Assembly: GCA_014379595.1 (NCBI GenBank)
Contig: JACMLM010000011.1
Coordinates: 29,062 to 93,061 of the forward strand
DNA from: Anaerolineales bacterium
Lineage (GTDB): Bacteria > Chloroflexota > Anaerolineae > Anaerolineales > Villigracilaceae
Direction of reading: 5' to 3'
Length of the DNA stretch: 64,000 nt
The notes under the pieces were generated by a model. It had not been told where the DNA came from and made no database searches. It saw nothing but the letters and a program-made list of their open reading frames with translations. Numbering within the stretch: the first letter of the stretch is position 1; the number at the start of each line of letters is the position of its first letter. The translations under genes and the position numbers were made by a program. Shown one piece after another: positions 1 through 64,000 of this stretch.

Positions 1-1
1 G

Positions 2-430
2 GTATTATCTGCGGCCATGGATCTAAAAACATTTAAGGGAAAAAATGGATTAGCAGTCACGCCTGATACAACCATCGAATCGCTCAAAGAAAAGGACCTC
101 TTCGCGATCATTCTCCCCGGCGGCTGGGCACCCGATAAATTGAGAAGATATGACGTGGTGAAAAATATTGTCCGCGAGATGGATGCGGCGAATAAGATCG
201 TTGGGATCATCTGCCACGGCGGGTCCATTGCTGTCTCAGCTGGCATCATCAAAAAAGGTCAACGCGTTACTGGGTCAGTTGGAATTAAAGATGATATGGT
301 AAACGTTGGTGGTGTCTGGGCGGATGAAGCTGCTTTTCGAGAGGGCAATCAGGTTTGGGGGCGGGTCGTGGCGGATATTCCAGATTTCAATCGTGAATTA
401 GTGAAGGCTTTAGTCGAAGGCTTGTCCTGA
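2..430 (+). CDS. DJ-1/PfpI family protein, 5' end truncated by window edge
   Basis: Frame is open from nt 2 (track ORF 17..430). LPGGWAP and nucleophile-elbow IICHGG motifs and the overall layout match PfpI-type class I glutamine-amidotransferase-like proteins. Roughly 35 N-terminal residues are missing. Confidence 0.8.
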   Translation, partial: VLSAAMDLKTFKGKNGLAVTPDTTIESLKEKDLFAIILPGGWAPDKLRRYDVVKNIVREMDAANKIVGIICHGGSIAVSAGIIKKGQRVTGSVGIKDDMVNVGGVWADEAAFREGNQVWGRVVADIPDFNRELVKALVEGLS

Positions 431-471
431 GTTTCATCGAAGGGATAAAAATTAATGCTTCATCTTTAACT

Positions 472-505
472 AAAAAGGTTCGACGTATGAACGTCGAACC
501 TTTTT
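472..505. terminator. Bidirectional intrinsic terminator between convergent pfpI-like gene and ABC ATPase gene
   Basis: AAAAA-GGTTCGACG-tatgaa-CGTCGAACC-TTTTT: perfect 9-bp stem flanked by an A-run and a T-run. Confidence 0.7.
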
Positions 506-519
506 AAATTTTTTATCTA

Positions 520-1581
520 TCATTCATCCAGAACTAATACAGCTTCTTTTGAACAAGTCACTTTTTCTATAGAGCCAATATGGGGCAATTCAAGAAATGG
601 ATTGTTGAAAGTATCCATATTGAATTTCGTATTGCCGATCGTGATTTGAATACGGACAACCGAACCAAGGAAAGTTATATTTTCAATAGTTGCATCCACT
701 ACATTAGCTTTCTTTTGTTCAGACGCAAAGCTAAAACGTTCAGGGCGAATGGCAACCCGTACCTTATCACCCTTTTTCCTGCTTTTCAAATCAGTAGCTG
801 TTGCAAATTGCACTCCATCTACAGTTAGCAATCCTTTCGCAGGGTCAACCACTTCACCGTTCGCATTATTCAGTGTGCCCACGAAATTGGCAGAAAACAC
901 AGTAGTTGGGAAGTTGTAAATTTCAAACGGAGTTCCCACCTGTTCGATCACGCCTGTATTCATAACAACGATACGGTCAGAGATGGATAGGGCTTCCTCT
1001 TGATCGTGCGTCACAAAGATGGCAGTGATTCCCAGGGATTTCTGAATGGCGCGAATCTCAGCACGCAACGACACGCGAATCTTGGCATCCAAAGCGGAAA
1101 GAGGCTCATCAAGCAAAAGCACCTGTGGACGGTTGGCAAGCGCGCGCGCCAATGAGACTCGCTGCTGTTGTCCGCCTGAAAGTTGATATGGATATTTGTC
1201 CGCATGCTTTTCGAGATTGATCAGGCTGATCATTTCACTCACGCGTTGTTTTACAACAGCGGCAGGTTCTTTACGGACAGTGAGCCCAAAACCAATGTTT
1301 TGGGCAACGGTCATATTTGGAAACAATGCATACGATTGAAAAATCATACCGACATTGCGCTGATTGGGAGCCTTATCTGTAATATCTGCACCATCCAGCA
1401 AAATTTTTCCAGAGGTGGGAATTTCAAACCCAGCCACCATACGTAAGGTCGTAGTCTTTCCACAGCCCGAAGGACCAAGAAAAGATACAAACTCACCCTT
1501 TTCAATATCAAGGTTGAAATTGTCAACGACAACAGTATCACCAAATTGTTTTGTTACGTTTGAGATGGATAGATAAGACAT
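520..1581 (-). CDS. ABC transporter ATP-binding protein (PotA/PhnT-like; putative AEP importer 1)
   Basis: Walker [10 protein letters not shown], signature LSGGQQQRV, Walker [12 protein letters not shown]. Last gene of an SBP-permease-permease-ATPase operon, paralogous to the set next to phnWX. Confidence 0.85.
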   Translation of the reverse strand: MSYLSISNVTKQFGDTVVVDNFNLDIEKGEFVSFLGPSGCGKTTTLRMVAGFEIPTSGKILLDGADITDKAPNQRNVGMIFQSYALFPNMTVAQNIGFGLTVRKEPAAVVKQRVSEMISLINLEKHADKYPYQLSGGQQQRVSLARALANRPQVLLLDEPLSALDAKIRVSLRAEIRAIQKSLGITAIFVTHDQEEALSISDRIVVMNTGVIEQVGTPFEIYNFPTTVFSANFVGTLNNANGEVVDPAKGLLTVDGVQFATATDLKSRKKGDKVRVAIRPERFSFASEQKKANVVDATIENITFLGSVVRIQITIGNTKFNMDTFNNPFLELPHIGSIEKVTCSKEAVLVLDE

Positions 1582-1602
1582 TGAAAATTCTCCGCCAATT
1601 CT

Positions 1603-2433
1603 TTAATGCGCGCCTGCGGCTTGACCTTGACCGCCAGTCACAAGTTGAATCATTCCCATTGCAAACCATGTAAGCAGGAAACTTACAAAAGAGAGCGCAG
1701 CAGGTTCATACGCGCGATGTTGTCCTAGTAAAAACAAATAAGGACCAAACGCATCCACGCCTAAAAATGAAGCCAGAGTTACTTCACCTACTACAATGGC
1801 GAAGGTCAACAATGCGCCGCTCAACAGTGCCGAGCGAATGTTCGGGAGTATGATCCGCGTAATGATGGTGAACCAGTTTGCACCGAGGCTTTGAGCCGCT
1901 TCTGTCAGAGTGCCAATATCTACAGTACGCATTCCCGTATCCACTGAACGATACATATAAGGCATGGCAAGCACCATATATCCAGCCACAATTAATATAT
2001 TGGTACCTACTTTGAAATTAGTCAGCGGCTGCATCAGTTGAATTTCTGTAAAAGGTACGTTAATAGGCGCGCTGTAGATTCGTATCAAGCCAAAGACAAG
2101 AATTATCGCTGGCACAACGAAAGGCATTAAGGTAATAAACTCTACAATGCGGCGCGCTTGAGGAAGGCGAAGGCGAATCCAGTATGCGGTTGGGACGATC
2201 AAGATAATACTTATCACAATGGTTGCAACCGCAAGCACATTTGAATAAATAAAGGTTTCCCAAAAATCCTTGTCTTCAAATGCACGTTGATATGCTTTAA
2301 AAGGAATTGCAGGGTCCCAACTTAAAGAAAATTCAAATGTAGCGAGCAAAGGCAATATAAAATATAAAGCGCCGAGAATAAACCAAATCCAGCTCCAAAA
2401 GGGAAATCTGCGAAGACGAGCCATGAAACTCAT
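1603..2433 (-). CDS. ABC transporter permease
   Basis: Multi-pass hydrophobic protein with an EAA-type loop (TEAAQSLGANWFTIITRIILPNI). 4-nt start/stop overlap with the upstream permease gene. Confidence 0.8.
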   Translation of the reverse strand: MSFMARLRRFPFWSWIWFILGALYFILPLLATFEFSLSWDPAIPFKAYQRAFEDKDFWETFIYSNVLAVATIVISIILIVPTAYWIRLRLPQARRIVEFITLMPFVVPAIILVFGLIRIYSAPINVPFTEIQLMQPLTNFKVGTNILIVAGYMVLAMPYMYRSVDTGMRTVDIGTLTEAAQSLGANWFTIITRIILPNIRSALLSGALLTFAIVVGEVTLASFLGVDAFGPYLFLLGQHRAYEPAALSFVSFLLTWFAMGMIQLVTGGQGQAAGAH

Positions 2434-3329
2434 TTAAGCCACCTTTCGGTTTTAGCCTGAAGCCATGAATATCCAGCTAATGAGATCGCCATGATGACCA
2501 CCATTCCAATTGCCATGGCATACCCGAGACCTGGATTGTATAAGACGTCGCCTCGAATCTGAGCTCCGATCTGAATCGTGACGATGCCGATTCTTCCGCC
2601 TGTGAGAGCGTACGCAGTAGCATACGCGCCAAACGCATTTCCAAATAATAAAATCATCGCTCCAAGAATTGAAGGCAATAAGACGGGCATTGCAACTTTT
2701 AACCAGTATTGGGTTGTGCTGGCTCCCAAATTTTCAGCAGCTTCACGCCACTCACGTTTGAGGCCATCCAAAGCAGGAGCCATGATAAGAACCATTAATG
2801 GGAACTGGAAATACATGTAAACCAAACTTAACCCTAAAAAGCTGTATAAATTAAAACCTGCCTGATAAATATTTATATTAAGATAATCTCTTAAGATATG
2901 GGTAATAAATCCCTGACGACCGAGTGTTGCAACGAATGCAAAAGCTAAAGGAACACCTGCAAAATTAGAGGCAACACCAGAGAAGGTGATCAAAATAGAA
3001 CGAAGAGGTTTGGGCAATCCACCTACTGTTACTGAGTATGCAAGTAAAAATCCTAAAATGCCCCCACCGAGTGCAGTGACTGCACTGATCTGAATACTCA
3101 ATTTATAAGCCTCGACAATAAATGGCTCTGAAAATAATTGAATAATATTATTGAATGTAAAGTTACCATTTATATCTGTGAAACTCGCTGTAAACAAGCG
3201 CAAGGAGGGAAGAAATAGAAAAAGAATTGCAAAGAGCAAAAACGGGGCAATACCAAGCCAGACTTTCCAATTGGTTGGGGTGGCAATATTTTTTTTAAGA
3301 TTAACGGTGGTCTGTGTCATAGCCTTCAT
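2430..3329 (-). CDS. ABC transporter permease
   Basis: Multi-pass membrane protein with an EAA-type loop (REAAENLGASTTQYWLKVAMPVLLP), in operon with the SBP and ATPase genes. Confidence 0.8.
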   Translation of the reverse strand: MKAMTQTTVNLKKNIATPTNWKVWLGIAPFLLFAILFLFLPSLRLFTASFTDINGNFTFNNIIQLFSEPFIVEAYKLSIQISAVTALGGGILGFLLAYSVTVGGLPKPLRSILITFSGVASNFAGVPLAFAFVATLGRQGFITHILRDYLNINIYQAGFNLYSFLGLSLVYMYFQFPLMVLIMAPALDGLKREWREAAENLGASTTQYWLKVAMPVLLPSILGAMILLFGNAFGAYATAYALTGGRIGIVTIQIGAQIRGDVLYNPGLGYAMAIGMVVIMAISLAGYSWLQAKTERWLK

Positions 3330-3351
3330 ATCCTCAGAACCAGTCTAGTTG

Positions 3352-3384
3352 TAGTGAGACCCCGCAAATTGCGGGGTCTCACTA
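3352..3384 (-). terminator. Intercistronic stem-loop between SBP and permease genes (attenuator / mRNA stabiliser)
   Basis: TAGTGAGACCCCGC-aaatt-GCGGGGTCTCACTA: perfect 14-bp GC-rich stem directly after the SBP stop codon. No clear U-tract. Confidence 0.5.
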
Positions 3385-3404
3385 TCCTACATAAAACTTA
3401 TTAC

Positions 3405-4604
3405 TTAGGGTGCGGCTTGAACATCTGCACCAACCGCTGAATCCCAGTTGGTGGTGATTAATTCTTTTGCTGTATTGAGTTGGTCAAGAGTTGGGAATAC
3501 TGCGCCGGAGACATCAGGCAATTTGTCGAGAAGCTCCTGAGGAATAACGCCGCGGTCGCGGAGGTCGGCCTCACGAATTGGGTGGCAGTAGCCTTCCATC
3601 CAAAGAAGCTGTCCTTCGTCTGAATAAAGGAATTCCATCCAGAGTTTGGCGGCGTTTGGATGTGGAGCATATGCGCTGATGGCCTGAACATAGATGCCAG
3701 CGAAACGTCCTGTGGCAGGGATCACAACTTCAGCAGTTGGGTTACCTTCAAAGGAGTCAACAGCGGCAAGAGCGTTATAGTCCCAGGTAACGCGAACTGG
3801 AATTTCACCTGTGGCAACCAAGCCATTATTCGCAATCAATGGGATGAGGTTACCAGCTGAATTCAATTCAGCAAAGAAATCAAGGCCGGCCTGGGCATCC
3901 TCTAATGAACCACCATTGGCAAGTGCTGCAGCATGGACGGCCTGGATGGCCTGGCTCGAAGCGCGGGGATCGCCAGACAAGGCAACCTGACCAGCATATT
4001 TGGGATCAAGCAAATCAGCCCAATCTTGTGGAACATCAGGTTGAACGGAGGTATTCACGAGGAATGCCATTACGCCGTAGTAATCACCATACCAATAACC
4101 ATCGGCATCCTTAGCATCATCGGGGATCGTATCCCAAGTGGAAACCTTATAAGGCTGGATCAAACCTTCATCTTTGGAGGAAGGTCCGAATGCAAGTCCT
4201 ACATCAATTACATCAGGAGCCTGAGGGCCGGTATTGTCCTTATTGGCTTTGATGGCTTCGATTTCGTCAGCAGAACCAGCATCAGGATTTAATTCATTGA
4301 CTTCAATATTGGGATACTTGGCTTTGAAGGCTTCAATCACGCCACCATAGTTACACCAATCTGGGGGTAAAGCAATTGTGGTGAGCATACCTTCAGCTTC
4401 TGCGGCGGCTACAAGATCAGCCAACGGGTCAGCAGCTGGGGCTTCAGTAGCAGCAGGTGCTTCGGTGGCAGCTGGGGCCTCCGTAGCGGCAGGCGCATCA
4501 GTGGCAGCAGGTGCTTCGGTAGCAGCTGGACCGCATGCAGATAACATTGTAGCGGCGATTACGAGCAGAGCGAGCAAATAATAAACGAACTTAGTTTGAC
4601 GCAT
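3405..4604 (-). CDS. ABC transporter periplasmic/extracellular solute-binding lipoprotein (PotD/PhnS-like)
   Basis: Signal peptide with lipobox LSAC-G, then a PAATEA repeat linker, then a PotD-like SBP body. About 50-60% similar by eye to the SBP at 12733..13878. Confidence 0.85.
   Translation of the reverse strand: MRQTKFVYYLLALLVIAATMLSACGPAATEAPAATDAPAATEAPAATEAPAATEAPAADPLADLVAAAEAEGMLTTIALPPDWCNYGGVIEAFKAKYPNIEVNELNPDAGSADEIEAIKANKDNTGPQAPDVIDVGLAFGPSSKDEGLIQPYKVSTWDTIPDDAKDADGYWYGDYYGVMAFLVNTSVQPDVPQDWADLLDPKYAGQVALSGDPRASSQAIQAVHAAALANGGSLEDAQAGLDFFAELNSAGNLIPLIANNGLVATGEIPVRVTWDYNALAAVDSFEGNPTAEVVIPATGRFAGIYVQAISAYAPHPNAAKLWMEFLYSDEGQLLWMEGYCHPIREADLRDRGVIPQELLDKLPDVSGAVFPTLDQLNTAKELITTNWDSAVGADVQAAP
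4428..4529 (-). repeat. In-frame 18-nt tandem repeat (about 5.6 units) encoding the (PAATEA)n linker of SBP 1
   Basis: Protein residues 26-59 read PAATEA PAATDA PAATEA PAATEA PAATEA PAAD. The DNA units differ mainly at synonymous positions. Confidence 0.9.
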
Positions 4605-4685
4605 TTTTCTCTATCTCCTTTATGGTTTTGTGTTGATTGGACGAACAGAACAATATACACATCTTCCCTGCACACCTCCAATCCA

Positions 4686-4701
4686 TTAACAAATCGTTAA
4701 C
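4686..4701. promoter_or_regulatory. Candidate operator upstream of ABC importer 1 (TTAACaaatcGTTAAC)
   Basis: Inverted TTAAC/GTTAA arms 82-97 nt upstream of the SBP 1 start. The core AAnCGTTAAC recurs in inverted orientation 72-83 nt upstream of SBP 2 (13950..13961). Confidence 0.25.
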
Positions 4702-4751
4702 ATTGTAGCATTATCAATATTCAAAGTCAAACATAGAAAAACACGCAAGCC

Positions 4752-4947
4752 GAATCTTAACTGGTCATTCAGTGAGCTTTCACCCACAATGCGCTACGAG
4801 TTTTTCGGAATCAAACATCACTCACGTAAACATCGGTATTGTTTGGGTGAATGAACCTATTTGTCGCCAGGAGAATCAGATTTGAGAGGAGGTTGTTACG
4901 GATATTTCTGATTTCAATCGAGAGTTTCTGAAGGCTTTAGCCGAATA
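4752..4947 (+). pseudogene. Degenerate DJ-1/PfpI gene remnant (3' half)
   Basis: Hand alignment is colinear with nt ~225-418 of the resident pfpI-like gene. It has an in-frame TGA, and the ICHGG region is destroyed. The tail still reads VVTDISDFNREFLKALAE-stop versus the resident VVADIPDFNRELVKALVEGLS-stop. Confidence 0.75.
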
Positions 4948-5032
4948 AGATTTATTAATCATTTGGTTTTATCCTAAATAAGAAAAATCCCGCAGACTGC
5001 CATCAAAAACTTTACTACCCTGCAATTACGGT

Positions 5033-6937
5033 TTAGTGATCTAGCACATGGGCCAGGCGCAACTTACGGAGTTTGGACCGTTTCTTGGTTTGATGCTCCT
5101 GCATCCTCCGCAAAATATCATCCAAAACCCGCACTGCGCTGACCACGTAAGGTCCCTTGTTGAGCATGACACATTCAGCACGGCGCCCCATCGCCGCGTC
5201 TGTAATCTCGGCGCGCGACGGCATGCCCTCTTGGGCGAGGGTCTCTAGAACCTGAGTGGCCCAAATCACGGGAACATGCGCGGCTTCACAAACCCAGAGA
5301 ATCTCTTCCTGAACTTCCGCCAGGCGCTCGAATCCGCATTCGACAGCCAGATCACCGCGAGCGATCATCACACCGCAAGATGGGGCTCGCATAGCTGTAA
5401 GCAACATGTCGGGTAAATTCTCAAAGCCGCGCCGCGTTTCAATTTTCAGCACGATGGCAGGTTGGCGACCACCCAAACTCAACAAGTGCTGCTGGAGCGA
5501 CTCTACATCCTGTGCGGTGTTGGCGAAGGACAATTCGACAACATCGGCATGCTTAACCACAAAGGACAGATCCTCGATGTCTTTGGCGGTCATTGCAGCG
5601 AGGCGTAGGTTACTCTCAGGAAGATTAATACCCTTATCGGCTCGCAGTTTTACGGGCTTCAGATGCTCCTGGGTAATTTTTATGAAAACTTGCGTTTGCT
5701 CCAACTTTTCAACAACGCCGCCAATTTTGCCGTCGTCGAACCAGATCGACTCCCCTGCCCGCACGTCATCGAAGACCTGCGGAATTGAGCAACCAATTAC
5801 TGCTGGAGTAAGAGTTTTTCCGTTCTTATCGTAAGTTGCAGGACGACCTGGCTTGAGGTTACGAGTCAGAATGAGCATGTCACCCTGCTGTAAGGAGATG
5901 ACGTTTTCAAGCGGTGGCAACTCGCCGACGCGGCCATCCTGGTCTTCTGGCTTGTCTATGTCACGCTCGCGATGCAGAATCATACCCGGAACAATGTAAG
6001 CAGTCTTGGTCGCCTCTACCAGGCAGCCGTGCTCAATTACATCAAGCACGTTAAAAGCCCGATTAGAGTCACGCGCATCTATGAATGTTATGCGATCCCC
6101 GATTCGTAGGAGGGCCAGCCACGCCGATGGCATAAAGAGGCAAGTACTCACTGAAGAAGGCGGAGGCTGAGGAGAAGTATCTGAAGTCAACCAGACTCGT
6201 GCAGGCTCTGTGACTCGTCCGTACACATCTCGACGGGGCTTGATTCGGAGCACTGCTGGCCCCGGCTCAAGCGGACCCGTGCGCAGTTTTGGTCCACCGA
6301 GATCCATGACGACTCGGCAGGATTTTCCCAATGACCGCTCAGCCTTCCTCAAATGCTTGATCATCCGCAGCCAAGTAGCAGCATCATCATGAGCGCAATT
6401 AATGCGCATGCAATCCATACCTTGCTTGAGTAGATTATGAACGAGAGAGTAATCATCGGCAGCTTCGCTCGGCATGGTGACCATAATCCGCACTGTGCGC
6501 CCTTTTGGTGCTGTTCCCAACAAGACATCAGTGTGTTCGGCGAGTAACTGCTCACCGTTAGCGAAATCAACAATTGCAAATTCCTGTAAAGGCGGCTGCC
6601 AGGCGCGATTCAGCAGACCGTGTAGAACTACAAGAACGGCATCTACCGTGGCTAAGACATGCGACTCTGCCCGCCCGAGTGAGGAAAGCCCAAGAGTAGC
6701 CAACTGGATCTGCAAAGGGCGCAGGTCGTGGCGACGCAAAGCAAGGTAATGTAGGAGATTCCTGGCACTTGCCTGGTAATTCAAGTGAACATCTTCAATA
6801 CGTAGCTGGGACTTGGCTGAACCAGTAATCATATCCGTCCGGATTGCCTTAAGCTTTCTCAAGACAGTCATGATATGCTCCTTCCCTGGATAAGCACCAT
6901 CGGTGGAATTTTTCGTTTTCACAAATATATTCTCCAA
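5033..6937 (-). CDS. Atypical pyruvate kinase family protein (N-terminal extension, no C-terminal allosteric domain)
   Basis: PK A-domain motifs are present: MDCMRINCAHDD, DLGGPKLRTG, KIETRRG, MIARGDLAVE, ATQVLETL..PSRAEITD. There are about 150 extra N-terminal residues and an enlarged B-domain region. Confidence 0.65.
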   Translation of the reverse strand: MENIFVKTKNSTDGAYPGKEHIMTVLRKLKAIRTDMITGSAKSQLRIEDVHLNYQASARNLLHYLALRRHDLRPLQIQLATLGLSSLGRAESHVLATVDAVLVVLHGLLNRAWQPPLQEFAIVDFANGEQLLAEHTDVLLGTAPKGRTVRIMVTMPSEAADDYSLVHNLLKQGMDCMRINCAHDDAATWLRMIKHLRKAERSLGKSCRVVMDLGGPKLRTGPLEPGPAVLRIKPRRDVYGRVTEPARVWLTSDTSPQPPPSSVSTCLFMPSAWLALLRIGDRITFIDARDSNRAFNVLDVIEHGCLVEATKTAYIVPGMILHRERDIDKPEDQDGRVGELPPLENVISLQQGDMLILTRNLKPGRPATYDKNGKTLTPAVIGCSIPQVFDDVRAGESIWFDDGKIGGVVEKLEQTQVFIKITQEHLKPVKLRADKGINLPESNLRLAAMTAKDIEDLSFVVKHADVVELSFANTAQDVESLQQHLLSLGGRQPAIVLKIETRRGFENLPDMLLTAMRAPSCGVMIARGDLAVECGFERLAEVQEEILWVCEAAHVPVIWATQVLETLAQEGMPSRAEITDAAMGRRAECVMLNKGPYVVSAVRVLDDILRRMQEHQTKKRSKLRKLRLAHVLDH

Positions 6938-6965
6938 GAACTGAACGGCGTGCGCTTAACCTGCG

Positions 6966-7040
6966 CAAACCGTAATTGAAGTCGTGGCGGATATTTCCGC
7001 TTTTAATCGCAAGTTGATGAAAGCTTTAATCGAAGGATAA
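6966..7040 (+). pseudogene. DJ-1/PfpI 3'-end relic
   Basis: Nt 6981-7040 read VVADISAFNRKLMKALIEG-stop, about 80% identical by eye to resident pfpI nt 366-424. Similarity weakens upstream. The relic overlaps, in antisense, the last codons of the 7026..7841 gene. Confidence 0.7.
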
Positions 7041-7841
7041 AGGCTTCTGTTTCATCGTTTCAGGAATGGGAACATCCAACAATTTAAGGATGGTGGGTGC
7101 GATCTGCAAATGTGAGCTTGTTTCACCCGTATCGCCTCCACCCTGACCGTTGGGATTAATCACAAAAAATGGCACAGTGCGCTGTTCGGGAGTTGTGCCG
7201 CCATGTGCGCCATCTTTATTAATTCCATGATCGCCTGTGACAAAAATAGTATAGCCTAGCTCTTTCCATTCCATAATAAGTGGTGCAAGTTTGGAGTCTT
7301 GATAAACAGCGTGGTTGCGATATTCTTTTGAATCAGAACCGTATGTTTCACCATGATAATCCATGCCCATTGGATGAAGCAAAAGATAATCAGGTGAAAA
7401 CTTTCTTACAAGTGAAGTTGCAATATTGAAGAGTTCAATATCTGGATATTCATCTTGAGTATAAAAACGCCCATGTTGAATATTCAAAGCATTATTATCA
7501 ACCTCTTTATCATCAATAGGATTGTAGGGTGCACGATTGTACAACTCAGAATACCAGGAATAAGCAGCAGCGGCAGTCACCTTACCAGCTCGTGCAACAG
7601 ATTGAAAAATATTTGGCATCTTTGAAAGCCTGATAATCGAATTTGCAACAATGCTATGTTCACTGGATGGTACGCCCGTATGAATAGTTTCGTACATCGG
7701 GCGGGACATGCTAGGCAATTCGCCCACAATTTTATACAGGCTTGCCAGTTTATTTTCCACAAGATGTCCCAGAAAACCCATATTATCTTTTGCCACATCG
7801 TAGCGCAAACCGTCTGAAAGAACGAGAATTACCTTGGTCAC
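7026..7841 (-). CDS. Alkaline phosphatase superfamily protein (type I phosphodiesterase / nucleotide pyrophosphatase-like)
   Basis: N-terminal VLSDGLRYD metal/nucleophile region and GDHG..GAHGG motif are typical of the NPP/AlkP fold. Sits immediately downstream of phnX in the same operon. Confidence 0.6.
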   Translation of the reverse strand: MTKVILVLSDGLRYDVAKDNMGFLGHLVENKLASLYKIVGELPSMSRPMYETIHTGVPSSEHSIVANSIIRLSKMPNIFQSVARAGKVTAAAAYSWYSELYNRAPYNPIDDKEVDNNALNIQHGRFYTQDEYPDIELFNIATSLVRKFSPDYLLLHPMGMDYHGETYGSDSKEYRNHAVYQDSKLAPLIMEWKELGYTIFVTGDHGINKDGAHGGTTPEQRTVPFFVINPNGQGGGDTGETSSHLQIAPTILKLLDVPIPETMKQKPLSFD

Positions 7842-7843
7842 AT

Positions 7844-8674
7844 TTATGGGCCCTCACCATGTGCCAAGCGAAATTCAATATCATCCAATACATCTGGCAG
7901 ATCCCAAATGCCGTCAATTACATAATGGGCACCAGCCTGATAAAGTTGAGTTTCAATTTTATTGATGGCATGATCTCTATCCTCTGGCGAAAGCAAGTTA
8001 ACTTCTGATTCATTCATTCCAAGCAGGTTTCCTGTCAATGACAAGCCCACAGTCCACATCCCTGCATTTAGTCCTTCTTCAATATCCGGTAAGGTATCAC
8101 CAACTTTCACCATGGCTTGCATGGGAAAGACACCCAGTTGAATCGCGTTCTCATAACACATCCACGGATAGGGCCGCCCAGCGGGGACTTCATCAGGGCA
8201 AACTGTACAATCGGGTTCGTAGCCATTTTCTTTGGCTTTCGGCGCAAGCACTTCCATCATTGAGCGAAGATAACCTGTGGTGGTTCCAATTTTCACCTCT
8301 CGCTCACGCAACTCTTTTACTACATCTAAAAGTCCATGGATCGGTTCTGCAAATTCCTTCAGAACAGATAACTGCAGCGGCACAAAACTATTGAATAGAC
8401 TGTCAATATCATCTTCTGAAGCAGGCTTGCCATGAGCCGTCTTCCATGCTTCGGCTACCTGGGGGCGCGCAAGAATGGTTCGAAGATGATCTTTCTTCAT
8501 TAACCCCATTCCAGAGCGGGCATCTTCCACAGCTATTTTTACGTTTTGATTCTCAAACAGGCGCAAAAAAACAGCCGTTGGTGCGAAAGAGCCATAATCA
8601 ACAGCTGTCCCTGCCCAATCCAAAATGACAGCTTTCAATGGTCCACGATAAGAGCGTTGAAAAACAAAATCCAT
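7844..8674 (-). CDS. phnX: Phosphonoacetaldehyde hydrolase (phosphonatase)
   Basis: HAD motif I in the PhnX-specific form ILDWAGTAVDYG. Long colinear similarity to Bacillus cereus PhnX as I recall it (GTTTGY, VPAGRPYPWMCY, KVGDT, NAGMWTVG). Confidence 0.93.
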   Translation of the reverse strand: MDFVFQRSYRGPLKAVILDWAGTAVDYGSFAPTAVFLRLFENQNVKIAVEDARSGMGLMKKDHLRTILARPQVAEAWKTAHGKPASEDDIDSLFNSFVPLQLSVLKEFAEPIHGLLDVVKELREREVKIGTTTGYLRSMMEVLAPKAKENGYEPDCTVCPDEVPAGRPYPWMCYENAIQLGVFPMQAMVKVGDTLPDIEEGLNAGMWTVGLSLTGNLLGMNESEVNLLSPEDRDHAINKIETQLYQAGAHYVIDGIWDLPDVLDDIEFRLAHGEGP

Positions 8675-8677
8675 TTT

Positions 8678-9838
8678 TTATTCCTCATTCTTTTCAGAAA
8701 TATGTATGTTCATTTCAATCAATGTTTTGGCAATTGCAGACCCTAGCGCTTTTACATCTGCAAGCCCAAGTCGCCCGATATGACCAACGCGAAAACAATC
8801 TGCACGAGTCAATTTGCCGGGATAGATCACATGACCCTTATCGCTTAAGCGTTCATAAAATTGCTGAAAATTAAAATTGGGATGCTCGGGATAATAAAAG
8901 GATGTGATGATATATCCCTGATCTTCGGGCTTAAGATAAGCCTGAAATCCCATTTCTTGCATCGCCGAGAGTGTCGCTTCATAGTTTTTTTTATAACGAG
9001 CGCCGCGAGCCACGACTCCGCCCTCCTGCTCCAATTCGATCAACGCCTGATGAAAAGCCAGAATCGAATGTGTGGGTGGAGTAAAACGGAATTGTCCGTC
9101 ACCTTCGAGGCCTTCCCATTGCGCAAACAGATCAAGGCTGAGAGTGCGAGCCAAGCCTTTTGCTGCAAGGAGCGCCTCTTTATGGGCAAGTACAAAAGAA
9201 AAGCCCGGAACGCCTTCAATATTTTTATTGGACGAAGAAATTAAAAAATCAATTCCACAGGCTTTCATATCAACAGGGTAAGCGCCAAAACTGCTCATTG
9301 CATCTACAATGTATACGCACTTATGTGCCTTGACAATCTTTCCATACTCTTCAATCGGATTGATGATGCCTGTTGTTGTTTCGCAATGAATTGCGGCAAC
9401 ATGCGTGATGGCCGAATCAGATTGAAGTGCCTGCTCAAGCACTTGAATATCTGGCTGGGTATTTTCAGCAAAAGTTAATTCAGTTGCAGGAATGTGATGG
9501 ATATTGGCAATTTTTAATAATCGTTTTCCGTACGCGCCATTAATTAGAATAAGTAATTTTCCATCTGAAGGAATCACAGAGGAAAGCGTTGCTTCAATTC
9601 CAAAAGTACCGCTGCCCTGCATCAAAATAGAAGTATAGTCATCAGAGTCACTGCCCAGTGTAACTAATCTCTGACGCACATCTTTTACAATGTTGATAAA
9701 CTCAGCATCACGCGAGCCAAGGTCACGAAGCATAGCCTGCTTGACAGTTCGGCTGGTGGTCAATGGACCGGGTGTAAATAACGCCTTATCTTTCCATGAG
9801 GATAATTGACTTGAGAGTACATCCAATCCTAAAAACAT
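8678..9838 (-). CDS. phnW: 2-aminoethylphosphonate--pyruvate transaminase
   Basis: Class V aminotransferase. [10 protein letters not shown]-terminus and PLP-lysine region [15 protein letters not shown] are typical of PhnW. Directly upstream of phnX. Confidence 0.9.
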
Positions 9839-9849
9839 AATTTCACCTC

Positions 9850-10902
9850 TTATATCAACCAGCAGGCATCCGCATCGAAGTTAACCTGAAATATATCTCC
9901 CACTGCTGGCATTTTTAATTTCCGTTCATTGAACATATCCATGGATATTAATTGACCCTCAACATCAATGCGGACGCGAATGATGGAACCGAGATAGGTG
10001 ATCGAATCCACTTTACCAGTCAAGTTATTCGCGCCTTCCAGATAACCTGGGTTTAACTCCTCAGGACGAATTGCTAGTCGAACTGCGTGTGCGCCATCTG
10101 CACGATTTAAGGCGCGGCTGGTTCTCACAGGCTGCTGCCCAACTTTTACCAAGCCTTCTGGTGGATTAATAACATCAACTGGCAATAAGTTAATCTGCCC
10201 GACAAATTTAGCAACAAACTCAGTTGCAGGATATGTATAAATTTCAGATGGTGTTCCAACTTGTTCCATTCGTCCCTGACTCATCACCACCACACGGTCC
10301 GAAAGAGAAAGTGCCTCTTCTTGGTCATGGGTTACATAAATCGTAGTGATACCCAACTGCTGTTGAATACGACGAATCTCTTGTCGCAGTTCAACACGGA
10401 TTTTGGCATCCAACGCGGAGAGAGGCTCATCGAGTAATAGTATTTGTGGGCGAATTGCCAGAGCACGCACTAAAGCAACTCTTTGTTGCTGGCCGCCTGA
10501 GAGTTGATATGGATAGCGCTCGCGAAAGTTTTCCAAATGGATCAGATCGAGCATTTCGTCTACACGTTTGTTAATCTCTGTTTTGGATTTCCCAACCACC
10601 TTTAAACCATAACCGATGTTGTCAGCAATAGTCATATTCGGGAATAAAGCATAAGACTGAAAAACCATTCCAACGTTACGTTTATTAGGCGGTACATAGG
10701 TCAAATCCTGATCGGCGATTGTGATCTTTCCTGAGGTAGGCAATTCAAATCCCGCGATCATTCTCAAGGTTGTCGTTTTTCCGCATCCGCTTGGGCCGAG
10801 GAAAGACACAAACTCGCCCTGTTCAGCACTTAAGTTGAAATCATCCACAGCGGGCATATCTGCAAAGGTTTTATTGACGTGAGTAAGTTTAAGGAAAGAC
10901 AT
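9850..10902 (-). CDS. ABC transporter ATP-binding protein (putative AEP importer 2)
   Basis: [29 protein letters not shown]. Clear paralog of 520..1581. Confidence 0.85.
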
Positions 10903-10929
10903 GAATTTACCTCGGGTATTGTATTTTTT

Positions 10930-11724
10930 CTAACGCCCAGTGAGTTGTTGACTGGTATCGCCGCGGCTAACCAACTGTATGAGGCCAAGACACACCCAGG
11001 TGAGTGCGAAACTCATGATGGTTAAAGCAGCAGGTTCAAAGGCCTTTGTTGTTCCGATGGAAGTCATATAAGGTCCGAGCGCCGGGCGAAATAAAAAGTC
11101 AGCGAGGATCAGTTCACCTATCACTGTAGCGAAGGTGATCAATGCCCCGCTCAGAAGCGCAATTCGCAGATTAGGTAAGATGACATTGACTAGGGTCTGA
11201 AACCAGTTTCCGCCAAGGCTTTGAGAGGCCTCAGTAAGTGTGCGCACGTCAATCGAACGCATACCTACATCAATGGCGCGGAACATGTAAGGCATGGAGA
11301 GAACCACGTAGCCGCCTATCATCAGAAAATCTGTCCCCGTTGCTGTTAAGGTCAACCGGAAAGGCGGGCGTCCAAATGTGCGGATCAAACCAAAGACATA
11401 GACGATCACCGGGATGATAAAAGGCAGGATGGTAATGATTTCGACCACAGGTCGTAGTTTTGGGAGTTTTAAATAGATCCAATAAGTGGTCGGCAGGAAA
11501 ATCAGGATGCTAATGATCACTGTAATAATGCCCATCGTGGCGGAGTATAGAAAACTTTCCACAAAGTTGGGGTCAGCCAAGACAATTTGATAGGCCCGCA
11601 AACTAATTATCCCCTTTTGCATACGGAGGGAAAAGTCAAGAGTGCCATACATTGGCACAAAGAAATAAAGTAGTGCGAGCGTGCCCCAAAACAAGCCCCA
11701 GAAGTTAAAGCGAGGAGTTTTCAT
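10930..11724 (-). CDS. ABC transporter permease
   Basis: The track ORF runs to 12009, but its first 95 codons overlap the upstream permease gene in another frame. The ATG at 11724 (MKTPRFNFWGLF...) gives an ATGA overlap with the upstream stop and matches the paralog at 1603..2433. Confidence 0.8.
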   Translation of the reverse strand: MKTPRFNFWGLFWGTLALLYFFVPMYGTLDFSLRMQKGIISLRAYQIVLADPNFVESFLYSATMGIITVIISILIFLPTTYWIYLKLPKLRPVVEIITILPFIIPVIVYVFGLIRTFGRPPFRLTLTATGTDFLMIGGYVVLSMPYMFRAIDVGMRSIDVRTLTEASQSLGGNWFQTLVNVILPNLRIALLSGALITFATVIGELILADFLFRPALGPYMTSIGTTKAFEPAALTIMSFALTWVCLGLIQLVSRGDTSQQLTGR

Positions 11725-12692
11725 GATTTCAACCACCGCGCTGTGCGACGCTGTAAAATTGTGTATCCCGTTATCGTAATACTCATAATGACAACCATCC
11801 CCAGTGCAAGTGCATATCCTAAATTCGGATTTCCTAGTACATCCCCGCGAATTTGTTGGCCAATTAATATAGTTACCAAATAAATACTTCCGCCGGTTAA
11901 TGCCTGGGCAGTTGCGTATGCGCCAAAAGCACTGCCAAATAACAAAAGCCCTGCACCAAGAATGGATGGCCACAGGACGGGAAAAGCGACATATCGCCAA
12001 TACTGCCACGAGCTGGCTCCCAAATTATCTGAGGCTTCGCGCCAGTCTCGCTTGAGACCTTCCAATGCAGGTGTGATAATTAAAACCATCAAGGGAAACT
12101 CAAAATAGGTATAGGCCAACGTGAGTCCAAGAACACCATAGAGAGTGAAACCGTTGTCATAGATATCAAGCGGGCAGGATTGGACACCTGCCGCGTTTGA
12201 AAAACAAATATTCTTGAGGATTGCCGTGATCAGTCCGGTGCGGCCTATCGTAGCGATAAAGGCAAAGGCCAATGGCACACCTCCAAAATTGGCGGCCAGC
12301 CCCGAGAACGTCATCAAGATATTACGCATCCATTTGGGGGCCTTGCCAATCGTAATGGCATAGGCAACGAAGAAACCAAAAACACTGCCAACCAGCGAGG
12401 TAATGACACTCACCTGCAAACTGACTGAATAGGCTTTGAGAATCGCCGGGTCTTTTAAACCGATAATATTGTCAAACGTAAAATTCCCGTTCAAGTCTCT
12501 AAATGCGCCAATAAATAAATTCATGGAAGGCAGAATCAAAAAAACAATGATAAAGATAAAAAATGGAATAACGCCGATCCAATTTCCAAGGACGTCTAAA
12601 ATTTTGGCTCTTCTTGAAACCTGCTGAGTTTGAGAATTTTCCATTGCTGCCCTTTCAACTGAGAATGGCGTGGCCCAGTTTACCTGAGCCAC
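11721..12692 (-). CDS. ABC transporter permease
   Basis: Paralog of 2430..3329 with an EAA loop REASDNLGASSWQYWRYVAFPVLWP. The start could be the internal Met (MENSQ...). Confidence 0.8.
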   Translation of the reverse strand: MAQVNWATPFSVERAAMENSQTQQVSRRAKILDVLGNWIGVIPFFIFIIVFLILPSMNLFIGAFRDLNGNFTFDNIIGLKDPAILKAYSVSLQVSVITSLVGSVFGFFVAYAITIGKAPKWMRNILMTFSGLAANFGGVPLAFAFIATIGRTGLITAILKNICFSNAAGVQSCPLDIYDNGFTLYGVLGLTLAYTYFEFPLMVLIITPALEGLKRDWREASDNLGASSWQYWRYVAFPVLWPSILGAGLLLFGSAFGAYATAQALTGGSIYLVTILIGQQIRGDVLGNPNLGYALALGMVVIMSITITGYTILQRRTARWLKS

Positions 12693-12732
12693 GCCACAAA
12701 TCAGAAAATCTTATTGAATGAACCCAATACTC

Positions 12733-13878
12733 TTACTTGATGTCAAGACCAACAACCGAGTCCCATTGTTCCTTGATGGCTTCACGGGCGGCACTGAGCT
12801 GGTCACCACTTGGCACGGTCGAGGCAATAAGCAGGGCAGGATCAGGAAGCTTCGCCTTCAGTTCATCAGAAAGCACGTTGCGGGCATTCAAATCTGCGAG
12901 GCGGGCGGGAGCGCAATATCCCTCGACCCATATTGCCTGACCTTCGTCAGAATAAAGGAATTCTTCCCATAAACGGGCAGCTGCCGGGTGCGGAGCATAG
13001 GCGCTGATGGCCTGATAGTAATAGCCACCCCAGTTTACGTCGGAAGGATATATGATCTCAATGTTCGGGTTGCCGGCAAAACTGTCTTTGTTGGCATAGG
13101 CGTTCCAACTCCACTGGAAGGTAATAGGGGTTTCACCCTTACCAATTACGCCGGAGTCAGCAATCAATGGCAGAAGGATACCCTTTTCATTCAATTGCTT
13201 AAAGAATTCCAAACCAGGTGTAATGTCATCGAGGCTGCCACCATTGGCGAGAGAGGCTGCATACACGGACTGGGCAGCCTGATTGGAGGCGCGAGGATCA
13301 CCAGCAAGTGCAACCTGGCCTTTGTACTTCTCATCGTTCAAGTCAGCATAGCTGGTGGGAATGTCACTCACAACATCGGTATTGACTTCAAGAACCATCA
13401 CACCACTGTAATCCACATAATAGTATCCATCGGGATCATTTGTACCTTCAATTGTGTCCCAAGTTTCAACTTTATACGGAGTGATCAAGCCTTGTTCTTT
13501 GGCGAGAGGACCATAAGCAGGACCAATATCAATTACATCAGGAGCCTGTGGACCTTTGTTCTCTTTGTTGTCAATAATGGCCTGAATTTCATCAGCAGAA
13601 CCACCATCAGGGTTGAGGGAATTAACCTTAATGCCGTATTTCGCAGCGAAGGTATCCATCATTTCGCCATAGTTGCACCAATCAACAGGCAAAGTAATGA
13701 CGTTAAGCTCACCTTCAGCCTTGGCAGCTGCGATTAAAGCATCCATGCCGCCACCATCTGCGGCAGATTTTACAACTGACCAGTCACTAGCTGCAGGTGA
13801 AGCAGGCGTACCACAAGCGGCAAGCACGAGACTTGTTGTGATCAGAACGAACAAAATAGTACGAACAATCTTTGACAT
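12733..13878 (-). CDS. ABC transporter solute-binding lipoprotein (PotD/PhnS-like)
   Basis: Signal peptide with lipobox LAAC-G and a PotD-like body. First gene of the operon that ends with phnW-phnX and the NPP-like gene. Confidence 0.85.
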   Translation of the reverse strand: MSKIVRTILFVLITTSLVLAACGTPASPAASDWSVVKSAADGGGMDALIAAAKAEGELNVITLPVDWCNYGEMMDTFAAKYGIKVNSLNPDGGSADEIQAIIDNKENKGPQAPDVIDIGPAYGPLAKEQGLITPYKVETWDTIEGTNDPDGYYYVDYSGVMVLEVNTDVVSDIPTSYADLNDEKYKGQVALAGDPRASNQAAQSVYAASLANGGSLDDITPGLEFFKQLNEKGILLPLIADSGVIGKGETPITFQWSWNAYANKDSFAGNPNIEIIYPSDVNWGGYYYQAISAYAPHPAAARLWEEFLYSDEGQAIWVEGYCAPARLADLNARNVLSDELKAKLPDPALLIASTVPSGDQLSAAREAIKEQWDSVVGLDIK

Positions 13879-13949
13879 TTCTTTTCTCCTTTTTGAATTT
13901 TATACTTCCGCATAATAGCAAACTGGCATTAATGTCAACAAAAGGATTA

Positions 13950-13961
13950 GTTAACGTTTAA
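13950..13961. promoter_or_regulatory. Candidate operator upstream of ABC importer 2 (GTTAACGTTTAA)
   Basis: Shares the CGTTAAC core with 4686..4701 and sits at a similar distance from the SBP start codon. Confidence 0.2.
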
Positions 13962-14144
13962 TTAAATTATCAATTTACATTTCGAATAAAACTACAGAAA
14001 CTATTATATAGATCCATCTGAAGAATAATTTAACCAATCTATAACATCACCTTAACCCTCTTTCTTCCTTTTTGTAGAATAATGCAAGTAGATATTGATT
14101 GTATTTATCAAATTTAAAATTAAATGTTGATGGTTTTTATTCAA

Positions 14145-14183
14145 GAATGAAATGTTTAAATTCAACATTTAAATATTTCATTC
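14145..14183. promoter_or_regulatory. 17-bp inverted repeat in AT-rich intergenic region (candidate operator)
   Basis: GAATGAAATGTTTAAAT-tcaac-ATTTAAATATTTCATTC: 16 of 17 arm positions are complementary. Confidence 0.3.
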
Positions 14184-14209
14184 CATAAGGAAAAATAATT
14201 ATTCCAAAT

Positions 14210-14245
14210 AGAAAATACAGATTTCAATCTGGAATAATTATTTAA
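14210..14245 (+). other. Possible fourth, strongly AT-drifted PfpI 3'-end trace
   Basis: Shares the exact 12-mer CAGATTTCAATC with resident pfpI (nt 380-391). About 22 of 33 aligned positions match by hand. Confidence 0.3.
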
Positions 14246-14318
14246 CATTTTAAACAACTAGAGATGAGATAGTAAAACAAATTCACTATTAAAAATTTCA
14301 TTTCTACAAGGAGAAATA

Positions 14319-14636
14319 ATGGCAAAATCATTCCCCGAACTACTCGCCTCAGTCCGTCAGATGCTGGTCGGACTGGAAGCAAACGCAGAGGACGTCGCTG
14401 TACGCGGCGCGACCCCTGCTTTCACAAAGAACGGTCAAAGCCTGCTAGACAGTGTGCATGCCCTTGAAGCTGAGCAAGACTCTCTAAAAGCCGCACTAAA
14501 AACCAAGACTGCTGCCTTGGATATTACGATTGCTCAGTTAAAAACGTGGCAATCCGAAGCCAATAGCGCCGTCAAACTAACCTATCGTGATCAGCAGGAA
14601 AAATGGGTCGAGTTCGGTATTAAAGCCAAGAAATAA
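14319..14636 (+). CDS. Hypothetical small alpha-helical (coiled-coil-like) protein
   Basis: 105-aa ORF with a good SD (AAGGAGAAATAATG), followed by a strong terminator. I recognise no family. Confidence 0.5.
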   Translation: MAKSFPELLASVRQMLVGLEANAEDVAVRGATPAFTKNGQSLLDSVHALEAEQDSLKAALKTKTAALDITIAQLKTWQSEANSAVKLTYRDQQEKWVEFGIKAKK

Positions 14637-14663
14637 CTTTGATTTAGTAAATGTCCACCTATT

Positions 14664-14710
14664 AAAACCACAGATACCCTTAAAACATCGAGGGTATCTG
14701 TGGTTTTTTT
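14664..14710. terminator. Bidirectional intrinsic terminator
   Basis: AAAA-CCACAGATACCCT-taaaacatcg-AGGGTATCTGTGG-TTTTTTT: 13-bp perfect stem between convergent genes. Confidence 0.8.
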
Positions 14711-14745
14711 GTATTGTGCAGTTTCTAAGCTATCAACACATGAAA

Positions 14746-16182
14746 CTAAGCAATAGGCAAAAGTTCACCTGCAACCATGCCCGGGAATTCAGCGCGAAGC
14801 TTTTCTTCAATTTCGGGAGAGAGCAAAGGAGTTGTATTACTTGCCATGATATCTTTCACTCGCTTCATTGCTTTTGTTTGAATATCAGTTGAACCTTTCT
14901 TTACCCAAACTGTTCGCGCATCGCGGTCTGCCAACTTCGTCATCACAGCCTCGGTCTTCATACGGGCGATGGTATGTTTGGCAACAATAAACGAACCGCC
15001 TGGACCAACTTGTTTGATTAAATCAAGTGCCAGGTCTTCTTCATTAAATGAGATACCATGCTTGACACGCTTCATCATCTGCGCCACTTCATCATCGATC
15101 ACGGCTTTTGCAAAGTCAAAGGTTGTCAACGCATCGATCAAACCGCCAATGTTGAACATATCCATGCCGCCTACTGTACCGCCCATTGCAGACATGCCTG
15201 TTTCATATCCTGCTTGCGCATCATTTAATTTTGAATTGGTCAGCCCAACATAACCTCCGCACGGCACGTTGTAAAAACGCGCCAGTTGAGCAAAAGCCAT
15301 ATGTAACATTCCGCATTCGATCGCGCCTGAAGTGTATGCACCAGAACGCATATCCGCCACAGTAGCAAGAGTGGCGTAGATCGTGGGTGTACCTTCCTTC
15401 ACCATTTGCATTAATGTTGCGGTTGCAAGAAATTCAGCATTGCCTTGTGCGAGAGTCCCAGCCATAGACATAGGTGAAGTGAGTCCTGCATTCGGCACAA
15501 TGGTTGGGTAAACAGGCAAACCCTCACTCGCAAAATAAATCACATTCTCAGCTGAAAGTTTATCCATAGACAGCGGTGAAACAGTAGGGCAATAATGATG
15601 TGTGAGGAATGGATGTTCCTTGTACGCTTCCTCCCCGCCTGCAACAATATACGCCATTTGCATCATGGCAAGTGTGTCTTTGTGATCTGTAGTGGTGACA
15701 CGGATCGGTTTGAGACAATACTTGAGAGCCGGATACAACCTCGAGATTGTGAATTGATCCGCTGGTGCGTCTTCCGCCAAAGTGGAAATGGAAAACATGT
15801 CATAACCAGGCAATTCGTTGATGAGATGCGCGATCTGAGCGATATCACCTGACTCAGCGCGTCTTTCCACGCCTGTAACTGGGTCAATAATATTTGGAGC
15901 AGAACTCGCCGTTACAATGACCGGGCTATCCCGTGGAATCGTTTTATCAAATTTCGGGTCACGCGCGTGAAATGTAAAAGACGGCGCATACATCTTGCGA
16001 TATTTTTCGATCACCGCAGGCGGAAATTTAACACGCTCATCTTCTACAGAGCAGCCATGCTGTGCGAAAATTTCACGTGCAGGCTCATAACGAACCTTTA
16101 GACCAACCTCTTCAAGAATTTCAAGCGCAGCATCATGGATTCGTTGCACTTGTTCCTGGGTAAGAAGTTCTGCAAATGACAT
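14746..16182 (-). CDS. Trimethylamine methyltransferase (MttB) superfamily protein, non-pyrrolysine type (MtgB-like quaternary-amine methyltransferase)
   Basis: 478 aa with an MttB-family N-terminus (QVQRIHDAALEILEEVGLKV) and typical length. The ORF is uninterrupted, with no in-frame TAG. Confidence 0.8.
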   Translation of the reverse strand: MSFAELLTQEQVQRIHDAALEILEEVGLKVRYEPAREIFAQHGCSVEDERVKFPPAVIEKYRKMYAPSFTFHARDPKFDKTIPRDSPVIVTASSAPNIIDPVTGVERRAESGDIAQIAHLINELPGYDMFSISTLAEDAPADQFTISRLYPALKYCLKPIRVTTTDHKDTLAMMQMAYIVAGGEEAYKEHPFLTHHYCPTVSPLSMDKLSAENVIYFASEGLPVYPTIVPNAGLTSPMSMAGTLAQGNAEFLATATLMQMVKEGTPTIYATLATVADMRSGAYTSGAIECGMLHMAFAQLARFYNVPCGGYVGLTNSKLNDAQAGYETGMSAMGGTVGGMDMFNIGGLIDALTTFDFAKAVIDDEVAQMMKRVKHGISFNEEDLALDLIKQVGPGGSFIVAKHTIARMKTEAVMTKLADRDARTVWVKKGSTDIQTKAMKRVKDIMASNTTPLLSPEIEEKLRAEFPGMVAGELLPIA

Positions 16183-16243
16183 GGGTCACATCCTTTTTTA
16201 ATTTGTTAATGCGAGGAGCGATCTCCGCAACAATGACGATCCT

Positions 16244-17362
16244 CTACTCAACCAATGATTTCTTGATCTTTCTTCTTTGCTGCGGTTTCTTTTTCAATAA
16301 AAGTTTTGCAGCAAATTCTCGGCCTTCTTGTGCCAGCTTCCGTCCTTCTTTAAGAAATGGGTTATCAGCAAAACGATTTTCCTGTGGCAAGCGCAGAAAT
16401 TTCTTGATCGTGTAAAACTGGTCACCGCGATAGATCATATGCTGTACACGCAATTTGCCTGCTAATTCTTTGATCTGTTCGACGGGAAACATCTCCAAGC
16501 CTGAGTGTGTCACTTTCAAAGATGCAGCTGCAATCGCAAAGCAGACAGATTCTTCCATGCTCCAGCCTTTGAGGTAACCATAAATAAATCCGGATGAAAA
16601 AGTTGCACCCGCACCAGAGCCATCCACTGCTTTCACTTTAGGTGCATAGACCCGTACGATCTTTTCACCATCCACTACCAAACATCCTTGACTTGCCATG
16701 GTAATGATCGCAGTCTTGATACCAGCTTTAAATAGTTTTTTAGCAACAGAAAGCATAGCACGTTTTTTACCGATCTGCGCAGCATCTGTCACTGCCTGAC
16801 AAATCGTAGCGCGGCTTGCATATTTTGCCAATACATCAGAGTCTTTATGCCCATGCTCCAAATTAAGAAACACGGGTACATTTTGTTTTTTTGCTTCATC
16901 CATTGCACGAATAATATGATCACCGTCATACCAATCCACATAAAGAAGTTTTGACTTTTTAATGAGCGACAGATCAGCCGTATCGAGTGTGCTTAATATC
17001 TCAGGTGAACGCTGCCAGAAATATGTGCGTGCTCCTGTTTTATCAGATACATTCACTTCGATGGGCGTTCTATATTTTTTGGTAAAGCGCACCTTACCTT
17101 GCACGCCCCAATCCTTTAATCTCTTAGCTACATCATGACCAAGTAAATCATCACCAACCGATGTGCCGATCATCGCAGTGGGCACATCCCATTGACGAAG
17201 CGCACAGGCAATGATGGCAGCATCGTCATATATAAATTCGCTCACCTGATGAACAATTGCGCCCGTATTATGTCTCGGAAGTTTATCCAACGCCATAATA
17301 TAGACGGGAGTCAACATACCGAAACCTACATAAGCTGGAGTTGGTGTTTTGGAATTAGGCAC
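16244..17362 (-). CDS. PfkB-family carbohydrate/ribokinase-fold kinase with a basic C-terminal extension
   Basis: Ribokinase-like fold signature near the C-terminal third (VDGSGAGATFSSGFIYG). 8-nt overlap with the upstream gene. About 60 extra Lys/Arg-rich C-terminal residues. Confidence 0.65.
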   Translation of the reverse strand: MPNSKTPTPAYVGFGMLTPVYIMALDKLPRHNTGAIVHQVSEFIYDDAAIIACALRQWDVPTAMIGTSVGDDLLGHDVAKRLKDWGVQGKVRFTKKYRTPIEVNVSDKTGARTYFWQRSPEILSTLDTADLSLIKKSKLLYVDWYDGDHIIRAMDEAKKQNVPVFLNLEHGHKDSDVLAKYASRATICQAVTDAAQIGKKRAMLSVAKKLFKAGIKTAIITMASQGCLVVDGEKIVRVYAPKVKAVDGSGAGATFSSGFIYGYLKGWSMEESVCFAIAAASLKVTHSGLEMFPVEQIKELAGKLRVQHMIYRGDQFYTIKKFLRLPQENRFADNPFLKEGRKLAQEGREFAAKLLLKKKPQQRRKIKKSLVE

Positions 17363-19784
17363 GTGCTCGCTCGCCCTTCGGGTCGAATAATACGGAGGCG
17401 GTCACTTCTGCTTCGTACATACCTTCAATTAACTCCACTTGAAAGCGATTGCCTTGTTTTGCCAAATCAATGGGCAAGAATGCATAAAGAATATTTTTAT
17501 TCACTGTAAAGCCATAGCCCCCGCTACGGACACGAGTAATCACCCTGTCTTCATGATTAACTGCTTCGCCGCCATAAATCTGGACAAACTCATCTGTATC
17601 GGTCAATACCAAAGTACAGAGTTTACGCCTCAAGCCTTCAGCTTTTTGTTTCACTAAGGCATCTCGTCCAATGAAATCACCTTTGTTAAGATCAACACAG
17701 AATCCAAGACCTGCTTCGTACGGCGTTGTGGTTGGCGTGAGATCTGTTGTGAAATACTTAAACCCTTTTTCCAAACGCAAAGGATCAAGCACCTTGTAAC
17801 CACCAAGTTCCATATTAAATTCTTTACCTGCTTCGATGAGCATATCCCAAATCATCGTGGCGCGATTGTTCGGGATATAAAGCTCCCAACCCAACTCACC
17901 CGCATAACTGACTCGTTGTGCCAACACATTGACACCATTTATATTAATTGGCTTGGTAGTTAAGTAGGGATGTGCCTCATTAGAAACATCACTCGTTGTG
18001 ATTTTCTCCAACACTGCACGAGATTTCGGCCCCCACAAAGCGAGACAAGCATATTCTTGTGTAATATCTCGAATTGAAACTTCACCGTCGCTTTCATCCA
18101 CATGCATTTGAATACGAGCCAGGTCATTGGCAATGAAGCCTGAACCTGTAATCACCCAGAAATAATCTTCACCCAGTCTTGTAACAGTTAAATCAGATTC
18201 AATACCACCATTTTTATTTAAGAACTGCGTATAAATCGCGCTGCCAGCTGGCTTGTTGATATCACTATCAGTCAATCGTTGCAATAAAGGTAATGCGCCT
18301 TTACCTTTAACTTCAACCTTTCCAAACGAAGTTAAATCAAACAACGCGACACGTTCTCGGGTGGCATTATGTTCCACACGTAAGCGTTCAAAAAATGGAG
18401 GTTTCGCCCAACCCCACTCACGTTGATCTTCGCCCATGCGACGCCATTCTTTATCAGGTTGGTAATAGTTAACGCGCTCCCAACCAAACTTTTCACCGAA
18501 GACTGCGCCGTTTTCCATCAAACGAAAATGCACTGGGCTGGTGCGATGCGGTCGTGCTGATTCATGTTCATCATGCGGGAACTTCATCCGATAATAATAT
18601 TTGACACATTCCTGCGTGCGCTCAGCTGCATATTTAAAATCAGCATAATAATTTCCGAACCGAGTGGCCCGATACCCGTAAACATCTATTGGCGCTTCGC
18701 CGTCAATGATCCATTCCGCCATCAACTTGCCCATGCCTCCCGCACCGCCATATCCATTCAATGACATGCCTGCCATAATCCACATGCCACGCGCGCCAGC
18801 CATCGGCCCAAGCAATGGTTGGCAATCAGGTGTGTATGCACCAGGATGGCGAACCAATGTGATAATGCCCGCTTGATCTAAAAACGGCAAACGACGAATC
18901 GCGCCTTCAAGTAACATTTCAAATTGATCGAAATCGCCTGGGAAACTTTTACTTCCATGTTCCCACGGTGTTCCATCGATCCAGCGCGGCAATGGCTTCG
19001 GCTCATAACCACCAATCACAAGTCCGCCTGCCTCCTGCCTCATATAAACTAAATTATCAGGGTCGCGCAAACATGGAGTATCAGAGGCAAATTCATGCCC
19101 TGGCACGGCGCGTAATGCAATATGTTGATGGTCAACTGGAGTGGTTGGGATCTGCAACCCTGCCATCGCAGCGATACGAGGCGCCCACATCCCCGCTGCA
19201 TTGACGATGATCTCGCATCTTATCTCGCCTTTATCTGTTACAACCGCTTCAACATTTCCTTTGGCTGATAGTTTAATTCCAGTCACGCGAGTATTTGTAT
19301 AAATTTCAACACCAAGCTCTTTTGCAAAGCGCGCCATCGAAGTTGTTGTTGTATATGGGTCAAGCTGCCCGTCACGTGGAAGATAAATACCGCCGTACAA
19401 ATCTTTTTTAGAAAGCTGAGGCATGATTTTTAAAGATTCATCAGGTGTGATGATTTCACAATCCAAGCCTAATGCCTTCGCACGGCTGACGCTTCTTTCC
19501 ATTTCAAGCAATTGCTCTTTACTGGATGCAACGCGCAAACTTCCTACATGATTAAATAATCCAAGTTCGCTGTATAACTCAATGCTATACATACGAAACC
19601 TGAGCATTGCTTGTGACGTGGCAAATTGAGTCACAAGCCCAGCCGCGTGAGATGACTCACCGCTAGCAATCTCGCCTTTTTCTACAATGACAACATCCTT
19701 CCGCCCATTCTTCGCAAGATGATATGCAACCTGTGCCCCATAAATCCCGCCGCCAATAACAACGATTTCTGCGTGTGTTTTCAT
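17355..19784 (-). CDS. FAD-dependent oxidoreductase fused to a GcvT-type aminomethyltransferase domain (dimethylglycine/sarcosine dehydrogenase family), copy 1
   Basis: N-terminal dinucleotide fold VVIGGGIYGAQVAYHLA..VVIVEK. 809 aa. C-terminal folate-binding GcvT-like region (SYAGELGWELY). Confidence 0.85.
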   Translation of the reverse strand: MKTHAEIVVIGGGIYGAQVAYHLAKNGRKDVVIVEKGEIASGESSHAAGLVTQFATSQAMLRFRMYSIELYSELGLFNHVGSLRVASSKEQLLEMERSVSRAKALGLDCEIITPDESLKIMPQLSKKDLYGGIYLPRDGQLDPYTTTTSMARFAKELGVEIYTNTRVTGIKLSAKGNVEAVVTDKGEIRCEIIVNAAGMWAPRIAAMAGLQIPTTPVDHQHIALRAVPGHEFASDTPCLRDPDNLVYMRQEAGGLVIGGYEPKPLPRWIDGTPWEHGSKSFPGDFDQFEMLLEGAIRRLPFLDQAGIITLVRHPGAYTPDCQPLLGPMAGARGMWIMAGMSLNGYGGAGGMGKLMAEWIIDGEAPIDVYGYRATRFGNYYADFKYAAERTQECVKYYYRMKFPHDEHESARPHRTSPVHFRLMENGAVFGEKFGWERVNYYQPDKEWRRMGEDQREWGWAKPPFFERLRVEHNATRERVALFDLTSFGKVEVKGKGALPLLQRLTDSDINKPAGSAIYTQFLNKNGGIESDLTVTRLGEDYFWVITGSGFIANDLARIQMHVDESDGEVSIRDITQEYACLALWGPKSRAVLEKITTSDVSNEAHPYLTTKPININGVNVLAQRVSYAGELGWELYIPNNRATMIWDMLIEAGKEFNMELGGYKVLDPLRLEKGFKYFTTDLTPTTTPYEAGLGFCVDLNKGDFIGRDALVKQKAEGLRRKLCTLVLTDTDEFVQIYGGEAVNHEDRVITRVRSGGYGFTVNKNILYAFLPIDLAKQGNRFQVELIEGMYEAEVTASVLFDPKGERARA

Positions 19785-19818
19785 TTAAAATACCTGTTTC
19801 ATCATTAATTAATATCTA

Positions 19819-20241
19819 CTAATTGTCTACTTTTATTTCAATCAATCGAACTGATTCGTTCATCGGGAAACGACTAAAATCAAAATCTATAACATATGTA
19901 AATAGGTTGCCATCCATGGAATATTCCCCCATCCAATCAGTTACATCTTGAGAAATTAAATTCCCGCGAACTTCGAACCTATAAGCTGCATAGCGGTACA
20001 CGCCATTTGGCGCTTCTTTATACTCTGTTGTCATACCTGCAGGAACATCACCAAAAGAAATACTATCGCTAGGAAATCTAACAACAAGATTAGTAATTGT
20101 GGTGGAGCCATTATTAATAATTCTCAAGAGGGCTGTCTTAGATACTTGAGTAGGTGTTATTTGAGCGGATTGTGAAGCACATCCACTTAAAATAAAAGAT
20201 AAAAATAAAGAACAAAATAGTTTATTAATTACTTTTTTCAT
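19819..20241 (-). CDS. Hypothetical lipoprotein
   Basis: Signal peptide with lipobox LSGC-A. ATGA overlap with the DeoR gene stop. No family recognised. Confidence 0.55.
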   Translation of the reverse strand: MKKVINKLFCSLFLSFILSGCASQSAQITPTQVSKTALLRIINNGSTTITNLVVRFPSDSISFGDVPAGMTTEYKEAPNGVYRYAAYRFEVRGNLISQDVTDWMGEYSMDGNLFTYVIDFDFSRFPMNESVRLIEIKVDN

Positions 20242-21014
20242 TTCGCAACCAAAACTTCCACATCATATTCCCCAATTTCTCTTTTCGCTTGCTTACTCAA
20301 TCCATTATCAGTGACCAATTTATTAATCTCATCAATCTCAGCTACGGGAAAGTTAGACACTGCGCCCCATTTGCTATGGTCAGCGACAACAATTACCTGA
20401 CCTTTTGTCCGTTCAATCATTCTTCGTACAACTTCTGCTTCGGGATTCGTTGGAACCGTACAACCATGTTTTAATGAGATTCCGTCTACGCCAAGAATCG
20501 CTTTGTTGGCAAAGACCAAGCCTAAATTGTCAAAAGCGAAGCGACCTGCCAAAGAGTTTGAACGACTCTGAAATTCGCCTCCAATCAAATGTAATTTAAA
20601 AACTGGTTCCGCAATATCAGTCAACACACTCATGTTGTTTGTATAAACCGTAATGCGCGGGTTCGGTGGAATATTTTTCAAAACTTGTGCGGCAGTAGAA
20701 CCACTGTTGACAAAAATAATATCACCTTCCTCAATCAGAGAAGCCGCAAGTTCACCGATAATTTTTTTCTCGTTTGGAAAGTTTTTGATGCGTTGTTGAA
20801 ATTCTTGATCAAACATCACACGTTGATTTAATATCGCCCCCCCGTGCGTTCTTTCCAAAATTCCTTTTTGCTCCAACCATTCCAAATCACGTCGTACTGT
20901 CGCTTCAGAAGTATCCAGCACATCCATTAAATCTACTGTACGCGCAATCTGATGGATCCCCAAATATTCTTGTATTTTTTCGCGACGTTGGGCTGGAATG
21001 AGGGGTTTTCCCAT
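20238..21014 (-). CDS. DeoR/GlpR family transcriptional regulator
   Basis: N-terminal wHTH (RREKIQEYL...SEATVRRDLEWLEQKG) plus a C-terminal sugar-phosphate-binding DeoR_C domain. The track start at 21050 is possible, but Met-13 (21014) fits family length. Confidence 0.8.
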   Translation of the reverse strand: MGKPLIPAQRREKIQEYLGIHQIARTVDLMDVLDTSEATVRRDLEWLEQKGILERTHGGAILNQRVMFDQEFQQRIKNFPNEKKIIGELAASLIEEGDIIFVNSGSTAAQVLKNIPPNPRITVYTNNMSVLTDIAEPVFKLHLIGGEFQSRSNSLAGRFAFDNLGLVFANKAILGVDGISLKHGCTVPTNPEAEVVRRMIERTKGQVIVVADHSKWGAVSNFPVAEIDEINKLVTDNGLSKQAKREIGEYDVEVLVAK

Positions 21015-21067
21015 GTGAAGGATTATATAAGTATTTGAAGGAATTTGCAAGTTTTTGACATTTTGCT

Positions 21068-21073
21068 TATAAT
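21068..21073 (+). promoter_or_regulatory. Candidate -10 box of a leaderless transcript for the CBS gene
   Basis: TATAAT lies exactly 6 nt before the ATG at 21080, and there is no SD. The same geometry occurs at 35093. Confidence 0.3.
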
Positions 21074-21079
21074 GGCGTT

Positions 21080-21889
21080 ATGCCAAAAATTGTAAAAGAT
21101 CTAATGCACCCAGGCGTAATGACCTGCAAGCCAACAGCTACTTTGGGACAAGTGGCTGTCTTGCTTAACCAGCACAAAATCCACGCTTTGTTTGTAACCG
21201 ATCGTGATGGTCGTATTATAGGTGTCATTTCAGATTTTGACTTAATGGCTGGCGAATGGCTCTCCTCGGACTCTGAAAGCTTAACCACCATGCGAAAATT
21301 AACAGCTGCGGATCTTATGTCGCAGCCAGTTGATTCTATTGAAACAAACATTTCCCTTGCTGACGCAGTAGACCTTTTCATTGAAAAAAAGGTAAGCCGC
21401 TTGCTAGTCACTGAAAATGAAAAGCCTGTGGGCATCCTTTCGCTTTCAGATTTTATTGCCAGTATCGCAAGTGAAATCAAATCAAAACGTGACACGGTCG
21501 GAGATGTAATGTCTGATGCCATTTTAGTTTGTCGTGGCAAAACTTCTGTTTCGTCTGCCGCACGTGCAATGACATCTGCTGGCTGGCGTTCAGTGTTAGT
21601 AGTGGATGCAAAAGGAAAAATTCTTGGCGTGGTCAGTGGGCATGACTTGCTTCAATTTGTAAAAGAAGGCGTTGGAGAAAAACTAATTGTCCGCGATGTG
21701 ATGCACCCTGCTTTGACAATTGACATCAATGCCAGCTTACGAGAAGCCGCAGATATGATGATTAAGAATCATTATCACCGACTCGTTGTCGTTGATAAAA
21801 ACGATCCAGATGCATTTCCTCTAGGTGCAATCTCTACATTTGACATTGTTGCAGAAATGTCAAAACCAGATTCGGTTTGGCAGAAGTAA
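21080..21889 (+). CDS. CBS domain-containing protein (four CBS repeats, two Bateman modules)
   Basis: Four repeats of the CBS pattern (VMT..ATLGQVAVLL..H..HALFV.D..GR.IGVIS..DL). No other domain. Confidence 0.8.
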   Translation: MPKIVKDLMHPGVMTCKPTATLGQVAVLLNQHKIHALFVTDRDGRIIGVISDFDLMAGEWLSSDSESLTTMRKLTAADLMSQPVDSIETNISLADAVDLFIEKKVSRLLVTENEKPVGILSLSDFIASIASEIKSKRDTVGDVMSDAILVCRGKTSVSSAARAMTSAGWRSVLVVDAKGKILGVVSGHDLLQFVKEGVGEKLIVRDVMHPALTIDINASLREAADMMIKNHYHRLVVVDKNDPDAFPLGAISTFDIVAEMSKPDSVWQK

Positions 21890-21977
21890 ACCTTTACAAC
21901 GAAGGACACAAAGGTTCACAAAGGTTTTAAATTCTTTTCCTTCGTGTACCTTAGTGACCCTTTGTGGTTAAAAAATT
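21890..21977. repeat. Palindromic intergenic element built from CACNAAGG / CCTTNGTG units, copy 1
   Basis: ACGAAGGACACAAAGGTTCACAAAGG....TCCTTCGTGTACCTTAGTGACCCTTTGTGG. Starts immediately after the CBS gene stop. Related to 27807..27900. Confidence 0.7.
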
Positions 21978-21992
21978 CAGGAGCAAAGATTC

Positions 21993-24425
21993 ATGTCAGA
22001 TTTTCCAACACAGGCGCAAGTCGTCATCATCGGTGGAGGTGTAGGCGGATGCAGTATTGCTTATCATCTAACAAAATTAGGTTGGAAAGATGTTGTCATC
22101 GTTGAGAAGCACGAATTGACATCAGGCTCTACCTGGCATTCCGCTGGGCTCGTTGGTCAGATGCGTTCAGATGCGAATTTGACTCGTATGATGCACTACA
22201 GCACAGACTTATACCGAAGTCTCAAAGCTGAAACAGGACAAGATACTTCATGGCGTGAAGTTGGCGGAATTCGTTTGGCATGTTCAGCAGAAAGAATGGA
22301 AGAAACAAAAAGATTAGTGGGGATGGCTCGTTCTTTCGGTGTGCCGATGGAGTTGATCTCGCCAAAGGAAGCACAGGATATGTTTCCAATCATGTCTTTA
22401 GATGGCGTGCTTGGTGCAGCGTACACACCCAACGATGGAAGCATTGACCCTACTGGCTTGACCAATGCACTTGCTATCGGGGCAAAGAGTCGCGGGGCAA
22501 AGATATTTACAAATACTCTTGTCGAAAAAATAAATTTAAAAGATGGTCGTGTCCATGAAGTAGTGACGGATAAAGGGACGATCAAGACTGAGATCGTGGT
22601 CAATGCCTCAGGTATGTGGGGACGCGAAACAGGAAAAATGGTCGGGTTGAATCTACCAGTGATCCCAATGGCTCATCTTTATATTATGACCAAGCCTATC
22701 GAAGGTGTGACGAATAAATTCCCAAATCTGCGCGACCCTGATCTATTAGTTTATTGGCGTGAAGAAGTTGGCGGGTTTATTACAGGTGGCTATGAACGTC
22801 AGCCCGCAACTTTTGGGATGAACGGTATTCCAAAAGATTTTAAATTTCAACTGCTACCTCCAGATTGGGAACGCTTTACCCCATTGATGGAAAATTCTAT
22901 TCGACGCGTGCCTGCGATTGAAAATGCTGAAGTCAAAATGTTATTGAACGGCCCAGAAGGCTTCACACCCGATGGTGAATTTTTATTAGGGCCAACCACT
23001 GTCAAAGGGTTTTGGGTAGCGTGTGCCTTCTGTGCCCATGGACTTGCTGGCGCAGGCGGCATGGGCAAAGTAATGGCAGAGTGGATCGTAGATGGAAGCC
23101 CTGAATGGGATATGTGGCGACTCGATGTGCGCCGCTTTGGTCCGAACTACAACAGCCTGGAATATGCCACGGCGCGGACGTTTGAAACTTATACACAATA
23201 TTATGACATTCATTATCCTGGCGAAGAAAGAATGTCGAAGCGCAATGTTCGTACCTCGCCCACTTTTTATCGTCTGCGTGATTTGGGTTGTACATTCGGT
23301 GAAAAGATGGGATGGGAACGCCCGAACTGGTTTAGAAAATATGAAGAGCTTGCTACACATGGTCATGAGCCAAGAGGCTGGTCGCGCCATAATTGGTCTC
23401 GCGCCATTGGACATGAACATTTGATGACCCGCGAGAATGCAGGCCTCTTCGATGAAACATCATTTAATAAGTTTGAAGTGCGTGGAACTGGCGCTTTGAA
23501 TTTCCTGAATCATGTTTGTGCCAATGAAATGGATCAACCCATTGGCTCGATGACATATACACAATGTCTCAACAAACGTGGCGGCATCGAATGTGATTTC
23601 ACAGTTAATCGCCTTGCAGAGAATCGTTTCTTCATTGTTACTGGAACTGCGTTTGGTCAACACGATATGTCGTGGCTGTCATTGAACATGCCTGAAGATG
23701 GCACAGTGACCATCGAAGACGTCAGCTCTAATTATGCCTGTCTCGGCATGTGGGGACCAAAAGCACGCACCATCCTCGAAAAAGTAACTATGGATGATGT
23801 CTCGAATGATGGCTTTCCATATATGACTTCAAAGCGAATGAACGTGGGTGACGTACCAGTGCTCTCTTCGCGCGTGACTTATGTTGGCGAGTTGGGCTGG
23901 GAGTTTTACTGCCCAATGGAATACGGCTTGCGACTCTGGGATACGCTTTGGGAAGCGGGTCAATCGGAAGGCCTGGTAGCGGGCGGTTACAAAGCCATTG
24001 ATACTTTACGCATCGAGAAGGGTTATCGTTATTGGAGCGGCGAGATTTCCCCAGACTACACTCCTTATGAAGCAGGTCTTGGATTCGCAGTCAAATTGAA
24101 TAAAGAAGCTTTTATTGGCAAAGATGCTTTAGTGAAACAAAAAGCAGAAGGCATTAATAATAAACTTTGCACAATTACTTTAAATGATGACCGCACCATT
24201 GTGATTGGAAAAGAGCCTATCCGCGTTGGCGATCAACTCGTGGGTTGGGTGGCTTCGGGTGGATTTGGTTACTCGGTCAACAAGTCTATCGCTTACGCAT
24301 ATCTCCCAATGGAATATGCAAAGGTTGGCACAAAACTAGAAGTTGAATGTTTTGGTGAACAGGTTGGTGCTGAAGTTGTGCAGGCAGTATTATGGGATGC
24401 CAAAGGTGAGAGAATTCGTCAGTAA
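21993..24425 (+). CDS. FAD-dependent oxidoreductase fused to a GcvT-type aminomethyltransferase domain (dimethylglycine/sarcosine dehydrogenase family), copy 2
   Basis: VVIIGGGVGGCSIAYHL..VVIVEK. 810 aa. C-terminal TYVGELGWEFY. Paralog of 17355..19784. Confidence 0.85.
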   Translation: MSDFPTQAQVVIIGGGVGGCSIAYHLTKLGWKDVVIVEKHELTSGSTWHSAGLVGQMRSDANLTRMMHYSTDLYRSLKAETGQDTSWREVGGIRLACSAERMEETKRLVGMARSFGVPMELISPKEAQDMFPIMSLDGVLGAAYTPNDGSIDPTGLTNALAIGAKSRGAKIFTNTLVEKINLKDGRVHEVVTDKGTIKTEIVVNASGMWGRETGKMVGLNLPVIPMAHLYIMTKPIEGVTNKFPNLRDPDLLVYWREEVGGFITGGYERQPATFGMNGIPKDFKFQLLPPDWERFTPLMENSIRRVPAIENAEVKMLLNGPEGFTPDGEFLLGPTTVKGFWVACAFCAHGLAGAGGMGKVMAEWIVDGSPEWDMWRLDVRRFGPNYNSLEYATARTFETYTQYYDIHYPGEERMSKRNVRTSPTFYRLRDLGCTFGEKMGWERPNWFRKYEELATHGHEPRGWSRHNWSRAIGHEHLMTRENAGLFDETSFNKFEVRGTGALNFLNHVCANEMDQPIGSMTYTQCLNKRGGIECDFTVNRLAENRFFIVTGTAFGQHDMSWLSLNMPEDGTVTIEDVSSNYACLGMWGPKARTILEKVTMDDVSNDGFPYMTSKRMNVGDVPVLSSRVTYVGELGWEFYCPMEYGLRLWDTLWEAGQSEGLVAGGYKAIDTLRIEKGYRYWSGEISPDYTPYEAGLGFAVKLNKEAFIGKDALVKQKAEGINNKLCTITLNDDRTIVIGKEPIRVGDQLVGWVASGGFGYSVNKSIAYAYLPMEYAKVGTKLEVECFGEQVGAEVVQAVLWDAKGERIRQ

Positions 24426-24573
24426 GCAGAATCAGATGTAGGTTAAGCATGAAGCGAATGTTGATGACGCGTCATTCCTAATAGATAGTTGAATCCATCC
24501 GAGGAGAAGAATATATCGAATGAAATTATCCAACTAATAAAGAAAGATCAAATTCTTATTCAAAGAGGATGCC

Positions 24574-25509
24574 ATGACCACACTTGCAATTGATAAGGCA
24601 ATTGATAAAGTTCCGTTTCTCGCTGATTCAAAGAATATCAAAAAGATTCCATTAAGCGGTGGGATCACAAATCTGAATTTCAAAATTGAAGCAGATGGAA
24701 GAGCGTATGTGATTCGCTTAGCTGGCGAAGGTACTGAGCAACTTGGCATCAAACGTGATGTGGAATATGCGGCAAACAAAGCGGCTGGTGATTTGGGCAT
24801 TGCCCCGGAGGTTGTATTTTTTATTGAGCCTGAGAATTATATTGTGACTCGTTTTATCACTGGAAAACCGATCCCACCTGACGTGATCAAACAACCCGAC
24901 TATCTTGCGCGGGTTGCAAAAAAGTTACGCCTCTTTCACATGCGCGGACCAAAATTAAACGGCGAGTTCAATGTCTTCCGCCGTGTGGAAATGCTGGAGA
25001 AGATTTCAAGAAAAAATAACGCCAAATTCCCGCATGATTGGGATTGGATCATGCAAAAGATGAATGAAGTTAAAAAGGCATTGGCAAAAGACCCGTACAC
25101 CCCAACACCCACTCATAATGACTTGTTGAATTTAAACTGGCTGGAGGAGGAAGTAGCTGGTGATATCGGCGAGATCCGCTTGTTGGATTGGGAATACGCA
25201 GGCATGGGCGACATCTTCTTTGACCTTGCTAATTTTTCACATCATCATCGTTTGAATGAAGAGCAAGTTGATAACTTGTTGTATGAATATTTCGGTGAAG
25301 TGACAGATAAACAATACGCTCGCTTGCGTTTGATGTGGCCGATGTCTGAATTACATGAGTCCATGTGGGGCACAACGCAGACAGGTATTTCCAAACTGGA
25401 AGAGGATTTTCAGGGTTATGCAGATTTATGGTTTGCCCGCTTCCGTCAGCATGTGACAGATTATCGCTGGGAAGAATGGTTGAAGGATGTTGGGAAGAAG
25501 AGAAAATAG
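24574..25509 (+). CDS. Choline/ethanolamine kinase family protein (LicA-like, APH fold)
   Basis: Brenner motif HNDLLNLNWL and choline-kinase motif LLDWEYAGMGDIFFDLANF. Confidence 0.8.
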   Translation: MTTLAIDKAIDKVPFLADSKNIKKIPLSGGITNLNFKIEADGRAYVIRLAGEGTEQLGIKRDVEYAANKAAGDLGIAPEVVFFIEPENYIVTRFITGKPIPPDVIKQPDYLARVAKKLRLFHMRGPKLNGEFNVFRRVEMLEKISRKNNAKFPHDWDWIMQKMNEVKKALAKDPYTPTPTHNDLLNLNWLEEEVAGDIGEIRLLDWEYAGMGDIFFDLANFSHHHRLNEEQVDNLLYEYFGEVTDKQYARLRLMWPMSELHESMWGTTQTGISKLEEDFQGYADLWFARFRQHVTDYRWEEWLKDVGKKRK

Positions 25510-25606
25510 ATAGGTATACAAGTAAACAGGTAGGCAGGTACATGTATATATATTTACCTGTCTACTTCAATATTAAATTAACCAGAAGATAAAATAAGGA
25601 GACTCT

Positions 25607-26482
25607 ATGTCAATCGTAAATGCAAAAGAAATCATGTTCCCAGCGCTGGAAAACGGATATGCCATTGGGGCATTCAATGTCACAGATCTGCTTCAGTTTG
25701 AAGCCGTGATTGATGCTGCTGTCGAAAAAAAGGCGCCTGTAATCGTTCAAACATCTGTCAAACCATCTCAATTCCATACTCCTGAATTAATGGTGGCGAT
25801 CTTTAAAACTCTTGCATCATCCGCGCCAATCCCTGTCTGCCTGCACCTTGATCATTGCACCACCATTGAGTATTGCAATACCTGTGCTGATGCTGGCTAT
25901 ACCAATATCATGATCGATGCATCCAAACATTCATTTGAAGAAAATATTCGCCAGACAAAAGCAGTCGTGGATTATGCTCACAGCGTTGGTAATATCTCAG
26001 TTGAGGGTGAACTCGGAACTGTCGGCGGCGTTGAAGACCAGATCAAGGTCGCAGAAGACGAAGCGCAACTAGCTAACCCAGAAAAATGTGTTGAATTCGT
26101 TGAACGTACTGGTGTGGATATTTTCGGCCCAGCTATTGGAACAGCACATGGCGTATATAAAACTAAAAATCCAAAAGTTGATTTCGAGCGCATGGCTACG
26201 ATCAACAAGATGTTGAACGGCAACGGTATCAAGTGTCCGCTTGTGGTGCATGGCGGAACGGGCCTGCCAGATGATTACATTGTCAAATTGTTGGAAGCTG
26301 GCGGCGCAAAATTCAACGTATCCACTGAGTTAAAGCATACATTGATCGATGCAAAGTTTGAATATCTTTCTTCTCATCGTGATGAATATGATCCCGGCAA
26401 ACTGGATGTCTTCGCCCGCGATGCCACCCGCAAAGCTGTTATGCACTGGATCGATAAGTTGGGCTCCGCGGGTAAGGCGTAA
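25607..26482 (+). CDS. Class II fructose/tagatose-bisphosphate aldolase family protein
   Basis: Class II aldolase zinc/catalytic regions: GAFNV, LHLDH, GELG, AIGTAHG, VVHGGTG. Confidence 0.85.
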   Translation: MSIVNAKEIMFPALENGYAIGAFNVTDLLQFEAVIDAAVEKKAPVIVQTSVKPSQFHTPELMVAIFKTLASSAPIPVCLHLDHCTTIEYCNTCADAGYTNIMIDASKHSFEENIRQTKAVVDYAHSVGNISVEGELGTVGGVEDQIKVAEDEAQLANPEKCVEFVERTGVDIFGPAIGTAHGVYKTKNPKVDFERMATINKMLNGNGIKCPLVVHGGTGLPDDYIVKLLEAGGAKFNVSTELKHTLIDAKFEYLSSHRDEYDPGKLDVFARDATRKAVMHWIDKLGSAGKA

Positions 26483-26533
26483 GTGCAAGAGAGCAGTGAA
26501 CAGGTATCAGTTTTCAGTAATCAGTAAAACCTA

Positions 26534-26668
26534 GTGGTCGAGTAGCTCTGAGCGGTTTTTGCGAAGAGCGTATCGAGACCAACAAGTAAATAGTTACAAA
26601 AAATAACTTGAAAACGTGTGGTCTCGATACATGTCTCGCCAAAGAACGGCTCGACATTACTCGACCAC
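26534..26668. repeat. Long imperfect inverted repeat (about 50-nt arms, AT-rich 37-nt centre) inside the operon
   Basis: Perfect outer pair GTGGTCGAGTA (26534-44) / TACTCGACCAC (26658-68). Perfect inner pair GTATCGAGACCA (26570-81) / TGGTCTCGATAC (26619-30). Intervening arm segments are about 75% complementary by hand. Confidence 0.75.
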
Positions 26669-26699
26669 CGAAGTAATAAATTTTTTTATGGAGAACAAA

Positions 26700-27806
26700 A
26701 TGAAGAATATCGACGAATATTATGCCCCATGGGTTAAAGGCATTCCCATGTACATCTCGGAGCATATTGAAAAAGCATGGAGAGATCCATCATTGCACCG
26801 CATGATGTCTAACGAAAATCCACTGCCCCCTTCCGAGAAGGTTTTGGAGGCGATGTTCAAATATGCCAAGATGACCAACCGCTACCCCGATCAGGGACTT
26901 GTTGTACGCAGCAAGATTGCGGAGATCAATAATGTAGATGGTCCGCAGAACGTGATGATCGGAAACGGTTCCAGCGAAGTGTATGACAACATCTTCCGCA
27001 TGTTCATTGAACCCGGCGATGAAGTGATCCAGCACACACCCTGCTTCGGCATTTACGGTCTGCGCGGAAGTTTACTTGGCGCAAAGATGATCTCCGTGCC
27101 AATGATCTACAAGGACCATTTGCTGCAATACGATCACGAAGGATTGATGAAAGCAGTCACAGACAAGACTAAGATCATCGTGATCCCCAACCCCAATAAC
27201 CCAAGCGGCAACTTTATGGATCCGAAACACTTCGTGCCATTTGCAGAATTGGGCATCCCGTTAATAGTGGATGAGGCCTATATCGAATATGCAGGTCTGG
27301 GCATGTCACAGGTGCAATTAACTAAAAAGTATAAGAACGTACTCATCACCCGTACGCTCTCCAAAGCTTATGGTTTAGCAGGTATGCGCTTCGGTTACAC
27401 CATTGGTCATGAGGATGTAATCAAGCAAATTGCCGGTTCACTCCTCCCTTGGAACGTGGGCACCATCCCGATGTGGGCAGCGCTCGCAGCCTTTGAAGAT
27501 CCCGAGGGACTTGCAGAACGCGTCAAGTTTAATAACGATGCAGTTTCATTTATTTCTGAATCATTGAGTGTGATTCCCGGGTTCCATGTGATGCCCTCCA
27601 AAGCCAATTACATCCTCTTCGATTGTGGTGACACCGGCAAGACAGGCGCGGAAGTACTTGCTTACGCTGAGACCAAAGGCATAATCCTACGCGGTGAAAG
27701 CAAGAAGTACGGCTCCGATGGCTGGTTCCGCGTGACCATCGGATCGAAAGAAGAGAACGAACTCTTCGTCAACACCGTGCTTGAGTTTTTTGGGGTAAAT
27801 AAATAA
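26700..27806 (+). CDS. HisC/CobD-subfamily class I/II PLP-dependent aminotransferase
   Basis: SNENPLPPS, YPD, GNGSSE, NPNNPSGN, VDEAYIEY and RTLSKAYGLAGMRFGY motifs. The start is set at 26700 (GGAGA SD 5 nt upstream). The track start 26616 lies inside the inverted repeat. Confidence 0.8.
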   Translation: MKNIDEYYAPWVKGIPMYISEHIEKAWRDPSLHRMMSNENPLPPSEKVLEAMFKYAKMTNRYPDQGLVVRSKIAEINNVDGPQNVMIGNGSSEVYDNIFRMFIEPGDEVIQHTPCFGIYGLRGSLLGAKMISVPMIYKDHLLQYDHEGLMKAVTDKTKIIVIPNPNNPSGNFMDPKHFVPFAELGIPLIVDEAYIEYAGLGMSQVQLTKKYKNVLITRTLSKAYGLAGMRFGYTIGHEDVIKQIAGSLLPWNVGTIPMWAALAAFEDPEGLAERVKFNNDAVSFISESLSVIPGFHVMPSKANYILFDCGDTGKTGAEVLAYAETKGIILRGESKKYGSDGWFRVTIGSKEENELFVNTVLEFFGVNK

Positions 27807-27900
27807 AAAACCTTTAACCACGAAGGACACAAAGAGCACTAAGGAAAACCTTTTAAGAACTCCCCTTTGTGTCCTTCGTGTCCTTGGTGTTTAATTTTTT
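27807..27900. repeat. Palindromic intergenic element built from CACNAAGG units, copy 2 (terminator-like)
   Basis: Perfect 16-bp stem CACGAAGGACACAAAG (27819-34) / CTTTGTGTCCTTCGTG (27865-80), followed by a T-run. Starts immediately after the aminotransferase stop. Confidence 0.75.
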
Positions 27901-27914
27901 GAACTGGAGTTAAC

Positions 27915-28673
27915 ATGTCAAAAATAAAAGCAGTATTCTTTGATCAGGACGGCGTGATCATTGATACCGAACGGGATGGTCATCGTGTTTCGTTCAATAT
28001 GACCTTCAAGGAATTCGGTTTCACTGATGAATGGAGCGTTGAGTATTATCATGAACTACTCCAGATCGCAGGCGGCAAGGAACGCATGAAACAACATTGG
28101 AAGACCAAAGGGTTTTCCAAACCGATGACAGAAGAGGAAATTGATAATCTCGTTAAGGAAATGCATAAGCGTAAGACTGCCTTGTTCGTGGAACTGATCG
28201 AGACAGGCAAACTTCCGCTGCGTCCGGGCATTCATCGGTTTATGAAAGAGGCGATGGATGCAGGTTTGAAAATCGCGATCTGCACCACATCTAATGAGCA
28301 GGCGGCCAAAGCGATCACCGAAAAAGTTTTGTCTGATATCAAATTTGATCTTGTGCTTGCTGGTGATGTGGTTCAAAAGAAGAAACCTGATCCCGAAATT
28401 TATAATCTTGCACTTTCCAAACTTGGTCTTCAACCTGATGAAGCATTCGTGGTGGAAGATTCCAAAAACGGACTCACCGCTGCCAAAGCCGCGGAACTGA
28501 AAACCATTGTCACTACCAATCACTACACTGAAACTGAGGATGTGAGCAAAGGTGATGTGATCGTTTCCTGCCTCGGCGATGCAGATGGTGAAAAAGCCGA
28601 ACTTCGCAAAGGTGAAATCGCTGAATTCGATGGCGTAGTGCATGTGAATCAAGTGATGGAGTTGTTTGGATAA
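27915..28673 (+). CDS. HAD-IA phosphatase of the CbbY type
   Basis: FFDQDGVIIDTERDGHRVSFN..GGKERM..LPLRPG..GDVVQKKKPDPEIYNLA..VVEDSKNGLTAAKAA aligns block for block with plant/bacterial CbbY as I recall those sequences. Confidence 0.75.
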   Translation: MSKIKAVFFDQDGVIIDTERDGHRVSFNMTFKEFGFTDEWSVEYYHELLQIAGGKERMKQHWKTKGFSKPMTEEEIDNLVKEMHKRKTALFVELIETGKLPLRPGIHRFMKEAMDAGLKIAICTTSNEQAAKAITEKVLSDIKFDLVLAGDVVQKKKPDPEIYNLALSKLGLQPDEAFVVEDSKNGLTAAKAAELKTIVTTNHYTETEDVSKGDVIVSCLGDADGEKAELRKGEIAEFDGVVHVNQVMELFG

Positions 28674-28882
28674 TGTCCGTATTTTGTTAACAAAACAAAC
28701 TCAAAGATGTGCCGATTCGGACATCTGAGCCGTACCCTTTATACTTTCCGAGTGTTTTGGAATATAAGTGTAAAGGGGTACCCCAGCAGTAGGAGGCCGT
28801 ATATTGCCAATACAGTGTTTGCTCTACGTCATAAGTTCAGGTTCTTGATGTCAAATTAATACACACAAGGAGAATTACGAAT

Positions 28883-30448
28883 ATGGCTAAAAGTACAGAC
28901 CAAGATAAGAAAGTCTTGCATAATTTGGGATACGCTCAAGAACTTTCCCGTCGCATGAGCGGTTTTTCGAATTTCGCAATTTCATTTTCAATTATATGTA
29001 TTCTTGCAGGTGGCATATCATCGTTTCCTGCTGCTTTCAATTCTACAGGTGGTGGCGGTGCTTTTATTGGATGGCTGGTCGGTGGATTTTTCTCGCTGAT
29101 GGTCGCATTGAGTATGGGACAAATCGCCTCTGCCTACCCCACGGCTGGCGGCTTGTACCATTGGGCTTCTATCCTCGCTGGAAAATTCTGGGGTTGGTTT
29201 GCCGCATGGTTTAACCTACTTGGTTTGCTTTTTGTTGTTGCCTCAGTAGATGTATTTTTGTATGTCGTGTTCTTCAAAGACCTGTTACTTGGTGCAACAC
29301 TCGGTATAGACACATCATCCTTCACAATTTGGCATCAACACGCATTTGTGATTGTTGCCTTGGTAACGCAAGGGTTGCTCAACCACTACGGTATTGGCAT
29401 TACCACCAAAGTCACTGACCTGAGCGGTTACTTGATTTTAGCACTGACGGTTATCTTCATCATCGCTTTGTTTGCCTTCTCACCTGTTGCACTTGATTTC
29501 TCACGTTTGGTCACATTTTCTAATTTGACTGGTGTAGATGGTCCAGGTGGAGGCGTAATTCCAATTGTTGCCCCCAGCACATTTGCGGCTTTCTTCTTCG
29601 GCTTGATTTATGTGATGTATACCATTACAGGTTTTGATGCTTCTGGTCACACCTCTGAAGAAACTCATGATGCCCAAGTCAATGTACCAAAAGGTATGTG
29701 GACTTCCGTATTTTATTCATGGATATTTGGTCTCGTGATGGTAGCCGCATTTGTATTAACCATGCCCAGCATTGAAGAAGGTGCCGCCGCAGGTTTTGGT
29801 TCATTCTTCTATATGTGGAGCGCTTCTCTAATGCCTGCCTGGCTTAAGATAGCGCTTGCAGTAGGCTTTGTGATTGTGAACTACATTTGTGCATTGGCAG
29901 GTCTTACCTCCACTTCACGCATGATGTTTGCCTTCGCACGTGATGGTGGTTTACCAGCATCCAAACTCCTTTCACACGTCAGCACACAATATCGCACACC
30001 CACTTATGCCATCTGGACTGGCGTTGTATTAGCATTCATCACAACCTTAACAGGAATCATCGGTGTTGCACTTGGTTTACAAGGTGTAGATATCTTCCTC
30101 GTGCTTGCTACTGGCTGTGCAGTATTTTTGTATATTTCTTATGCAATACCTGTCATTGCTGGTTTCTTTGCCGAAGGAAAGACTTGGACCACAAAAGGTC
30201 CGTTTAACCTTGGCGGATTATCCAAACCAATCGCGCTTATTAGTGGTCTTGGTGTATTGCTTTTGTCCACTACAGGTTTCTTCCCACCCAATGTCCCTGT
30301 ATTCTATTTGACAATTGGCATGATTATCATTTTGCCAATTCTATGGGTTGCAGGTATCAACAAAACATTTGAAGGTGTTCCCACCGGTGACAAGATCCGC
30401 GAACGCCAGAAGATGATCGCTGAGATCGAAGCCAAATACAAAGATTAG
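28883..30448 (+). CDS. APC superfamily permease (amino acid / amino-alcohol transporter-like)
   Basis: 521 aa with about 12 predicted TM segments. APC-type N-terminus (LGYAQELSRRMSGFSNFAISFSIICILAGG). Good SD. Confidence 0.75.
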   Translation: MAKSTDQDKKVLHNLGYAQELSRRMSGFSNFAISFSIICILAGGISSFPAAFNSTGGGGAFIGWLVGGFFSLMVALSMGQIASAYPTAGGLYHWASILAGKFWGWFAAWFNLLGLLFVVASVDVFLYVVFFKDLLLGATLGIDTSSFTIWHQHAFVIVALVTQGLLNHYGIGITTKVTDLSGYLILALTVIFIIALFAFSPVALDFSRLVTFSNLTGVDGPGGGVIPIVAPSTFAAFFFGLIYVMYTITGFDASGHTSEETHDAQVNVPKGMWTSVFYSWIFGLVMVAAFVLTMPSIEEGAAAGFGSFFYMWSASLMPAWLKIALAVGFVIVNYICALAGLTSTSRMMFAFARDGGLPASKLLSHVSTQYRTPTYAIWTGVVLAFITTLTGIIGVALGLQGVDIFLVLATGCAVFLYISYAIPVIAGFFAEGKTWTTKGPFNLGGLSKPIALISGLGVLLLSTTGFFPPNVPVFYLTIGMIIILPILWVAGINKTFEGVPTGDKIRERQKMIAEIEAKYKD

Positions 30449-30477
30449 CCTTGATGCTTTGAAAGTTATATAATATA

Positions 30478-30510
30478 AAAGCGGTATCTTTTTTAAGATA
30501 CCGCTTTTAT
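30478..30510 (+). terminator. Intrinsic terminator after the permease gene
   Basis: AAAGCGGTATCTT-tttt-AAGATACCGCTTT followed by TAT-TC. 13-bp stem. Confidence 0.7.
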
Positions 30511-30537
30511 TCTTCTTTTATGATAAGAGGACGTCTT

Positions 30538-32004
30538 ATGAAATATCTACTTGGCATTGATCAAGGTACTACGCAAACAACAGCTGTCATCGTAAATGAA
30601 TATGGCGAGATGATCGAAAAGAATTCTGCACAATTGCCTGCACAGTTTCCACAGGCAGGCTGGGTGGAGCAGAATCCAAAAGATATTATTCAAACAGTAA
30701 AAGACGCTTGTAAACCTTTGCTCGATAAATATGATATTTCAGCAGTTGGGTTTGACAATCAAGGCGAGACATTTATTGTTTGGGACAAGGATACGGGCGA
30801 GCCTGTGACTCCCGCCATTGTTTGGCAGGATACGAGAGGCGAATCAGTCTGTAAAGCACTCGCCTCTTCTCTTGACCCGAACCTGCTTCGCCAAAAAACG
30901 GGACTCCTACTCGACAGTTATTTCTCCGCGCCAAAACTCAAGTGGGTATTTGAGAACAATCCCGAGATTCGCAAAAAAGCACATGCAGGCAAATTAAAAT
31001 TTGGTACAACTGAGACATGGGTCATTTGGTCTCTAACAAAAGGTCAACTACACATCACAGACCCATCCACTGCTTCGCGAACGCTCTTATTTGACATGAA
31101 TACCTTTGAGTGGGATGAAGACCTATTGAAATTATTTGATGTTCCAAGAAGTATGTTGCCCGAAGTAAAACCGTCCGCTGGATATATCGGCGACATTGAT
31201 TTTGGCAATGGAAAGCCATTACCCCTACATGCTTTATTGGTAGATCAGCAAGCCGCATTGTTTGGTCAGGCCTGTTTCAACACAGGGGAAATGAAGTGCT
31301 CGTTCGGCACAGGCAGCTTTCTATTGATGAATATTGGAGATAAGCCGAAACTCTCCAATAATGGATTGCTCACAACTGTGGGATGGAATTTCAACGGCCA
31401 TACCGCTTACGCTTTTGATGGCGGCATTTTTGTCACGGGTTCAGCAGTGCAATGGCTAAGAGATAATCTTAAGTTTATTCCGGACTCTGCATCTAGTAAT
31501 GAGTCTGCAAATAAATCCAAAGACAGCGGCGTTGTGGTTGTACCTGCTTTACAAGGACTCGCGGCCCCCCATTGGCGGACAGATGTGCGCGGCGCAATGT
31601 TTGGATTAAATCGCAGTACATCTTCCGATGATATTGTAAGAGGTACATTGGACGGGATCGCATGTCGTGTATATGAAGTGGTTACAGCCATGTCTCAAGA
31701 TGCAGGCAAAGCACCTCCGCATCTCAAGGTGGATGGTGGTCCGTCGGGGAATCCATATCTCATGCAAATGATCGCGGACTTGTTGAATCTCGAAGTACAA
31801 GTCTCAGCTGCTTTAGAAGCTACTGCAATTGGTATTGCTAATCTTGCTGGGGTTTCAGCACTTGGAACGAGCTTTGATGACTTGGCAAAGAATTGGAAAG
31901 CAGAGACGATCTACCAGCCCAAGATGAAGGAAGAAGAAAGAAGAAAGAAGTTAGAGCAATGGGGCAAAGCAGTTGAGGCTGTTAAGGCATATCATGGAAA
32001 GTAA
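30538..32004 (+). CDS. glpK: Glycerol kinase
   Basis: FGGY family with the GlpK N-terminus YLLGIDQGTTQTTAV and the GWVEQNP motif. The ATG at 30538 follows the AAGAGGA SD. The track start at 30520 is unlikely. Confidence 0.88.
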   Translation: MKYLLGIDQGTTQTTAVIVNEYGEMIEKNSAQLPAQFPQAGWVEQNPKDIIQTVKDACKPLLDKYDISAVGFDNQGETFIVWDKDTGEPVTPAIVWQDTRGESVCKALASSLDPNLLRQKTGLLLDSYFSAPKLKWVFENNPEIRKKAHAGKLKFGTTETWVIWSLTKGQLHITDPSTASRTLLFDMNTFEWDEDLLKLFDVPRSMLPEVKPSAGYIGDIDFGNGKPLPLHALLVDQQAALFGQACFNTGEMKCSFGTGSFLLMNIGDKPKLSNNGLLTTVGWNFNGHTAYAFDGGIFVTGSAVQWLRDNLKFIPDSASSNESANKSKDSGVVVVPALQGLAAPHWRTDVRGAMFGLNRSTSSDDIVRGTLDGIACRVYEVVTAMSQDAGKAPPHLKVDGGPSGNPYLMQMIADLLNLEVQVSAALEATAIGIANLAGVSALGTSFDDLAKNWKAETIYQPKMKEEERRKKLEQWGKAVEAVKAYHGK

Positions 32005-32106
32005 TGTCGTTGCGAGGAGGGCATTTGCTCTTCCCGACGAAGCAATCTCCCACGTTACATCGGAGATTGCTTCGGGCGTAGAACAAGAACGCCCTCGCAA
32101 TGACAT
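32003..32106. repeat. Compound palindromic element of the GTCATTGCGAGG family
   Basis: Outer arms ATGTCGTTGCGAGGAGGGC / GCCCTCGCAATGACAT. Inner perfect arms CGAAGCAATCTCC / GGAGATTGCTTCG. Fills the glpK-to-next-gene gap exactly. Confidence 0.75.
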
Positions 32107-32107
32107 A

Positions 32108-34507
32108 GTGTATGACGTCGCCATCATTGGCGCAGGAGCAGTGGGTTCTGCTATTGCTCGAGAACTTTCTCGTTATCAATTAAAGATCGCTTTAATCGAA
32201 TCAAATTCAGATGTAGGGATGGGCACCTCCAAAGCCAGTACCGCGATTTGGCATACAGGCTATGACGCAAAACCTGGTTCATTGGAAGCAAAACTTCTCA
32301 AACGCAGTTATGCTTTGATGGATAAATACCTAGTCGAAGCAAATATTGCTCATGAAAGAATAGGCGGGTTATTAATTGCATGGAATCAAGAACAGCTCGA
32401 CACATTGCCTGCCTTATTAAAACAAGCGCATGGAAATGGAGATACGGATATAAGGATTATTTCAGCTGAAGAAATATATAAACGAGAACCAAATATCAAC
32501 AAAGGTGCATTAGGTGGATTATTTGTCCCAGGCGAAGGGATTCTTTGTACATTCTCTGTTCCGCTGGCTTTTGCATATCAGGCTGTATTAAATGATGTCA
32601 AATTGTTTTTAAATCAATCTGTTCAAGAAATAAAGCAAGCAGAAGATCGATGGATCATTGATAATGAAATTGAGGCGAGATATATCGTCAACGCGGCGGG
32701 ATTGTTTTCAGATGAGATCAATGCCCATTTTGGAAAGAGTAGTTTCAAGGTCACGCCGAGGCGCGGGCAGTTGATCATCTTCGATAAACTGGCACGTCCG
32801 CTGGTTAATCATGTGTTGTTGCCTGTGCCAACATCCAAAACAAAAGGTGTATTGATCTGCCCAACGGTATATGGAAATATTTTGCTCGGTCCAACTGCCG
32901 AAGATCTAAATGACAAAACAGCAACCGAAACAACGGAAGAGGGTTTGAACTTTATTTTGGGAAAGGCACGTGAGATTTTGCCATCATTGTTGGATGAAGA
33001 AGTGACAGCGACCTATTCTGGCTTGCGGGCTGCGACAGAACATAGTGACTATCAAATTGAAATGGATGCGACACTTCGTTACTTGTGTTTGGGTGGGATC
33101 CGTTCAACGGGCATTTCTGGCGCGATGGGCATTGCCGAATATGGCGTTGAGCTGTTGAAAGATGCTGGCTTGGATTTGAAATTAAAAGATGAATTCAAAT
33201 TAGTAAAAATGCCAGCCATCGGACAGGCAGATATTCGTCCGCATCAAAGCGCAGAGATGATCGCGCGAAATGCTTCGTATGCTGAGATGATTTGTCATTG
33301 TGAAAGAGCTTCTCGCGGCGAGTTGATCGATGCGATGAATGCACCGATCCCTGCGACATCCTTGGATGCCTTGCGTAGAAGAACACGCGCTTCACAAGGG
33401 CGATGTCAGGGATTTAATTGTCATGCGGCATTGGTAAAAACTCTGGAGAATCGTAGTAACGACTTCAGTCGTTATATAAGTGTAATTAAAAAAACGACTG
33501 ACCCAGAGGGCTTAGTCGCTGCTACAACTAGCGATGTGTTAATCATCGGAGCCGGACCTGCTGGGTTAAGCGCTGCGATTGAACTAAAGAAACAAGGCAT
33601 AAAAAATATTATGGTCGTTGACCGTGAACCCGAAGCAGGTGGAATGCCGCGTTTATGTCATCACACAGGTTTTGGGCGTGAAGATTTATGGCGTATGTGG
33701 TCAGGCCCAAAATATGCAAAATATTATCGTGATCTTGCAGAGAAGAAGAATGTGGATGTGCAAACATCTATAACTGTAATGGGCTGGGGAATTTCAGACT
33801 CGGGAAGTAGTGCGACGCACTCCATTAACTTCACATCTCCAAATGGACTTGGTGAAATTAATGCAAGCGTTGTTTTGCTGGCAACAGGCGTACGCGAAAG
33901 ACCGCGCTCTGCACGTTTAATCCCAGGAACTCGGCCGCAAGGGATTTATACAACTGGTTCATTGCAAAGGTTTGTTTATCAGGAAAAACTGCCCATAGGA
34001 AAACATGCTGTCATCATTGGTGCAGAGTTGGTGAGTCTCTCTGCATTGATGACACTCATGCACGCCGATGTAAAATGTGAAATGATGGTGACCGAAGAAA
34101 AGCATCATCAAATTGAGTTCCCATATATCGCGATGAAATGGGCAATAGCAGATATCATCACGCGCACGCCTATCATTACAGAGACAAAAATAACTAACAT
34201 CTTTGGCAAAAAACGTGTGGAAGGTATTGAGATCACTGATAAAAATGGAAAAACAAAATATGTAGAATGTGACACCGTGATCTTTACTGGCAATTGGATT
34301 CCTGAAAATGAACTTTCACGAACAGGCGGGTTGGAAATTAATCCCACCACACGCGGGCCTGTCATTGATAAAAGCTTCCATTCTACGGTCAGAGGCGTAT
34401 TTGTGGCAGGGAATCTAATTCGCGGTGTGGAAACTGCTGACCACTGTGCTTTGGAAGGAAAATGGGCTGCACAGGCAATCGCAAGTTATATTAAACAAGT
34501 GAGATGA
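32108..34507 (+). CDS. Glycerol-3-phosphate dehydrogenase-like FAD oxidoreductase (GlpA-type with BFD-like 2Fe-2S region) fused to a GlpB / pyridine-nucleotide-disulfide-oxidoreductase-like domain
   Basis: Two dinucleotide folds (DVAIIGAGAVGSAIA and DVLIIGAGPAGLSAA). Cys cluster CHCERASRGEL..RCQGFNC. The start is probably the GTG at 32108, because the 45 codons upstream in the track ORF are the repeat element. Confidence 0.7.
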   Translation: MYDVAIIGAGAVGSAIARELSRYQLKIALIESNSDVGMGTSKASTAIWHTGYDAKPGSLEAKLLKRSYALMDKYLVEANIAHERIGGLLIAWNQEQLDTLPALLKQAHGNGDTDIRIISAEEIYKREPNINKGALGGLFVPGEGILCTFSVPLAFAYQAVLNDVKLFLNQSVQEIKQAEDRWIIDNEIEARYIVNAAGLFSDEINAHFGKSSFKVTPRRGQLIIFDKLARPLVNHVLLPVPTSKTKGVLICPTVYGNILLGPTAEDLNDKTATETTEEGLNFILGKAREILPSLLDEEVTATYSGLRAATEHSDYQIEMDATLRYLCLGGIRSTGISGAMGIAEYGVELLKDAGLDLKLKDEFKLVKMPAIGQADIRPHQSAEMIARNASYAEMICHCERASRGELIDAMNAPIPATSLDALRRRTRASQGRCQGFNCHAALVKTLENRSNDFSRYISVIKKTTDPEGLVAATTSDVLIIGAGPAGLSAAIELKKQGIKNIMVVDREPEAGGMPRLCHHTGFGREDLWRMWSGPKYAKYYRDLAEKKNVDVQTSITVMGWGISDSGSSATHSINFTSPNGLGEINASVVLLATGVRERPRSARLIPGTRPQGIYTTGSLQRFVYQEKLPIGKHAVIIGAELVSLSALMTLMHADVKCEMMVTEEKHHQIEFPYIAMKWAIADIITRTPIITETKITNIFGKKRVEGIEITDKNGKTKYVECDTVIFTGNWIPENELSRTGGLEINPTTRGPVIDKSFHSTVRGVFVAGNLIRGVETADHCALEGKWAAQAIASYIKQVR

Positions 34508-34510
34508 ATA

Positions 34511-35044
34511 TTGGCAGATGAATTGCTCGACATTGTAAATGACGAAGATATCGTAATAGGTCAAGAAATGCGATCTACCGTCCATCAACTAGGATTGCAG
34601 CATCGCGGCGTGCATGTTTTCCTGTTTACCCGGGACGGAAAAATGCTTATCCAAAAACGAAGTGCAGACCGTGCCGCATCTCCGTCCATGCTGGACTGCT
34701 CCGTATCAGAGCATGTTCAATCTGGAGAAAATTATCTGCAAGCGGCGACTCGTGGCTTGAAAGAAGAAATGGGACTAAGTGATATCGAGATCAAACCACT
34801 TGTCAAAATTAAGATGAATTATGGTGTCAACGATAATGAGATCAGTGTTTTATATGAAGGAATTGTTGACCCATCAACAGTGAAGTTCGACCCCGTTGAA
34901 ATCGAAGAAGTGACATATTACAGCTTGGAAGAAATACAGGAAATGACGAACAGGAAAGATGTCAAATTCTGCAGTTGGTTTGTGCAAATCTTGAATTGGT
35001 ATATGCAAAAGCCAGCGGAGTTAACTGTATTAAATACATATTGA
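34511..35044 (+). CDS. NUDIX hydrolase (IDI-like subfamily)
   Basis: Nudix box GENYLQAATRGLKEEMGL preceded by an IQKRS....P..LD.SVSEH layout. TTG start per the track. Confidence 0.7.
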   Translation: MADELLDIVNDEDIVIGQEMRSTVHQLGLQHRGVHVFLFTRDGKMLIQKRSADRAASPSMLDCSVSEHVQSGENYLQAATRGLKEEMGLSDIEIKPLVKIKMNYGVNDNEISVLYEGIVDPSTVKFDPVEIEEVTYYSLEEIQEMTNRKDVKFCSWFVQILNWYMQKPAELTVLNTY

Positions 35045-35092
35045 CATCTAAGGTTGATACTCGCCGTTAATGTTTAACCCATTGTTCTTTGT

Positions 35093-35098
35093 TATAAT
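35093..35098 (+). promoter_or_regulatory. Candidate -10 box of a leaderless transcript for the radical SAM gene
   Basis: TATAAT lies 6 nt before the ATG at 35105, and there is no SD. Confidence 0.3.
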
Positions 35099-35104
35099 TT
35101 CACG

Positions 35105-37033
35105 ATGCTTACTCCTGAACAAATCGAAGCCAAACTTGATCGTATCCTTTTAAAGGTACAAAAACCAGGCCGCTACGTGGGCGGTGAACTCAACAGTACG
35201 ATCAAGGATTGGGACAAGGCGCAAACTAAAGTCGCCTTTGTTTTTCCTGATATTTACGATATCGGCGTTTCAAATGTTGGGTTGAAGATCCTGTACGATC
35301 AAGTCAATCAACGTGATGACTCGCTGGCCGAACGTGCCTATGCGCCATGGACAGATATGGAAGCGCTCATGCGCGAACATGAGATTCCACTTTACACGCT
35401 CGAGTCAAAACGACCCTTGGCCTGCTTCGACTTAATCGGCTTTACCCTCCCCTACGAGACTCTCTACACCAACACCCTCAACATTCTTGACCTCTCGGGC
35501 ATTCCCGTCCGCTCCAATGAACGAGACGAGACTCATCCCATCATCATCGCAGGCGGACATGCAGCCACCAATCCCGAGCCGATGCACGCCTTCATTGACG
35601 CATTCGCCATTGGCGAAGGTGAAGAAGTCATTCACGATATTATCGACACGATACAAAAATTTAAGTCAGCGCCAAATTTCAAACGCAGAGACTTACTGGT
35701 TGCATTGGCACAGATCTCTGGCGTATACGTCCCGCAATTTTATGAGACCACTTATCTCGAAGATGGAACAGTAGCATACACAGAACCCACCATCCCCGAA
35801 GCACCGAAATTAGTACACAAGCGGATCGTTGCAAAACTGCCGCCACCGCCGATCAAATTCATCGTGCCGAATATTGAAGTGGTTCATAACCGCGTATCGG
35901 TGGAGATCATGCGCGGATGCACGCGCGGGTGTAGATTCTGTCAGGCGGGTATGATCACGCGTCCAGTTAGAGAAAGAAGCGTGCAAGAAGTTGTAGATGC
36001 CGCAGACGAAGCCATCCGCTCGACAGGGTTTGAAGAACTTGCATTGATGTCGCTTTCATCTTCTGATTACACATACGTCAGCGATCTGGTGGATGCGATC
36101 AGCAAACGTTTTGAAGGGCGCAAGCTGACTGTCTCGCTCCCATCTCTGCGAATCGAATCTGTTTCAGTGGATTTGATGGATAAATTAAAACAACATCGCT
36201 CCGGCGGATTCACACTCGCGCCCGAAGCCGCCAGCGAACGGATGCGCCGCATCATTAATAAATTTATTCCTGATGAAGAGATCATCAATACTACACGTGA
36301 TATTTACAGCCGCGGCTGGACAACGATCAAGTTGTATTTCATGATCGGGCATCCCAGTGAAACGATTGAAGATGTACAAGCAATAGTTGACTTGTGCAAA
36401 CGTATCATTGAAGAAGGTCGCAAAGTAGCGGGCTGGAAAGTAAAACTAAATGTTGGTGCAAGCACTTTTGTGCCGAAGCCGCAAACACCTTTTCAATGGG
36501 TTGCCTGTGATACCAGAGATAATATTTTAGAAAAACAAGCCTTACTCAAACGTCAACTACTGAAAGAAAAAAATATTAAGTTAAGCTGGACAAAACCCGA
36601 AGAGGCTTTGTTGGAAGCATGGCTTTCACGCGGTGACCGCAAGCTTGCTGAAGTGATTTATTCCGCGTGGAAGAACGGTGCAAAATTTGATGCGTGGGAA
36701 GGCGATCAAAAACACGAAAAGTGGATGGCGGCATTTGAAGAGCATGGCCTCGAACATACTTTTTATACATATCGCCAACGCCGTACCGATGAAGTTTTTC
36801 CATGGGAACACATCACCGCCGCCCTTCGCAAGAATTTCCTCTTTCAGGATTTCCGCCAGTCGCTCGAAGGTCAGATCCGCGTGGATTGCCGTTTGAATTG
36901 TTTTGCATGCGGCATTTTGCCGACCTTTGCAAATCTGCGCCGCGAGAATCCAGGCGAAGGTTGGAAGTGCCCAGATGTTAAATCTCCTGCGCCGAAAATA
37001 ATAAATATTGAACTGCCTGTTGTAGGTGATTAA
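35105..37033 (+). CDS. Radical SAM protein, TIGR03960-like family (B12-binding-like N-terminal domain)
   Basis: CTRGCRFCQAG radical SAM cluster motif. 642 aa. Followed closely by the family's usual DUF2344 partner. Confidence 0.8.
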   Translation: MLTPEQIEAKLDRILLKVQKPGRYVGGELNSTIKDWDKAQTKVAFVFPDIYDIGVSNVGLKILYDQVNQRDDSLAERAYAPWTDMEALMREHEIPLYTLESKRPLACFDLIGFTLPYETLYTNTLNILDLSGIPVRSNERDETHPIIIAGGHAATNPEPMHAFIDAFAIGEGEEVIHDIIDTIQKFKSAPNFKRRDLLVALAQISGVYVPQFYETTYLEDGTVAYTEPTIPEAPKLVHKRIVAKLPPPPIKFIVPNIEVVHNRVSVEIMRGCTRGCRFCQAGMITRPVRERSVQEVVDAADEAIRSTGFEELALMSLSSSDYTYVSDLVDAISKRFEGRKLTVSLPSLRIESVSVDLMDKLKQHRSGGFTLAPEAASERMRRIINKFIPDEEIINTTRDIYSRGWTTIKLYFMIGHPSETIEDVQAIVDLCKRIIEEGRKVAGWKVKLNVGASTFVPKPQTPFQWVACDTRDNILEKQALLKRQLLKEKNIKLSWTKPEEALLEAWLSRGDRKLAEVIYSAWKNGAKFDAWEGDQKHEKWMAAFEEHGLEHTFYTYRQRRTDEVFPWEHITAALRKNFLFQDFRQSLEGQIRVDCRLNCFACGILPTFANLRRENPGEGWKCPDVKSPAPKIINIELPVVGD

Positions 37034-37558
37034 GTGGATAAAGCCTCGTTTCTTGAACGCCTCCAGCGGGAGCGCGATAAATTTGAATTGCTTCTGAACC
37101 AGGTCGGCTTTACGCGCCAGATGACGATGAAAGGTGTTTCTGGCAGCTTATCCATTAAAGATCTGTTGGCTGATATTCTCACTCGCGAACAATTTATTGC
37201 AGACCGCTTGAGCGAGATCGTTCATAGCGAGATTTATGCACCGTGCGCGTCACATACGGCATTACAAAATTTTCAAGATAAATATGGATATCCAGATTAC
37301 GAATCGCCATTGGCGGAAAAAGAAAAAATCAATCACCTTGTGATCGATAAGCACAAGAATATTGGTCTGGATGATATCGTCGAGCAGGAATTGGCGGCGT
37401 ATACGAATATCATCTCGTTATTCAAAAAGTTGACATCTGAGCAATGCCTCGACCATGATCTTATTCACCGCATCGCTGAACATACGTATAAACCATATCG
37501 CCGAACGATCATTGAAATTAATCGCTGGCTGAGATCCATCGCATCGGAATCAAATTAA
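37034..37558 (+). CDS. DinB/ClbS-like four-helix-bundle protein (tentative)
   Basis: The N-terminal pattern K..FLERL..ER..F..LL and LSIKDLLADIL resembles DUF1706/DinB-type proteins. GTG start abuts the upstream stop. Confidence 0.35.
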   Translation: MDKASFLERLQRERDKFELLLNQVGFTRQMTMKGVSGSLSIKDLLADILTREQFIADRLSEIVHSEIYAPCASHTALQNFQDKYGYPDYESPLAEKEKINHLVIDKHKNIGLDDIVEQELAAYTNIISLFKKLTSEQCLDHDLIHRIAEHTYKPYRRTIIEINRWLRSIASESN

Positions 37559-37560
37559 TC

Positions 37561-38190
37561 ATGCGGGCACGTATTACATTCACAAAACAAGGTGCATTAA
37601 GATATACAGGTCACCTTGATCTACATCGGCTATGGGAACGCGCCATGCGCCGCGCACAGTTACCCATCAGTTATTCCCAAGGATTTCATCCACAGCCAAA
37701 GATCAGCATCGCCGCCGCCCTGCCGCTTGGATTCGCGTCGCTTGGCGAAGTTTTGGATGTTCGCCTTAATGAAGATATTCCCACAGAAGAAATTGCATCA
37801 CGTTTAAAAGATAATCTGCCTCCAGATATACAAGTTACAAAGATCGAAAGTGTGGATGAACGCGAGCCAGCTTTGCAAACGCAAGTAGTCTCAGCCACGT
37901 ACGAAGTCCATTTGACAGAACCAGTGGACGGGTCAGAATTGAAGCGAAAAGTCGAAGAGTTAATGATGTCTGAATCCCTGCCGCGTGAACGTCGAGGAAA
38001 ATTCTATGATCTTCGTCCGCTGATCGAAATACTGAGTGTGGTTACAGAAGCAGATGGAAAAGTTTGGCTGCAAATGAAACTAGCTGCACGCGATAGTGCC
38101 ACTGGCCGCCCTGAAGAAGTTTTGAATGCACTGGGTATCGAGCCAGAATATACGCGGGTGGAAAGAACCAGTTTGATTTTTCAAGAATAA
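37561..38190 (+). CDS. TIGR03936 / DUF2344 family radical-SAM-associated protein
   Basis: ITFTKQGALRYTGHLDLHRLWERAMRRAQLPISYSQGFHPQPKIS is the typical family N-terminus. Confidence 0.8.
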   Translation: MRARITFTKQGALRYTGHLDLHRLWERAMRRAQLPISYSQGFHPQPKISIAAALPLGFASLGEVLDVRLNEDIPTEEIASRLKDNLPPDIQVTKIESVDEREPALQTQVVSATYEVHLTEPVDGSELKRKVEELMMSESLPRERRGKFYDLRPLIEILSVVTEADGKVWLQMKLAARDSATGRPEEVLNALGIEPEYTRVERTSLIFQE

Positions 38191-38220
38191 TTTATAAAAT
38201 AAATTCAAAGGAGAAGTATT

Positions 38221-39189
38221 ATGGCCCTGATCGTATCTTTATTTTTCGGTTTTTTTCCAATGTTTATCTTTGCTATTCTTATTTACTGGCTTGACCGTTA
38301 TGAAAAGGAACCTGCGGCTTTGCTCGGTGCGGCTTTCTTTTGGGGCGTGGTGATCGCAGCGGGCGGCTCATTTATTATCAACACAGTATTTGGGCTGGGC
38401 ATTTATATGTTTACAGGTTCAGAAGGGACAACTGAAGCCGCAACAGCATCCATCGTTGCTCCGATCGTGGAGGAAATTCTCAAAGGCCTGGCAGTAGCTA
38501 TTGTGTTTTTCTTATTCCGCCGAGAATTTGATTCAGTTTTAGATGGCATTATGTATGGCGGCATGGTTGGCTTGGGTTTTGCCGCTACAGAAAACGTGTT
38601 GTACATTTATCGCAATGGTTATCTTGAAGGCGGCTGGGCTGGATTGTTCCTGTTGGCTTTCATCCGCGTGATTCTTGTCGGCTGGATGCACGCCTTCTTC
38701 ACTGCATTTACAGGTATCGGCTTTGCGCTTGCCCGCACAAATAGAAATACGCTCGTCAAGTTTATTGCTCCGTTTGTTGGTTTGGGAACAGCTATTTTTG
38801 TACATGCCTTTCATAATACCTTTGGCGGCCTGATTGGCGGGTTGGGCGGCCTCGCCGCAGGCACCTTTGTAGATTGGGTCGGCTGGGCAATGATGTTTGT
38901 TTTCATCATCTGGATGATCGTCCACGAACGCAATATTGTAAAGAAACAACTTCAAGAGGAAGTTTATGCAGGGCTGATCACACAGACACAATATCAGAGA
39001 GCAATTTCACCATTGACGATGACCACAGCCCCGCTAAGCGGAAGAGCAACCGCCCGCTTCTATCGTGTTTGTGGTGAGTTAGCTCATAAAAAGGAACAAA
39101 TGGCAAGACATGGGGATGAAAAAGGAAACGCTGCGATCATCAAAGCGCTGCGGACTGAACTTGCCTCACTCGCACCATTAACAGTTTAA
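38221..39189 (+). CDS. PrsW family intramembrane glutamic/metallo-protease
   Basis: Multi-TM protein with EEILKG and HAFHN motifs in the PrsW arrangement. Confidence 0.7.
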   Translation: MALIVSLFFGFFPMFIFAILIYWLDRYEKEPAALLGAAFFWGVVIAAGGSFIINTVFGLGIYMFTGSEGTTEAATASIVAPIVEEILKGLAVAIVFFLFRREFDSVLDGIMYGGMVGLGFAATENVLYIYRNGYLEGGWAGLFLLAFIRVILVGWMHAFFTAFTGIGFALARTNRNTLVKFIAPFVGLGTAIFVHAFHNTFGGLIGGLGGLAAGTFVDWVGWAMMFVFIIWMIVHERNIVKKQLQEEVYAGLITQTQYQRAISPLTMTTAPLSGRATARFYRVCGELAHKKEQMARHGDEKGNAAIIKALRTELASLAPLTV

Positions 39190-39212
39190 ATTTCACGATT
39201 CATTCTTAACTC

Positions 39213-39244
39213 AAGGCTGGTGACTGTTTCACCAGCCTTTTTTC
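39213..39244 (+). terminator. Intrinsic terminator after the PrsW gene
   Basis: AAGGCTGGTGA-ctgtt-TCACCAGCCTT-TTTTT. Confidence 0.8.
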
Positions 39245-39292
39245 TATCCCGTAGCAGTGACTGAATTCGCTATGGTAAAATTTGTTTTATTT

Positions 39293-39364
39293 GCCCTCGT
39301 AGCTCAGTGGATAGAGTATTGGCCTCCGAAGCCGAGGACCGCAGTTCGAGCCTGCGCGAGGGCA
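39293..39364 (+). tRNA. tRNA-Arg (anticodon CCG)
   Basis: Hand-folded cloverleaf. Acceptor GCCCTCG/CGAGGGC, D arm GCTC-AGTGGATA-GAGT, anticodon arm TTGGC-CTCCGAA-GCCGA, T arm CGCAG-TTCGAGC-CTGCG, discriminator A. No encoded CCA. Confidence 0.9.
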
Positions 39365-39380
39365 CTTTGATACCGCAAAC

Positions 39381-39470
39381 AATGCGTCGCACCAAACCGA
39401 CAAGAGAATCTCCGTGATCAGAATCATCGAAACGAGTAGATTCAACCTGTCGAGTGAGGTGCGACGCATT
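39381..39470. repeat. MITE-like 90-nt element with 13-bp perfect terminal inverted repeats, copy A
   Basis: AATGCGTCGCACC ... CGAGTAGATT ... GGTGCGACGCATT. Second copy at 58025..58112. Confidence 0.7.
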
Positions 39471-39498
39471 CTACTTAATTCTTGGATACAATAGACTT

Positions 39499-40602
39499 GT
39501 GTCTCGCAAAATTATTTCCCTCTGTTTCAGCATTTTAATTCTTTGTACAAGCTGCATTGACATTTCCAGCCAGGGCGCATTCACGGCAACCCCTGATTTT
39601 GTCACCGCCACATTGCCGCCTCCGTTAATTCCACCAGCGACTGAAGTATCTACTCTGCCTACATCTGCATTAAGTATCACTGCCAATCCAACGATCTCAC
39701 CCATCGAAGGGACAACCACTACGCAGGTAAATGTCCGCGCGGAACCATCTACTGTGGGAGATAGCCTGGGAATCATCCTCGCGTTTTCCAAAGTGCAGGT
39801 CATTGGCAAAGATGAATATGGAAAATGGTATCAGATCATATACGCTGAATCCCCTAATGGAATAGGTTGGGTCGCTGTAGCTTATGTGCAGATGGATGCC
39901 ACAGCACAGATCCCTGTTGTTGAAATAGAGTCAGGCTCGGGGTACGGAAGAAGCGGGCTTGTCATCCAGGGGATTAACGTCAGAAGTGGTCCAGGCACAA
40001 CTTATGATTCACTTGGCACATTAATCCCAAATGATGTAGTGACTGTTAGAGGCAAAGACCCCAGCGGCACATGGATGCAAATTGAATTTGCAAATTCGCC
40101 TGATGGAAAGGGTTGGGCGTCTTCTGAATTTTTACAAGTGAATGGCTCTGATTCGTTGCCAGTCATTGGCGATATCGCACCAACAGTAGAAATCGGAACG
40201 CCAGCGGATATTCCGCTAACAGCTATTCCCTCTCAGTTATTCGCCAGACAAGATGGTGATTCGATCTCAGCTCCATTTACCGTTGTTATTTTTTCGTCTA
40301 CGGGTGCAAGAGCCTTGCAGGTACAAGGTGACGTTTCTGCTCCAGAGGGAGATACAGAAGACTGGTTGCAGTTCAATTCGTTTAGCAATAATATTCTTGT
40401 GGAAGTGAAATGTTCAAATAATGAATTAAGTGTGGAATTGTGGAATAATAGTGAGAGTACAAGTGAACCTGTGTTACTCTGTGGAGTAAAACGTGTAATA
40501 AAAATAGAACCTGCGCAACCTTATTTTCTACACATACGAGCAAACGCCAGCGATAATTTACAATATATTCAGTATTCTTTAAAAATATCAGTAGTTGAAT
40601 AG
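39499..40602 (+). CDS. Secreted/lipoprotein with two bacterial SH3 domains and a C-terminal beta-rich domain
   Basis: Two SH3b-like repeats (VNVRAEPSTVGDSLG...GKWYQIIY and INVRSGPGTTYDSLG...GTWMQIEF). The N-terminal signal SRKIISLCFSILILCTSC follows a GTG at 39499. The track start at 39454 lies inside the repeat element. Confidence 0.6.
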   Translation: MSRKIISLCFSILILCTSCIDISSQGAFTATPDFVTATLPPPLIPPATEVSTLPTSALSITANPTISPIEGTTTTQVNVRAEPSTVGDSLGIILAFSKVQVIGKDEYGKWYQIIYAESPNGIGWVAVAYVQMDATAQIPVVEIESGSGYGRSGLVIQGINVRSGPGTTYDSLGTLIPNDVVTVRGKDPSGTWMQIEFANSPDGKGWASSEFLQVNGSDSLPVIGDIAPTVEIGTPADIPLTAIPSQLFARQDGDSISAPFTVVIFSSTGARALQVQGDVSAPEGDTEDWLQFNSFSNNILVEVKCSNNELSVELWNNSESTSEPVLLCGVKRVIKIEPAQPYFLHIRANASDNLQYIQYSLKISVVE

Positions 40603-40623
40603 AATTTATTTTTGGAGGCAGAA

Positions 40624-41766
40624 ATGTTCAAAAACCGAATGATGACTTTGTTGATATTATGTTCCTTGATCATCGGGGCATGCAAACCTAACAGTGAGGT
40701 CAGATCTTCACTCTCTGCTGTTTTGAGCGAGCTGACAGGTACTGTGGATGCGAAACAAGCTGAAGAATCCTCTTTCGCACCAGTTACTAAAGATTATGTA
40801 CTCAATGAAAATGGACAAATCCAGACTGCAGACGACGGGCGAGTACGCCTTGACCTTTCCTCTGGGACGATTGTTCGCGTTTCACCATCTTCCATATTTA
40901 CTCTTACATCAAATGATGAAGTCGAGGGTGGGCTCGCCACAAAAATCAAACTTGAAATTGGAAAAGTATTTATTATTCTTAACGGCGGCAGCGCAGATGT
41001 GGAAACGCCGTCTGGCGTGGCCTCTGTACGCGGCTCCTATATGAAAGTTGAAGTTGATCCTGAAACAGGTAATGTATATGTTACTTGTCTGGAGGGCAAT
41101 TGTTCTGCAACCAACCCAGCAGGCACAGTAAATTTTGGAGCTGGAGAAAGAACTATTCTGTTTCAACAAGATCCAGCAACTGGGAATTGGACGCTTCCTA
41201 TTGTGGAGCCAATGACACCCGAAGAATTTCAGGAATGGCTGGATGAAAACCCAGAAGCACAGGAATTATTCAATCAAGCCATGTCTACCATGACCGCTCT
41301 GGCTGAGCCTACTGAACCATCAGCCACAGAACCTGCAGCTACAGCCACAGAAGTCCCAGCCACTGAAGAAAGCAATGCTTGTTTCCAAATTATTCAACCT
41401 GCCAATGGCTCAAGCCTCCCAGGAATGGGAAGGATAGCATTTGAATGGGAAACTCAGCCCGGCGCACAAAAATATATTGTTACGTTTACAGATCAAAATG
41501 GCTATCGCGGAATCATTGAAACGACTGAAACCAGTATGGAAAAATTTATTGAGATCCTGCCGAATGGCGGAGATTATAGCTGGGCCGTCACTTCATATGG
41601 TGAAGATGGGAATGAAATCTGTACAACTGAATCAGCATCTTTCTCCAAACCAGCATCGGAACCAACGCCCAAGCCAACGAAAGTAAAAGAGGATAAGCCA
41701 GACGAGCCTAAAGATCCAGAAGCAACAGCACCTCCTTGCGATCCCTACATGTATTATTGTCCATAA
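40624..41766 (+). CDS. FecR domain-containing lipoprotein
   Basis: Signal with IIGAC-K lipobox. FecR-like beta region (DGRVRLDLSSGTIVRVSPSSIFTL..KIKLEIGKVFI). ATG at 40624 lies 5 nt after GGAGG. Confidence 0.6.
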   Translation: MFKNRMMTLLILCSLIIGACKPNSEVRSSLSAVLSELTGTVDAKQAEESSFAPVTKDYVLNENGQIQTADDGRVRLDLSSGTIVRVSPSSIFTLTSNDEVEGGLATKIKLEIGKVFIILNGGSADVETPSGVASVRGSYMKVEVDPETGNVYVTCLEGNCSATNPAGTVNFGAGERTILFQQDPATGNWTLPIVEPMTPEEFQEWLDENPEAQELFNQAMSTMTALAEPTEPSATEPAATATEVPATEESNACFQIIQPANGSSLPGMGRIAFEWETQPGAQKYIVTFTDQNGYRGIIETTETSMEKFIEILPNGGDYSWAVTSYGEDGNEICTTESASFSKPASEPTPKPTKVKEDKPDEPKDPEATAPPCDPYMYYCP

Positions 41767-41789
41767 TAATACTAAGTAGGCATAATCAG

Positions 41790-43664
41790 ATGACAAAAGA
41801 GAAAAAGCCGTTCAACCTGCGCCTTGTATTATTGCTAAGTACGGTTGCAATATTGTTGGTCATCCAAGTCGCGGCTCTGATTCCTGGAATCACCACACCG
41901 ATTGAGCTTATCGAATATTCCGCACGCGATGTGTTGATTCGCTTGCGCGGTGCACAGGAACCTTCTGCTGATATTGTGATCGTGGCCATTGATGACGACT
42001 CATTCAATTGGACAGGATATCAATGGCCGTGGCCGCGCTCCTATTTGGCTGAGATCGTGGATCAGGTCAATGCTGGAGGCGGCAAAGTTGTCGGCGTGGA
42101 TATTTTCCTCTTTGAACCAGATAATGAGCCTGCAAATGATCAAGCCTTTGCAGATGCGCTGGGTCAAACTCCATCTGCTGTGAGCGTGCTTCAGATCTTT
42201 GAAAATTCTGTGGAAGGTTTTACAACATCCACTCTTTTACAGCCATTACCGCCTTATCAAAAAACTCTCGATGGAATTGGCGTAACAGCATTCACGCGTG
42301 ACGAAGATGCCATCGTCCGCAGTGTACAGGCGTATGATATATACAATGATGAAATTTACTATCATTGGGCGTTTGAAATTGCACGTTTATATCTGGGCGT
42401 AGACGCTCCATCGAATCCAACCAATACAAGTGTACAGTTTAATGGGCAAGCTATCCCATTGCGCGGAGGCCAGGTCCTGGTCAACTTTGCAGGGCCTTCG
42501 GGAACGTATCCCACATATTCTGCAGCGTATGTGCATGACGGCATTACACTGGAAGAAAACCCTGATGCATTCCGCAACAAAATCGTATTGATCGGCGCGA
42601 CAACCGTAACATTGCAGGATATTTATCCCACACCATTTTCAGCGCAGGTACCAACAGCGGGTGTGGAAATTGTTGCGAGCGCCATTGATACTTTAATCTC
42701 GGGCCGATATTTAACCGAAGCACCACCCTGGATGGCGCTTGCTTTTACAATTCTGGCTGCGATCATTGCCGCATTGATCTCACGTTCCAAACGACCTACT
42801 TTCACAGTGGTGATGCTGATTACCATGATGTTAAGTTATGCAATTGCAGGCGTAATTTTCTTCATTCGTGAACGTTATATTCTTCCCATTATCATGCCAC
42901 AGATCATGCTTTTTCTAGGCGTGGTGCTCCCCACACTTGAACAAGCTGTTTCACAGGAACTTGAAAAGCGACGTGTACGAAATTTGTTCAGCAGATTCAT
43001 TTCACCAGAAATGGTAGACCAAATGATGGCAACACAGGATATTAATTCCCTCAATAAACGTGCTGATGTAAGTATTCTCTTCTCTGATATTCGTGGCTTC
43101 ACAACTCTTTCAGAGAAACTATCACCTGAAGATGTAGTTGCGTTGCTCAACCCGTATTTGGAAGCGATGTCTAATGTCATCTATAAACATGGCGGCACAG
43201 TGGACAAATACGAAGGCGATGCGATCATTGCCTTCTTCGGGGAACCTGTCCAATTCAAAGATCACGCAGTCCGAGCATTACGCGCCTCATTGGATATGCG
43301 CAAGGCTTTGGATGAACTGAAAAACCAGTGGCAAAAAGAAGGTCGTTCCAATCAGATAGAAATGGGAATTGGCATTAATTCAGGTGAGGTATTCGTGGGT
43401 CTGCTTGGCTCTGCACAACGGATTAATTATACGGTCATCGGTGATAACGCCAACCTGGCCTCCCGCCTGCAAGATCTGACGAAAACATACGCGTGGCCCG
43501 TGTTAATCAGCGAAAGCACCTACCAACAGGTCAAGGATGAATTCGATACAGAACTGGCCGATTCGGTCATTGTAAAAGGAAAAACAAAATCCGTTAATGT
43601 ATATAAAGTCATTGGGCGCAAGGGATCGCCAAAATCAGAACAGCTTCAATCCTGGCAAAAATAA
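41790..43664 (+). CDS. CHASE2 sensor domain-containing adenylate/guanylate cyclase
   Basis: N-terminal TM plus CHASE2 (IVIVAIDDDSF..WPWPR), three TM segments, then a class III cyclase domain (ILFSDIRGFTTLSE..KYEGDAIIAFFG). Confidence 0.8.
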   Translation: MTKEKKPFNLRLVLLLSTVAILLVIQVAALIPGITTPIELIEYSARDVLIRLRGAQEPSADIVIVAIDDDSFNWTGYQWPWPRSYLAEIVDQVNAGGGKVVGVDIFLFEPDNEPANDQAFADALGQTPSAVSVLQIFENSVEGFTTSTLLQPLPPYQKTLDGIGVTAFTRDEDAIVRSVQAYDIYNDEIYYHWAFEIARLYLGVDAPSNPTNTSVQFNGQAIPLRGGQVLVNFAGPSGTYPTYSAAYVHDGITLEENPDAFRNKIVLIGATTVTLQDIYPTPFSAQVPTAGVEIVASAIDTLISGRYLTEAPPWMALAFTILAAIIAALISRSKRPTFTVVMLITMMLSYAIAGVIFFIRERYILPIIMPQIMLFLGVVLPTLEQAVSQELEKRRVRNLFSRFISPEMVDQMMATQDINSLNKRADVSILFSDIRGFTTLSEKLSPEDVVALLNPYLEAMSNVIYKHGGTVDKYEGDAIIAFFGEPVQFKDHAVRALRASLDMRKALDELKNQWQKEGRSNQIEMGIGINSGEVFVGLLGSAQRINYTVIGDNANLASRLQDLTKTYAWPVLISESTYQQVKDEFDTELADSVIVKGKTKSVNVYKVIGRKGSPKSEQLQSWQK

Positions 43665-43719
43665 AGTCAATTTTATTAAATATGGAAAGAAAAATTCGTG
43701 TTTTAACCAGATATTTCGT

Positions 43720-43748
43720 TTGTGAAAGACTTGTGCGTAATTGTACAA
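43720..43748. promoter_or_regulatory. Candidate Rex operator region upstream of rex
   Basis: Perfect TTGTGAA half-site at 43720-26 and the imperfect palindrome TTGTGCGTAATTGTACAA at 43731-48. Only a partial match to the TTGTGAA-N-TTCACAA consensus. Confidence 0.25.
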
Positions 43749-43805
43749 AATTAAATTTTATGGTAGAGTTATAAAAATAGTTTAAATCACGAGGAATATA
43801 CCTAC

Positions 43806-44423
43806 ATGAATGCAGAGAAAATCCCCGACATTATTATTGGTCGCCTCCCCGTCTATTTACGTGCTCTGCAACGCATGGCGGATAACGGCATCAAAACCAC
43901 TTCCTCACAGGAGCTGGGTGAACATGTTGGCATCTCCGCTGCCCAGATCCGCAAAGATATCTCCCAGTTTGGCGAATTTGGAAAGCAAGGCACTGGCTAT
44001 TCCATTGCCTATCTACTGGACAAACTCCGTGAGATCCTAAAAGTTGACCGCATCTGGGATGTAGCACTTGTTGGCGCAGGCGATATGGGGCACGCCCTCG
44101 CCCGTTACCAGGGCTTTACCAATCGCGGCTTTCGCATTGTTGCAATTTTCGATAGTGACAAAACAAAAGTTGGGCAAAAAATTGACGAATTCGTCGTTGA
44201 AGATGCCGAAAAAATACCAGAGCGTTTAAAGTCCGCTGGCGTCAAGATTGCCATGCTCACCGTCCCTGCTACTTCTGCGCAAAGCGTAGCCGATAAACTC
44301 ATACAGGCCGGTGTCAAAGCCATTCTCAACTATGCACCCATCAGCCTCAACGTACCGAACAATGTCAAAGTGCAATATATTGACCCATCGACACATCTGC
44401 AACGCATGACGTATTATTTATAA
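43806..44423 (+). CDS. rex: Redox-sensing transcriptional repressor Rex
   Basis: N-terminal wHTH IIGRLPVYLRAL..SSQELGE..GISAAQIRKDIS plus the Rossmann VALVGAGDMGHAL. Confidence 0.9.
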   Translation: MNAEKIPDIIIGRLPVYLRALQRMADNGIKTTSSQELGEHVGISAAQIRKDISQFGEFGKQGTGYSIAYLLDKLREILKVDRIWDVALVGAGDMGHALARYQGFTNRGFRIVAIFDSDKTKVGQKIDEFVVEDAEKIPERLKSAGVKIAMLTVPATSAQSVADKLIQAGVKAILNYAPISLNVPNNVKVQYIDPSTHLQRMTYYL

Positions 44424-44434
44424 ATCATTACCAG

Positions 44435-44466
44435 AGAGATCGCGATTAAATTGCGGTCTCTTTTTG
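44435..44466 (+). terminator. Intrinsic terminator after rex
   Basis: AGAGATCGC-gattaaatt-GCGGTCTCT-TTTTG (one G-U pair). Confidence 0.6.
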
Positions 44467-44584
44467 TTTAATATAGATGAACAGCCGCATCATACTCACC
44501 CAAACCTGTCCCCGTCCAATCGCTTTACATAGAATCAGCACCCAAAATTAATCAAACTAAATTCTCCAACAGGAATCTGCCTAC

Positions 44585-45847
44585 GTGAAAAATCACTCCT
44601 TGATCACAGCATTAAAAAACCTAAAAGGGAATCCACGAGGATGTGTTTATCCTGAACCGTTATGGGGTATCCCTTACAACTTATATTTTCCTTACGTTTC
44701 AATTTATATGATTGCATTGGGTCTGTCTGATAAACAGATCGGATTGATTGTCAGTATCAGCTGGGGCTTCCAAATTATTCTGGCGCTCTTAAGCGGCGTA
44801 GTCACCGACAAACTAGGACGTAGATTAACAACCCTGATCTTCGATATCATTTCATGGAGCGTACCAGCTTTAATTTCAGCCTTTGCACAAAATTTCTGGT
44901 ACTTCCTCGCAGCAGGCGTCATCAATAGCGTGTGGCGTATTACACATAACTCATGGAGCTGCCTGCTCGTGGAAGATGCAGAACAAGATCAGCTTGTTGA
45001 TATTTATACGTGGATATATATCGCCAATGTGTTGGTGGGGTTTATCGCTCCAGTGGCAGGAATACTAATCGGCGCGTTTTCACTCGTCCCAACCATGCGT
45101 GGGCTATATATCTTTGCAGCTATTATGTTTGCATTAAAAGCGATTGTCACCTACCAGATGACGCAGGAAACCCAGCAAGGCATAATACGTTTGCACGAGA
45201 CCCGTCATCAAAGCTTCTTTACTATATTGGGCGAATATAGGGGTGTTCTTCGCATTCTGCTTCAAACCCCGCAGACACTTTATACCGCAGGGATCATGCT
45301 GATCATTAGCATTTCCAGTTTAATTAGTGGAAGCTTCTGGGCCATCATCGTCACTGAAAAACTACATATCCCTGATCAGCATCTAAGCATCTTTCCCCTT
45401 GTCAGATCATTTATCATGTTGCTGTTCTTTTTCATTATTATGCCGAAAATCAAACAGCTCCACTTTAAACTACCATTGACGATCGGCTTTCTCGGCTTCG
45501 TTGCTAGTCAAGTGTTGTTGATCACAGCACCCACCCAAAACTACTTCTTTCTGATCGTCAGTGCTCTCCTTGAAGCATGCAGCTACGCAGCGGTCAGCCC
45601 CCTTGTGGATCAAATGATCGCGCTCACCATTGAACCAAAGGAACGTGCCCGCATCCAATCAATTTTATATGTTGGCATCATCCTGCTCACTTCACCATTC
45701 GGCTGGATCGCTGGAACGCTCTCCGCAAGCAATAAGGATTTTCCTTTTATTCTAAACATCGTTTTATTTGCAATTGGTGCAATCCTGGCTTATCTCGCAG
45801 GCAATGCTTCGCAAAAAAGAGATATGACAAAAGTGATAACAACGTAA
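44585..45847 (+). CDS. MFS transporter
   Basis: About 12 TM segments. MFS loop motif GVVTDKLGRR. GTG start per the track. Confidence 0.7.
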   Translation: MKNHSLITALKNLKGNPRGCVYPEPLWGIPYNLYFPYVSIYMIALGLSDKQIGLIVSISWGFQIILALLSGVVTDKLGRRLTTLIFDIISWSVPALISAFAQNFWYFLAAGVINSVWRITHNSWSCLLVEDAEQDQLVDIYTWIYIANVLVGFIAPVAGILIGAFSLVPTMRGLYIFAAIMFALKAIVTYQMTQETQQGIIRLHETRHQSFFTILGEYRGVLRILLQTPQTLYTAGIMLIISISSLISGSFWAIIVTEKLHIPDQHLSIFPLVRSFIMLLFFFIIMPKIKQLHFKLPLTIGFLGFVASQVLLITAPTQNYFFLIVSALLEACSYAAVSPLVDQMIALTIEPKERARIQSILYVGIILLTSPFGWIAGTLSASNKDFPFILNIVLFAIGAILAYLAGNASQKRDMTKVITT

Positions 45848-45900
45848 GGCAATAAAATCCAGCCTAAAGAATTCCAATTTATAGTAAAATTACGTCCGCT

Positions 45901-45984
45901 GGGGCGATGGCGGAATCGGCAGACGCAACGGACTTAAAATCCGTCGGTAGTGATACTGTGAGGGTTCGACCCCCTCTCGCCCCA
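45901..45984 (+). tRNA. tRNA-Leu (anticodon TAA)
   Basis: Acceptor GGGGCGA/TCGCCCC, anticodon arm ACGGA-CTTAAAA-TCCGT, long variable arm, T arm GAGGG-TTCGACC-CCCTC, discriminator A. Confidence 0.9.
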
Positions 45985-45990
45985 CAAAAA

Positions 45991-46036
45991 ATGTCATTGC
46001 GTAGAACCTGAGAAAATTCAAAGGGCGCAATGACAG
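45991..46036. repeat. Palindromic element of the GTCATTGCG family (short copy)
   Basis: TGTCATTGCG-TAGAAC...-CGCAATGACA: 10-bp perfect arms plus the TAGAAC motif shared with the other copies. Confidence 0.6.
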
Positions 46037-46054
46037 TTTCGTCTATAGGAGTTT

Positions 46055-47206
46055 ATGTTTTTTACTCGGCAGCAACTTGAGGAAATCGAAGATAAGAGTC
46101 TTGCGTCGTATGGTATGCGAAGCAAAGATTCAAAAGGCCGCGCCTATCTGGACAGCGAACCCAATTACCGTACCTCTTTTCAACGCGACCGTGACCGCAT
46201 CCTGCACACCACTGCTTTTCGCAGGTTGGAATATAAGACTCAGGTCTTCATTAATTTTGAAGGCGATTACTTCCGCACCCGCCTCACCCACACACTGGAA
46301 GTTGCTCAGATCGGCCGAACATTGGCCCGCGCCTTGGGAGGGAACGAAGACCTTGTCGAAGCCATTTGTTTAGCACATGACCTTGGGCATTCTCCATTTG
46401 GACATTCAGGTGAAATTGCCCTCGCCAGATTGATGAAAGACTATGGCGGCTTCGATCATAATAAACAATCATTGCGCATTGTTACTGAGCTCGAACAGCG
46501 CTATCCTGAATTCCCAGGTTTGAATCTTTCATGGGAAGTGCGTGAGGGCATGGTCAAGCACGAATCTGAATATGATATTTCTGACGCGCGTGACTTCAGT
46601 CCCGAATTACGCGGCAACCTTGAAACACAAATCGCGAATGTGGCTGATGAACTTGCCTACACTACGCATGACCTCGATGACGGCTTGCGTTCAGGCATGA
46701 TCAGCCCACAATTGTTGGAAGGTGTCTCTTTATGGGAAATCCTGCGCGAGACATATAACTGGCATGGTTCCATTCTCGGTGATATCGAACGCCACCGCAT
46801 GATCCGCCATCTTGTAGGGCTAATGGTCACCGATATGTTGCAAGCCACAGACATTCGAATAAAGGATAGTAAAGTAAAGACCGCAGTAGATATTCAAAAG
46901 CTTAAACACAATATAATCGGCTATAGTGAAGAAATGCAAAGGCGCAATCGTGAGTTGAAAGATCTGCTTTACAGAAAACTTTATCGGCATTATCGAGTTG
47001 TGCGGATGCAGGTTAAGGCTGAACGCATCATCTCCGACCTGTTCCATGCCTACCGTGCTGAAGCAGCCATGCTGCCTGATCACGTTCAGTTCTTCATTGA
47101 AAAGCGCGGCCTCGAACGCACGATCTGTGATTACATAGCAGGTATGACAGATCGCTACGCTATTGAAGAACATCAAAAATTGTTTAACCCCTTTGAAAAA
47201 CCGTAA
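46055..47206 (+). CDS. Deoxyguanosinetriphosphate triphosphohydrolase-like HD-domain protein
   Basis: FQRDRDRILHT, RTRLTHTLEVAQIGR and HDLGHSPFGH motifs. Confidence 0.88.
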   Translation: MFFTRQQLEEIEDKSLASYGMRSKDSKGRAYLDSEPNYRTSFQRDRDRILHTTAFRRLEYKTQVFINFEGDYFRTRLTHTLEVAQIGRTLARALGGNEDLVEAICLAHDLGHSPFGHSGEIALARLMKDYGGFDHNKQSLRIVTELEQRYPEFPGLNLSWEVREGMVKHESEYDISDARDFSPELRGNLETQIANVADELAYTTHDLDDGLRSGMISPQLLEGVSLWEILRETYNWHGSILGDIERHRMIRHLVGLMVTDMLQATDIRIKDSKVKTAVDIQKLKHNIIGYSEEMQRRNRELKDLLYRKLYRHYRVVRMQVKAERIISDLFHAYRAEAAMLPDHVQFFIEKRGLERTICDYIAGMTDRYAIEEHQKLFNPFEKP

Positions 47207-47290
47207 ACGTTGTTCAATTGAGGGGGGACGAAAATTCTTCCCCTCTTCTTCTCCATTATCCGAATACATATCAAGAAAGGAGCGATTAAT

Positions 47291-47755
47291 ATGACTCAAC
47301 CCAATTACCTAACACCCGAAGGCGAAGCAAAACTCAATGCCGAATTACAGGAGTTAAAAGGCACAAAACGTGAAGAGCTTTCAAAACGCTTACGCTCCGC
47401 CATTCAAATGGGAGACCTTTCGGAAAACGCAGATTATCACAAAGCCAAGGAAGATCAGGGGTTTCTCGAAGGCCGCATTCAGGAGATCGAAGCGATCCTT
47501 CGTAATGTCGTCATCATTGAGAAAAAACAAAGCAAAGGCGTTGTCTTTATCGGTTCGCGCGTGACAATACAGGAAGATAACTTTGACCCTGAAACTTATC
47601 ATATTGTCGGCGCTACTGAAGCAGACCCGCGCCATGGCAAGATTTCGCATGAATCTCCGATTGGCCGGGCACTAATGGATAAAAAAGTGGGCGATGTTGC
47701 CGAAGCCGAAACCCCCGGCGGTACTGTTAAATTTAAAATCATTAAGATCGAATAG
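47291..47755 (+). CDS. greA: Transcription elongation factor GreA
   Basis: LTPEG..KL..EL..L....R.E...L..A...GDLSENADYHAAKE and a C-terminal FKBP-like domain. 154 aa. Confidence 0.92.
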   Translation: MTQPNYLTPEGEAKLNAELQELKGTKREELSKRLRSAIQMGDLSENADYHKAKEDQGFLEGRIQEIEAILRNVVIIEKKQSKGVVFIGSRVTIQEDNFDPETYHIVGATEADPRHGKISHESPIGRALMDKKVGDVAEAETPGGTVKFKIIKIE

Positions 47756-47766
47756 AAAATATTAAA

Positions 47767-47806
47767 CAAAAAAACAGCCGAACCAAAATGGTTCGGCTGT
47801 TTTTTG
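47767..47806. terminator. Bidirectional intrinsic terminator
   Basis: AAAAAAA-ACAGCCGAACC-aaaat-GGTTCGGCTGT-TTTTT between convergent genes. Confidence 0.85.
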
Positions 47807-47809
47807 TTA

Positions 47810-48799
47810 TTAACCTTGTCTTGGCCAAATGGCTAATTCAAGAGTGATGCGTTCAAAATAACTGTCAGCGGGTAAAGGTCCGCGACCATATTCCAAGTCT
47901 ACAACAGTAGCAAGCAATTGCAAGGTAGCCGTTTCAAGCAAGACCTGCGATTGTTGTTCAACAAGAACCAGTTCACCCTTTGGCTCAAGCCGGGCACGGA
48001 TTCCAGGATCAGTGAAGGAATGCTGCGACATCAATACTTTTGTAGCGGTCTTGATGTCGTTCTTATCAAATAACCATATCTCAAGTGCAGTAACTTTCTT
48101 GGGTTCGCCTACTCCAATGGCTTCTGAAACTCCAACACCGTATTCACCCATGAATTCACCAGCCTGTGTATCAATGCTGAATGATTCATCGTATAAGTCA
48201 TCGCCCAATACATAAGTAGTCATGGTCTGTGTAATGGGAGGGGCAAGTCCCATTTGCTCAAAATTCGTCTTCTCGGCATTACGGCTGAGCTCTTGCGATT
48301 GCATCGTGACAGTCACTTCACCACTGCCACGATTGCCTAATAAACGATAGAGATACCATCCCCCATAGCCCAATAAACCAAGCAGCACTACGATCCCACC
48401 GAATAAAGCAATTTTCCCCATAGTGGAAGTACCTGTGTCTTGAGTGGGGACAGGCCGAGAAGAAACTATGCTTGTGATCAACTCACCATACGCTCTAATT
48501 ACGCCAGGGTCGGCATTTCGTGGATTAGCTTGAATATTAGTGAATGCCGGCTGGGCACCCACTCCAAGATTATCCCAGCGCTGGATGGCCAGATTCGGGT
48601 CCGCATTCACGCGATAGGAGTCAATCGCCATGCGAAGATAATCTTCCTGTAAATCTGCACGCAGGTAGGATGGTGTCGCGTTCACAAATTCCACTGGTGC
48701 GATCACCCATCCAATCAACAATCCCAAAACTAATCCTCCAATTGCCAGAGCAATTGCAAGAAGAGGGAGTTTTTTTAATAAGGCAACAATAAACTGCAT
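47810..48799 (-). CDS. Hypothetical membrane-anchored protein
   Basis: 329 aa with two TM segments (N-terminal and around residue 135). No recognised domain. Confidence 0.5.
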   Translation of the reverse strand: MQFIVALLKKLPLLAIALAIGGLVLGLLIGWVIAPVEFVNATPSYLRADLQEDYLRMAIDSYRVNADPNLAIQRWDNLGVGAQPAFTNIQANPRNADPGVIRAYGELITSIVSSRPVPTQDTGTSTMGKIALFGGIVVLLGLLGYGGWYLYRLLGNRGSGEVTVTMQSQELSRNAEKTNFEQMGLAPPITQTMTTYVLGDDLYDESFSIDTQAGEFMGEYGVGVSEAIGVGEPKKVTALEIWLFDKNDIKTATKVLMSQHSFTDPGIRARLEPKGELVLVEQQSQVLLETATLQLLATVVDLEYGRGPLPADSYFERITLELAIWPRQG

Positions 48800-48867
48800 A
48801 TAGAACTCCTTTGTTTACATTTCCCTAATTATACATCCTATTTTTCAAGCCTCACATAGCAGAATGA

Positions 48868-50244
48868 TTACCGCGCTTCCATTAAATACAATGTGCGTTG
48901 TGAGCCTTGTACACCTTCGCTTTTGTGGATACTAAAACTGGCAGAGAACGCGGATTCAAAACCATCACGGGTATAACTTGGAAATATATCCTCGCGTGAA
49001 GCGAGTAATTTTTGTACCTGTGAATCAGACTTTGGCACAAACTCAATAACCAACCATTTGCATCGCCCTGCAAAAAAATCTGCCAGCTGCGGCAGAGGTA
49101 CATTATTGGAAATAGCCAAATGATGAATGACAGCAAGCGCCAGGATCATATTGGCAGGGCCACGCGCGCCAAATGAATCACGCTCTTTATTATCCCAGCC
49201 GATTGATGGGCTTGGATTTGTTAAGTCTAAAACCAGAGGTAAAATATTTTGCTCTTTTTTTGTTTTTACAGTCCGATAGTTTTGCTCAACCGCTGCAGGA
49301 TCAATATCAAATGAAACTGTGAATGCACCTGACGATGCAGCCTCACGGCTAAATACACCCGTGTTACCACCTAGATCCCAAACCAGCTCAGGCTTTTTCT
49401 CAACGGCCCATTCACGGACTAGCTGCTTCTTATGTTCGAAAGCTGAATCTGTATAATTTGTGTTCTCGTAGTAATCACCCCATTCTGTGCCAGCAGGTTT
49501 CCACGTTAATTTCTTGATCGTATTTTCAAGGCTCTCGATCAAACCAGTCAAAGCCTGTTTGTTCATACCATTTTTACGCGGCACCACTACTTTATTTGAA
49601 TATCTTTTTTGCGCGCCCGCATGAATATGAATATGAGTCAGTAAACCAAAATTAAATTTTGTTCTCGATGGCAATAATCCACTTGCAAGATCAAGCGGTA
49701 CCCCATCAATATAAACACGCAACAGTTGATTCAAACGCACATCTCGATATGCCATCAAAACAAGCGGCGCAAGAAAATGCTGACAAAATTGCTTATATGC
49801 CACCCACGGCTCACCTTCTTTATATATTTCAAACGAAAGTGTATCGATCAACATTGCTTTGCCGCGCACAAATTGGATGTTATATGCGCTTGCATCTTTC
49901 AATGACATGTCAAGTTTCAATGCACGTTTTTGAATCGATAACGTCGCAAGGGCTGCATCTTTCAATTGACTAAAAGACCATTCATAAGGATAAGATATAA
50001 ATGCAGCACGCTCAGGTTGGATGACTTTAAATGCCGTTTCTGACTTAACTGGAAGTTGATCTGCCTCGACATGCGGAATCAGCAGACTGGCTTTCACCAA
50101 CTTATCGTACAGCCCAGAATCCATCAACCGCGCGTAATTGCTTTCATACGCGCGGTTGATCTGTCGGTACAGGATTCCGTTCCTTGAAAACAGGAACCCG
50201 CTAGGGTCACGAAAGGAAGCGGATAGTTGTTCAGTCTTGGGCAT
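48868..50244 (-). CDS. Class I SAM-dependent methyltransferase with a large N-terminal domain of unknown function
   Basis: Motif I VWDLGGNTGVFS sits in the C-terminal third. The start is probably Met-16 (50244), which overlaps the small upstream ORF by 14 nt. The track start is 50289. Confidence 0.65.
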   Translation of the reverse strand: MPKTEQLSASFRDPSGFLFSRNGILYRQINRAYESNYARLMDSGLYDKLVKASLLIPHVEADQLPVKSETAFKVIQPERAAFISYPYEWSFSQLKDAALATLSIQKRALKLDMSLKDASAYNIQFVRGKAMLIDTLSFEIYKEGEPWVAYKQFCQHFLAPLVLMAYRDVRLNQLLRVYIDGVPLDLASGLLPSRTKFNFGLLTHIHIHAGAQKRYSNKVVVPRKNGMNKQALTGLIESLENTIKKLTWKPAGTEWGDYYENTNYTDSAFEHKKQLVREWAVEKKPELVWDLGGNTGVFSREAASSGAFTVSFDIDPAAVEQNYRTVKTKKEQNILPLVLDLTNPSPSIGWDNKERDSFGARGPANMILALAVIHHLAISNNVPLPQLADFFAGRCKWLVIEFVPKSDSQVQKLLASREDIFPSYTRDGFESAFSASFSIHKSEGVQGSQRTLYLMEAR

Positions 50245-50416
50245 TATCAGAATCGTCGTCCTCTTCCTCTGGTTTTGGCTTTGCTCCAAATAATGTTTTT
50301 ATCCTGCTCCATGAGGCACGTACTGCAACACCCAAGCCCAAGAGGGCTGCAATCGCAATTTGGATAATAAAACTCCCGGAGCCAGGGTCAAGATATGGAA
50401 GTGGTGAAAAGTGCAT
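50231..50416 (-). CDS. Small single-pass membrane protein with an acidic tail (hypothetical)
   Basis: 61 aa: YLDPGSGSFIIQIAIAALLGLGVAV TM helix, then KPKPEEEDDDSDN. Lies 11 nt downstream of the topA stop and overlaps the methyltransferase start. Confidence 0.45.
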   Translation of the reverse strand: MHFSPLPYLDPGSGSFIIQIAIAALLGLGVAVRASWSRIKTLFGAKPKPEEEDDDSDNAQD

Positions 50417-50427
50417 ATGGTCTCTTT

Positions 50428-52740
50428 CTATTCTACAGTTTCAGGAATAATCTCTTCCAAGAGGAAGGATTCGGAACAATTGACACATTGTGCTTCACGT
50501 TTATTGGCAATGACTAGTAAACCTTTACATTTGGGGCATGACACAGCCAGTGGCTTCTTCCATGAAGTGAATTCACAATTTGGGTAATTGATACAACCAA
50601 AGAATGTACGACCTTTGCGTGTTTTTCTTTCCACAAGGTCACCATGATCAAGTGGACATGAAACACCGATCTTTTCCAACCAAGGTTCAGTGTAACGGCA
50701 GGTTGGAAAATTCCCACAAGAGATAAACTTTCCAAAACGGCCATATCGAATAACAAGTTCACCGCCATCATCAGGACAAATCCGCCCAATGGGTTCGGGG
50801 CCAGATTTTGTAACAGGCATTTCAGCCTGCGCTTTTTTTACATCTATTGAAAAGGGGTCGTAGAACTCTCGTATGGCATCGGTCCACAACATTTGTCCGT
50901 CAGCGATCTTATCGAGGTCTTCTTCCATATGGGCAGTGAAATTAAAATCCACAACTTCAGGGAAGTATTGCACCATCAAATCAGTAACTTGAATCCCAGT
51001 ATCTGTTGGGATGAGACGCTTATCCACGCGTTCTACATAGCCGCGCTGTTGAATAGTTGAAATCGTCGGCGCATACGTGGAAGGACGTCCAATGCCATTT
51101 TCTTCAAGAGCCTGCACAAGTGACGCTTCTGAAAAACGCGGCGGCGGCTGTGTGAAATGTTGCTCAGGGATGAGCCGTACTAATTCCTGTTCCTGTCCTT
51201 CAGCAATGCCTACAGGAATCTTCACATTCTCTTCGTCTTCCTCAGTTTTAACATCTTCATTTTTAGCTTCTTCATATACAACTAAAAAGCCAGGGAATTT
51301 AACTGCGGAGCCAGAGGCCCGCATGAGATATTCATGTTCTTTTGTTTTGCCTGTGACTTCCACCTGCAACGTATCGAACACGGCAGATTCCATTTGCGAA
51401 GCCACAAAGCGCTGCCAAATCAAACGATATAACTTGAACATGGCGGGGTCAAGAAAATCTTTTACTTTTTCAGGGTCGCGCATAGCAGAAGTTGGGCGAA
51501 TGGCCTCATGCGCTTCCTGCGCATTTGCAGATTTGGTTTTGTAAGCTGGCGCTTCAGAGGGAAGATAATCCTTCCCATATTTTCCTGTCACATATTCACG
51601 CGCTTCATTTTGTGCAAGCGTGGAAACATTCATAGAGTCGGTACGCATGTACGTGATCAAACCTGTCGTGCCGCCCTCACCTACATCCTGGCCTTCATAT
51701 AATCCTTGCGCGAGGCCCATTGTACGTTTGGAAGTGAATCCAAGTTTACGCGATGCTTCCTGCTGTAATGTGGAAGTGGTAAACGGCGCAGATGGTTTAC
51801 GCCTACGCTCACCGCGTTTGACTTTCGTCACTGCATACGCGGCAGTTTCCATATCAATGAGAATCGGCTTGACTACATCTTCAGTTGTAAGTTCTGGATC
51901 TTTATCATCAATACGTGCCAGCTTGGCCAGGAAAGATGTTTTAAGACTCCCGTGCTTGAACTCGCCATGAATTGACCAATATTCCACAGCTTTGAAATCA
52001 TCGATCTCACGTTCACGATCAACGATAAGCCTGAGAGCCACCGATTGCACACGCCCCGCTGACAGACGTCCGCGTACCTTCTCCCATAAAATGGGGCTGA
52101 TACTATAGCCAACCAAACGATCCAACACACGGCGTGCCTGCTGTGCATTGACCAGGTCCATATTAATTTCACGTGGATGTGAAAACGCTTCTGCCACAGC
52201 TGGTGCAGTGATTTCGTGAAAAACTACGCGCTTGGTACGCGCCATATCGATCTGTGCAGCTTCTGCCAAATGCCAGGAAATGGATTCTCCTTCGCGGTCA
52301 GGATCGGTTGCGAGGAATATCTCATCTGCAGTCGCAGCCAATTTCTTGATCTCTTTGACTACATCCTTTTTCTCATTTGGCACACGATATTTCGGCTCGA
52401 AATTATTCTCTACATCTACAGATAACTGAGACTTAAGCAGATCGCGCACATGCCCCACCGAAGCACGGACTGTATAGCCCTTACCAAGAAAACGCCCTAC
52501 CGTTTTTGCTTTTGCTGGAGATTCAACAATTACTAATTTGCCTTCACGAATGATTACTTTTTCTGGCCTAGGAGGCGCGACCATATCCGCATGTGCATCA
52601 GTTTTGCCCATACGATACAGTTTCGTCCCACACACAGGACATATTCCAGTTGTAACAGGAGATGACTTTGCATTAAATCCAGCAACAGGGTCTTTCATCT
52701 CTCGTTTTGTCTTACATTTCATGCAGTAAGCTTCCATCAA
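50428..52740 (-). CDS. topA: DNA topoisomerase I with an extra N-terminal zinc ribbon
   Basis: Toprim LVIVESPAKAKT, the type IA core, and three C-terminal Cys4 fingers. About 65 N-terminal residues carry CMKC...CPVC. Confidence 0.93.
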   Translation of the reverse strand: MMEAYCMKCKTKREMKDPVAGFNAKSSPVTTGICPVCGTKLYRMGKTDAHADMVAPPRPEKVIIREGKLVIVESPAKAKTVGRFLGKGYTVRASVGHVRDLLKSQLSVDVENNFEPKYRVPNEKKDVVKEIKKLAATADEIFLATDPDREGESISWHLAEAAQIDMARTKRVVFHEITAPAVAEAFSHPREINMDLVNAQQARRVLDRLVGYSISPILWEKVRGRLSAGRVQSVALRLIVDREREIDDFKAVEYWSIHGEFKHGSLKTSFLAKLARIDDKDPELTTEDVVKPILIDMETAAYAVTKVKRGERRRKPSAPFTTSTLQQEASRKLGFTSKRTMGLAQGLYEGQDVGEGGTTGLITYMRTDSMNVSTLAQNEAREYVTGKYGKDYLPSEAPAYKTKSANAQEAHEAIRPTSAMRDPEKVKDFLDPAMFKLYRLIWQRFVASQMESAVFDTLQVEVTGKTKEHEYLMRASGSAVKFPGFLVVYEEAKNEDVKTEEDEENVKIPVGIAEGQEQELVRLIPEQHFTQPPPRFSEASLVQALEENGIGRPSTYAPTISTIQQRGYVERVDKRLIPTDTGIQVTDLMVQYFPEVVDFNFTAHMEEDLDKIADGQMLWTDAIREFYDPFSIDVKKAQAEMPVTKSGPEPIGRICPDDGGELVIRYGRFGKFISCGNFPTCRYTEPWLEKIGVSCPLDHGDLVERKTRKGRTFFGCINYPNCEFTSWKKPLAVSCPKCKGLLVIANKREAQCVNCSESFLLEEIIPETVE

Positions 52741-52756
52741 TAATCCTCTTATTATT

Positions 52757-52875
52757 CGTCCTGAGCGGAGGCGAAGCCGCAGTCGAAGGACAGGCTATAT
52801 ATAAGCACAAATTCGCACTTCACTTACGCTTCGACTGCGTTCGGACGGTAGTACTGTCCTCACTCCGCTCAGCGA
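52757..52875. repeat. Compound 120-nt imperfect palindrome upstream of topA
   Basis: Perfect pairs CTGAGCGGAG (52761-70) / CTCCGCTCAG (52863-72), GCAGTCGAAG (52779-88) / CTTCGACTGC (52829-38) and GGACAG/CTGTCC. Confidence 0.7.
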
Positions 52876-52879
52876 GAAA

Positions 52880-53974
52880 TTACAAATATTTTTCCTGATT
52901 ATGTTTGTTCAAGTGCTTAACCACGTCACGTACTTTTTGTGATTGATCGGTCTTGCATACCATCAAAACATCGCCTGCATCAATAATAACCATATCATCC
53001 ACGCCAATAGTAACAATCAAACGATCTCCATTACCGCCATAGACAAGTGTATTATGCGTCTCGTGCGCAAGGTGTAAACTGCTGTTCGTTGCAATATTAC
53101 CATTCATATCAGGCAAAAGCACTTCAAACAAGGAAGACCACATACCAACATCACTCCAGCCCAAGCCGCCTGCAGGAAGTACAGCGACGCGTTCTGCGTT
53201 TTCCATAATGCCATAATCCACTGTTTCAACTTTGAGATCACGCCAGTGTTCATTCAATATTGCGTCTTGTTGGTCAGTACCCCATACTGGGACTATCTTC
53301 TTTAATGCGTTGCCAAGGTCAGGCATTTGCTTATCGATCTCGTTTAAGATCGCATCTGCACGCCAGATAAACATACCACTGTTCCATGAGTGATCACCTG
53401 TGCGAAGTAATTTTTGTGCAGCTTGCTCATCTGGTTTTTCAATAAAACGCTTTACTTTGTAGGTGGGATATTTATATGCACCAGTCAATGGTTCGCCTTG
53501 TTGAATATACCCATAAGCCGTTGAAGGCTGACTCGGTGCAATACCCAGCGTCACCAAATAGCCATTTTCTGCAACATCAAACGCGGCGTTTAATAAATAA
53601 TGAAACAGGTCACGGTTACGAATGAAATGATCTGACGGCAACACTGCCATCTCTGCATTTGCATCACGTTTGTGTAATACTGCCGCGGCCAGGCCCACAA
53701 CAGAGGCCGTGCCACGCGGAGCAGGCTCAATAATATAATTCTCTTCGGGAATCTGAGGAGCTTGTAAACGCATTTCACGCGCCTGCTCTTCGACAGTTAC
53801 AACCAAAATGCGCTCAGGCGGAAATAAATTTTCCAAACGCTGCACAGTGCCTTGAAATAATGTTTCCTGCCCAATTAAGGGAAGCAATTGTTTGGGCTTT
53901 TCTTTTCGCGAAATAGGCCAAAGACGTGTGCCGCCTCCGCCTGCCATAATGACTGCATAAGTATGTTCGGGCAT
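52880..53974 (-). CDS. Mannose-1-phosphate guanylyltransferase-like nucleotidyltransferase
   Basis: YAVIMAGGGGTRLWPISR..KPKQLL signature. The start is set at Met-21 (53974), which removes the overlap with dprA. Confidence 0.8.
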   Translation of the reverse strand: MPEHTYAVIMAGGGGTRLWPISRKEKPKQLLPLIGQETLFQGTVQRLENLFPPERILVVTVEEQAREMRLQAPQIPEENYIIEPAPRGTASVVGLAAAVLHKRDANAEMAVLPSDHFIRNRDLFHYLLNAAFDVAENGYLVTLGIAPSQPSTAYGYIQQGEPLTGAYKYPTYKVKRFIEKPDEQAAQKLLRTGDHSWNSGMFIWRADAILNEIDKQMPDLGNALKKIVPVWGTDQQDAILNEHWRDLKVETVDYGIMENAERVAVLPAGGLGWSDVGMWSSLFEVLLPDMNGNIATNSSLHLAHETHNTLVYGGNGDRLIVTIGVDDMVIIDAGDVLMVCKTDQSQKVRDVVKHLNKHNQEKYL

Positions 53975-53987
53975 TGTAAGAAACCTA

Positions 53988-55124
53988 TTATTCCTTTGGT
54001 TTATAAATTGCTTGCTCTTCGCGCACTGCGACATAATTCATGCCACCCACCTGGCGCACCATGCCTTTCAGTTCCATTAGCGCGAGTGTAGCAGAAACTT
54101 TCTCAATCGGCAAATCAGTTTGATTGCGAATTTCATCCACATGCAATGGCTCACCGCCAAGCACATTTAATAATCGCGCTTCTGTTTCATCGGCAGGTAT
54201 TATTTTACGCGCAGATTTATGTTCACCGATACGGGTAAAATCCAACGCCTGCATGAGATCGCTGACATTCAATAATGGCTGCGCACCATTTTGGATCAAT
54301 TTATTTGTCCCTTTACTTTGCGGCGCAAGTATACTCCCTGGCACTGCAAATATTTCTCGGCCTTGTACAGCTGCAAATTCTGCCGTGATCAATGCACCGC
54401 TGGTTTCACCTGCTTCAACCACAACGACCGCCAATGATAAACCAGAAATAATGCGATTGCGCGGCGGAAAATTGGAAGCATCTGGCGGCGTGCCAGGTGC
54501 ATAATCACTGATGATCGCGCCTCGTTCCATCATTTGTTCAGCCAGCTTCAAATGCTCGGGTGGATAAATTTTATCCACGCCGCTTCCGAGAATACCTATT
54601 GTTCTACCGCCAGCTTTCAGCGCAGTTTGATGAGCGATTGCATCCACGCCGCGCGCCAAACCACTGATGACCGTGATTCCATTGGATGCAAGGAACGATG
54701 AAATCTCTTCTGTGATCTGCCTGCCATACGGCGTCACGCGACGCGTGCCAACAATCGAAACAGCAAACAAGTCATCGGGCAGATACTCGCCGCGAATATA
54801 CATCACTGGCGGCGGTTGGTCAATCTCTTTTAATCTTGATGGATACGCTTCATCCTGCCACGTCAGGATTTTTATCCCTTGCGATTCGATCTTCGCCCAC
54901 ACTTGATCGAGATCAACTGTTTGACGCGCCGCGAGGACTCGTTCGATCACTTTAGCGCCCAAGCCTGCTTCTGATAAAGCGGCAGAATCAGCACCCCAAG
55001 CGGATTCGAGGTCGCCGAAATATGCGACCAGTCCCTGCATACGCACGGCGCCGATGCCTTTAATTAAATTGAAGCCAACCCAATATTTTTTATCGTCCAT
55101 AGTGTTGTTTGGGGATTGTATCAC
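53988..55124 (-). CDS. dprA: DNA-processing protein DprA (Smf)
   Basis: SAM-like N-terminus, Rossmann core (VSGLARGVDAIAHQ..GGRTIGILGSGVD..YP) and a C-terminal wHTH. Confidence 0.88.
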   Translation of the reverse strand: MIQSPNNTMDDKKYWVGFNLIKGIGAVRMQGLVAYFGDLESAWGADSAALSEAGLGAKVIERVLAARQTVDLDQVWAKIESQGIKILTWQDEAYPSRLKEIDQPPPVMYIRGEYLPDDLFAVSIVGTRRVTPYGRQITEEISSFLASNGITVISGLARGVDAIAHQTALKAGGRTIGILGSGVDKIYPPEHLKLAEQMMERGAIISDYAPGTPPDASNFPPRNRIISGLSLAVVVVEAGETSGALITAEFAAVQGREIFAVPGSILAPQSKGTNKLIQNGAQPLLNVSDLMQALDFTRIGEHKSARKIIPADETEARLLNVLGGEPLHVDEIRNQTDLPIEKVSATLALMELKGMVRQVGGMNYVAVREEQAIYKPKE

Positions 55125-55149
55125 TCACCCATCGATCCCCTATCATAAT

Positions 55150-55704
55150 TTACGAATCTTTATTCTCGATCAAACCGTCAAGCAAGTGAACTTTCATAGT
55201 ACGCTGATCCATATCCACGTTAAGAATGACCGATGGTATAGCAGGCAGAAGAATCTCTTTCCCAGATTCATTCCGAACGATATAAACATCATTCGCGCCT
55301 GTTTCTAAAATTTCAACCAACTTGCCCAGCGGATTCCCGTTATCGTCCACGACATCCAGATCAATTAATTCATATTGATAATGTTTGCCTTCGGGAAGCG
55401 GCGGGACTTCTGAGGCTTTGACATATACCCATTGATTGCGAAATCTGCCTGCATCTTCAGGCGTATCCACGCCATGCAAACTGACAAGCAATCCTTGATT
55501 ATGCTGACGAACGGTATCCAGCGTAAGTGGTTGATGTTTCTCGCCGATCAAAACGTTGCGTCCAGACTTGATACGATCAGGAAAATCGGTGTGCATATCC
55601 ATGATGATCTCACCGCGCACACCATGAGGACGGCGCAGATAACCAATTACTAAATAGACAGGCTCGCCTGACGGCGAGCCTGATGAATTCTGTTTCGTGG
55701 GCAT
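55150..55704 (-). CDS. rimM: 16S rRNA processing protein RimM
   Basis: IGYLRRPHGVRGE..., a PRC barrel C-terminus, and the conserved position after rpsP and the KH gene. Confidence 0.88.
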   Translation of the reverse strand: MPTKQNSSGSPSGEPVYLVIGYLRRPHGVRGEIIMDMHTDFPDRIKSGRNVLIGEKHQPLTLDTVRQHNQGLLVSLHGVDTPEDAGRFRNQWVYVKASEVPPLPEGKHYQYELIDLDVVDDNGNPLGKLVEILETGANDVYIVRNESGKEILLPAIPSVILNVDMDQRTMKVHLLDGLIENKDS

Positions 55705-55937
55705 TAGGGTTCCGTTACATCCAGCGTGGCTTGTTTACCTTCTCGGTCCGCAGCCACTCGCAGCAATGCGCGAATGGAGTTTGCTACCTTCCCGCCTTTG
55801 CCGATCACGCGTCCCATGTCGTCTTTGGATACACTGAGTTCAATCCGCACACGTGAGCCGCTTCCGCTTTGGCTTACTTGTACTTCTTCAGGATGTTCAA
55901 CAAGGGATTTGGCTATAAATTCAATAAGTTCTTTCAT
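55704..55937 (-). CDS. KH domain-containing RNA-binding protein (YlqC/UPF0109-like)
   Basis: 77 aa with GRVIGKGGKVANSIRALL. Conserved position between rpsP and rimM. Confidence 0.88.
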   Translation of the reverse strand: MKELIEFIAKSLVEHPEEVQVSQSGSGSRVRIELSVSKDDMGRVIGKGGKVANSIRALLRVAADREGKQATLDVTEP

Positions 55938-55956
55938 ATTATTGCCTACTTATTTA

Positions 55957-55997
55957 CGTCATTGCGAGGGCGGTAGAACACCGCCCTCACAATGACG
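55957..55997. repeat. Palindromic element of the GTCATTGCGAGG family (intercistronic, rpsP-KH)
   Basis: CGTCATTGCGAGGGCGG-tagaaca-CCGCCCTCACAATGACG: 16 of 17 arm positions pair. Confidence 0.75.
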
Positions 55998-56004
55998 ATG
56001 CTGG

Positions 56005-56349
56005 TTAATTGCTCGTAGTTCTCTTTGGTGCGGCACGTTTGGTTTCGGCTTCAGCGGCTTCGGCTACAAGAGCCTCAACAGCTTCGCCTTTTTTGAAGCG
56101 GTCAAAACGAGCTTGCGTACCAGAGGCCTTGAAGATCTGCGCCACTGATTCGGTCGGCAAAGCGCCATTCTTCATCCAGTGGAATACGCGGTCTTCTTTA
56201 ATATGAATGGTGGCGGGGTTGGTACGTGGATTATACACACCCAAGATTTCCAAAAAGCGGCCATCGCGGGGGGCTTCCTTATCCGCAGCGATGATGCGGT
56301 ACGTGGGTTGGCCTTTAAGACCAATACGACGTAAACGAATTCTTACCAT
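56005..56349 (-). CDS. rpsP: 30S ribosomal protein S16 (with an Ala/Lys-rich C-terminal extension)
   Basis: MVRIRLRRIGLKGQPTYRIIAADKEAPRDGRFLEILGVYNP is the canonical S16 N-terminus. Confidence 0.93.
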   Translation of the reverse strand: MVRIRLRRIGLKGQPTYRIIAADKEAPRDGRFLEILGVYNPRTNPATIHIKEDRVFHWMKNGALPTESVAQIFKASGTQARFDRFKKGEAVEALVAEAAEAETKRAAPKRTTSN

Positions 56350-56624
56350 TTTTACTTACTCCTATAGAATGTTTTGCGCTTCAGACAGGCAAGAGAGAGT
56401 TTTGTGTGCAAGGGACACACGCCTTGCGGGCTGAAATCACAGGGGAGTATTTTACCAGAGAAAAAGGCGGAATTGCCGTTTCGGGGTTTGCAGACGGTAT
56501 ATATAATGGAATATATAAAGGTCTTATACAGTCAAATCGCTGTATAAACCATAGTTAGGTGGCTAAAAATGTACACTAACTTTGGAATTACTGTAAAATT
56601 GGGGGAAACGAAAGGACGGGTGTT

Positions 56625-57458
56625 ATGGGATTTTTGGACTATTACAAATTATACTGGAATACATTCGCCAAAAACTGGAAATCGAATCTCGATTGGCGTG
56701 GATATGGGGTCGAATTATTGTCGGCAGTTATTTCTGGCGGTTTATTTATTCGGGGAAATGGATGGAAAGCCGTGTTAGATAATCCAAGAGACTTCTTATT
56801 GAGTACGCTTGCATTTCCAATTGCATTGGCGGTGCTTTACTCTCTTTATCACCTTCTGGTAACACCCGCAAATTTATATATCGACAAGCAAAAACTAGCA
56901 TGGAGGCGGACTTGGAGGGATGTTGAAATTGCGCCTATCAATTTCTCAGACGACGAATGGTTTGGTGTAGGGTTATCCATTGTTAGTGACAAATCAGATG
57001 AGTATAATGTAACCAACTTTTATCCAAAAATAATAAAAATAACTCGTGGTAATGATGTAATATATCAATCAAATATTCCTGATGTTGGGATTGAACTGAG
57101 AGTTATTGAGCGAACAATAGAAACAGGTTCTTTTTATCGTCGCACAAATGCTCTTCATGTTCCTCACCGTAAAAACATAGGCGAATCTACTGTAGCCTTT
57201 CATGTTGCTAAGTTTCGCGATGACACTGCATATCCAAATTTTGTTGAGATTGAAGGCATTATAGAAGCAGAGGATAGTCAGCCACAGAATTATGTCGAAC
57301 ACGTAACTTTGCCATGCAAGATCGAAATTGCTTTGCGTGGTTTATTGAATTCCTTAGATAAAATGGATATATGTCAAATCGTGTGTGAAATACGCGAGAA
57401 CGAAGAAAAAGGTTTATCAATCACTATGAGAAGAATTCCAGAATATGAGTACGCATAA
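56625..57458 (+). CDS. Hypothetical membrane protein (orphan)
   Basis: 277 aa with two N-terminal TM segments. AT-rich coding sequence. No family recognised. Confidence 0.45.
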   Translation: MGFLDYYKLYWNTFAKNWKSNLDWRGYGVELLSAVISGGLFIRGNGWKAVLDNPRDFLLSTLAFPIALAVLYSLYHLLVTPANLYIDKQKLAWRRTWRDVEIAPINFSDDEWFGVGLSIVSDKSDEYNVTNFYPKIIKITRGNDVIYQSNIPDVGIELRVIERTIETGSFYRRTNALHVPHRKNIGESTVAFHVAKFRDDTAYPNFVEIEGIIEAEDSQPQNYVEHVTLPCKIEIALRGLLNSLDKMDICQIVCEIRENEEKGLSITMRRIPEYEYA

Positions 57459-57638
57459 ACCCGCCACCTAACACCACGTGCGCCTGACTTATGGGAGTCT
57501 GCGCAACTTCCAAGCATTTTTTGTGACTTCGAGTTCATACTGCTCCCAAGCAAAGTCCACGCCCGCACACCTGTCATGTTTCGCAAACACAAACTCTAAA
57601 GACAAATACAGCAAACTATTAATCGTTATGGAGAAGAC

Positions 57639-58007
57639 ATGAGTTTAGCGATCAATAAGATTTTGATCTACGCGAAGGACATGCAAAGAACGTCTGAGTT
57701 TTACGAACGGCATTTCGGTTTCAACTCCAAAGCAGATGATGATGGGAGAATCATTGAGCTAACTTCCGCCAGTGGAGGCGCCAATTTACTAATTCATCAG
57801 GCAGGAAAAGGAGTCAAGTTAGGTCAAGTTGGCATAAAGCTAGTTTTCGATGTGAAAGATGTCGAAGCATATAAGAAAAAGTGCGCAAAGTTAGGTCTTA
57901 AGTTTGGAAGTACGCATCAGGCAGAGGGTTACTCATATGCAAATGCAAAAGACCCAGACAAAAATTCTATTTCTATTTCCAGCCGCGCTTTTCGAAAAAG
58001 CGCATAA
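57639..58007 (+). CDS. VOC (glyoxalase/bleomycin-resistance/dioxygenase) family protein
   Basis: 122 aa. The N-terminal pattern ILIYAKDMQRTSEFYERHFGF is typical of the VOC fold. Confidence 0.65.
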   Translation: MSLAINKILIYAKDMQRTSEFYERHFGFNSKADDDGRIIELTSASGGANLLIHQAGKGVKLGQVGIKLVFDVKDVEAYKKKCAKLGLKFGSTHQAEGYSYANAKDPDKNSISISSRAFRKSA

Positions 58008-58024
58008 TAGCTTCGCCCAAGAGG

Positions 58025-58112
58025 ATGCGTCGCACCTGACTTAATGAGAAAATGCGAATCGAGTAGATTTTGCTGATTAATCAGAAGAATCCACCCGTCA
58101 GGTGCGACGCAT
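58025..58112. repeat. MITE-like element with 16-bp perfect terminal inverted repeats, copy B
   Basis: ATGCGTCGCACCTGAC ... CGAGTAGATT ... CTGATTAATCAG ... GTCAGGTGCGACGCAT. Related to 39381..39470. Confidence 0.75.
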
Positions 58113-58119
58113 TATCTAC

Positions 58120-59175
58120 TCACCCCGAAATCTCTTTCTTCACCACTGGTGCGACCTTTGTCCCAAGCAATTCAATCGCTCGCATCATTTTTGCATGTGG
58201 GATTGTGCCAATGCCGAGTTGAATTAAAAATCTTTGATGATTAAATATCTTGTGCTGGAATAAAATCTTTTCGATCACTTCATCGGGGTTGCCAACAAAG
58301 TCTGAGCCGCGCAGGGTGCGGGAGTTTTCAAATTGTTGACGGGTCATCCCAGACCAGCCACGCTCGCGCCCGATCTTGTTCATCATCATCTGAAGGGATG
58401 GAAAATAATCATCTGCGGCTTGTTGCGAGTCGTCGCCAATAAATCCATGTGAATTAATACTTACTGCCAGTTGCGAGGGGTCATGCCCAGCCTGGGCAGC
58501 GGCCCGATAGTACAGCTCAACAAGAGGCGCGAAGCTTTCGGGCATCCCGCCAATAATGGCAATCGCCAGTGGCAGTCCCAAAGTCCCAGCTCGCATGACA
58601 GATTCGGGCGTCCCACCCACTGCGATCCAAACTGGAATCTTTTGTTGATACGGACGAGGATAAATTCCCTGCTCAAATAATGCAGGGCGATGTTTGCCAG
58701 CAGACCAGGTCACAATCTCGGATTCGCGCAGTTTCAAAAGCAAGTCAAGTTTTTCGGTGAATAATTCGTTGTAGTTATTCAGGTCATATCCAAATAAAGG
58801 AAACGATTCAATGAAGGAACCGCGTCCTGCCATGATTTCTGCACGGCCTTTGGAAAGCAAATCCAACGTGGCAAAATCTTGAAAGACTCGCACAGGGTCA
58901 TCTGAACTCAAAACAGTGACGGCAGTGCTCAAACGAATATTTTTTGTCCGCGCTGCTGCTGCAGCCAAAATAGTCACAGGCGATGATGAAATAAAATCAG
59001 GGCGGTGATGCTCGCCGAGGCCAAAGAGATCCAAACCAACCTGGTCGGCCAGCTCAATGGTCTCCATCAGATTGCTCATTCTTTCAACGGGACTGAGCAT
59101 CGTCCCCGTGATTGGGTCAGCAGTCAACTCCACGAAGGAATAGATGCCAATTTCAAAAGGTTTTTTATCTGTCAT
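58120..59175 (-). CDS. LLM-class (luciferase-like) flavin-dependent oxidoreductase
   Basis: 351 aa TIM-barrel LLM pattern (FGLGEHH..., [22 protein letters not shown]). Confidence 0.75.
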
Positions 59176-59287
59176 GTAAGTTTCCTCTTTTATTTATGTG
59201 TTTTATAAGACGCTGCATTCATCAAAAAACCTACAAGGAAAGAATGTTATATATAATAGATGAATAAATCAACTGACGGAGAATTAC

Positions 59288-59767
59288 ATGCCCAGCCATA
59301 TACAAGGTTCTATTCTATTGAGAGATGTAACCGAAGCTGACCTGCCAATATTCTACGAACAGCAACTGGACCCTGATGCGACTCAAATGGCTGCCTTCCC
59401 ATCCAGAGATCGGGATGCATTCATGGTACATTGGAATAACAAAGTGCTGCCGAACCCAGATGGCATCGTGAAAACCATACTCTTCAATGGTCAGGTTGCT
59501 GGAAACATTGTCAGTTGGGATCAATCAGGTGAAAGAGAAGTCGGTTATTGGATCGGGAAGGAATATTGGGGTAAAGGGATTGCGACAAAGGCGCTGACAG
59601 AGTTTTTAGGTTATGTGAAGACACGTCCGCTGTGGGCGCATGTTGCAAAGCATAATATTGGGTCTCAACGTGTGCTGCAAAAATGCGGGTTCAAAATTTC
59701 AAGCCAGGATAAATTTTCTGATGAAAAAGTTGGGGAGATCGAAGAGTTTATTTTGAAGCTGGAATAA
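59288..59767 (+). CDS. GNAT family N-acetyltransferase
   Basis: Acetyl-CoA binding motif YWGKGIATKALTEFLGY. 159 aa. Confidence 0.75.
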   Translation: MPSHIQGSILLRDVTEADLPIFYEQQLDPDATQMAAFPSRDRDAFMVHWNNKVLPNPDGIVKTILFNGQVAGNIVSWDQSGEREVGYWIGKEYWGKGIATKALTEFLGYVKTRPLWAHVAKHNIGSQRVLQKCGFKISSQDKFSDEKVGEIEEFILKLE

Positions 59768-59975
59768 AAAGGGAGAAAGAGCTGGAATTGATTGAAAAGA
59801 AAAACTAAAAAACTATCGCAAGAAGTATATAAGTCTTAGAAAAGAGAAGTGCAGTGTTTGAATCAATAAATAGACGCCAACTAGCAGGTGAATATCATTT
59901 CATTTTACGATACGTGGAAGTGGAATTGCTAAACCACTAAAGAATCTGATAGCCATCCAAAGGAAATAATGAATC

Positions 59976-60458
59976 ATGTCACATTCTTTTCGGTCTTCCA
60001 ATCGTATCGTTAGCAGAATCTTGATTTGTGTAATTATTTTGATTGCATATGTTTTATTTCTTGTAATGTCTTCCTACAAGTTCTCGACCAATCCAGCTAA
60101 TGAGACCATTCCAACCGTTTCCTACTGCGAGCTAGTTCATACCCCAGAACGTTATGACCAAGTAATAGTACGCGTCCATGCGACCTACGTTGTCGGCTTT
60201 GAGTGGTCGTATTTGATGGATCGCAATTGTACTGAACAAACCTGGACGTTATTCATTTCGGAGGATAAAACTTGTTCAGTTAACTTACCAAGACCATTAT
60301 TTCCACCCAAACGAAATGGCGGAAGATGGAAGGTCTCAGTTGTCGGTCAATTTTTTAGTGAACGTGGAAATTATGGGCACCTGGGGTACTATCCATTTGA
60401 GTTCAATGTTGTCTGCATCGAATCGGCTAGTTTATTCATTCCCTGGAATTGGCCATAA
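59976..60458 (+). CDS. Hypothetical membrane-anchored protein (orphan)
   Basis: 160 aa with an N-terminal TM helix. No family recognised. Confidence 0.4.
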   Translation: MSHSFRSSNRIVSRILICVIILIAYVLFLVMSSYKFSTNPANETIPTVSYCELVHTPERYDQVIVRVHATYVVGFEWSYLMDRNCTEQTWTLFISEDKTCSVNLPRPLFPPKRNGGRWKVSVVGQFFSERGNYGHLGYYPFEFNVVCIESASLFIPWNWP

Positions 60459-60570
60459 TACAGCGTATAAAATTATAGACGCCTAGTCATTTTCTAAACA
60501 TCACTGATGCTGAAAAGGCTCAATCAATAAAATAAAAATGTCGATAGCACAACAGTGACCAGCATCTCAT

Positions 60571-60678
60571 CTACCCAAACAATTTTCCCAATCCTTTGCC
60601 CCCAGTTTTTTGAAACATCTTCATCATCTTTTGTGCTTCACGAAATTGTTTGATCAGGCGATTCACATCTTGTACGAT
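60571..60678 (-). pseudogene. Detached second copy of the ffh 3' end (last 34 codons plus stop)
   Basis: Reads VQDVNRLIKQFREAQKMMKMFQKTGGKGLGKLFG-TAG versus the resident ...GMGKLFG-TAA. Hand count: 8 synonymous and 1 non-synonymous differences. Confidence 0.85.
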
Positions 60679-60692
60679 CTCGATAGCTAAGG

Positions 60693-61733
60693 TTAGTCTT
60701 TAAATTTTGCTCTGATTCTCTGAATCGGCTTGTCAATTAATACAATCAGCAAATAAGAGAGCATGAAGACAACAATTATTGAGAGCAAAAAACTTTCCAC
60801 GCCACGCCTTGACAATGTATGTATGGGCTTGCCAAAAAGAGAAAAAGACACCAATAAGCCAACCTGCCAATGCGATAAATAAATCGGGTAGGAAAAATCG
60901 CCGATAAACTTATCAATCTTCTCACTCAATTTCAGAATTTGGTCACCTGTTACGATTTTGTAAACTAAAAGAGAGCCAATAATAAGATTTGTATAAAAAG
61001 CCAATTCGTGAAAGATGTAGAAATCAGGGAGGTAGTAATATAGTCCGAGACCTAATATGCAATTAGCAACCAACAAAACAAATAACCAGCGAGCGGAAAG
61101 TTTTATTCTAGAAAAGGATTTACTTATTACTCCTTTCTTTGAATAAAAATAAATCCATGCACCAATCGAAAAAGGTAATGATCCAGCCAGTATCGGGGAA
61201 TATCTACTGTCATCGTCCAGCCCAAGAGCATAAGTAATAGCAATATATATCAATGATGCAAAAAACCAAAAGCGAACACGATTTAATGTCTTGGAGATTC
61301 CGAGGCAAATCAAGAAATAAAAAAATAATTCCACGGTCAACGCCCAGGCTGGTGGAACGAATCGTGGAAAAACAGTAATCGGATTCCACGACGCGAACAC
61401 GAGGGAAATATTTTGAAGAAGTTCAGCAGGAGAATTTGGCAGATACAAGCTGGGATTATAGTTTCGAGTGATATCTTCGCCGATATAAAGAATTAGCAAA
61501 GCTGTAAAACCTATAATAAGCCAGTATATAGGGTAAAGTCGCAATACCCTGTTAATAGCAAAATAATATCGCCCTCTCCAGCTATATCCATATGTTTCGT
61601 GCATGATCAAGGTCATCAAATACCCACTGATAACGTAAAAACAAAATACAGCATATTGTCCGAGGGGCGCTAAGTTTAAAAGATGTTGGCACATCACAAG
61701 CATGGCCAACACAGTCCTTAGAATTCCAAACAT
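60693..61733 (-). CDS. Acyltransferase family 3 (O-acyltransferase) membrane protein
   Basis: About 10 TM segments. The N-terminal conserved His region (LAMLVMCQHL) is typical of acyltransferase_3. Confidence 0.7.
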   Translation of the reverse strand: MFGILRTVLAMLVMCQHLLNLAPLGQYAVFCFYVISGYLMTLIMHETYGYSWRGRYYFAINRVLRLYPIYWLIIGFTALLILYIGEDITRNYNPSLYLPNSPAELLQNISLVFASWNPITVFPRFVPPAWALTVELFFYFLICLGISKTLNRVRFWFFASLIYIAITYALGLDDDSRYSPILAGSLPFSIGAWIYFYSKKGVISKSFSRIKLSARWLFVLLVANCILGLGLYYYLPDFYIFHELAFYTNLIIGSLLVYKIVTGDQILKLSEKIDKFIGDFSYPIYLSHWQVGLLVSFSLFGKPIHTLSRRGVESFLLSIIVVFMLSYLLIVLIDKPIQRIRAKFKD

Positions 61734-61776
61734 AAATTATCCCAAGCCTTCTTGTATGGAAATATATGTTACATAA

Positions 61777-63117
61777 TTACCCAAACAATTTTCCCATTCC
61801 TTTGCCTCCAGTTTTCTGGAACATCTTCATCATCTTTTGTGCTTCACGAAATTGCTTAATAAGGCGATTCACATCCTGCACATCCATACCCGAACCAGCC
61901 GCAATACGGCGGCGACGGGATGCGTTTAATAAATCAGGGTCGCGGCGTTCTTTTAATGTCATTGAATTGATAATCGCTTCAGATTGCTGAAATGACTTTT
62001 CTACAACGGTTGGATCGATACCGCGTGCAGCTTGTCCCATTTGACCTGGGAGCATGTCCATAATTTGCGCAAGCGGACCCATCTTTTTCATTTGCTTCAT
62101 TTGGTCAAGCCAATCCTCCAAAGAGAAATGACCCTTCATCATTTTCTCGGCTTGTCGCGCCTGCCGCGCCTGCGCGTCCATATCCTGGTCGCCATAAGCG
62201 GCTTCGGCCTTTTCGATCAGGCCGATCATATCGCCCATGCCCAAAATACGAGACGACAAACGCGATGGATCATATGTTTCAAGCGCGTCGAGTTTTTCGC
62301 CAGTACCAATAAATTTAATTGGAATACCAGTCACCGAGCGAATGGAAATTGCCGCACCACCACGCGAGTCGCCATCCATTTTTGTGAGGATGAGTCCTGT
62401 GATATTAATCGCATCACGAAAACCTTGTGCGATGTTCAATGCTTCCTGACCGATCATAGAGTCAACGACGAGCAAAATGTCTATTGGATTGACATTTGCA
62501 GCGATAGCTTTTAACTCAGCCATCAGATCCGCATCCATTTGTGACCGACCCGCTGTATCCACGATGACCAAGCCGAATCCACCCTTTTCAGCTTTATCTA
62601 CCGCGCGTTTTGCAAGCTGCGGCGGAGTCAACGATGTATCAGTTTCAACTTCAACATCTAAACGTTCGCCAAGTTGCTGCAATTGTTTTATAGCAGCGGG
62701 ACGGTATGGGTCACCTGCCACAAGCAGAACACGCTCCCCTTTTGACTTCATCAATCGCGCAAGTTTGCCTGAGGCTGTTGTTTTACCAGCGCCTTGCAAA
62801 CCAACCATCATAATCACACGCGGTTTTGGGCCTGTAAGATTTAATGCAACAGGTTCACCAAGTGATGCAACCAATTCTTCATTGACGATCTTGATCACTT
62901 GTTGACCAGGGTTCAGTGCCTTCGATACTTCTGCACCAATCGCACGTTCACGAACCTTTGCAATGAAAGTTTTAACAACACTAAAATGCACATCGGCTTC
63001 GAGAAGCGCGAGGCGCACTTCTCGCATGGCGGCATCCACGTCCGCTTCGGAGAGTTTGCCGCGGCGGCGAAGTCCGTCAAAAATTTGATTAAGTCGTCCA
63101 GTGAGGGTTTCAAACAT
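61777..63117 (-). CDS. ffh: Signal recognition particle protein Ffh
   Basis: MFETLTGRL N-terminus, NG domain GLQGAGKTT, DTAGR, and a Met-rich M domain. Confidence 0.95.
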   Translation of the reverse strand: MFETLTGRLNQIFDGLRRRGKLSEADVDAAMREVRLALLEADVHFSVVKTFIAKVRERAIGAEVSKALNPGQQVIKIVNEELVASLGEPVALNLTGPKPRVIMMVGLQGAGKTTASGKLARLMKSKGERVLLVAGDPYRPAAIKQLQQLGERLDVEVETDTSLTPPQLAKRAVDKAEKGGFGLVIVDTAGRSQMDADLMAELKAIAANVNPIDILLVVDSMIGQEALNIAQGFRDAINITGLILTKMDGDSRGGAAISIRSVTGIPIKFIGTGEKLDALETYDPSRLSSRILGMGDMIGLIEKAEAAYGDQDMDAQARQARQAEKMMKGHFSLEDWLDQMKQMKKMGPLAQIMDMLPGQMGQAARGIDPTVVEKSFQQSEAIINSMTLKERRDPDLLNASRRRRIAAGSGMDVQDVNRLIKQFREAQKMMKMFQKTGGKGMGKLFG

Positions 63118-63291
63118 GAGTTAAAGTCTCCAGAGTAGAGAGAACATTTTAGCGTGTAGCAGGTTGAGGGTCAAGTAAGAGGCGATGCCTAAGTCCACAT
63201 CCCGTTAAACATTTCTTTACAATGAAGGCGAAACTACTTATACTCGCATGTGTTGTCTTTCTAACAATCAATCTTGGTTTGCGGAGGATAT

Positions 63292-64000
63292 ATGTCAACA
63301 GAAGCAGCAGTGGTGAATGACAGAAAAGAGATTTTCGGCTGGGGCATGTATGACTGGGCGAACTCAGCCTTTAGCACAACGGTGGGAACAGTATTTCTTG
63401 GGCCATATATCGCAAGCCTTGCGAGGACAGCGGCCGAAGCGGCAGGCACAACAACTGTTTCATTTTTAGGAATTCCAATTGCACCTGATTCATTTTTGCC
63501 ATATTGCATTTCATTTTCAGTGGGCATGCAGGTTTTATTTCTGCCCATCCTTGGCGCAATTGCAGATTTTTCAAATTTGCGAAAACGCATGATGCAGATT
63601 TTTGCGACCATTGGCGCAATTGCCACAATTTTGATGTTCCTGCTGACAGGCGATTTATGGTGGCTTGGCGGTGTGTTATTCATTGTTGCGAACCTTTGTT
63701 TCGGTGCGGCCATTGTTTTTTACAATGCTTATCTGCCCGATATTGCAAGCGAAGATCAAAGAGACCGCGTCTCTTCGTATGGCTGGGCAATGGGATATTT
63801 AGGCGGCGGTATTTTACTAGCGTTGAATCTAGCATTTTTTATTTTTAGTGAAGACATTGGTGTGCCGAGCGATCTTGCTGTGCGAATCAACCTCGCATCA
63901 GCTGGTATTTGGTGGCTTGGGTTTGCATTCATTACATGGTCAAGATTGCGGACGCGGAAAGCCTCACGCGCTTTACCTGCCGGTGAGAATTATGCGACTA
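63292..64000 (+). CDS. MFS transporter, UMF1 (Atg22-like) family, 3' end beyond window
   Basis: Not in the ORF track because no stop is reached. My translation from the ATG at 63292 (GGAGG 4 nt upstream) is open to nt 64000: MSTEAAVVNDRKEIFGWGMYDWANSAFSTTVGTVFLGPYIASL.... The YDWANSAF motif is the UMF1 family signature, and several TM segments follow. Confidence 0.75.
   Translation, partial: MSTEAAVVNDRKEIFGWGMYDWANSAFSTTVGTVFLGPYIASLARTAAEAAGTTTVSFLGIPIAPDSFLPYCISFSVGMQVLFLPILGAIADFSNLRKRMMQIFATIGAIATILMFLLTGDLWWLGGVLFIVANLCFGAAIVFYNAYLPDIASEDQRDRVSSYGWAMGYLGGGILLALNLAFFIFSEDIGVPSDLAVRINLASAGIWWLGFAFITWSRLRTRKASRALPAGENYAT

Follow-up and report, generated by a model that had tools for sequence, protein, structure and literature searches.

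SCC elements of staphylococci occupy the 3' end of rlmH (orfX), and other islands lie at the 3' end of a tRNA gene or a protein gene; these elements use dedicated recombinases (Ccr, tyrosine integrases), are bounded by short near-identical repeats at a fixed position, and recur at the same site in different strains. Phosphorus-acquisition islands of marine and freshwater bacteria are variable. In T6SS and Rhs arrays, one-sided homologous insertion leaves displaced 3' ends behind (Kirchberger et al. 2017, PMC5361080), and the mechanism proposed for Rhs, CDI and T6SS effector-immunity arrays is homology-facilitated illegitimate recombination (PMC5361080, where Jackson et al. 2009 is cited for sequential displacement arrays).

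We analysed a 64-kb stretch of Anaerolineales DNA, here called the window, that starts inside a gene of the DJ-1/PfpI family (pfpI; 2-430, plus strand; Pfam PF01965, E 4e-26), of which the complete form, with 176 aa, is on Logan contig L001. The initial annotation had described three further copies of the end of this gene, each closing a block of minus-strand cargo. Its gene calls (pfpI, two ABC importers, pyruvate kinase, NPP, phnX and phnW) were all confirmed with Pfam and NCBIfam, and the local alignment with shuffled controls that it had proposed placed two of the copies, but not the third, far above the shuffles. Relic 1 is a 5'-truncated, decayed pfpI piece (4787-4946, plus strand, corresponding to pfpI nt 361-520), interrupted by an in-frame stop and carrying an indel. 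It reached a Smith-Waterman score of 91 against window positions 1-430 (dinucleotide shuffles 19.3 +/- 2.2; z 33), aligned by blastn at 75% across 120 nt (E 4e-18), and was recovered with a nucleotide profile built from 53 pfpI genes (E 1e-18, envelope 4767-4951); the homology of the copy previously placed at 4752-4947 is thus real, but its left end is unsupported beyond about 4767. Relic 2 (6981-7040, plus strand) corresponds to pfpI nt 466-524, its last 15 nt overlapping the NPP stop. Shuffling (score 57; shuffles 17.2 +/- 2.5; z 16), blastn (80% across 56 nt, E 7e-9) and the same profile (nt 466-524 on 6981-7039, E 1e-8) all confirm the pfpI-like stretch claimed there. Blastn and profile searches revealed no more copies within the 64 kb. 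The scar pattern is real and of an already known kind, and we favor, with moderate confidence, the reading that additive recombination, where the conserved pfpI gene borders a variable phosphorus-scavenging locus, left the extra tails as scars.

The supposed third tail at 14210-14245 is a chance match. Its score of 26 lies below the shuffle maximum of 30 (z 2.9), the reverse strand gives an equal Smith-Waterman score, blastn returns E = 1, and the match is absent from the profile hits even under --max and E <= 10. The 12-mer (14218-14235) on which it had been based belongs to no feature and stands in an AT-rich region upstream of ABC importer 2 (ABC2); therefore the right end of the supposed island has no marker.

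Comparing pfpI loci among relatives, as had been suggested, confirmed that locus content varies. About 60 related Anaerolineales loci have one synteny, composed of pfpI, a convergent NPP gene (3' overlap of 15 nt), an ABC importer and mttB. The order pfpI><NPP-ABC is found in 34 relatives, while in 12 pfpI and the importer have no intact NPP between them; an NPP 3' remnant is present in four (L003, L006, L033, L048) of the seven inspected among these 12. The mttB-like gene of the window (14746-16182, minus strand; Pfam PF06253), syntenic in >35 relatives, forms the conserved boundary of the variable locus on its right. The block next to it (7026-13878, Pfam and NCBIfam), here called the AEP block, contains on the minus strand NPP (7026-7841), phnX (7844-8674), phnW (8678-9838) and ABC2 (9850-13878). 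The nearest relatives (L002, L167 and L168, with PfpI at 90%; together with L090, a contig without pfpI, ABC2 at 92-96% and NPP at 85-86%) show intact pfpI><NPP-(DAO)-phnX-phnW-ABC2, the order in L167 being M20 peptidase-pfpI><NPP-DAO-phnX-phnW-ABC2, and no relic, ABC importer 1 (ABC1) or pyruvate kinase gene was found on these four contigs. NPP-phnX-phnW-ABC2 adjoins intact pfpI in L167, L168/L002, L089 and L134, and in the more distant L134 (type III) the AEP-type block leads straight into mttB. Because the nearest relatives have the block beside an intact pfpI, without ABC1, pyruvate kinase or relic, the comparison identifies the AEP block as the ancestral neighbor of pfpI and not as cargo. 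With the same 15-nt overlap in the closest relatives, NPP-phnX-phnW-ABC2 drops out as a third cargo; the proposed assembly of the AEP island by up to three integrations reduces to at most two events, which did not assemble the AEP pathway, and the layout of gene, cargo and displaced tail holds for two blocks, ABC1 and pyruvate kinase, and fails for the third.

Relic 2 fits this ancestral arrangement. Positions 7026-7040 form its end and, on the minus strand, also encode the final codons and stop of NPP, an overlap also present in L013, L134, L167 and L168; its homology to relatives starts abruptly at 6981 (pfpI nt 466) and runs on into NPP, and it ends with the standard 'EG-stop', as in the nearest relatives. 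Judged from these features, relic 2 is the former pfpI tail with NPP still attached. Since the two genes overlap, any insertion between pfpI and NPP that keeps both would have to leave their common end in two copies.

Between the pfpI body and the old tail there are two additions, namely a pyruvate kinase (PK) gene and an EGLS-class pfpI 3' end followed by a terminator and the ABC1 operon. This operon (520-4604, Pfam) encodes on the minus strand an ATPase (520-1581), two permeases (1603-2433 and 2430-3329) and a binding protein (3405-4604); its best matches among relatives with ABC1 beside pfpI reach 88-90% amino acid identity, with L010 and L059, both of the EGLS class, among them. Upstream of it a conserved leader (4605-4734, minus strand; 77-95% by blastn to about 25 relatives) carries a predicted promoter (-35 at 4730-4725, -10 at 4707-4702; 10/12 in the scan, extended TG). 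At junction J2, homology to relatives is lost at 4733/4734, so that the operon is cut 4 nt upstream of the -35 box and the block breaks off exactly where the conserved promoter region ends. The GC3 of ABC1 is like that of the backbone, and pfpI is the usual left neighbor of an ABC1-type importer (46 relatives). As an ordinary pfpI neighbor with a probable NPP remnant and its native promoter, the ABC1 cargo counts as a homologous locus, not as an element; together with a pfpI tail that belongs to another structural class, ABC1 reads as this same locus in a second version.

The resident tail belongs to a minority class, EGLS, defined by an 18-nt insertion present in 5 of 53 relatives and missing from both relics, and toward its 5' end the gene is nearest to L002/L167, whose gene end is standard. 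The resident gene thus probably carries a replacement tail, as previously suggested, with its EGLS class set against the standard end of relic 2 and of the nearest relatives. A breakpoint scan located the best switch near nt 414-468 of pfpI, with p-values of 0.006-0.07 that are optimistic because donor proxies were picked after the tail similarity had been seen. The 18 nt 3' of the stop (431-448, plus strand) match EGLS-class relatives only: the blastn alignment continues past the stop in L059, L010, L012 and L032 alone, and a profile of standard-class downstream regions gave no match there. Their counterpart is antisense of the final NPP codons in three of these four (L010, L059 and L012; L032 has no NPP), tentatively suggesting that 431-448 is probably the leftover of a deleted NPP gene. 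A bidirectional terminator hairpin (471-506; 16-bp stem, then a T run) follows between pfpI and the ABC1 ATPase gene.

These affinities bear on a single import of a composite segment, in which a backbone pfpI-ABC1-PiT-DUF47-mttB would have had PiT-DUF47 replaced by one foreign fragment (pfpI 3' piece-PK-old tail/NPP-phnX-phnW-ABC2-hyp105), the relics being passengers from the donor. Colinearity with NPP-less relatives holds separately for the pfpI-ABC1-leader segment on the left and for the segment from mttB onward on the right; mttB is closest to one of these relatives, L006 (86-95% in four protein quarters), and neither PiT, DUF47 nor remnants of them were found in the window. However, the AEP-type relative L134 also lacks PiT-DUF47, so that their absence needs no replacement, and the affinity of mttB is uniform along its length and does not switch toward the junction. 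Moreover, the nearest relatives by PfpI (90%) have pfpI><NPP and not pfpI-ABC1, the resident tail class conflicts with the affinity of the 5' part of the gene, and the donor would still need one tail-duplicating event. We regard such an import as unlikely.

Functional pfpI tails are near-invariant (GRVVADIPDFNRELVKAL...) in about 50 species, and substitutions in the relics fall at positions invariant in about 47-50 species; the altered fraction of invariant family columns is 11-46% in relic 1, 15% in relic 2 and 0-2% in the resident gene. Relic 1 also has a W>TGA stop (4883-4885) and a 1-nt indel causing a frameshift. Owing to these replacements, the stop and the frameshift, both relics read as decayed pseudogene pieces and not as tails of functional diverged pfpI homologs, as had been thought. 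Relic 1 decays more steeply upstream of nt 466, for which the preferred reading gives no reason and which counts against it. An assembly artefact, with contigs of co-occurring relatives chained at the conserved pfpI tail, is conceivable in a metagenome-type assembly, since this tail is conserved among co-occurring Anaerolineales. Yet the tail copies are mutually 73-80% identical and so have no long common k-mers, and a chimeric join would not yield truncated, decayed fragments; a mis-join is rejected because both relic junctions recur at 100% identity in two Logan contigs of run SRR11670876.

Among 84 profile-hit sources, a relic occurs only in the window and its own Logan contig L001; partial pfpI copies are absent from the related loci, including the added L167 and L168. 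Tandem intact pfpI genes, which the initial annotation had named as a finding that would favor simple decay, were seen in no relative examined. This absence weighs against a tandem duplication within this lineage, in which the segment from pfpI to the importer would have been doubled, the extra pfpI copies would have decayed, and the duplicated cargo would have diverged or been replaced. Such a duplication would be expected to leave a junction between the promoter end of an importer and a site inside pfpI, as found at 4734/4787, and would agree with the minority states T492, T499 and T510 common to all three tails. At variable columns the relics, with 7 mismatches to the resident against a family mean of 10.5 +/- 3.1, are slightly nearer to it than average, although neither clearly local nor clearly foreign, which we also count against the preferred reading. 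Nevertheless, ABC1 and ABC2 have only 49-60% protein identity, orthologs at 88-96% exist for both of them in other genomes, the 18-nt insertion is confined to the resident tail, and PK is foreign, making this history very improbable.

The PK gene (5033-6937, minus strand) is of the long form (NCBIfam NF011314, 831 bits vs a cut-off of 642). With a GC of 0.525 and a GC3 z of +2.3, it is one of only two GC3 outliers, the other being the ABC2 permease-2 gene (also z +2.3); of the compositional contrast expected per block, the foreign character of PK stands, while ABC1 and the AEP block resemble the backbone. Its best homologs are at 75-81% (top P0002, 81%), named ones among the closest (74-76%) come from Thiobacillus and other Proteobacteria, and homology is confined to the ORF. 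By composition, PK is a foreign addition. No pfpI was found in the contexts of two homologs, P0002 and P0003 (77%); since the known contexts of close PK homologs are without pfpI, a homology anchor for the PK event is hypothetical. The gene is flanked by an inverted repeat of 15 nt (5020-5034 and 6967-6981; 14/15 complementary, 12 perfect), unique in the window (flanks p < 1/2000), whose right arm abuts the first base of relic 2, and also by a 57-nt direct repeat. This non-random inverted repeat of 12-15 nt and the direct repeat are not predicted by recombination through pfpI homology, and we count them against it. In addition, the resident tail has an identical 15-nt stretch, GTCGTGGCGGATATT, in common with relic 2 at its left edge, where it would also be expected from a crossover core; this too is counted against that reading.

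The 15-nt identity, the repeats around PK, the order gene-cargo-tail-cargo-tail and the class difference between resident tail and relic 2 would all suit integrase-driven elements inserting at a fixed pfpI 3' site with a replacement tail, their recombinase acting in trans or lost. Against this, the relics start at unequal positions (about nt 361 in relic 1 vs nt 466 in relic 2), relic 1 differs from the 15-mer by 3 mismatches, and no core is common to all three copies. ABC1 is an ordinary pfpI neighbor, related loci lack relics despite their variable content, and the literature searched did not describe integration into pfpI. No integrase, transposase, or recombinase of the tyrosine or serine type was found within the 64 kb; the earlier statement that a recombinase is absent is therefore correct, while nothing supports the site-specific integrase invoked with it. 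We consider site-specific integration unlikely.

Recombination anchored in pfpI homology, rather than site-specific integration, is the best explanation of the extra tails, which give no evidence of a new mobile element. Each addition would have arrived as DNA with a stretch of pfpI and recombined through it, either by one homologous and one illegitimate join or by a single crossover of a circularised fragment. The incoming 3' end would be taken up by the functional gene and the earlier one shifted downstream, and a dedicated recombinase would be unnecessary.

In comparison with known systems, the locus resembles SCC and other 3'-end islands in its insertion at a gene 3' end with the frame restored and in the copies of the target end between tandem elements, but a recombinase, near-identical repeats at a fixed position and recurrent occupancy were not found at pfpI. 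As in the variable phosphorus islands, phosphonate and phosphate uptake genes differ among close relatives at one locus with conserved flanks; here, however, the variants represent alternative versions of one syntenic locus that related Anaerolineales have exchanged, and one genome has two of them stacked. Like Rhs, CDI and T6SS arrays, the locus has a conserved upstream anchor through which incoming modules recombine, earlier 3' ends displaced downstream as orphan fragments in kept orientation, and serial fragments from repeated events in which an integrase is not involved. Whereas those arrays are anchored in toxin genes whose C-termini are polymorphic, the anchor here is the small housekeeping-type pfpI; the modules are operons for nutrient uptake, the displaced pieces lack any plausible role such as immunity or toxin reservoir, and there are two events only, in one lineage.

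The resident pfpI (2-430) is a DJ-1/PfpI gene cut by the window start (Pfam E 4e-26), and the full gene, encoding 176 aa, is present on an identical Logan contig. The initial annotation described three extra pfpI tails on the plus strand. We aligned window positions 1-430 to the three candidate regions, using dinucleotide shuffles as control. Relic 1 and relic 2 scored far above the shuffles (91 vs 19.3 +/- 2.2 and 57 vs 17.2 +/- 2.5, respectively), whereas the third site, with a score of 26, stayed within the shuffle range (maximum 30) and scored equally on the reverse strand. A blastn search of the entire window gave E-values of 4e-18, 7e-9 and 1 for relic 1, relic 2 and the third site, and detected no further pfpI copy. 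A DNA profile made from 53 related pfpI genes placed relic 1 at gene nt 361-520 (window 4787-4946) and relic 2 at gene nt 466-524 (window 6981-7039), and found no match at the third site, even at E <= 10. Therefore, two relics are real and the third, with shuffles, blastn and profile search all against it, is a chance similarity. The proposed layout of gene, cargo and displaced tail holds for relic 1, which follows the importer operon ABC1 (520-4604, minus strand), and for relic 2, which follows the pyruvate kinase gene (PK; 5033-6937, minus strand), but not for the third site. An assembly artefact is extremely improbable: two Logan contigs of run SRR11670876 are 100% identical to window 1-5197 and 6402-11867, which places both relic junctions in a second assembly.

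Functional pfpI tails are nearly invariant (GRVVADIPDFNRELVKAL...) across about 50 species. At these positions relic 2 carries the replacements P>S, D>A, E>K and V>M, and relic 1 has a W>stop change, a frameshift and many replacements. Family-invariant columns are changed in 0-2% of cases in the resident gene (nt 361-520) and in 15% in relic 2 (nt 466-524); in relic 1 the values are 11% at nt 466-520, 34% at nt 413-465 and 46% at nt 361-412. The relics are thus pseudogene fragments under decay, and their divergence from the resident tail is no sign of descent from functional diverged homologs, as the earlier view had it. At variable columns, in a kinship comparison (resident tail versus other species) spanning just 54 nt, 7 of 26 sites separate each relic from the resident, vs a family mean of 10.5 +/- 3.1, which fits a local as well as a foreign origin. 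A distant PfpI subfamily as the source of relic 1 was rejected, its best match being the Anaerolineales clade. The decay of relic 1 is uneven, and the step (from 34-46% to 11%) falls at nt 466, where relic 2 begins; the fragment may be composite, tails may have undergone gene conversion, or the tail may be under constraint.

We scanned species-representative genomes with the PfpI protein, which yielded 80 loci, about 47 of them from Anaerolineales (75-90% identity; several named Candidatus Villigracilis), and mapped the window's proteins onto these loci to compare gene order. The common order is M20 peptidase, pfpI on the plus strand, a convergent NPP-type phosphodiesterase gene (NPP) on the minus strand and an ABC importer (ATPase, two permeases, binding protein), followed by PiT, a DUF47/PhoU-like gene, an mttB-like gene, a PfkB kinase and a DAO-GcvT gene. 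NPP lies directly 3' of pfpI in 34 loci, and the two genes share 15 nt at their 3' ends (e.g. in locus L013). NPP is absent as a gene in 12 loci; among the seven of these that were examined, L003, L006, L033 and L048 retain NPP 3' remnants, antisense and just downstream of pfpI, whose unequal lengths indicate that NPP was deleted repeatedly and independently in the clade. At least four arrangements are found downstream of pfpI, which bears out the expected variability of locus content among relatives, and the ABC alleles are mosaic. In loci such as L015, L017, L041 and L042, identity to the window's ABC1 is 82-88% for the ATPase but only 49-61% for the permeases and binding protein; such mosaic alleles suggest recombination inside the importer operon among lineages. 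In two MAGs a gene is split into two frames, pfpI in L063 (10001-10523) and NPP in L021 (6079-6892), through a frameshift or a sequencing error.

None of the loci from the PfpI scan has PK, phnX, phnW or the window's 105-aa ORF near pfpI, and none has a second, partial pfpI (tblastn E <= 1; profile search). Among 84 sources of profile hits plus L167 and L168, partial copies occur only in the window and in its own Logan contig (L001), and no relics were found in L028, L035, L047 and L043, where small gaps or insertions occur. Intact tandem pfpI paralogs in relatives had been named as the sign of simple gene decay; no related locus has a second pfpI. Together with the 49-60% identity between ABC1 and the second importer, ABC2, this makes a local tandem duplication improbable.

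Further loci came from scanning metagenomes with PhnX and from looking up the proteins closest to NPP. The 101-kb contig L134 reads pfpI><NPP-DAO-phnX-phnW-ABC2-mttB-PfkB-DAO/GcvT (>< denotes convergent genes), with pfpI intact and PiT/DUF47 absent; L167 reads M20 peptidase-pfpI><NPP-DAO-phnX-phnW-ABC2, L168 and L002 show pfpI><NPP, and L089 shows phnW-phnX-NPP><pfpI. Of the relatives found, L167, L168 and L002 are the nearest (PfpI 90%, ABC2 ATPase 92%, one permease 96%, NPP 85-86%, PhnW/PhnX 83-84%). Homology of the window to loci of this AEP type starts sharply at 6981 (pfpI nt 466) and continues via the 15-nt overlap into NPP. Relic 2 is therefore the old pfpI tail, still where it originally lay. 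By the same comparison of gene order, NPP-phnX-phnW-ABC2 (7026-13878, minus strand) is native context and not cargo; the proposal that integrations assembled the AEP pathway does not hold, as the block is the ancestral neighbour of pfpI, found beside it in L134 and L167. A DAO-family FAD-dependent oxidoreductase gene lies between phnX and NPP in L134 (10825-12045), L167 (3973-5193), L090 and L101, and is absent from the window and L089. As called, the ORF of ABC2 permease 2 (10930-12009) is extended far at its N-terminus, into permease 1, and its true start is probably near 11700.

To the right of ABC2 (13879-14745), the window lacks PiT and the DUF47/PhoU-like gene, which about 40 relatives carry between importer and mttB, and its intergenic regions hold no remnants of them. 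A 440-nt AT-rich spacer and the 105-aa ORF take up this position; the ORF has no family match and is 69% identical to one contig (L107). No recombination switch was found inside mttB. The region 14746-25509 resembles a cluster for the catabolism of choline or quaternary amines: it encodes an MttB-like methyltransferase, two DAO-GcvT fusions, a choline/ethanolamine kinase, a DeoR regulator and a CBS protein.

The four ABC1 proteins are 88-90% identical to their best relatives, in which the operon adjoins pfpI, and the composition of ABC1 is backbone-like. The block ends at 4733/4734, which is also the end of a strongly conserved leader and lies 4 nt upstream of a 10/12 promoter match. Adjacency of pfpI and ABC1 in 12 relatives, the resident tail and the match downstream of it all point the same way: ABC1, the main presumed cargo, is a second, homologous version of the locus that includes a pfpI end and a promoter of its own. 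That an already composite segment was imported into a pfpI-ABC1 backbone is unlikely. The ABC1 promoter region (4675-4733, minus strand) comprises about 60 nt of noncoding sequence, 90-95% conserved in about 25 species, with two TTAACA repeats 11 nt apart (Pho-box-like) plus -35/-10 boxes. In relatives the palindrome ATTCAAAG-N-CTTTGAAT spans the -35 box; the window lacks its distal half, lost at the junction, so ABC1 regulation may differ. In the ABC1 binding protein, a lipoprotein-like signal is followed by an N-terminal linker of low complexity with about five ATEAPA repeats (about 4424-4535, minus strand).

The resident pfpI ends in ...ALVEGLS-stop through an 18-nt insertion found in only 5 of 53 relatives (L010, L012, L031, L032, L059; the EGLS class). 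Relic 1, relic 2 and the nearest relatives have the standard end. The 18 nt 3' of the resident stop match L059, L010, L012 and L032 only, which is the sole NPP-side trace there, and the best ABC1 matches include L010 and L059. The standard-class profile found no NPP remnant 3' of relic 1 or of the resident stop. The 5' 344 nt of the resident are closest to L002/L003 (82% nt), and its 5' part is closest to L002/L167; the best breakpoint falls at nt 414-468 (permutation p 0.006-0.07), values that are optimistic because the donor proxies were chosen after the tails had been seen. The replacement tail proposed for the resident gene is probable. The minority class (…EGLS/EGLP-stop; window 413-448) abolishes the NPP overlap, and the resident belongs to it though its 5' part groups with standard-class relatives.

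PK matches NCBIfam NF011314 (831 bits vs a cut-off of 642), has a GC content of 0.525 and a GC3 2.3 SD above the backbone, and is the only part of the presumed cargo foreign to the locus, ABC1 being a normal neighbour of pfpI and the AEP block an ancestral one. Its closest homologs are 75-81% identical (best match 81%), the closest named ones (74-76%) being from Thiobacillus and other Proteobacteria, and nucleotide homology is confined to the ORF (5042-6928). In the contexts looked up, pfpI does not lie near any PK homolog, so that relic 1 as a hitch-hiker of PK was rejected. The PK ORF is bracketed exactly by a 15-nt inverted repeat (CAATTACGGTTT) with the arms CTGCAATTACGGTTT / AAACCGTAATTGAAG (5020-5034, 6967-6981; 12 nt perfect), which is unique in the window (flanks p < 1/2000) and is a candidate cassette boundary, inversion scar or other structure. 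Its right arm touches the first base of relic 2, and the tails form a 57-nt direct repeat (4889-4945 and 6978-7034; 75%) immediately outside the inverted repeat. An identical 15-mer is shared by the resident tail and relic 2 at its left edge.

The initial annotation attributed the locus to site-specific integrations at pfpI, and its statement that no recombinase gene is present held throughout the 64 kb. Pfam detected no integrase, resolvase or transposase in 50 ORFs (ten island ORFs and 40 ORFs >= 120 aa between 14.7 and 63.7 kb) of the window, which begins inside pfpI; only DprA and topoisomerase I turned up. The relics begin at different points (pfpI nt ~361 vs nt 466), and no core is common to all three copies, which are 73-80% identical; the 15-nt identity is limited to the resident and relic 2, relic 1 having three mismatches. 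Three marks of an island, a recombinase, a fixed-position repeat core and a repeat-bearing site in other genomes, were thus all lacking, nothing supports an integrase at pfpI, no relevant report of pfpI as an integration site was found in the literature, and true site-specific integration at the pfpI tail is unlikely. The proposed series of up to three successive integrations is reduced to two events at most.

Recombination through pfpI homology is the simplest reading, and we consider it probable. A conserved anchor, pfpI (75-90% in about 47 relatives), stands beside a variable locus, and 5'-truncated plus-strand tails follow ABC1 and PK. Incoming DNA would join by one homologous join at pfpI and one illegitimate join, the illegitimate joins being placed at 4734/4787, 4947/5020 and 6981; alternatively, a circularised fragment could integrate by a single crossover, and relic 1 would then be composite. 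The 15-nt pfpI/NPP overlap acts as a further filter, as an insertion between the two genes spares both only if the shared end is duplicated. Recombination through pfpI homology does not, however, provide a pfpI-linked source of PK among the contexts looked up, fits poorly with the PK inverted repeat, the 57-nt direct repeat and the 15-mer, and leaves the decay gradient of relic 1 unexplained. In view of these misfits a process of cassette-like or site-specific type retains a small probability, and it is conceivable, though very unlikely, that the pfpI 3' end is a recombination hotspot of an unrecognised trans-acting system with PK as one of its cassettes. If so, PK would be a single ORF with a 12-15-nt inverted repeat, inserted with a target duplication of about 57 nt, and a recombinase-less gene-cassette mechanism would shuffle nutrient-uptake modules in Anaerolineales.

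In summary, two of three relics are real, and the earlier interpretation is supported in part. The locus illustrates clearly how a region for nutrient scavenging can grow: uncultured related Chloroflexota exchange alternative versions of one syntenic locus, and here two were stacked, not swapped, bringing together two AEP-type ABC importers, phosphonatase-pathway genes and PK under promoters that look Pho-type. The displaced gene ends record the number of additions, whose order we infer. Convergent overlapping genes force a duplicated tail upon any insertion between them, which can be mistaken for an attachment site and calls for caution in island annotation. The scar is of a known kind and reveals no new mechanism. 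For T6SS effector-immunity and Rhs arrays, a one-sided insertion of this kind has been proposed (PMC5361080), and the displaced 3' ends left in those arrays resemble the pfpI relics described here.

Follow-up and report, generated by a model that had tools for sequence, protein, structure and literature searches.

The gene cluster described here, from the genome of an Anaerolineales bacterium (Chloroflexota), may encode a catabolic route, independent of ethanolamine ammonia-lyase, by which ethanolamine-type amino alcohols would reach the pool of pentose phosphates, a reading to which we give about an even chance. We infer every reaction of this route from gene identities and gene co-occurrence, and a search of the literature returned no published description of such a pathway. 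The cluster lies in the window, that is, the whole stretch of 64,000 nt that was analysed, and comprises the following features together with a divergent operon (14746-19784):

14746-16182, minus strand: MttB-family methyltransferase, non-pyrrolysine (divergent operon)
16244-17362, minus strand: PfkB kinase (divergent operon)
17355-19784, minus strand: DMGDH-like protein 2 (divergent operon)
20238-21050, minus strand: DeoR-family regulator (HTH_DeoR + DeoRC), divergent from the plus-strand operon
21080-21889, plus strand: CBS protein (four Pfam CBS domains), first gene of the plus-strand array
21993-24425, plus strand: DMGDH-like protein 1, putative folate-dependent N-demethylase (DAO + FAO_M + GCV_T + GCV_T_C)
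24574-25509, plus strand: choline/ethanolamine-kinase-family kinase (PF01633, 69.6 bits; PF01636)
25607-26482, plus strand: class II (type B) ketose-bisphosphate aldolase (PF01116, 283 bits)
26700-27806 (ORF from 26616), plus strand: HisC/CobD-family PLP aminotransferase (TIGR01141, 252.4)
27915-28673, plus strand: CbbY-type HAD-IA phosphatase
28883-30448, plus strand: APC-superfamily permease (AA_permease_2; best model TIGR00907)
30475-30510, plus strand: terminator- or attenuator-like hairpin (perfect 16-bp stem, then a T-run)
30520-32004, plus strand: glycerol kinase GlpK (PRK00047, 571 bits, passing the cut-off of 498)
31973-34507, plus strand: probable fused G3P dehydrogenase (DAO + Fer2_BFD + Pyr_redox_2)
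34511-35044, plus strand: Nudix-fold protein (PF00293)

A preliminary description had listed the eight genes from the kinase to the Nudix gene as a same-strand array with short gaps, and gene calls and family searches recovered all eight, with intergenic gaps of 3-217 bp; its starting point, however, was set too far downstream, as the CBS and DMGDH-like genes precede the kinase on the same strand, with the DeoR gene divergent from them. The same description had reported the window to be without RuBisCO, PRK and eut genes, and our search of the window likewise found none. Elsewhere the window carries phnW and phnX as a canonical pair, accompanied by AEP-type ABC transporters.

The aminotransferase and its partner enzymes

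To judge from its sequence, the aminotransferase is a member of a distinct clade and no canonical HisC. Its true start, by alignment with homologues, is Met29 (position 26700), and its TIGR01141 score falls below the HisC equivalog cut-off of 276.55. The PLP Lys and both anion-binding Arg residues are retained, while the position of E. coli HisC Asp85 is occupied by Ser, and by Thr, Met, Leu, Ala or Cys in other members of the clade, in contrast to the Asp or Asn found there in about 60 HisC-like loci. The clade, which separates from these loci and has its own motifs (AW and R[ML]M.NE), is bridged to the bulk of HisC sequences by few 50%-identity cluster representatives; the window enzyme shares 30-36% identity with HisC-like sequences (PF00155), and the PDB entry closest to it is 4r2n, an aromatic aminotransferase of M. 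tuberculosis.

It could be argued that the cluster is a housekeeping one, with HisC as the aminotransferase, glycolytic Fba as the aldolase and a phosphatase for histidinol phosphate or for sugar phosphates in general, all neighbours through inherited synteny. Public annotations indeed label the aminotransferase as histidinol-phosphate transaminase, its identity of 76-93% across many Anaerolineales is core-gene-like, and the synteny in this order reaches well into clearly unrelated housekeeping genes. This reading nevertheless has to contend with the sub-threshold score and the replaced Asp/Asn, with the absence of his genes beside the clade in more than 100 loci, with a phosphatase of the CbbY type, with the retention of the same enzymes in shuffled order in distant lineages (see below), and with neighbours of catabolic character (DeoR and GntR regulators, permeases, kinases, alanine dehydrogenase); we find it hardly credible.

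We propose instead that the enzyme is a phosphoethanolamine:2-oxoacid transaminase. The anion-binding Arg residues cannot discriminate between a phosphate ester and a carboxylate, and among characterised HisC-family enzymes we know of none that uses a terminal amine without a side chain. The closest characterised non-HisC activity is the conversion of DHAP to serinol phosphate by Cj1437.

The kinase, whose PDB matches are 3dxq and LicA (4r77), is a proposed amino-alcohol O-kinase that would form phosphoethanolamine or its N-methyl form. A homologue with 65% identity adjoins the aminotransferase in locus L110, and L104 contains an independent ChoK-family gene. The aldolase exceeds the cut-off of the ketose-bisphosphate aldolase subfamily model TIGR00167 and misses those of the FBA equivalogs; its proposed reaction is the joining of DHAP and 2-phosphoglycolaldehyde to xylulose 1,5-bisphosphate (XuBP). 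FBP aldolase forms XuBP from DHAP and glycolaldehyde phosphate, and the D-threo product fits the specificity of CbbY. The phosphatase, a proposed xylulose-1,5-bisphosphate 1-phosphatase yielding xylulose 5-phosphate, scores 214.8 bits against Arabidopsis CbbY (4UAV; 48.7% identity) and 136 bits against Rhodobacter CbbY (40%), and is thus as similar to the former as the two are to each other; it keeps 68 of the 89 positions (76%) that are identical in both validated XuBP phosphatases, which, according to a review, strongly prefer XuBP over FBP.

Conservation and gene neighbourhoods

Synteny was compared in 80 related Anaerolineales species genomes, with denominators that vary by gene. The kinase, aldolase, aminotransferase and CbbY-like phosphatase, together with the upstream DeoR, CBS and DMGDH-like genes, are kept in nearly all of them: the aldolase lies immediately 5' of the aminotransferase in 77 of 77 genomes and the phosphatase immediately 3' of it in 74 of 74, the kinase-like gene is present in 68 of 69 and the first DMGDH-like gene in 54 of 54. 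The DeoR-family protein, a candidate regulator of the cluster that would sense a sugar- or organo-phosphate, occupies the same position in all 52 genomes with enough flanking sequence, and the four-CBS-domain protein, which may have a regulatory role, was found in 53 of 54. By contrast, the permease (17/50), GlpK (16/50) and G3P dehydrogenase (15/50) make up an optional inserted module present in about 30% of the related genomes; the eight genes are no single conserved unit.

Within the module, the permease is proposed to serve amino-alcohol uptake, and APC permeases also adjoin the aminotransferase in L100, L105, L110 and L119. The hairpin sits between the permease gene and glpK, only 10 nt from the glpK ATG, which leaves no room after it for a promoter of glpK's own. 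GlpK is proposed to supply G3P and then DHAP as the aldol donor. The fused oxidoreductase (FAD/[2Fe-2S]/pyridine-nucleotide-disulphide), with a likely start at the ATG at 31994, would probably be the G3P dehydrogenase producing this DHAP; its best model, type 2 G3P oxidase (258.7 bits), is below cut-off, and the split two-gene G3P dehydrogenase of L095 shares 60% and 50% identity with it. The Nudix gene is present in 46 of 50 genomes, and the unrelated genes downstream (rSAM, DUF2344, PrsW) are just as syntenic; its nearest models, isopentenyl-diphosphate isomerase and YfcD, are both below cut-off. The protein is a conserved neighbour with no established pathway role, and the earlier suggestion that it feeds in CDP-linked head groups is unsupported.

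The gene set was found in Anaerolineales and in two other bacterial lineages, and the joint occurrence of the aldolase, aminotransferase and CbbY-like phosphatase extends over at least three distant lineages, with the genes ordered in three ways. L095 has the order aldolase-HAD-aminotransferase (aldolase at 41% identity), along with the split G3P dehydrogenase, a GlpT/PgtP-type MFS transporter and a secreted metallophosphoesterase; L182 has aminotransferase-aldolase-HAD-MttB (aldolase at 65%); and in L004 the trio is flanked by EamA-type transporters. These three loci and L001 lack a kinase, which counts against the proposed route. The recurrence of the trio in shuffled order points to functional coupling rather than inherited synteny.

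A divergent transaldolase/F6P-aldolase-like (TAL/FSA-like) gene adjoins the aminotransferase in 12 of 69 Anaerolineales and in L102, L104, L105, L108, L110 and L112. It is accompanied by transketolase in L108 and L110, by a divergent transketolase-like gene and alanine dehydrogenase in L104, by ChoK-like kinases in L104 and L110 and by APC permeases in L105 and L110. Its product would offer another means of linking a C3 unit with an aldehyde phosphate, and every aminotransferase of the window's sub-clade is paired with either the aldolase or the TAL-like gene. Among about 60 control loci with canonical HisC, none had the aldolase/phosphatase, the TAL-like set or xylulokinase-like neighbours. 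Xylulokinase-like FGGY kinases (glycerol/xylulose-kinase-like) and an APC permease adjoin distant relatives of the aminotransferase in L100 and L119; these relatives have no adjacent aldolase and would fit an amino-polyol substrate better.

The main rival, which we hold to be quite improbable, is a C3 route. On this reading the aminotransferase would work between DHAP and serinol phosphate, or between dihydroxyacetone and serinol, in either direction; serinol itself would be phosphorylated by the kinase or the FGGY kinase, the aldolase and CbbY-like enzyme would be a gluconeogenic FBP aldolase and FBP 1-phosphatase, the TAL/FSA-like enzyme would use dihydroxyacetone, and glycerol would meet the same DHAP node. 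The TAL-like protein has Gln aligned with the catalytic Glu position, as does F6P aldolase. A DHAP:serinol-phosphate transaminase of the HisC/CobD family has been characterised, namely Cj1437 (serinol review, PMC3222319), L100 and L119 would each form a self-sufficient three-gene serinol module, and the adjacency of GlpK and G3P dehydrogenase matches convergence on DHAP. DHAP, however, is a central metabolite that needs no dedicated C-C enzyme, which is at odds with the constant pairing in the sub-clade. Furthermore, a single collection has the clade in 386 species genomes, which contrasts with the rarity of serinol in nature, and the recurrent N-demethylases match choline-type compounds, N-methyl serinols not being known to us as natural products. 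As to the phosphatase, a review credits CbbY with some FBPase activity, yet the validated enzymes are poor FBPases.

Demethylase genes near the clade were overlooked in the preliminary description, whose picture of the substrate was incomplete in this respect. DMGDH-like protein 1 scores 575 bits against rat DMGDH and is proposed to strip an N-methyl group, enabling transamination of the amine. Comparable genes are a DMGDH homologue (48% identity) with ETF subunits adjoining the TAL-like gene and aminotransferase in L102, MttB in L182, and MtmB with a corrinoid protein in L101, which suggests that N-methylated ethanolamines, perhaps choline, are also substrates. The second DMGDH-like gene and PfkB adjoin the DeoR gene in many related genomes, and a link of their divergent operon to the pathway is possible.

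The same logic of kinase, transaminase and aldol or ketol transfer might serve another phospho-amine, such as 1-amino-2-propanol, 3-amino-1,2-propanediol, a phospho-amino acid, or a 2-amino-1,3-diol giving a ketose 1-phosphate that is cleaved to DHAP and an aldehyde; the sugar phosphate produced would in that case be one other than xylulose 5-phosphate. Substrate specificity is unreadable from the sequences, aldolases are able to catalyse cleavage as well, and the kinase finds its best curated model, though below cut-off, in GntI, a kinase of an N-hydroxy group. Distant relatives also occur in heterogeneous contexts, with SDR and a DAGK-like kinase in L101 and with a RuBisCO-like protein in L098 and L118. 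The close CbbY relationship, on the other hand, points to a xylulo-configured 1,5-bisphosphate, and the xylulokinase-like, transketolase and TAL-like neighbours to pentulose phosphate chemistry; moreover, no other matching compounds come near ethanolamine, choline and their phosphates in abundance. Another phospho-amine is unlikely in our view, though worth keeping in mind.

A biosynthetic role seems very unlikely. In such a scheme the aminotransferase would turn a fragment of a sugar phosphate into an amino-alcohol phosphate (phosphoethanolamine or serinol phosphate) destined for the head group of a lipid or of the envelope, and the phosphatase would free the amino alcohol. Cj1437 and Cj1435 provide a precedent, the EamA-type transporters of L004 would be in keeping with it, and in two outer relatives (P0260 and P0263, 33-35% identity to the window enzyme) the aminotransferase is fused to an N-terminal region, read from sequence alone as nucleotidyltransferase-like, that would suit product activation. 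The operon, however, also holds a kinase and an uptake-type permease, its regulators are of catabolic type and alanine dehydrogenase adjoins the aminotransferase in L104; a CbbY-type enzyme is a ketose-bisphosphate phosphatase rather than an amino-alcohol-phosphate phosphatase, and going from xylulose 5-phosphate to XuBP needs a kinase, not a phosphatase.

The proposed route and known systems

In the catabolic route that we favour, the amino alcohol would be imported by the APC permease and O-phosphorylated by the choline/ethanolamine-kinase-like enzyme, any N-methyl groups being removed by the DMGDH-like folate-dependent demethylase before or after phosphorylation; in other lineages the phosphoester is probably imported directly by a GlpT/PgtP-type or PhnS2-type transporter. 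The HisC-like aminotransferase would then convert phosphoethanolamine to 2-phosphoglycolaldehyde, which the class II aldolase would add to DHAP, derived from glycerol where GlpK and G3P dehydrogenase are present, to give XuBP, and the CbbY-type phosphatase would remove the 1-phosphate to leave xylulose 5-phosphate. In sister lineages the TAL/FSA-like enzyme, often with transketolase, would replace the aldolase and phosphatase steps by adding an unphosphorylated C3 unit.

The phosphatase belongs to the same HAD-IA family as the XuBP phosphatases CbbY of Rhodobacter sphaeroides and CbbYA of Arabidopsis (40-49% identity), keeps their HAD catalytic motif and cap motifs (GGKER, H..KT, LRPG), and is proposed to catalyse the same reaction. 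In organisms with the CBB cycle, XuBP is a misfire product of RuBisCO and CbbY a repair enzyme encoded with cbb genes, and its orthologues were formerly thought to be restricted to photosynthetic organisms (review). Here, in contrast, neither the window nor the clustered loci contain RuBisCO, the partners are an aldolase and an aminotransferase, and XuBP would be a mainstream intermediate; a relic cbb-type operon, the alternative raised earlier, found no support in the loci examined. With HisC and Cj1437 the aminotransferase shares fold, family, PLP Lys and both anion-binding Arg, and the expected substrate type is a 2-amino-1-phosphoalkanol; it differs from HisC in its score, the Asp85-aligned residue and its N-terminal motifs, and from both, by description in the case of Cj1437, in its catabolic context and in a proposed substrate without a side chain.

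The first step follows the logic of PhnW-PhnX, in which a 2-aminoethyl-phosph(on)ate is transaminated to an aldehyde, and aminoethylphosphonate-type ABC transporters also flank relatives of the aminotransferase (directly 5' in L092, in the same gene array in L102). PhnW, however, is a class V aminotransferase whose aldehyde product phosphonatase splits hydrolytically into acetaldehyde and phosphate, whereas the aldehyde phosphate here would be C-C extended with its phosphate retained. For the same presumed substrate, the B12-dependent ammonia-lyase EutBC with its microcompartment yields acetaldehyde, as does the pairing of amino-alcohol kinase with phospho-lyase of the AGXT2L1 type (AGXT2L1 is a phosphoethanolamine lyase), which likewise opens with O-phosphorylation; neither eut genes nor a class III phospho-lyase is present in the block, and unlike both routes the proposed one would retain both carbons and the phosphate and end in a pentose phosphate. 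Sulfoquinovose catabolism has parallel aldolase, transaldolase and transketolase variants that cleave a C6 sulfosugar; here, too, the modules appear interchangeable across lineages for one substrate-derived unit, but they would assemble a C5 sugar phosphate, starting from a C2 aldehyde phosphate.

The C2 + C3 to C5 scheme of the preliminary description is thus partly supported: the recurrence of the trio, that of the G3P dehydrogenase alongside it in a distant lineage, the non-canonical aminotransferase and the TAL-like/transketolase alternative speak for it. This support is circumstantial, yet far stronger than anything the window could provide by itself, and the choice among ethanolamine, serinol and other amino alcohols as the substrate is still something that we infer. 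If true, the route would be an undescribed entry of amino alcohols into sugar-phosphate metabolism, by way of a C2 phospho-aldehyde joined to a C3 unit.

Gene content of the cluster and its surroundings

All eight genes listed in the preliminary description are present on the forward strand of the window, separated by gaps of 3-217 bp, and the closest homologues of the window proteins belong to Anaerolineales and 'Candidatus Villigracilis' MAGs. Although the genes themselves are real, the extent of the block had to be redrawn, since the cluster is larger upstream and looser downstream, where the APC permease, glycerol kinase (GlpK) and glycerol 3-phosphate (G3P) dehydrogenase genes occur in a minority of relatives. 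Equally, the claim that RuBisCO, PRK and eut genes are missing holds for all annotated ORFs of the window, among which there are also no genes for the EutBC ammonia-lyase or for microcompartment shells.

Features of the window (coordinates, strand, product)
520-13878, -, canonical 2-aminoethylphosphonate (AEP) degradation set with two AEP-type ABC transporter systems
7026-7841, -, alkaline-phosphatase-superfamily protein
7844-8674, -, phosphonatase PhnX, above the curated cut-off
8678-9838, -, PhnW, above the curated cut-off
14746-19784, -, divergent operon: second dimethylglycine dehydrogenase (DMGDH)-like gene, PfkB-family kinase, non-pyrrolysine MttB-family methyltransferase
20238-21050, divergent to the cluster, DeoR regulator
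21080-21889, +, four-CBS-domain protein
21993-24425, +, DMGDH-family folate-dependent demethylase (DMGDH-like 1), 810 aa; DAO, FAO_M and GCV_T domains
24574-25509, +, choline/ethanolamine-kinase family protein; PF01633, PDB 3dxq, LicA
25607-26482, +, class II ketose-bisphosphate aldolase; PF01116, 283 bits
26700-27806, +, HisC-like aminotransferase; ORF open from 26616, homologues begin at Met29
27915-28673, +, CbbY-like HAD phosphatase, by similarity to CbbY structures
28883-30448, +, APC permease; TIGR00907 is the best model
30520-32004, +, GlpK, above the PRK00047 cut-off
31973-34507, +, fused DAO, [2Fe-2S] BFD and Pyr_redox oxidoreductase; best model type 2 G3P oxidase, below cut-off
34511-35044, +, Nudix protein, IDI/YfcD-like, below cut-off

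The kinase scores 69.6 bits on PF01633 (cut-off 29), 99 bits against PDB 3dxq and 62 bits against LicA (4r77). Its neighbouring PLP enzyme is of class I/II (PF00155), so that its partner is not a class III (Aminotran_3) phospho-lyase. The aldolase passes the ketose-bisphosphate aldolase subfamily model (TIGR00167, 251.8 bits; cut-off 215.6), and falls below the FBA and TBP equivalog cut-offs (TIGR01859: 286.4 vs 343). GlpK lies above one cut-off (PRK00047, 571 vs 498) and below another (TIGR01311, 557.6 vs 590.35), while the fused oxidoreductase is under every G3P oxidase or dehydrogenase cut-off, the best being 258.7 vs 460. Among curated models, the window kinase fits the guanitoxin kinase GntI best (235 bits, below cut-off), and GntC is a further match for the aminotransferase (124 bits); enzymes like these two may have been a source for the guanitoxin cluster.

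Between the permease gene and glpK, immediately 3' of the former, lies a perfect 16-bp hairpin followed by a T-run (30475-30510), whose end is 10 nt from the glpK ATG. As this leaves no room for a glpK promoter, the element may be an attenuator or RNA-stability element rather than a simple terminator. When riboswitches and other RNA elements were sought in the window with Rfam, two tRNAs were the sole matches.

Upstream, the matches of DMGDH-like 1 to rat DMGDH and Arthrobacter DMGO reach 575 and 516 bits, respectively. The MttB-family protein of the divergent operon has Leu at the pyrrolysine position, and glycine betaine, choline-type compounds and trimethyl-AEP are candidate substrates of this operon. 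Because AEP is the phosphonate analogue of phosphoethanolamine, the region as a whole seems devoted to aminoethyl-phosph(on)ates. A gene for a long-form pyruvate kinase of 634 aa (5033-6937, reverse strand; PRK14725, 831 bits) separates the two sets of AEP-type transporters.

The aminotransferase and the phosphatase in relation to HisC and CbbY

On the HisC equivalog model TIGR01141, the aminotransferase scores 252.4 bits, under the cut-off of 276.55. In an alignment to E. coli HisC (1FG3), the PLP lysine and the two anion-binding arginines are conserved (TLSKAYG, ILR, FRVTIG), and a Ser (GSSE) stands at Asp85 of the G-x-[DN]-[ED] motif, an imidazole contact in the E. coli enzyme. In every member of the aminotransferase clade this residue is S, T, M, L, A or C; of the ~60 HisC-like loci that the scan recovered alongside them, nearly all read GS[DN][ED]. 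The motifs AW, R[ML]M.NE and GS[STMLAC]E are common to all clade members, with PW in most; the canonical loci mostly have RE.G., [IV]KLASNENP, GNGS[DN][ED] and PF. In a library of clusters at 50% identity, only a handful of representatives fall at 38-68% identity to the window enzyme, and those at 36% or less merge into bulk HisC. No his genes were found near the clade in more than 100 loci, and no paralogous hisC in ~1.5 Mb of related loci, a figure that says nothing about whole genomes. Judged by its sequence, the aminotransferase is not a canonical HisC. The reading of the cluster as a housekeeping set of hisC, fba and a phosphatase, to which the motifs, the HisC cut-off and the gene context are all contrary, was dropped as the main explanation and is extremely improbable.

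In two related proteins (P0260 and P0263), the HisC-like aminotransferase domain appears to be preceded, within one fused polypeptide, by an N-terminal region resembling a LicC/MobA-type nucleotidyltransferase. The layout parallels that of PntC-AEPT in Treponema denticola (Tde1415), but the aminotransferase family differs: the transaminase domain of Tde1415 is PhnW/AGXT-like, so that it was rejected as a HisC-like precedent and provides an architectural analogy only.

The phosphatase was compared with CbbY sequences from the PDB, with the positions common to the two solved enzymes as signature. It scores 214.8 bits to Arabidopsis CbbY and 136.4 bits to Rhodobacter CbbY, with identities of 48.7% and 40.0%, respectively, the two references being 42.0% identical to each other. 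Among the 89 positions identical in both of these validated xylulose 1,5-bisphosphate (XuBP) phosphatases, 68 are kept in the window protein and 64 in its counterpart from L095, a locus of a distant bacterium; they include the HAD DxD motif (FFDQDGV in the window protein, aligned with FDCDGV and FDVDGT) and the cap motifs. At the level of sequence, therefore, the window phosphatase is a real CbbY relative. According to a review, CbbY orthologues were assumed to occur in photosynthetic organisms alone, and fructose 1,6-bisphosphate is a poor CbbY substrate. Unlike the enzymes encoded with cbb genes, the window gene shares the window with no RuBisCO or PRK gene. The suggestion that aldolase and phosphatase are the relic of a cbb operon was rejected, as no RuBisCO or PRK gene lies next to the trio of aldolase, aminotransferase and phosphatase in L095, in L182 (a second distant locus) or in the Anaerolineales loci, which are the lineages examined.

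Conservation and context of the aminotransferase relatives

Across 80 species-representative Anaerolineales genomes, counted over the loci with enough flank, the aldolase adjoins the aminotransferase in 77/77 and the CbbY-like phosphatase in 74/74, and the kinase is present in 68/69; the co-occurrence of these four genes, which had been proposed as a check, is thus kept in relatives without adjacent RuBisCO. DMGDH-like 1 (54/54), the CBS protein (53/54), the DeoR regulator (52/52) and the Nudix gene (46 of 50) are likewise retained, and the APC permease (17/50), GlpK (16/50) and the G3P dehydrogenase (15/50) are less frequent. In 12 of 69 loci, a divergent gene for a transaldolase/F6P-aldolase(FSA)-like (TAL-like) protein stands between kinase and aldolase. 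However, synteny in close relatives continues into the functionally unrelated stretch 35105-39189 (a TIGR03960 B12-binding radical SAM protein, DUF2344 and a PrsW protease), so that gene order inside Anaerolineales proves little. The same stretch encodes a 174-aa protein without a family match. A further protein, nucleotidyltransferase-like (~260-290 aa, with a G-S...D-x-D motif; L009 2551-3339 and L100 12716-13582, no family model matched), lies between DeoR and CBS in 19/52 Anaerolineales clusters and is absent from the window; a homologue (34% identity, E = 3e-43) is found directly 3' of an aminotransferase-FGGY kinase pair in an unrelated contig.

It is the context of distant relatives that is decisive for the reading of the cluster. 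Direct protein searches with the aminotransferase and the kinase returned, among the matches listed, close Anaerolineales relatives only; distant context was therefore taken from the cluster library (50% identity) and from scanning metagenomes with a diverse alignment.

Neighbourhoods of aminotransferase (AT) relatives at other loci (percentages are identities to the window proteins)
L095 (bacterium with Por-type secretion signals), AT 38%: split G3P dehydrogenase (halves 60% and 50% to the fusion), GntR, aldolase (41%), CbbY-like HAD (47%), AT, GlpT/PgtP-type organophosphate antiporter, large secreted metallophosphoesterase
L182 (complete genome CP070652.1; nearest named relatives Desulfobacterales/Thermodesulfobacteriota), AT 41%: AT, aldolase (65%), CbbY-like HAD (54%), MttB
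L004 (contig labelled Wirthbacteria), AT 76%: EamA, EamA, aldolase, small HAD, AT, CbbY-like HAD
L110, AT 59%: GntR, TAL-like, transketolase, APC permease, choline kinase (ChoK)-like kinase (65%), AT
L104, AT 42%: ChoK-family kinase, transketolase-like, GntR, TAL-like, alanine dehydrogenase, AT
L108, AT 39%: TAL-like, AT, transketolase
L102, AT 43%: PhnS2-type ABC transporter, GntR, TAL-like, AT, ETF beta and alpha, DMGDH-like (48%)
L105 and L112, AT 43% and 66%, respectively: TAL-like and AT
L098, L100, L109, L115, L118 and L119, AT 32-36%: xylulokinase-like FGGY kinase, sometimes with APC permease or RuBisCO-like protein

The trio thus occurs in three gene orders. Neither TAL-like nor class II aldolase neighbours were found at the ~60 canonical HisC loci, and the FGGY-kinase group is without an adjacent aldolase. 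Clusters with organophosphate transporters are without the kinase. Demethylation systems recur beside the clade in several forms, namely DMGDH, DMGDH with ETF, MttB, and MtmB with a corrinoid protein (L101). The TAL-like proteins (400-420 aa; L009 7741-8949, L110 3600-4859, L102 8756-9979) are far under the transaldolase cut-offs; they keep the Schiff-base lysine and have a Gln aligned to the catalytic Glu, as does fructose-6-phosphate aldolase, and may represent a new aldolase or transaldolase specificity.

Several other features of these loci were recorded. In L095, a 476-aa protein with a twin-arginine-like signal, weakly similar to sulfoquinovose and L-arabinose isomerases, is encoded just upstream of the trio (6679-8109). 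In L182 (12283-13038 and 13070-14560), an in-frame TAG occurs both in the MttB gene, at the canonical pyrrolysine position, and in the adjacent CbbY-like phosphatase gene, which suggests pyrrolysine or read-through decoding reaching a non-methyltransferase gene. In two high-GC contigs (L098 2688-3497; L118 about 4298 onward), a RuBisCO-like protein, nearest to the MtnW and form III models, directly follows the aminotransferase and the xylulokinase-like kinase; we know of no RuBisCO-like protein pathway that this combination fits.

A candidate route from amino alcohols to xylulose 5-phosphate

The most likely mechanism, to which we give about even credence, is the conversion of an ethanolamine-type amino alcohol, a substrate suggested by context, to xylulose 5-phosphate via XuBP. 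The amino alcohol would be imported and O-phosphorylated, or its phosphoester imported directly; the DMGDH-like enzymes would strip N-methyl groups; and the aminotransferase would turn phosphoethanolamine into 2-phosphoglycolaldehyde. For L104, the alanine dehydrogenase points to pyruvate as amino acceptor. The aldolase would then join dihydroxyacetone phosphate (DHAP), forming XuBP, whose D-threo configuration is the one made by FBP-type aldolases, and the CbbY-type enzyme would take off the DHAP-derived 1-phosphate. The reading would account for several features of the loci, among them the missing kinase in clusters with organophosphate transporters. The CbbY-like phosphatase was found adjoining the aminotransferase only where an aldolase is also present, as the aldolase route would leave a surplus 1-phosphate; TAL-type clusters are without it, as a dihydroxyacetone unit and phosphoglycolaldehyde would give xylulose 5-phosphate directly. 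The recurring transketolase and xylulokinase-like genes are consistent with pentulose-phosphate chemistry, as are GlpK and G3P dehydrogenase with DHAP supply, and the recurring demethylation systems suggest N-methylated ethanolamines, possibly choline, as natural inputs.

That a different phospho-amine is the substrate seems rather unlikely. Serinol would enter either as serinol phosphate, converted to DHAP, or as serinol, converted to dihydroxyacetone; a characterised HisC-family precedent (Cj1437), the good fit to the FGGY-kinase group and the weak FBPase activity of CbbY speak for it, yet its product is already central while every cluster of the window sub-clade has a dedicated C-C enzyme, and neither the demethylases nor the abundance of the clade would be explained, so that we consider it improbable. 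A biosynthetic direction, which fits poorly with the aminotransferase sequence and the context of the distant loci, is very improbable. Extending the ethanolamine-to-XuBP reading, we tentatively raise the doubtful possibility that the whole divergent supercluster forms one pathway for complete choline/phosphocholine assimilation. MttB and the two DMGDH-like enzymes would move three methyl groups to the folate pool, and phosphoethanolamine would yield phosphoglycolaldehyde; as this would be joined to DHAP, XuBP would be a true intermediate in heterotrophs. Phototroph CbbY would have a common origin with the catabolic XuBP phosphatase proposed here, or derive from it by recruitment, and the TAL-like/transketolase variant seen in Desulfobacterota-like and other lineages would amount to another form of the same C2-phosphate assimilation.

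In sediments, sludge and guts, few nitrogen-containing lipid head groups are as abundant as ethanolamine, choline and their phosphodiesters, and the known bacterial routes for ethanolamine, one relying on B12 and a microcompartment and the other on a phospho-lyase, lead to acetaldehyde; the proposed route, by contrast, would finish at xylulose 5-phosphate. Its first step would be that of the amino-alcohol kinase/phospho-lyase pathway, and its transamination is logically similar to that of PhnW, which acts on the phosphonate analogue and is encoded separately in the window. AGXT2L1 has been described as a phosphoethanolamine lyase. Full-text literature searches yielded neither a phosphoethanolamine transaminase nor a natural phosphoglycolaldehyde pathway, nor any connection between ethanolamine and xylulose phosphates, in agreement with the preliminary description, whose author knew of no described pathway of this form. 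The enzymes come from known families; the novelty would lie in the logic of the pathway and in the role given to XuBP.

If true, the route would supply naturally occurring parts for engineering synthetic C2 (glycolaldehyde-type) assimilation, and would define a phosphoethanolamine transaminase within the HisC family, now annotated as HisC in hundreds of genomes. It would also give a CbbY-type phosphatase its first physiological role beyond RuBisCO repair, with XuBP a normal metabolite. For the filamentous Anaerolineales common in wastewater plants, it would provide a third ethanolamine route that retains both carbons and the phosphate, is B12-free and is workable in anaerobes.

Follow-up and report, generated by a model that had tools for sequence, protein, structure and literature searches.

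A second ffh gene end behind an O-acyltransferase gene: a recombination scar at the ffh-rpsP insertion hotspot of an Anaerolineales bacterium

Organisation of the ffh-rpsP region

The window, which is the whole 64,000-nucleotide stretch of Anaerolineales DNA analysed here, reads on its minus strand, from sequence and ORFs, as an ffh gene, 43 nt, an Acyl_transf_3 gene, 17 nt and a second ffh tail. The ffh gene (61777-63117, minus strand) is intact and codes for a 446-aa SRP54 homologue with the Pfam domains SRP54_N, SRP54 and SRP_SPB. The protein shares 91-96% amino acid identity with those of Anaerolineales relatives (91% with Candidatus Villigracilis affinis). The final 34 codons of this functional gene together with its TAA stop form tail A (61777-61881, minus strand), whose 3' side leads into a spacer associated with the acyltransferase gene. 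The spacer spans the 43 nt from the ffh stop to the acyltransferase start (61734-61776, minus strand) and holds the motif ...ggcttgggataatttATG, homologous to ggattgggatagcttATG in related genome L089. A terminator-like site was sought in this spacer and is absent; the acyltransferase gene is probably transcribed from the ffh promoter.

The acyltransferase gene (60693-61733, minus strand) encodes a 346-aa OafA/YrhL-like O-acyltransferase (PF01757, E 4.5e-21); no other ORF of the inserted segment reaches 60 aa. Its GC content is low, 0.36-0.39 versus about 0.47 in ffh according to the GC profile. The stretch between its stop and the second tail (60676-60692, minus strand) contains the joint and is weakly similar to the 3' flank of the acyltransferase gene in genome L082; it measures 17 nt, where an earlier note on this DNA had claimed 14 nt. 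The second tail, tail B (60571-60675, minus strand), is a detached copy of ffh codons 413-446 (Val413-Gly446) followed by TAG (nhmmer E 1.1e-24). In-register alignment and a repeat search of the window, in which the tails appear as a family of 104 nt with 91% identity and a spacing of 1206, confirm that a second ffh tail brackets the acyltransferase gene, as first noticed in the earlier note. The extent of 34 codons plus stop given there is right, but the copy ends at 60675 and not at 60678, one non-matching codon having been included. The two known copies are the only ones that nhmmer finds in the window with a profile of 20 tail sequences. A GTG-initiated ORF of 31 codons lies inside tail B (60571-60666). 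No convincing hairpin terminator follows tail B (z = 0.9), and no Rfam family is found in 55000-64000.

The 12 nt on the 3' side of tail B (60559-60570, minus strand) are homologous to the sequence right after the ffh stop in genomes L096 and L097. Farther downstream, a 160-aa ORF with no family match (59976-60458, plus strand), missing from L096, lies between tail B and a GNAT acetyltransferase gene (59288-59767, plus strand). The latter is the orthologue of an L096 gene found 38 nt after ffh (79% amino acid and 83% nucleotide identity). The remainder of the ffh-rpsP islet (56350-59175) carries genes for a luciferase-like monooxygenase, LLM (58120-59175, minus strand), and a glyoxalase (57639-58007, plus strand), an ORF without assigned family (56625-57458, plus strand), and the conserved rpsP promoter/leader (ttctctggtaaaata, about 56447-56461). 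The islet ends at rpsP (56005-56349, minus strand), the ancestral direct downstream neighbour of ffh. The dprA gene is found three genes away (53988-55124); dprA alone is no demonstration of competence.

The duplication is real and not an assembly artefact. Two Logan unitigs of run SRR11670876, read-level sequences assembled independently, match the window exactly, L081 over 60619-61849 and L098 over 56149-60643, each ending 30 nt into a 35-nt block that is identical in both tails, as predicted for k = 31. They span the acyltransferase/tail B and the tail B/downstream joints, so both joints are present in the reads. Unitigs of k = 31 are equally compatible with the integrated form and with a circle plus an empty site.

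Divergence of the two ffh ends

Tails A and B differ at 10 of 105 nt in the in-register alignment: eight synonymous changes, all at third positions, one Met/Leu replacement (ATG/TTG), and TAA versus TAG. The exact alignment thus reproduces the nine codon substitutions and two stops counted by hand in the earlier note, along with the 35-nt identical block (60614-60648, minus strand, equal to 61820-61854) and the abrupt loss of similarity at the Val codon, which is matched by another right after the stop. By the Nei-Gojobori method the eight synonymous differences fall on 19.2 sites (dS 0.61) and the single non-synonymous one on 82.8 sites (dN 0.012), giving an omega of 0.02. Random placement of nine substitutions yields eight or more synonymous ones with P = 5e-6, or 6.5e-5 under a 4:1 transition bias. 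Since the tails differ almost purely synonymously, both evolved inside working ffh genes, in agreement with the selection on both tails that had been proposed. To judge from this substitution pattern, they represent two forms of a working ffh end that have diverged, and not a decaying local duplicate. Tail B shows no decay, which places the event as recent relative to a dS of 0.6.

The proportion of synonymous differences (pS) is 0.42 between the tails and 0.64-0.89 between either tail and any relative, and both carry in their central block lineage-specific AT-shifted codons unlike those of L096. The tails are thus closer to each other than to relatives, so that either the donor was an unsampled close relative or the centre was homogenised by gene conversion. 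Being equally distant from all sampled relatives, the tails cannot be told apart as native or foreign from their sequence and context alone is informative; picking the native tail by its distance to relatives was dropped on this ground.

A crossover core in the 35-nt block, as suggested earlier, is not favoured. Outgroup states at the 10 variable sites slightly favour a switch elsewhere, at tail nt 5-20, which matches 9/10 sites with L096 and 7/10 with L090, versus 8/10 and 4/10, respectively, for a switch inside the block. The same states may also be compatible with the absence of any crossover within the tail.

The ffh-rpsP junction in related genomes

The comparison set comprised about 100 related loci, partly annotated. 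In most Anaerolineales ffh is followed after 100-290 nt by rpsP, which is the ancestral state, and unoccupied junctions of the kind sought for comparison do exist among relatives. In the close clade, differing inserts follow ffh in L001, L004, L006, L008, L083, L090, L096 and L099. The junction of ffh with rpsP is thus ancestral, and within this Anaerolineales clade it is a hotspot of insertion. The closest relatives by ffh, L090 (96%), L096 (94%) and L001 (91%), lack the insert and the acyltransferase gene. Exact-protein look-ups for a conspecific empty site, made with ffh, the acyltransferase, the 160-aa ORF and GNAT, returned SRR11670876 unitigs only.

The context of the two tails differs. 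Window positions 60675-60559 align with L096 11237-11353 at 82.9% identity (blastn), the match running through the stop into the flank, and tail B, the 12 nt on its 3' side and the GNAT gene farther on reproduce the arrangement of ffh end, flank and GNAT gene in L096. The sequence after tail A resembles the spacers of other acyltransferase-bearing genomes (L089, L083). Tail B therefore stands in native context, as one of the two tails was expected to do, and the spacer of tail A goes with the acyltransferase gene. We read tail B, which keeps the ancestral downstream context, as the displaced resident end.

The seven closest homologues of the acyltransferase with flanking sequence (56-84% identity) are all encoded directly after ffh, one of them starting just 8 nt past the ffh stop. 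An intact second ffh tail follows the acyltransferase gene in none of the seven. The same slot after ffh is thus occupied in seven other lineages without an intact second tail, which speaks against the small mobile cassette envisaged in the earlier note. Acyltransferase and ffh identities by lineage are 84/93, 74/93, 66/90 and 58/85, the acyltransferase roughly tracking ffh; its dS to L082 (0.64) is lower than that of ffh (1.0). No significant tail remnant was detected behind the acyltransferase gene in L082, L089, L099 and L100. Of the loci that an acyltransferase profile brought up in metagenomes, only L106 and L137 were informative additions. L137 has the acyltransferase gene, the LLM orthologue and rpsP, with neither the 160-aa ORF nor GNAT, and behind its acyltransferase gene there is only a 14-nt tail match (p about 0.01 or below, 200 shuffles). 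In viral contigs the ffh-tail block is absent and the acyltransferases are only 30% identical. The homologues are annotated by JGI as peptidoglycan/LPS O-acetylases. Enzymes of the OafA-like family modify surface glycans, and phage- or niche-driven turnover of their genes is expected.

Displaced ffh tails are found in two further genomes. The one of L083 extends from about nt 21 to 105 and adjoins the rpsP promoter exactly at the position of the ffh stop in the empty-site genome L010. The one of L066 (Dehalococcoidia) comprises at least 75 codons and adjoins rpoD, the neighbour of ffh in L080, L067 and L062. These tails retain the ancestral neighbour but begin at other positions than tail B: joints lie at tail nt 0 in the window, about nt 21 in L083 and at least 75 codons in L066, a comparison confounded by decay and by the differing lineages. 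L066 and L067 were considered as near-identical genomes with swapped ffh and rejected, their rpoD genes being 99% identical at the amino acid level, yet only 85% at the nucleotide level. In the window itself, a C-terminus self-search identifies ffh and pfpI as the only genes with detached ends. The end of the DJ-1/PfpI gene (299-430) recurs in two decayed detached copies, one at 4826-4947 that has an internal stop and another at about 6981-7039, bearing out the earlier observation that the topology at pfpI is the same.

The anchor gene itself bears signs of exchange. Compared with L082, ffh has a dS of 0.27 in codons 51-125 and of 0.85-2 elsewhere, with identities by segment of 72-95%. This pattern marks ffh as a recombination mosaic. 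In its 3' third the affinity moves toward the acyltransferase-bearing L082, by about 2 standard errors only, as estimated from pS.

Recombinases and known element classes

Integrase, transposase and resolvase domains are absent from all major ORFs of the 64-kb window, and recombinases are absent from the annotated islets downstream of ffh in close relatives. Pfam families were also sought in a pool of 95 ORFs that follow ffh in relatives; the outcome, given as the best 25 of 108 families, is uninformative on integrases. No cognate ICE or IME was seen beside ffh among about 100 loci, part of them annotated, and no report of ffh as attachment site was found in the literature, only of ffs, the SRP RNA gene. 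The cassette mechanism with a shared integrase acting in trans, put forward in the earlier note, is not supported: recombinase domains are missing both from the major ORFs of the window and from the islets annotated behind ffh in close relatives; moreover, two target genes and differing joint positions argue against one site-specific enzyme. A recombinase may be encoded elsewhere in the genome, beyond the window.

The segment agrees in part with integrative elements: direct repeats containing the target 3' end surround the insert (105 nt, 90.5% identity, spacing 1206), with no tyrosine or serine recombinase of its own beside a putative att site. It does not fit integron cassettes, which need an attC-type imperfect inverted repeat at the cassette end and an IntI integrase with attI: no integrase is present, and the sole inverted repeat spanning the joint (21 nt, 76% complementary, arms 55 nt apart) lies in conserved coding sequence. 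Nor does it fit transposons, which have terminal inverted repeats, a transposase and short identical target duplications: no transposase is present and the repeats are 105 nt long, 9.5% diverged and of coding-type pattern.

Origin of the second tail

We favour, with a probability of roughly 0.45, a homology-anchored insertion in ffh with an illegitimate joint at the far end (homology-facilitated illegitimate recombination, HFIR). The resident chromosome would have recombined with donor DNA made of the ffh 3' part of a related lineage, including its final 34 codons (now tail A), and of the O-acyltransferase gene, whose usual place in this family is behind ffh, the conserved body of ffh acting as homologous anchor. 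The sequences that follow ffh are not alike in the two genomes, which would have left the far end without a homologous partner; its illegitimate joint with the resident strand would have formed at the Val413 codon, 17 nt past the acyltransferase stop. The resident tail B would have escaped replacement and been shifted 1.2 kb downstream, its own flank and the GNAT gene still attached. Such an event would require neither an integrase nor a circular intermediate. A conserved anchor undergoing homologous exchange among relatives, which HFIR supposes, is seen in the mosaic ffh. Against this reading, illegitimate joints are rare, and three ffh lineages plus two pfpI events look too regular for random joining. 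The affinity shift in the 3' third of ffh is weak, and the outgroup states, by slightly favouring a crossover close to the tail's 5' edge, would point to the architecture of a site-specific element. The closeness of the two tails to each other, greater than to any relative, also counts against it.

Site-specific integration, the model of the earlier note, is the first alternative, and an unlikely one. The 1.2-kb segment would be a minimal or decayed, CIME-like element mobilised by an integrase encoded elsewhere, with attB near Val413-Leu419; its attP would have carried a surrogate ffh end, so that tail A would be largely element-derived and tail B the displaced native end. The direct repeats around the cargo and the sharp edges at the Val codon and the stop agree with this, and the pairing of a surrogate with a displaced native tail has its match in icd/icdC around e14 (PMC13626634) and in the definition of CIMEs (PMC5704250). 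The favoured switch at tail nt 5-20 adjoins a 14-nt identical stretch (61862-61875, equal to 60656-60669), and the topology recurs at pfpI, in L083 and in L066. However, no recombinase domain is found in the element, in the 64-kb window or beside ffh in annotated close relatives, and a separate specificity would be needed for each of the two unrelated target genes. Joints also vary between genomes, the seven related genomes with the acyltransferase gene behind ffh have no intact second tail, and the ffh-tail block is in no phage or viral contig.

A RecA-dependent Campbell insertion is distinctly less probable. In that case a circle bearing one tail and the acyltransferase gene, possibly produced by recombination between the tails of a donor already so arranged, would have entered by a single crossover within the 105-nt tail, leaving both tails hybrid. 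A single crossover of such a circle produces exactly this duplication without an integrase; the exchange could have taken place in the 35-nt identical block, and the k = 31 graph (L081, L098) fits a circle plus an empty site equally well. Yet homologous recombination is poorly served by 105 nt at 90% identity, the outgroup states agree least with a crossover in the 35-nt block (4/10 with L090), and no other genome has an intact tail-acyltransferase-tail unit. The need for a donor with a pre-existing duplication also leaves the origin unexplained.

We rate at the same low level the reverse polarity, in which ffh and the acyltransferase gene would be resident and an L096-like fragment from Val413 on (tail B, the 160-aa ORF and GNAT) would have come in behind them. 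It would account for the way acyltransferase identity roughly tracks ffh, for the gene being behind ffh in seven other lineages and for the order acyltransferase, LLM, rpsP without 160-aa ORF or GNAT in L137; the dS of the GNAT gene to L096 (0.75) is, besides, lower than that of ffh (1.06). However, the closest ffh relatives (L090, L096, L001) have no acyltransferase gene, neither end of the supposed insert has an obvious homologous anchor, and tail B shares the lineage-specific AT-shifted codons of tail A, unlike L096.

A local duplication, tandem or of the target site, with later divergence in situ, perhaps with gene conversion or selection on the 31-codon ORF, is very improbable. The tails are indeed closer to each other than to any relative, their central 35 nt are identical and a GTG-initiated 31-aa ORF lies in tail B. 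Nonetheless an unselected copy should gain mostly non-synonymous changes, whereas eight of nine are synonymous (P about 5e-6); the duplication is absent from every relative, no transposase is present and a 105-nt target-site duplication is known for none. Finally, an assembly chimera of two co-existing strains, conceivable for a metagenome in which a 35-nt repeat breaks k = 31 graphs, is hardly credible, as the joint between acyltransferase flank and tail B lies in unique sequence outside the identical block and is present in the independent unitig L081, and a chimera would yield one hybrid tail rather than two tails.

Relation to known systems

The arrangement recalls e14 and phage 21 in the icd 3' end of E. 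coli, also an insertion within the 3' end of a conserved protein-coding gene. With e14, functional icd ends in a tail supplied by the element, the native C-terminal fragment (icdC) is displaced to the far side, and the tail versions, like those of ffh, differ mainly by synonymous or conservative changes (PMC13626634). However, e14 is a prophage of 15 kb that encodes its own integrase and excises upon SOS induction, whereas the ffh segment measures 1.2 kb and carries a single metabolic gene, with no recombinase in the surrounding 64 kb. In streptococcal arrays of CIMEs, ICEs and IMEs at gene 3' ends, each new arrival shifts earlier material farther from the gene (PMC5704250). A CIME is defined by attL and attR sites on which a cognate ICE or IME integrase can act; no such integrase is known at ffh, where joints vary and conjugation genes are absent.

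A mechanistic counterpart of HFIR at ffh is found in the type VI secretion effector-immunity arrays of Vibrio cholerae and in Rhs/CDI orphan arrays, where HFIR was proposed for displaced 3' ends (PMC5361080). They share with ffh a conserved upstream anchor, mosaic in sequence, behind which a new module enters while the former 3' end survives farther downstream, no integrase being involved (PMC5361080). Those arrays consist of toxin-immunity modules in which selection keeps the immunity genes, unlike the housekeeping anchor and the displaced piece without evident function seen here; the mechanism is deduced rather than demonstrated in both settings. In tycheposons and tRNA-seeded islands of Prochlorococcus, serial insertions likewise leave partial target-gene copies in a small island with niche-adaptive cargo (bioRxiv 10.1101/2020.12.28.424599), although these target tRNA or tmRNA genes, encode tyrosine recombinases and replication genes, and form circles shown experimentally.

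Significance for Chloroflexota

The duplicated ffh tail is a recombination scar at a local insertion hotspot and one more case of a known kind of scar. It records, with a date and a direction, how an uncultured Anaerolineales lineage gained a gene, and it singles out ffh-rpsP as a hotspot of recurrent insertion in Chloroflexota. That ffh and pfpI reflect a general, integrase-independent way of gaining genes at conserved, well-expressed genes in Chloroflexota, a "tail swap", is a rather doubtful extension. If true, promoter-less cargo would travel linked to a substitute 3' end, the target gene providing both homology anchor and promoter. Each arrival would leave the previous tail as a marker and possible secondary landing pad, so that small islets with an ordered content would build up at defined housekeeping genes. 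With its displaced tail still intact, the locus lends itself well to testing integrase-free islet formation with long reads. Islets formed without a dedicated integrase, if shown, would bear on the diversification of bacteria with few mobile elements.

Duplicated end of ffh

The minus strand carries ffh (61777-63117), encoding a 446-residue protein with SRP54_N, SRP54 and SRP_SPB domains, followed after a 43-nt spacer by a gene of the Acyl_transf_3 family (60693-61733; 346 aa; PF01757, E 4.5e-21) and, 17 nt further on the same strand, by a repeat of the final 34 codons of ffh with a stop (tail B, 60571-60675; the functional end of ffh, 61777-61881, is tail A). Repeat search detects the two copies over 104 nt at 91% identity, with a spacing of 1206 nt. 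Aligned in register, the tails differ at 10 of 105 nt: eight synonymous third-position changes, one ATG/TTG (Met/Leu) and TAA against TAG. An earlier note had reached the same count by hand; its coordinates hold apart from one surplus non-matching codon at the 5' edge, as does its identical 35-nt block (60614-60648 = 61820-61854). Likeness stops sharply at the codon of Val413 and just past the stop.

The Nei-Gojobori method assigns the eight synonymous differences to 19.2 sites (dS 0.61) and the single non-synonymous one to 82.8 sites (dN 0.012; omega 0.02). At least eight synonymous changes among nine randomly placed substitutions have a probability of 5e-6, or 6.5e-5 under a 4:1 transition bias. 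This excess indicates that each tail diverged inside a working ffh, in agreement with the two functional alleles postulated earlier. Duplication in place and assembly error are both disfavoured as origins of the second tail, and a strain chimera at the tail B joint is very unlikely because the joint with the acyltransferase flank is unique sequence present at read level. Two Logan unitigs of run SRR11670876 are identical to the window (L081, 60619-61849; L098, 56149-60643) and both end 30 nt inside the 35-nt block, as expected at k = 31; a unitig graph of this k fits an integrated copy and a circle plus empty site equally.

The ffh-rpsP junction in relatives

The ffh sequence, which shares 91% identity with both a GTDB representative and Candidatus Villigracilis affinis and 96% with JGI contigs, assigns the window to uncultured Anaerolineales. 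The usual order in most Anaerolineales is ffh, a gap of 100-290 nt, rpsP, rimM and dprA. The gap reaches 5.4 kb in the window and holds the acyltransferase gene, tail B, a 160-aa ORF, a GNAT gene, a luciferase-like monooxygenase, a glyoxalase and a 277-aa ORF, with a GC content across much of this islet of 0.36-0.43 versus about 0.47. Among loci of close relatives (L-numbers), L002 and L010 have an empty junction, L001 and L004 an occupant of about 1 kb, L006 and L008 one of 4-5.6 kb with a two-component system, L090 a toxin-antitoxin pair, and L096 GNAT and hydrolase genes. These differing occupants, together with the empty sites, bear out the reading of the junction as a hotspot. In another Chloroflexota clade the gap of ~1.7-2.2 kb is filled by a conserved ORF some 560-710 aa long (L034, L039-L043, L045, L047, L049, L055, L063, L065, L071).

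Displaced ffh tails are found elsewhere. The L083 group has the order ffh, acyltransferase, terminator, ribbon-helix-helix ORF and a decayed tail of ffh that spans about nt 21 to 105. Its terminator is the one directly following ffh in L001, and the decayed tail adjoins the rpsP promoter motif ttctctggtaaaata, the exact place of the ffh stop in the empty site of L010. In L083 the tail (11972-12140) is interrupted by a MITE-like insert of ~149 nt with perfect 11-nt terminal inverted repeats (11986-11996 and 12116-12126), flanked on both sides by a 10-nt target duplication, the direct repeat GGGGCTGGGA. The Dehalococcoidia locus L066 (5020-10213) has an intact second ffh end of 75 codons (9986-10213; SRP_SPB E 1e-20; dN/dS about 0.07 against the resident end) lying 3.7 kb downstream of ffh, past three cargo genes, and adjoining rpoD, the ffh neighbour in L080, L067 and L062. 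Evidence of a tail is weak in L137, a 14-nt end-of-gene match followed by a hairpin. In all clear cases the displaced tail lies beside the ancestral neighbour with cargo between it and the functional ffh, and the position of the joint differs from case to case.

In L096 and L097 (ffh 94%) an opposite-strand GNAT gene lies 38 nt past the ffh stop. Tail B aligns with the L096 ffh end, the alignment running 12 nt beyond the stop, and the window GNAT gene (59288-59767) is the orthologue of that of L096 (83% nt, 79% aa). Because of this flank and GNAT match, tail B retains the ancestral downstream context, as the displaced native end of the earlier note should. A motif in the 43 nt after tail A is common to the pre-acyltransferase spacer of L089 and L083. 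The comparison with relatives' ffh that the note had proposed thus puts tail B in the ancestral setting by context, whereas by distance neither tail can be called native: 14-28 of the 105 nt separate either tail from any given relative, and pS is 0.42 between the tails and 0.64-0.89 between either tail and relatives. The native tail is not nameable from sequence alone. As the tails are closer to each other and share AT-shifted codons in their central block that occur in no relative, the second ffh allele may derive from a close relative outside the sample, or the tail centre may have been homogenised.

Origin of the arrangement

We tentatively favour, with a probability of about 0.45, an anchored recombination (homology-facilitated illegitimate recombination). 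Incoming linear DNA would pair via the body of ffh, the anchor, and its non-homologous end would be joined illegitimately at Val413, in a single exchange that would import a foreign ffh end (tail A) with the acyltransferase gene, leave the resident end (tail B) behind and require no circle. This process was proposed for Rhs orphans and for displaced 3' ends of T6SS effector genes of Vibrio cholerae (PMC5361080).

The preference comes in part from the anchor gene, which reads as a recombination mosaic. Nucleotide identity of ffh to L082 ranges from 95% in codons 51-100 (93-95% over codons 51-125) down to 72% in codons 176-250; dS is 0.27 for codons 51-125, against 0.85-2 in the rest of the gene. 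The stretch of codons 236-325 is closest to L090 and L096, and that of codons 326-412 to the acyltransferase-bearing L082. This shift, of about two standard errors by our own estimate from pS values, is suggestive of a left crossover near codon 325, from which it would be expected. Anchored recombination is also preferred because most acyltransferase genomes have no second tail, which is expected if illegitimate joining mostly takes place past the stop.

No major ORF within the 64 kb window was found to encode an integrase, resolvase or transposase domain, recombinase domains were absent from the L066 cargo, and the precomputed annotations of L082, L083, L084, L090, L096 and L099 list no recombinase; a pooled scan of 95 ORFs downstream of ffh gives top families only, in which single matches could not be judged. 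The ffh-tail block occurs in no viral contig. The lack of a visible recombinase and the varying joints argue against the integrase-in-trans cassette system of the earlier note and, with the same scar borne by two unrelated target genes within 64 kb, favour anchored recombination over site-specific integration of a small element carrying a surrogate tail, its integrase acting in trans. The latter seems unlikely, although the layout matches that of icd/icdC around e14 (PMC13626634) and of CIMEs (PMC5704250). At the ten variable sites, the states of outgroups lean slightly to it: a switch at tail nt 5-20 fits 9/10 in L096 and 7/10 in L090, against 7/10 and 5/10 with no switch and 8/10 and 4/10 with a switch in the 35-nt block. 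This slightly better fit counts a little against anchored recombination, as does its rather regular outcome, and it lends no support to the 35-nt block as the crossover core formerly proposed. A circular molecule carrying tail and cargo, entering through one RecA-mediated crossover, would also give the product, and its crossover in that block is the less well fitting position. Reverse polarity, in which the acyltransferase gene would be the resident and the incoming DNA would comprise tail B, the 160-aa ORF and the GNAT gene, is suggested by L137 and is improbable.

The second scar lies at the DJ-1/PfpI gene (17-430), whose end (299-430, plus strand) recurs as detached direct copies at two places. 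The copy at 4826-4947 is 75% identical and contains an in-frame stop, the one at about 6981-7039 is 80% identical, and each terminates at its own TAA. Between the pfpI ends lie an ABC-transporter operon (520-4604) and a gene for a pyruvate-kinase-barrel protein (5033-6937), both on the minus strand. The topology is that of ffh, as the earlier note had recognised, but older and decayed. A scan for detached 3' ends, run within the 64 kb window in place of the genome-wide one suggested, returned just ffh and pfpI. We found no literature report of ffh as an integration target, only of ffs; ffh is a target new to the literature, bearing a recombination scar of a kind already known.

The operon 520-4604 has a paralogue at 9850-13878, both with SBP_bac_6, two permeases and an ATPase with TOBE_2. 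The second adjoins class-V aminotransferase, HAD hydrolase and phosphodiesterase genes, a neighbourhood that looks like one for aminoethylphosphonate use. Within the 5' region of gene 3405-4604, for a solute-binding protein, an 18-nt tandem repeat (4431-4529; at least 4 copies, 76-87% identical) probably codes for a linker of repetitive sequence. An MttB-family methyltransferase gene (14746-16182) near DAO+GCV_T oxidase paralogues (17355-19784, 21993-24425) and a choline-kinase-like gene probably form a methylated-amine or glycine-betaine catabolic cluster (14746-24425).

The acyltransferase gene

No terminator-like site was found between the window ffh and the acyltransferase gene, the corresponding spacers of several relatives measure 8-65 nt, and the gene is probably transcribed from the ffh promoter. 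Sources label its family peptidoglycan/LPS O-acetylase, and the predicted product presumably acylates a surface glycan.

The closest homologues with flanks recovered all lie directly 3' of ffh in related genomes. Identity to the window protein is 84% in L082, 76% in L106, 74% in L089, 66% in the L083 group and L100, 63% over the part seen in L137, whose contig begins within the gene so that ffh is not visible there, and 58% in L099; none of these loci has an intact second ffh tail. The start codon lies 8 nt past the ffh stop in L106 (1597-1606), a spacing that indicates an operon, and the gene occupies the entire ffh-rpsP gap in L099. Remoter homologues, of 53% identity at most, come from other taxa and do not adjoin ffh. 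Acyltransferase identity approximately tracks ffh identity across lineages; the three nearest ffh relatives (L090, L096, L001) are without the gene, and dS between the window and L082 is lower for the acyltransferase (0.64) than for ffh (1.0). The acyltransferase gene is not a free cassette found elsewhere in genomes; it is an old alternative tenant of the slot behind ffh, gained, lost or exchanged between lineages.
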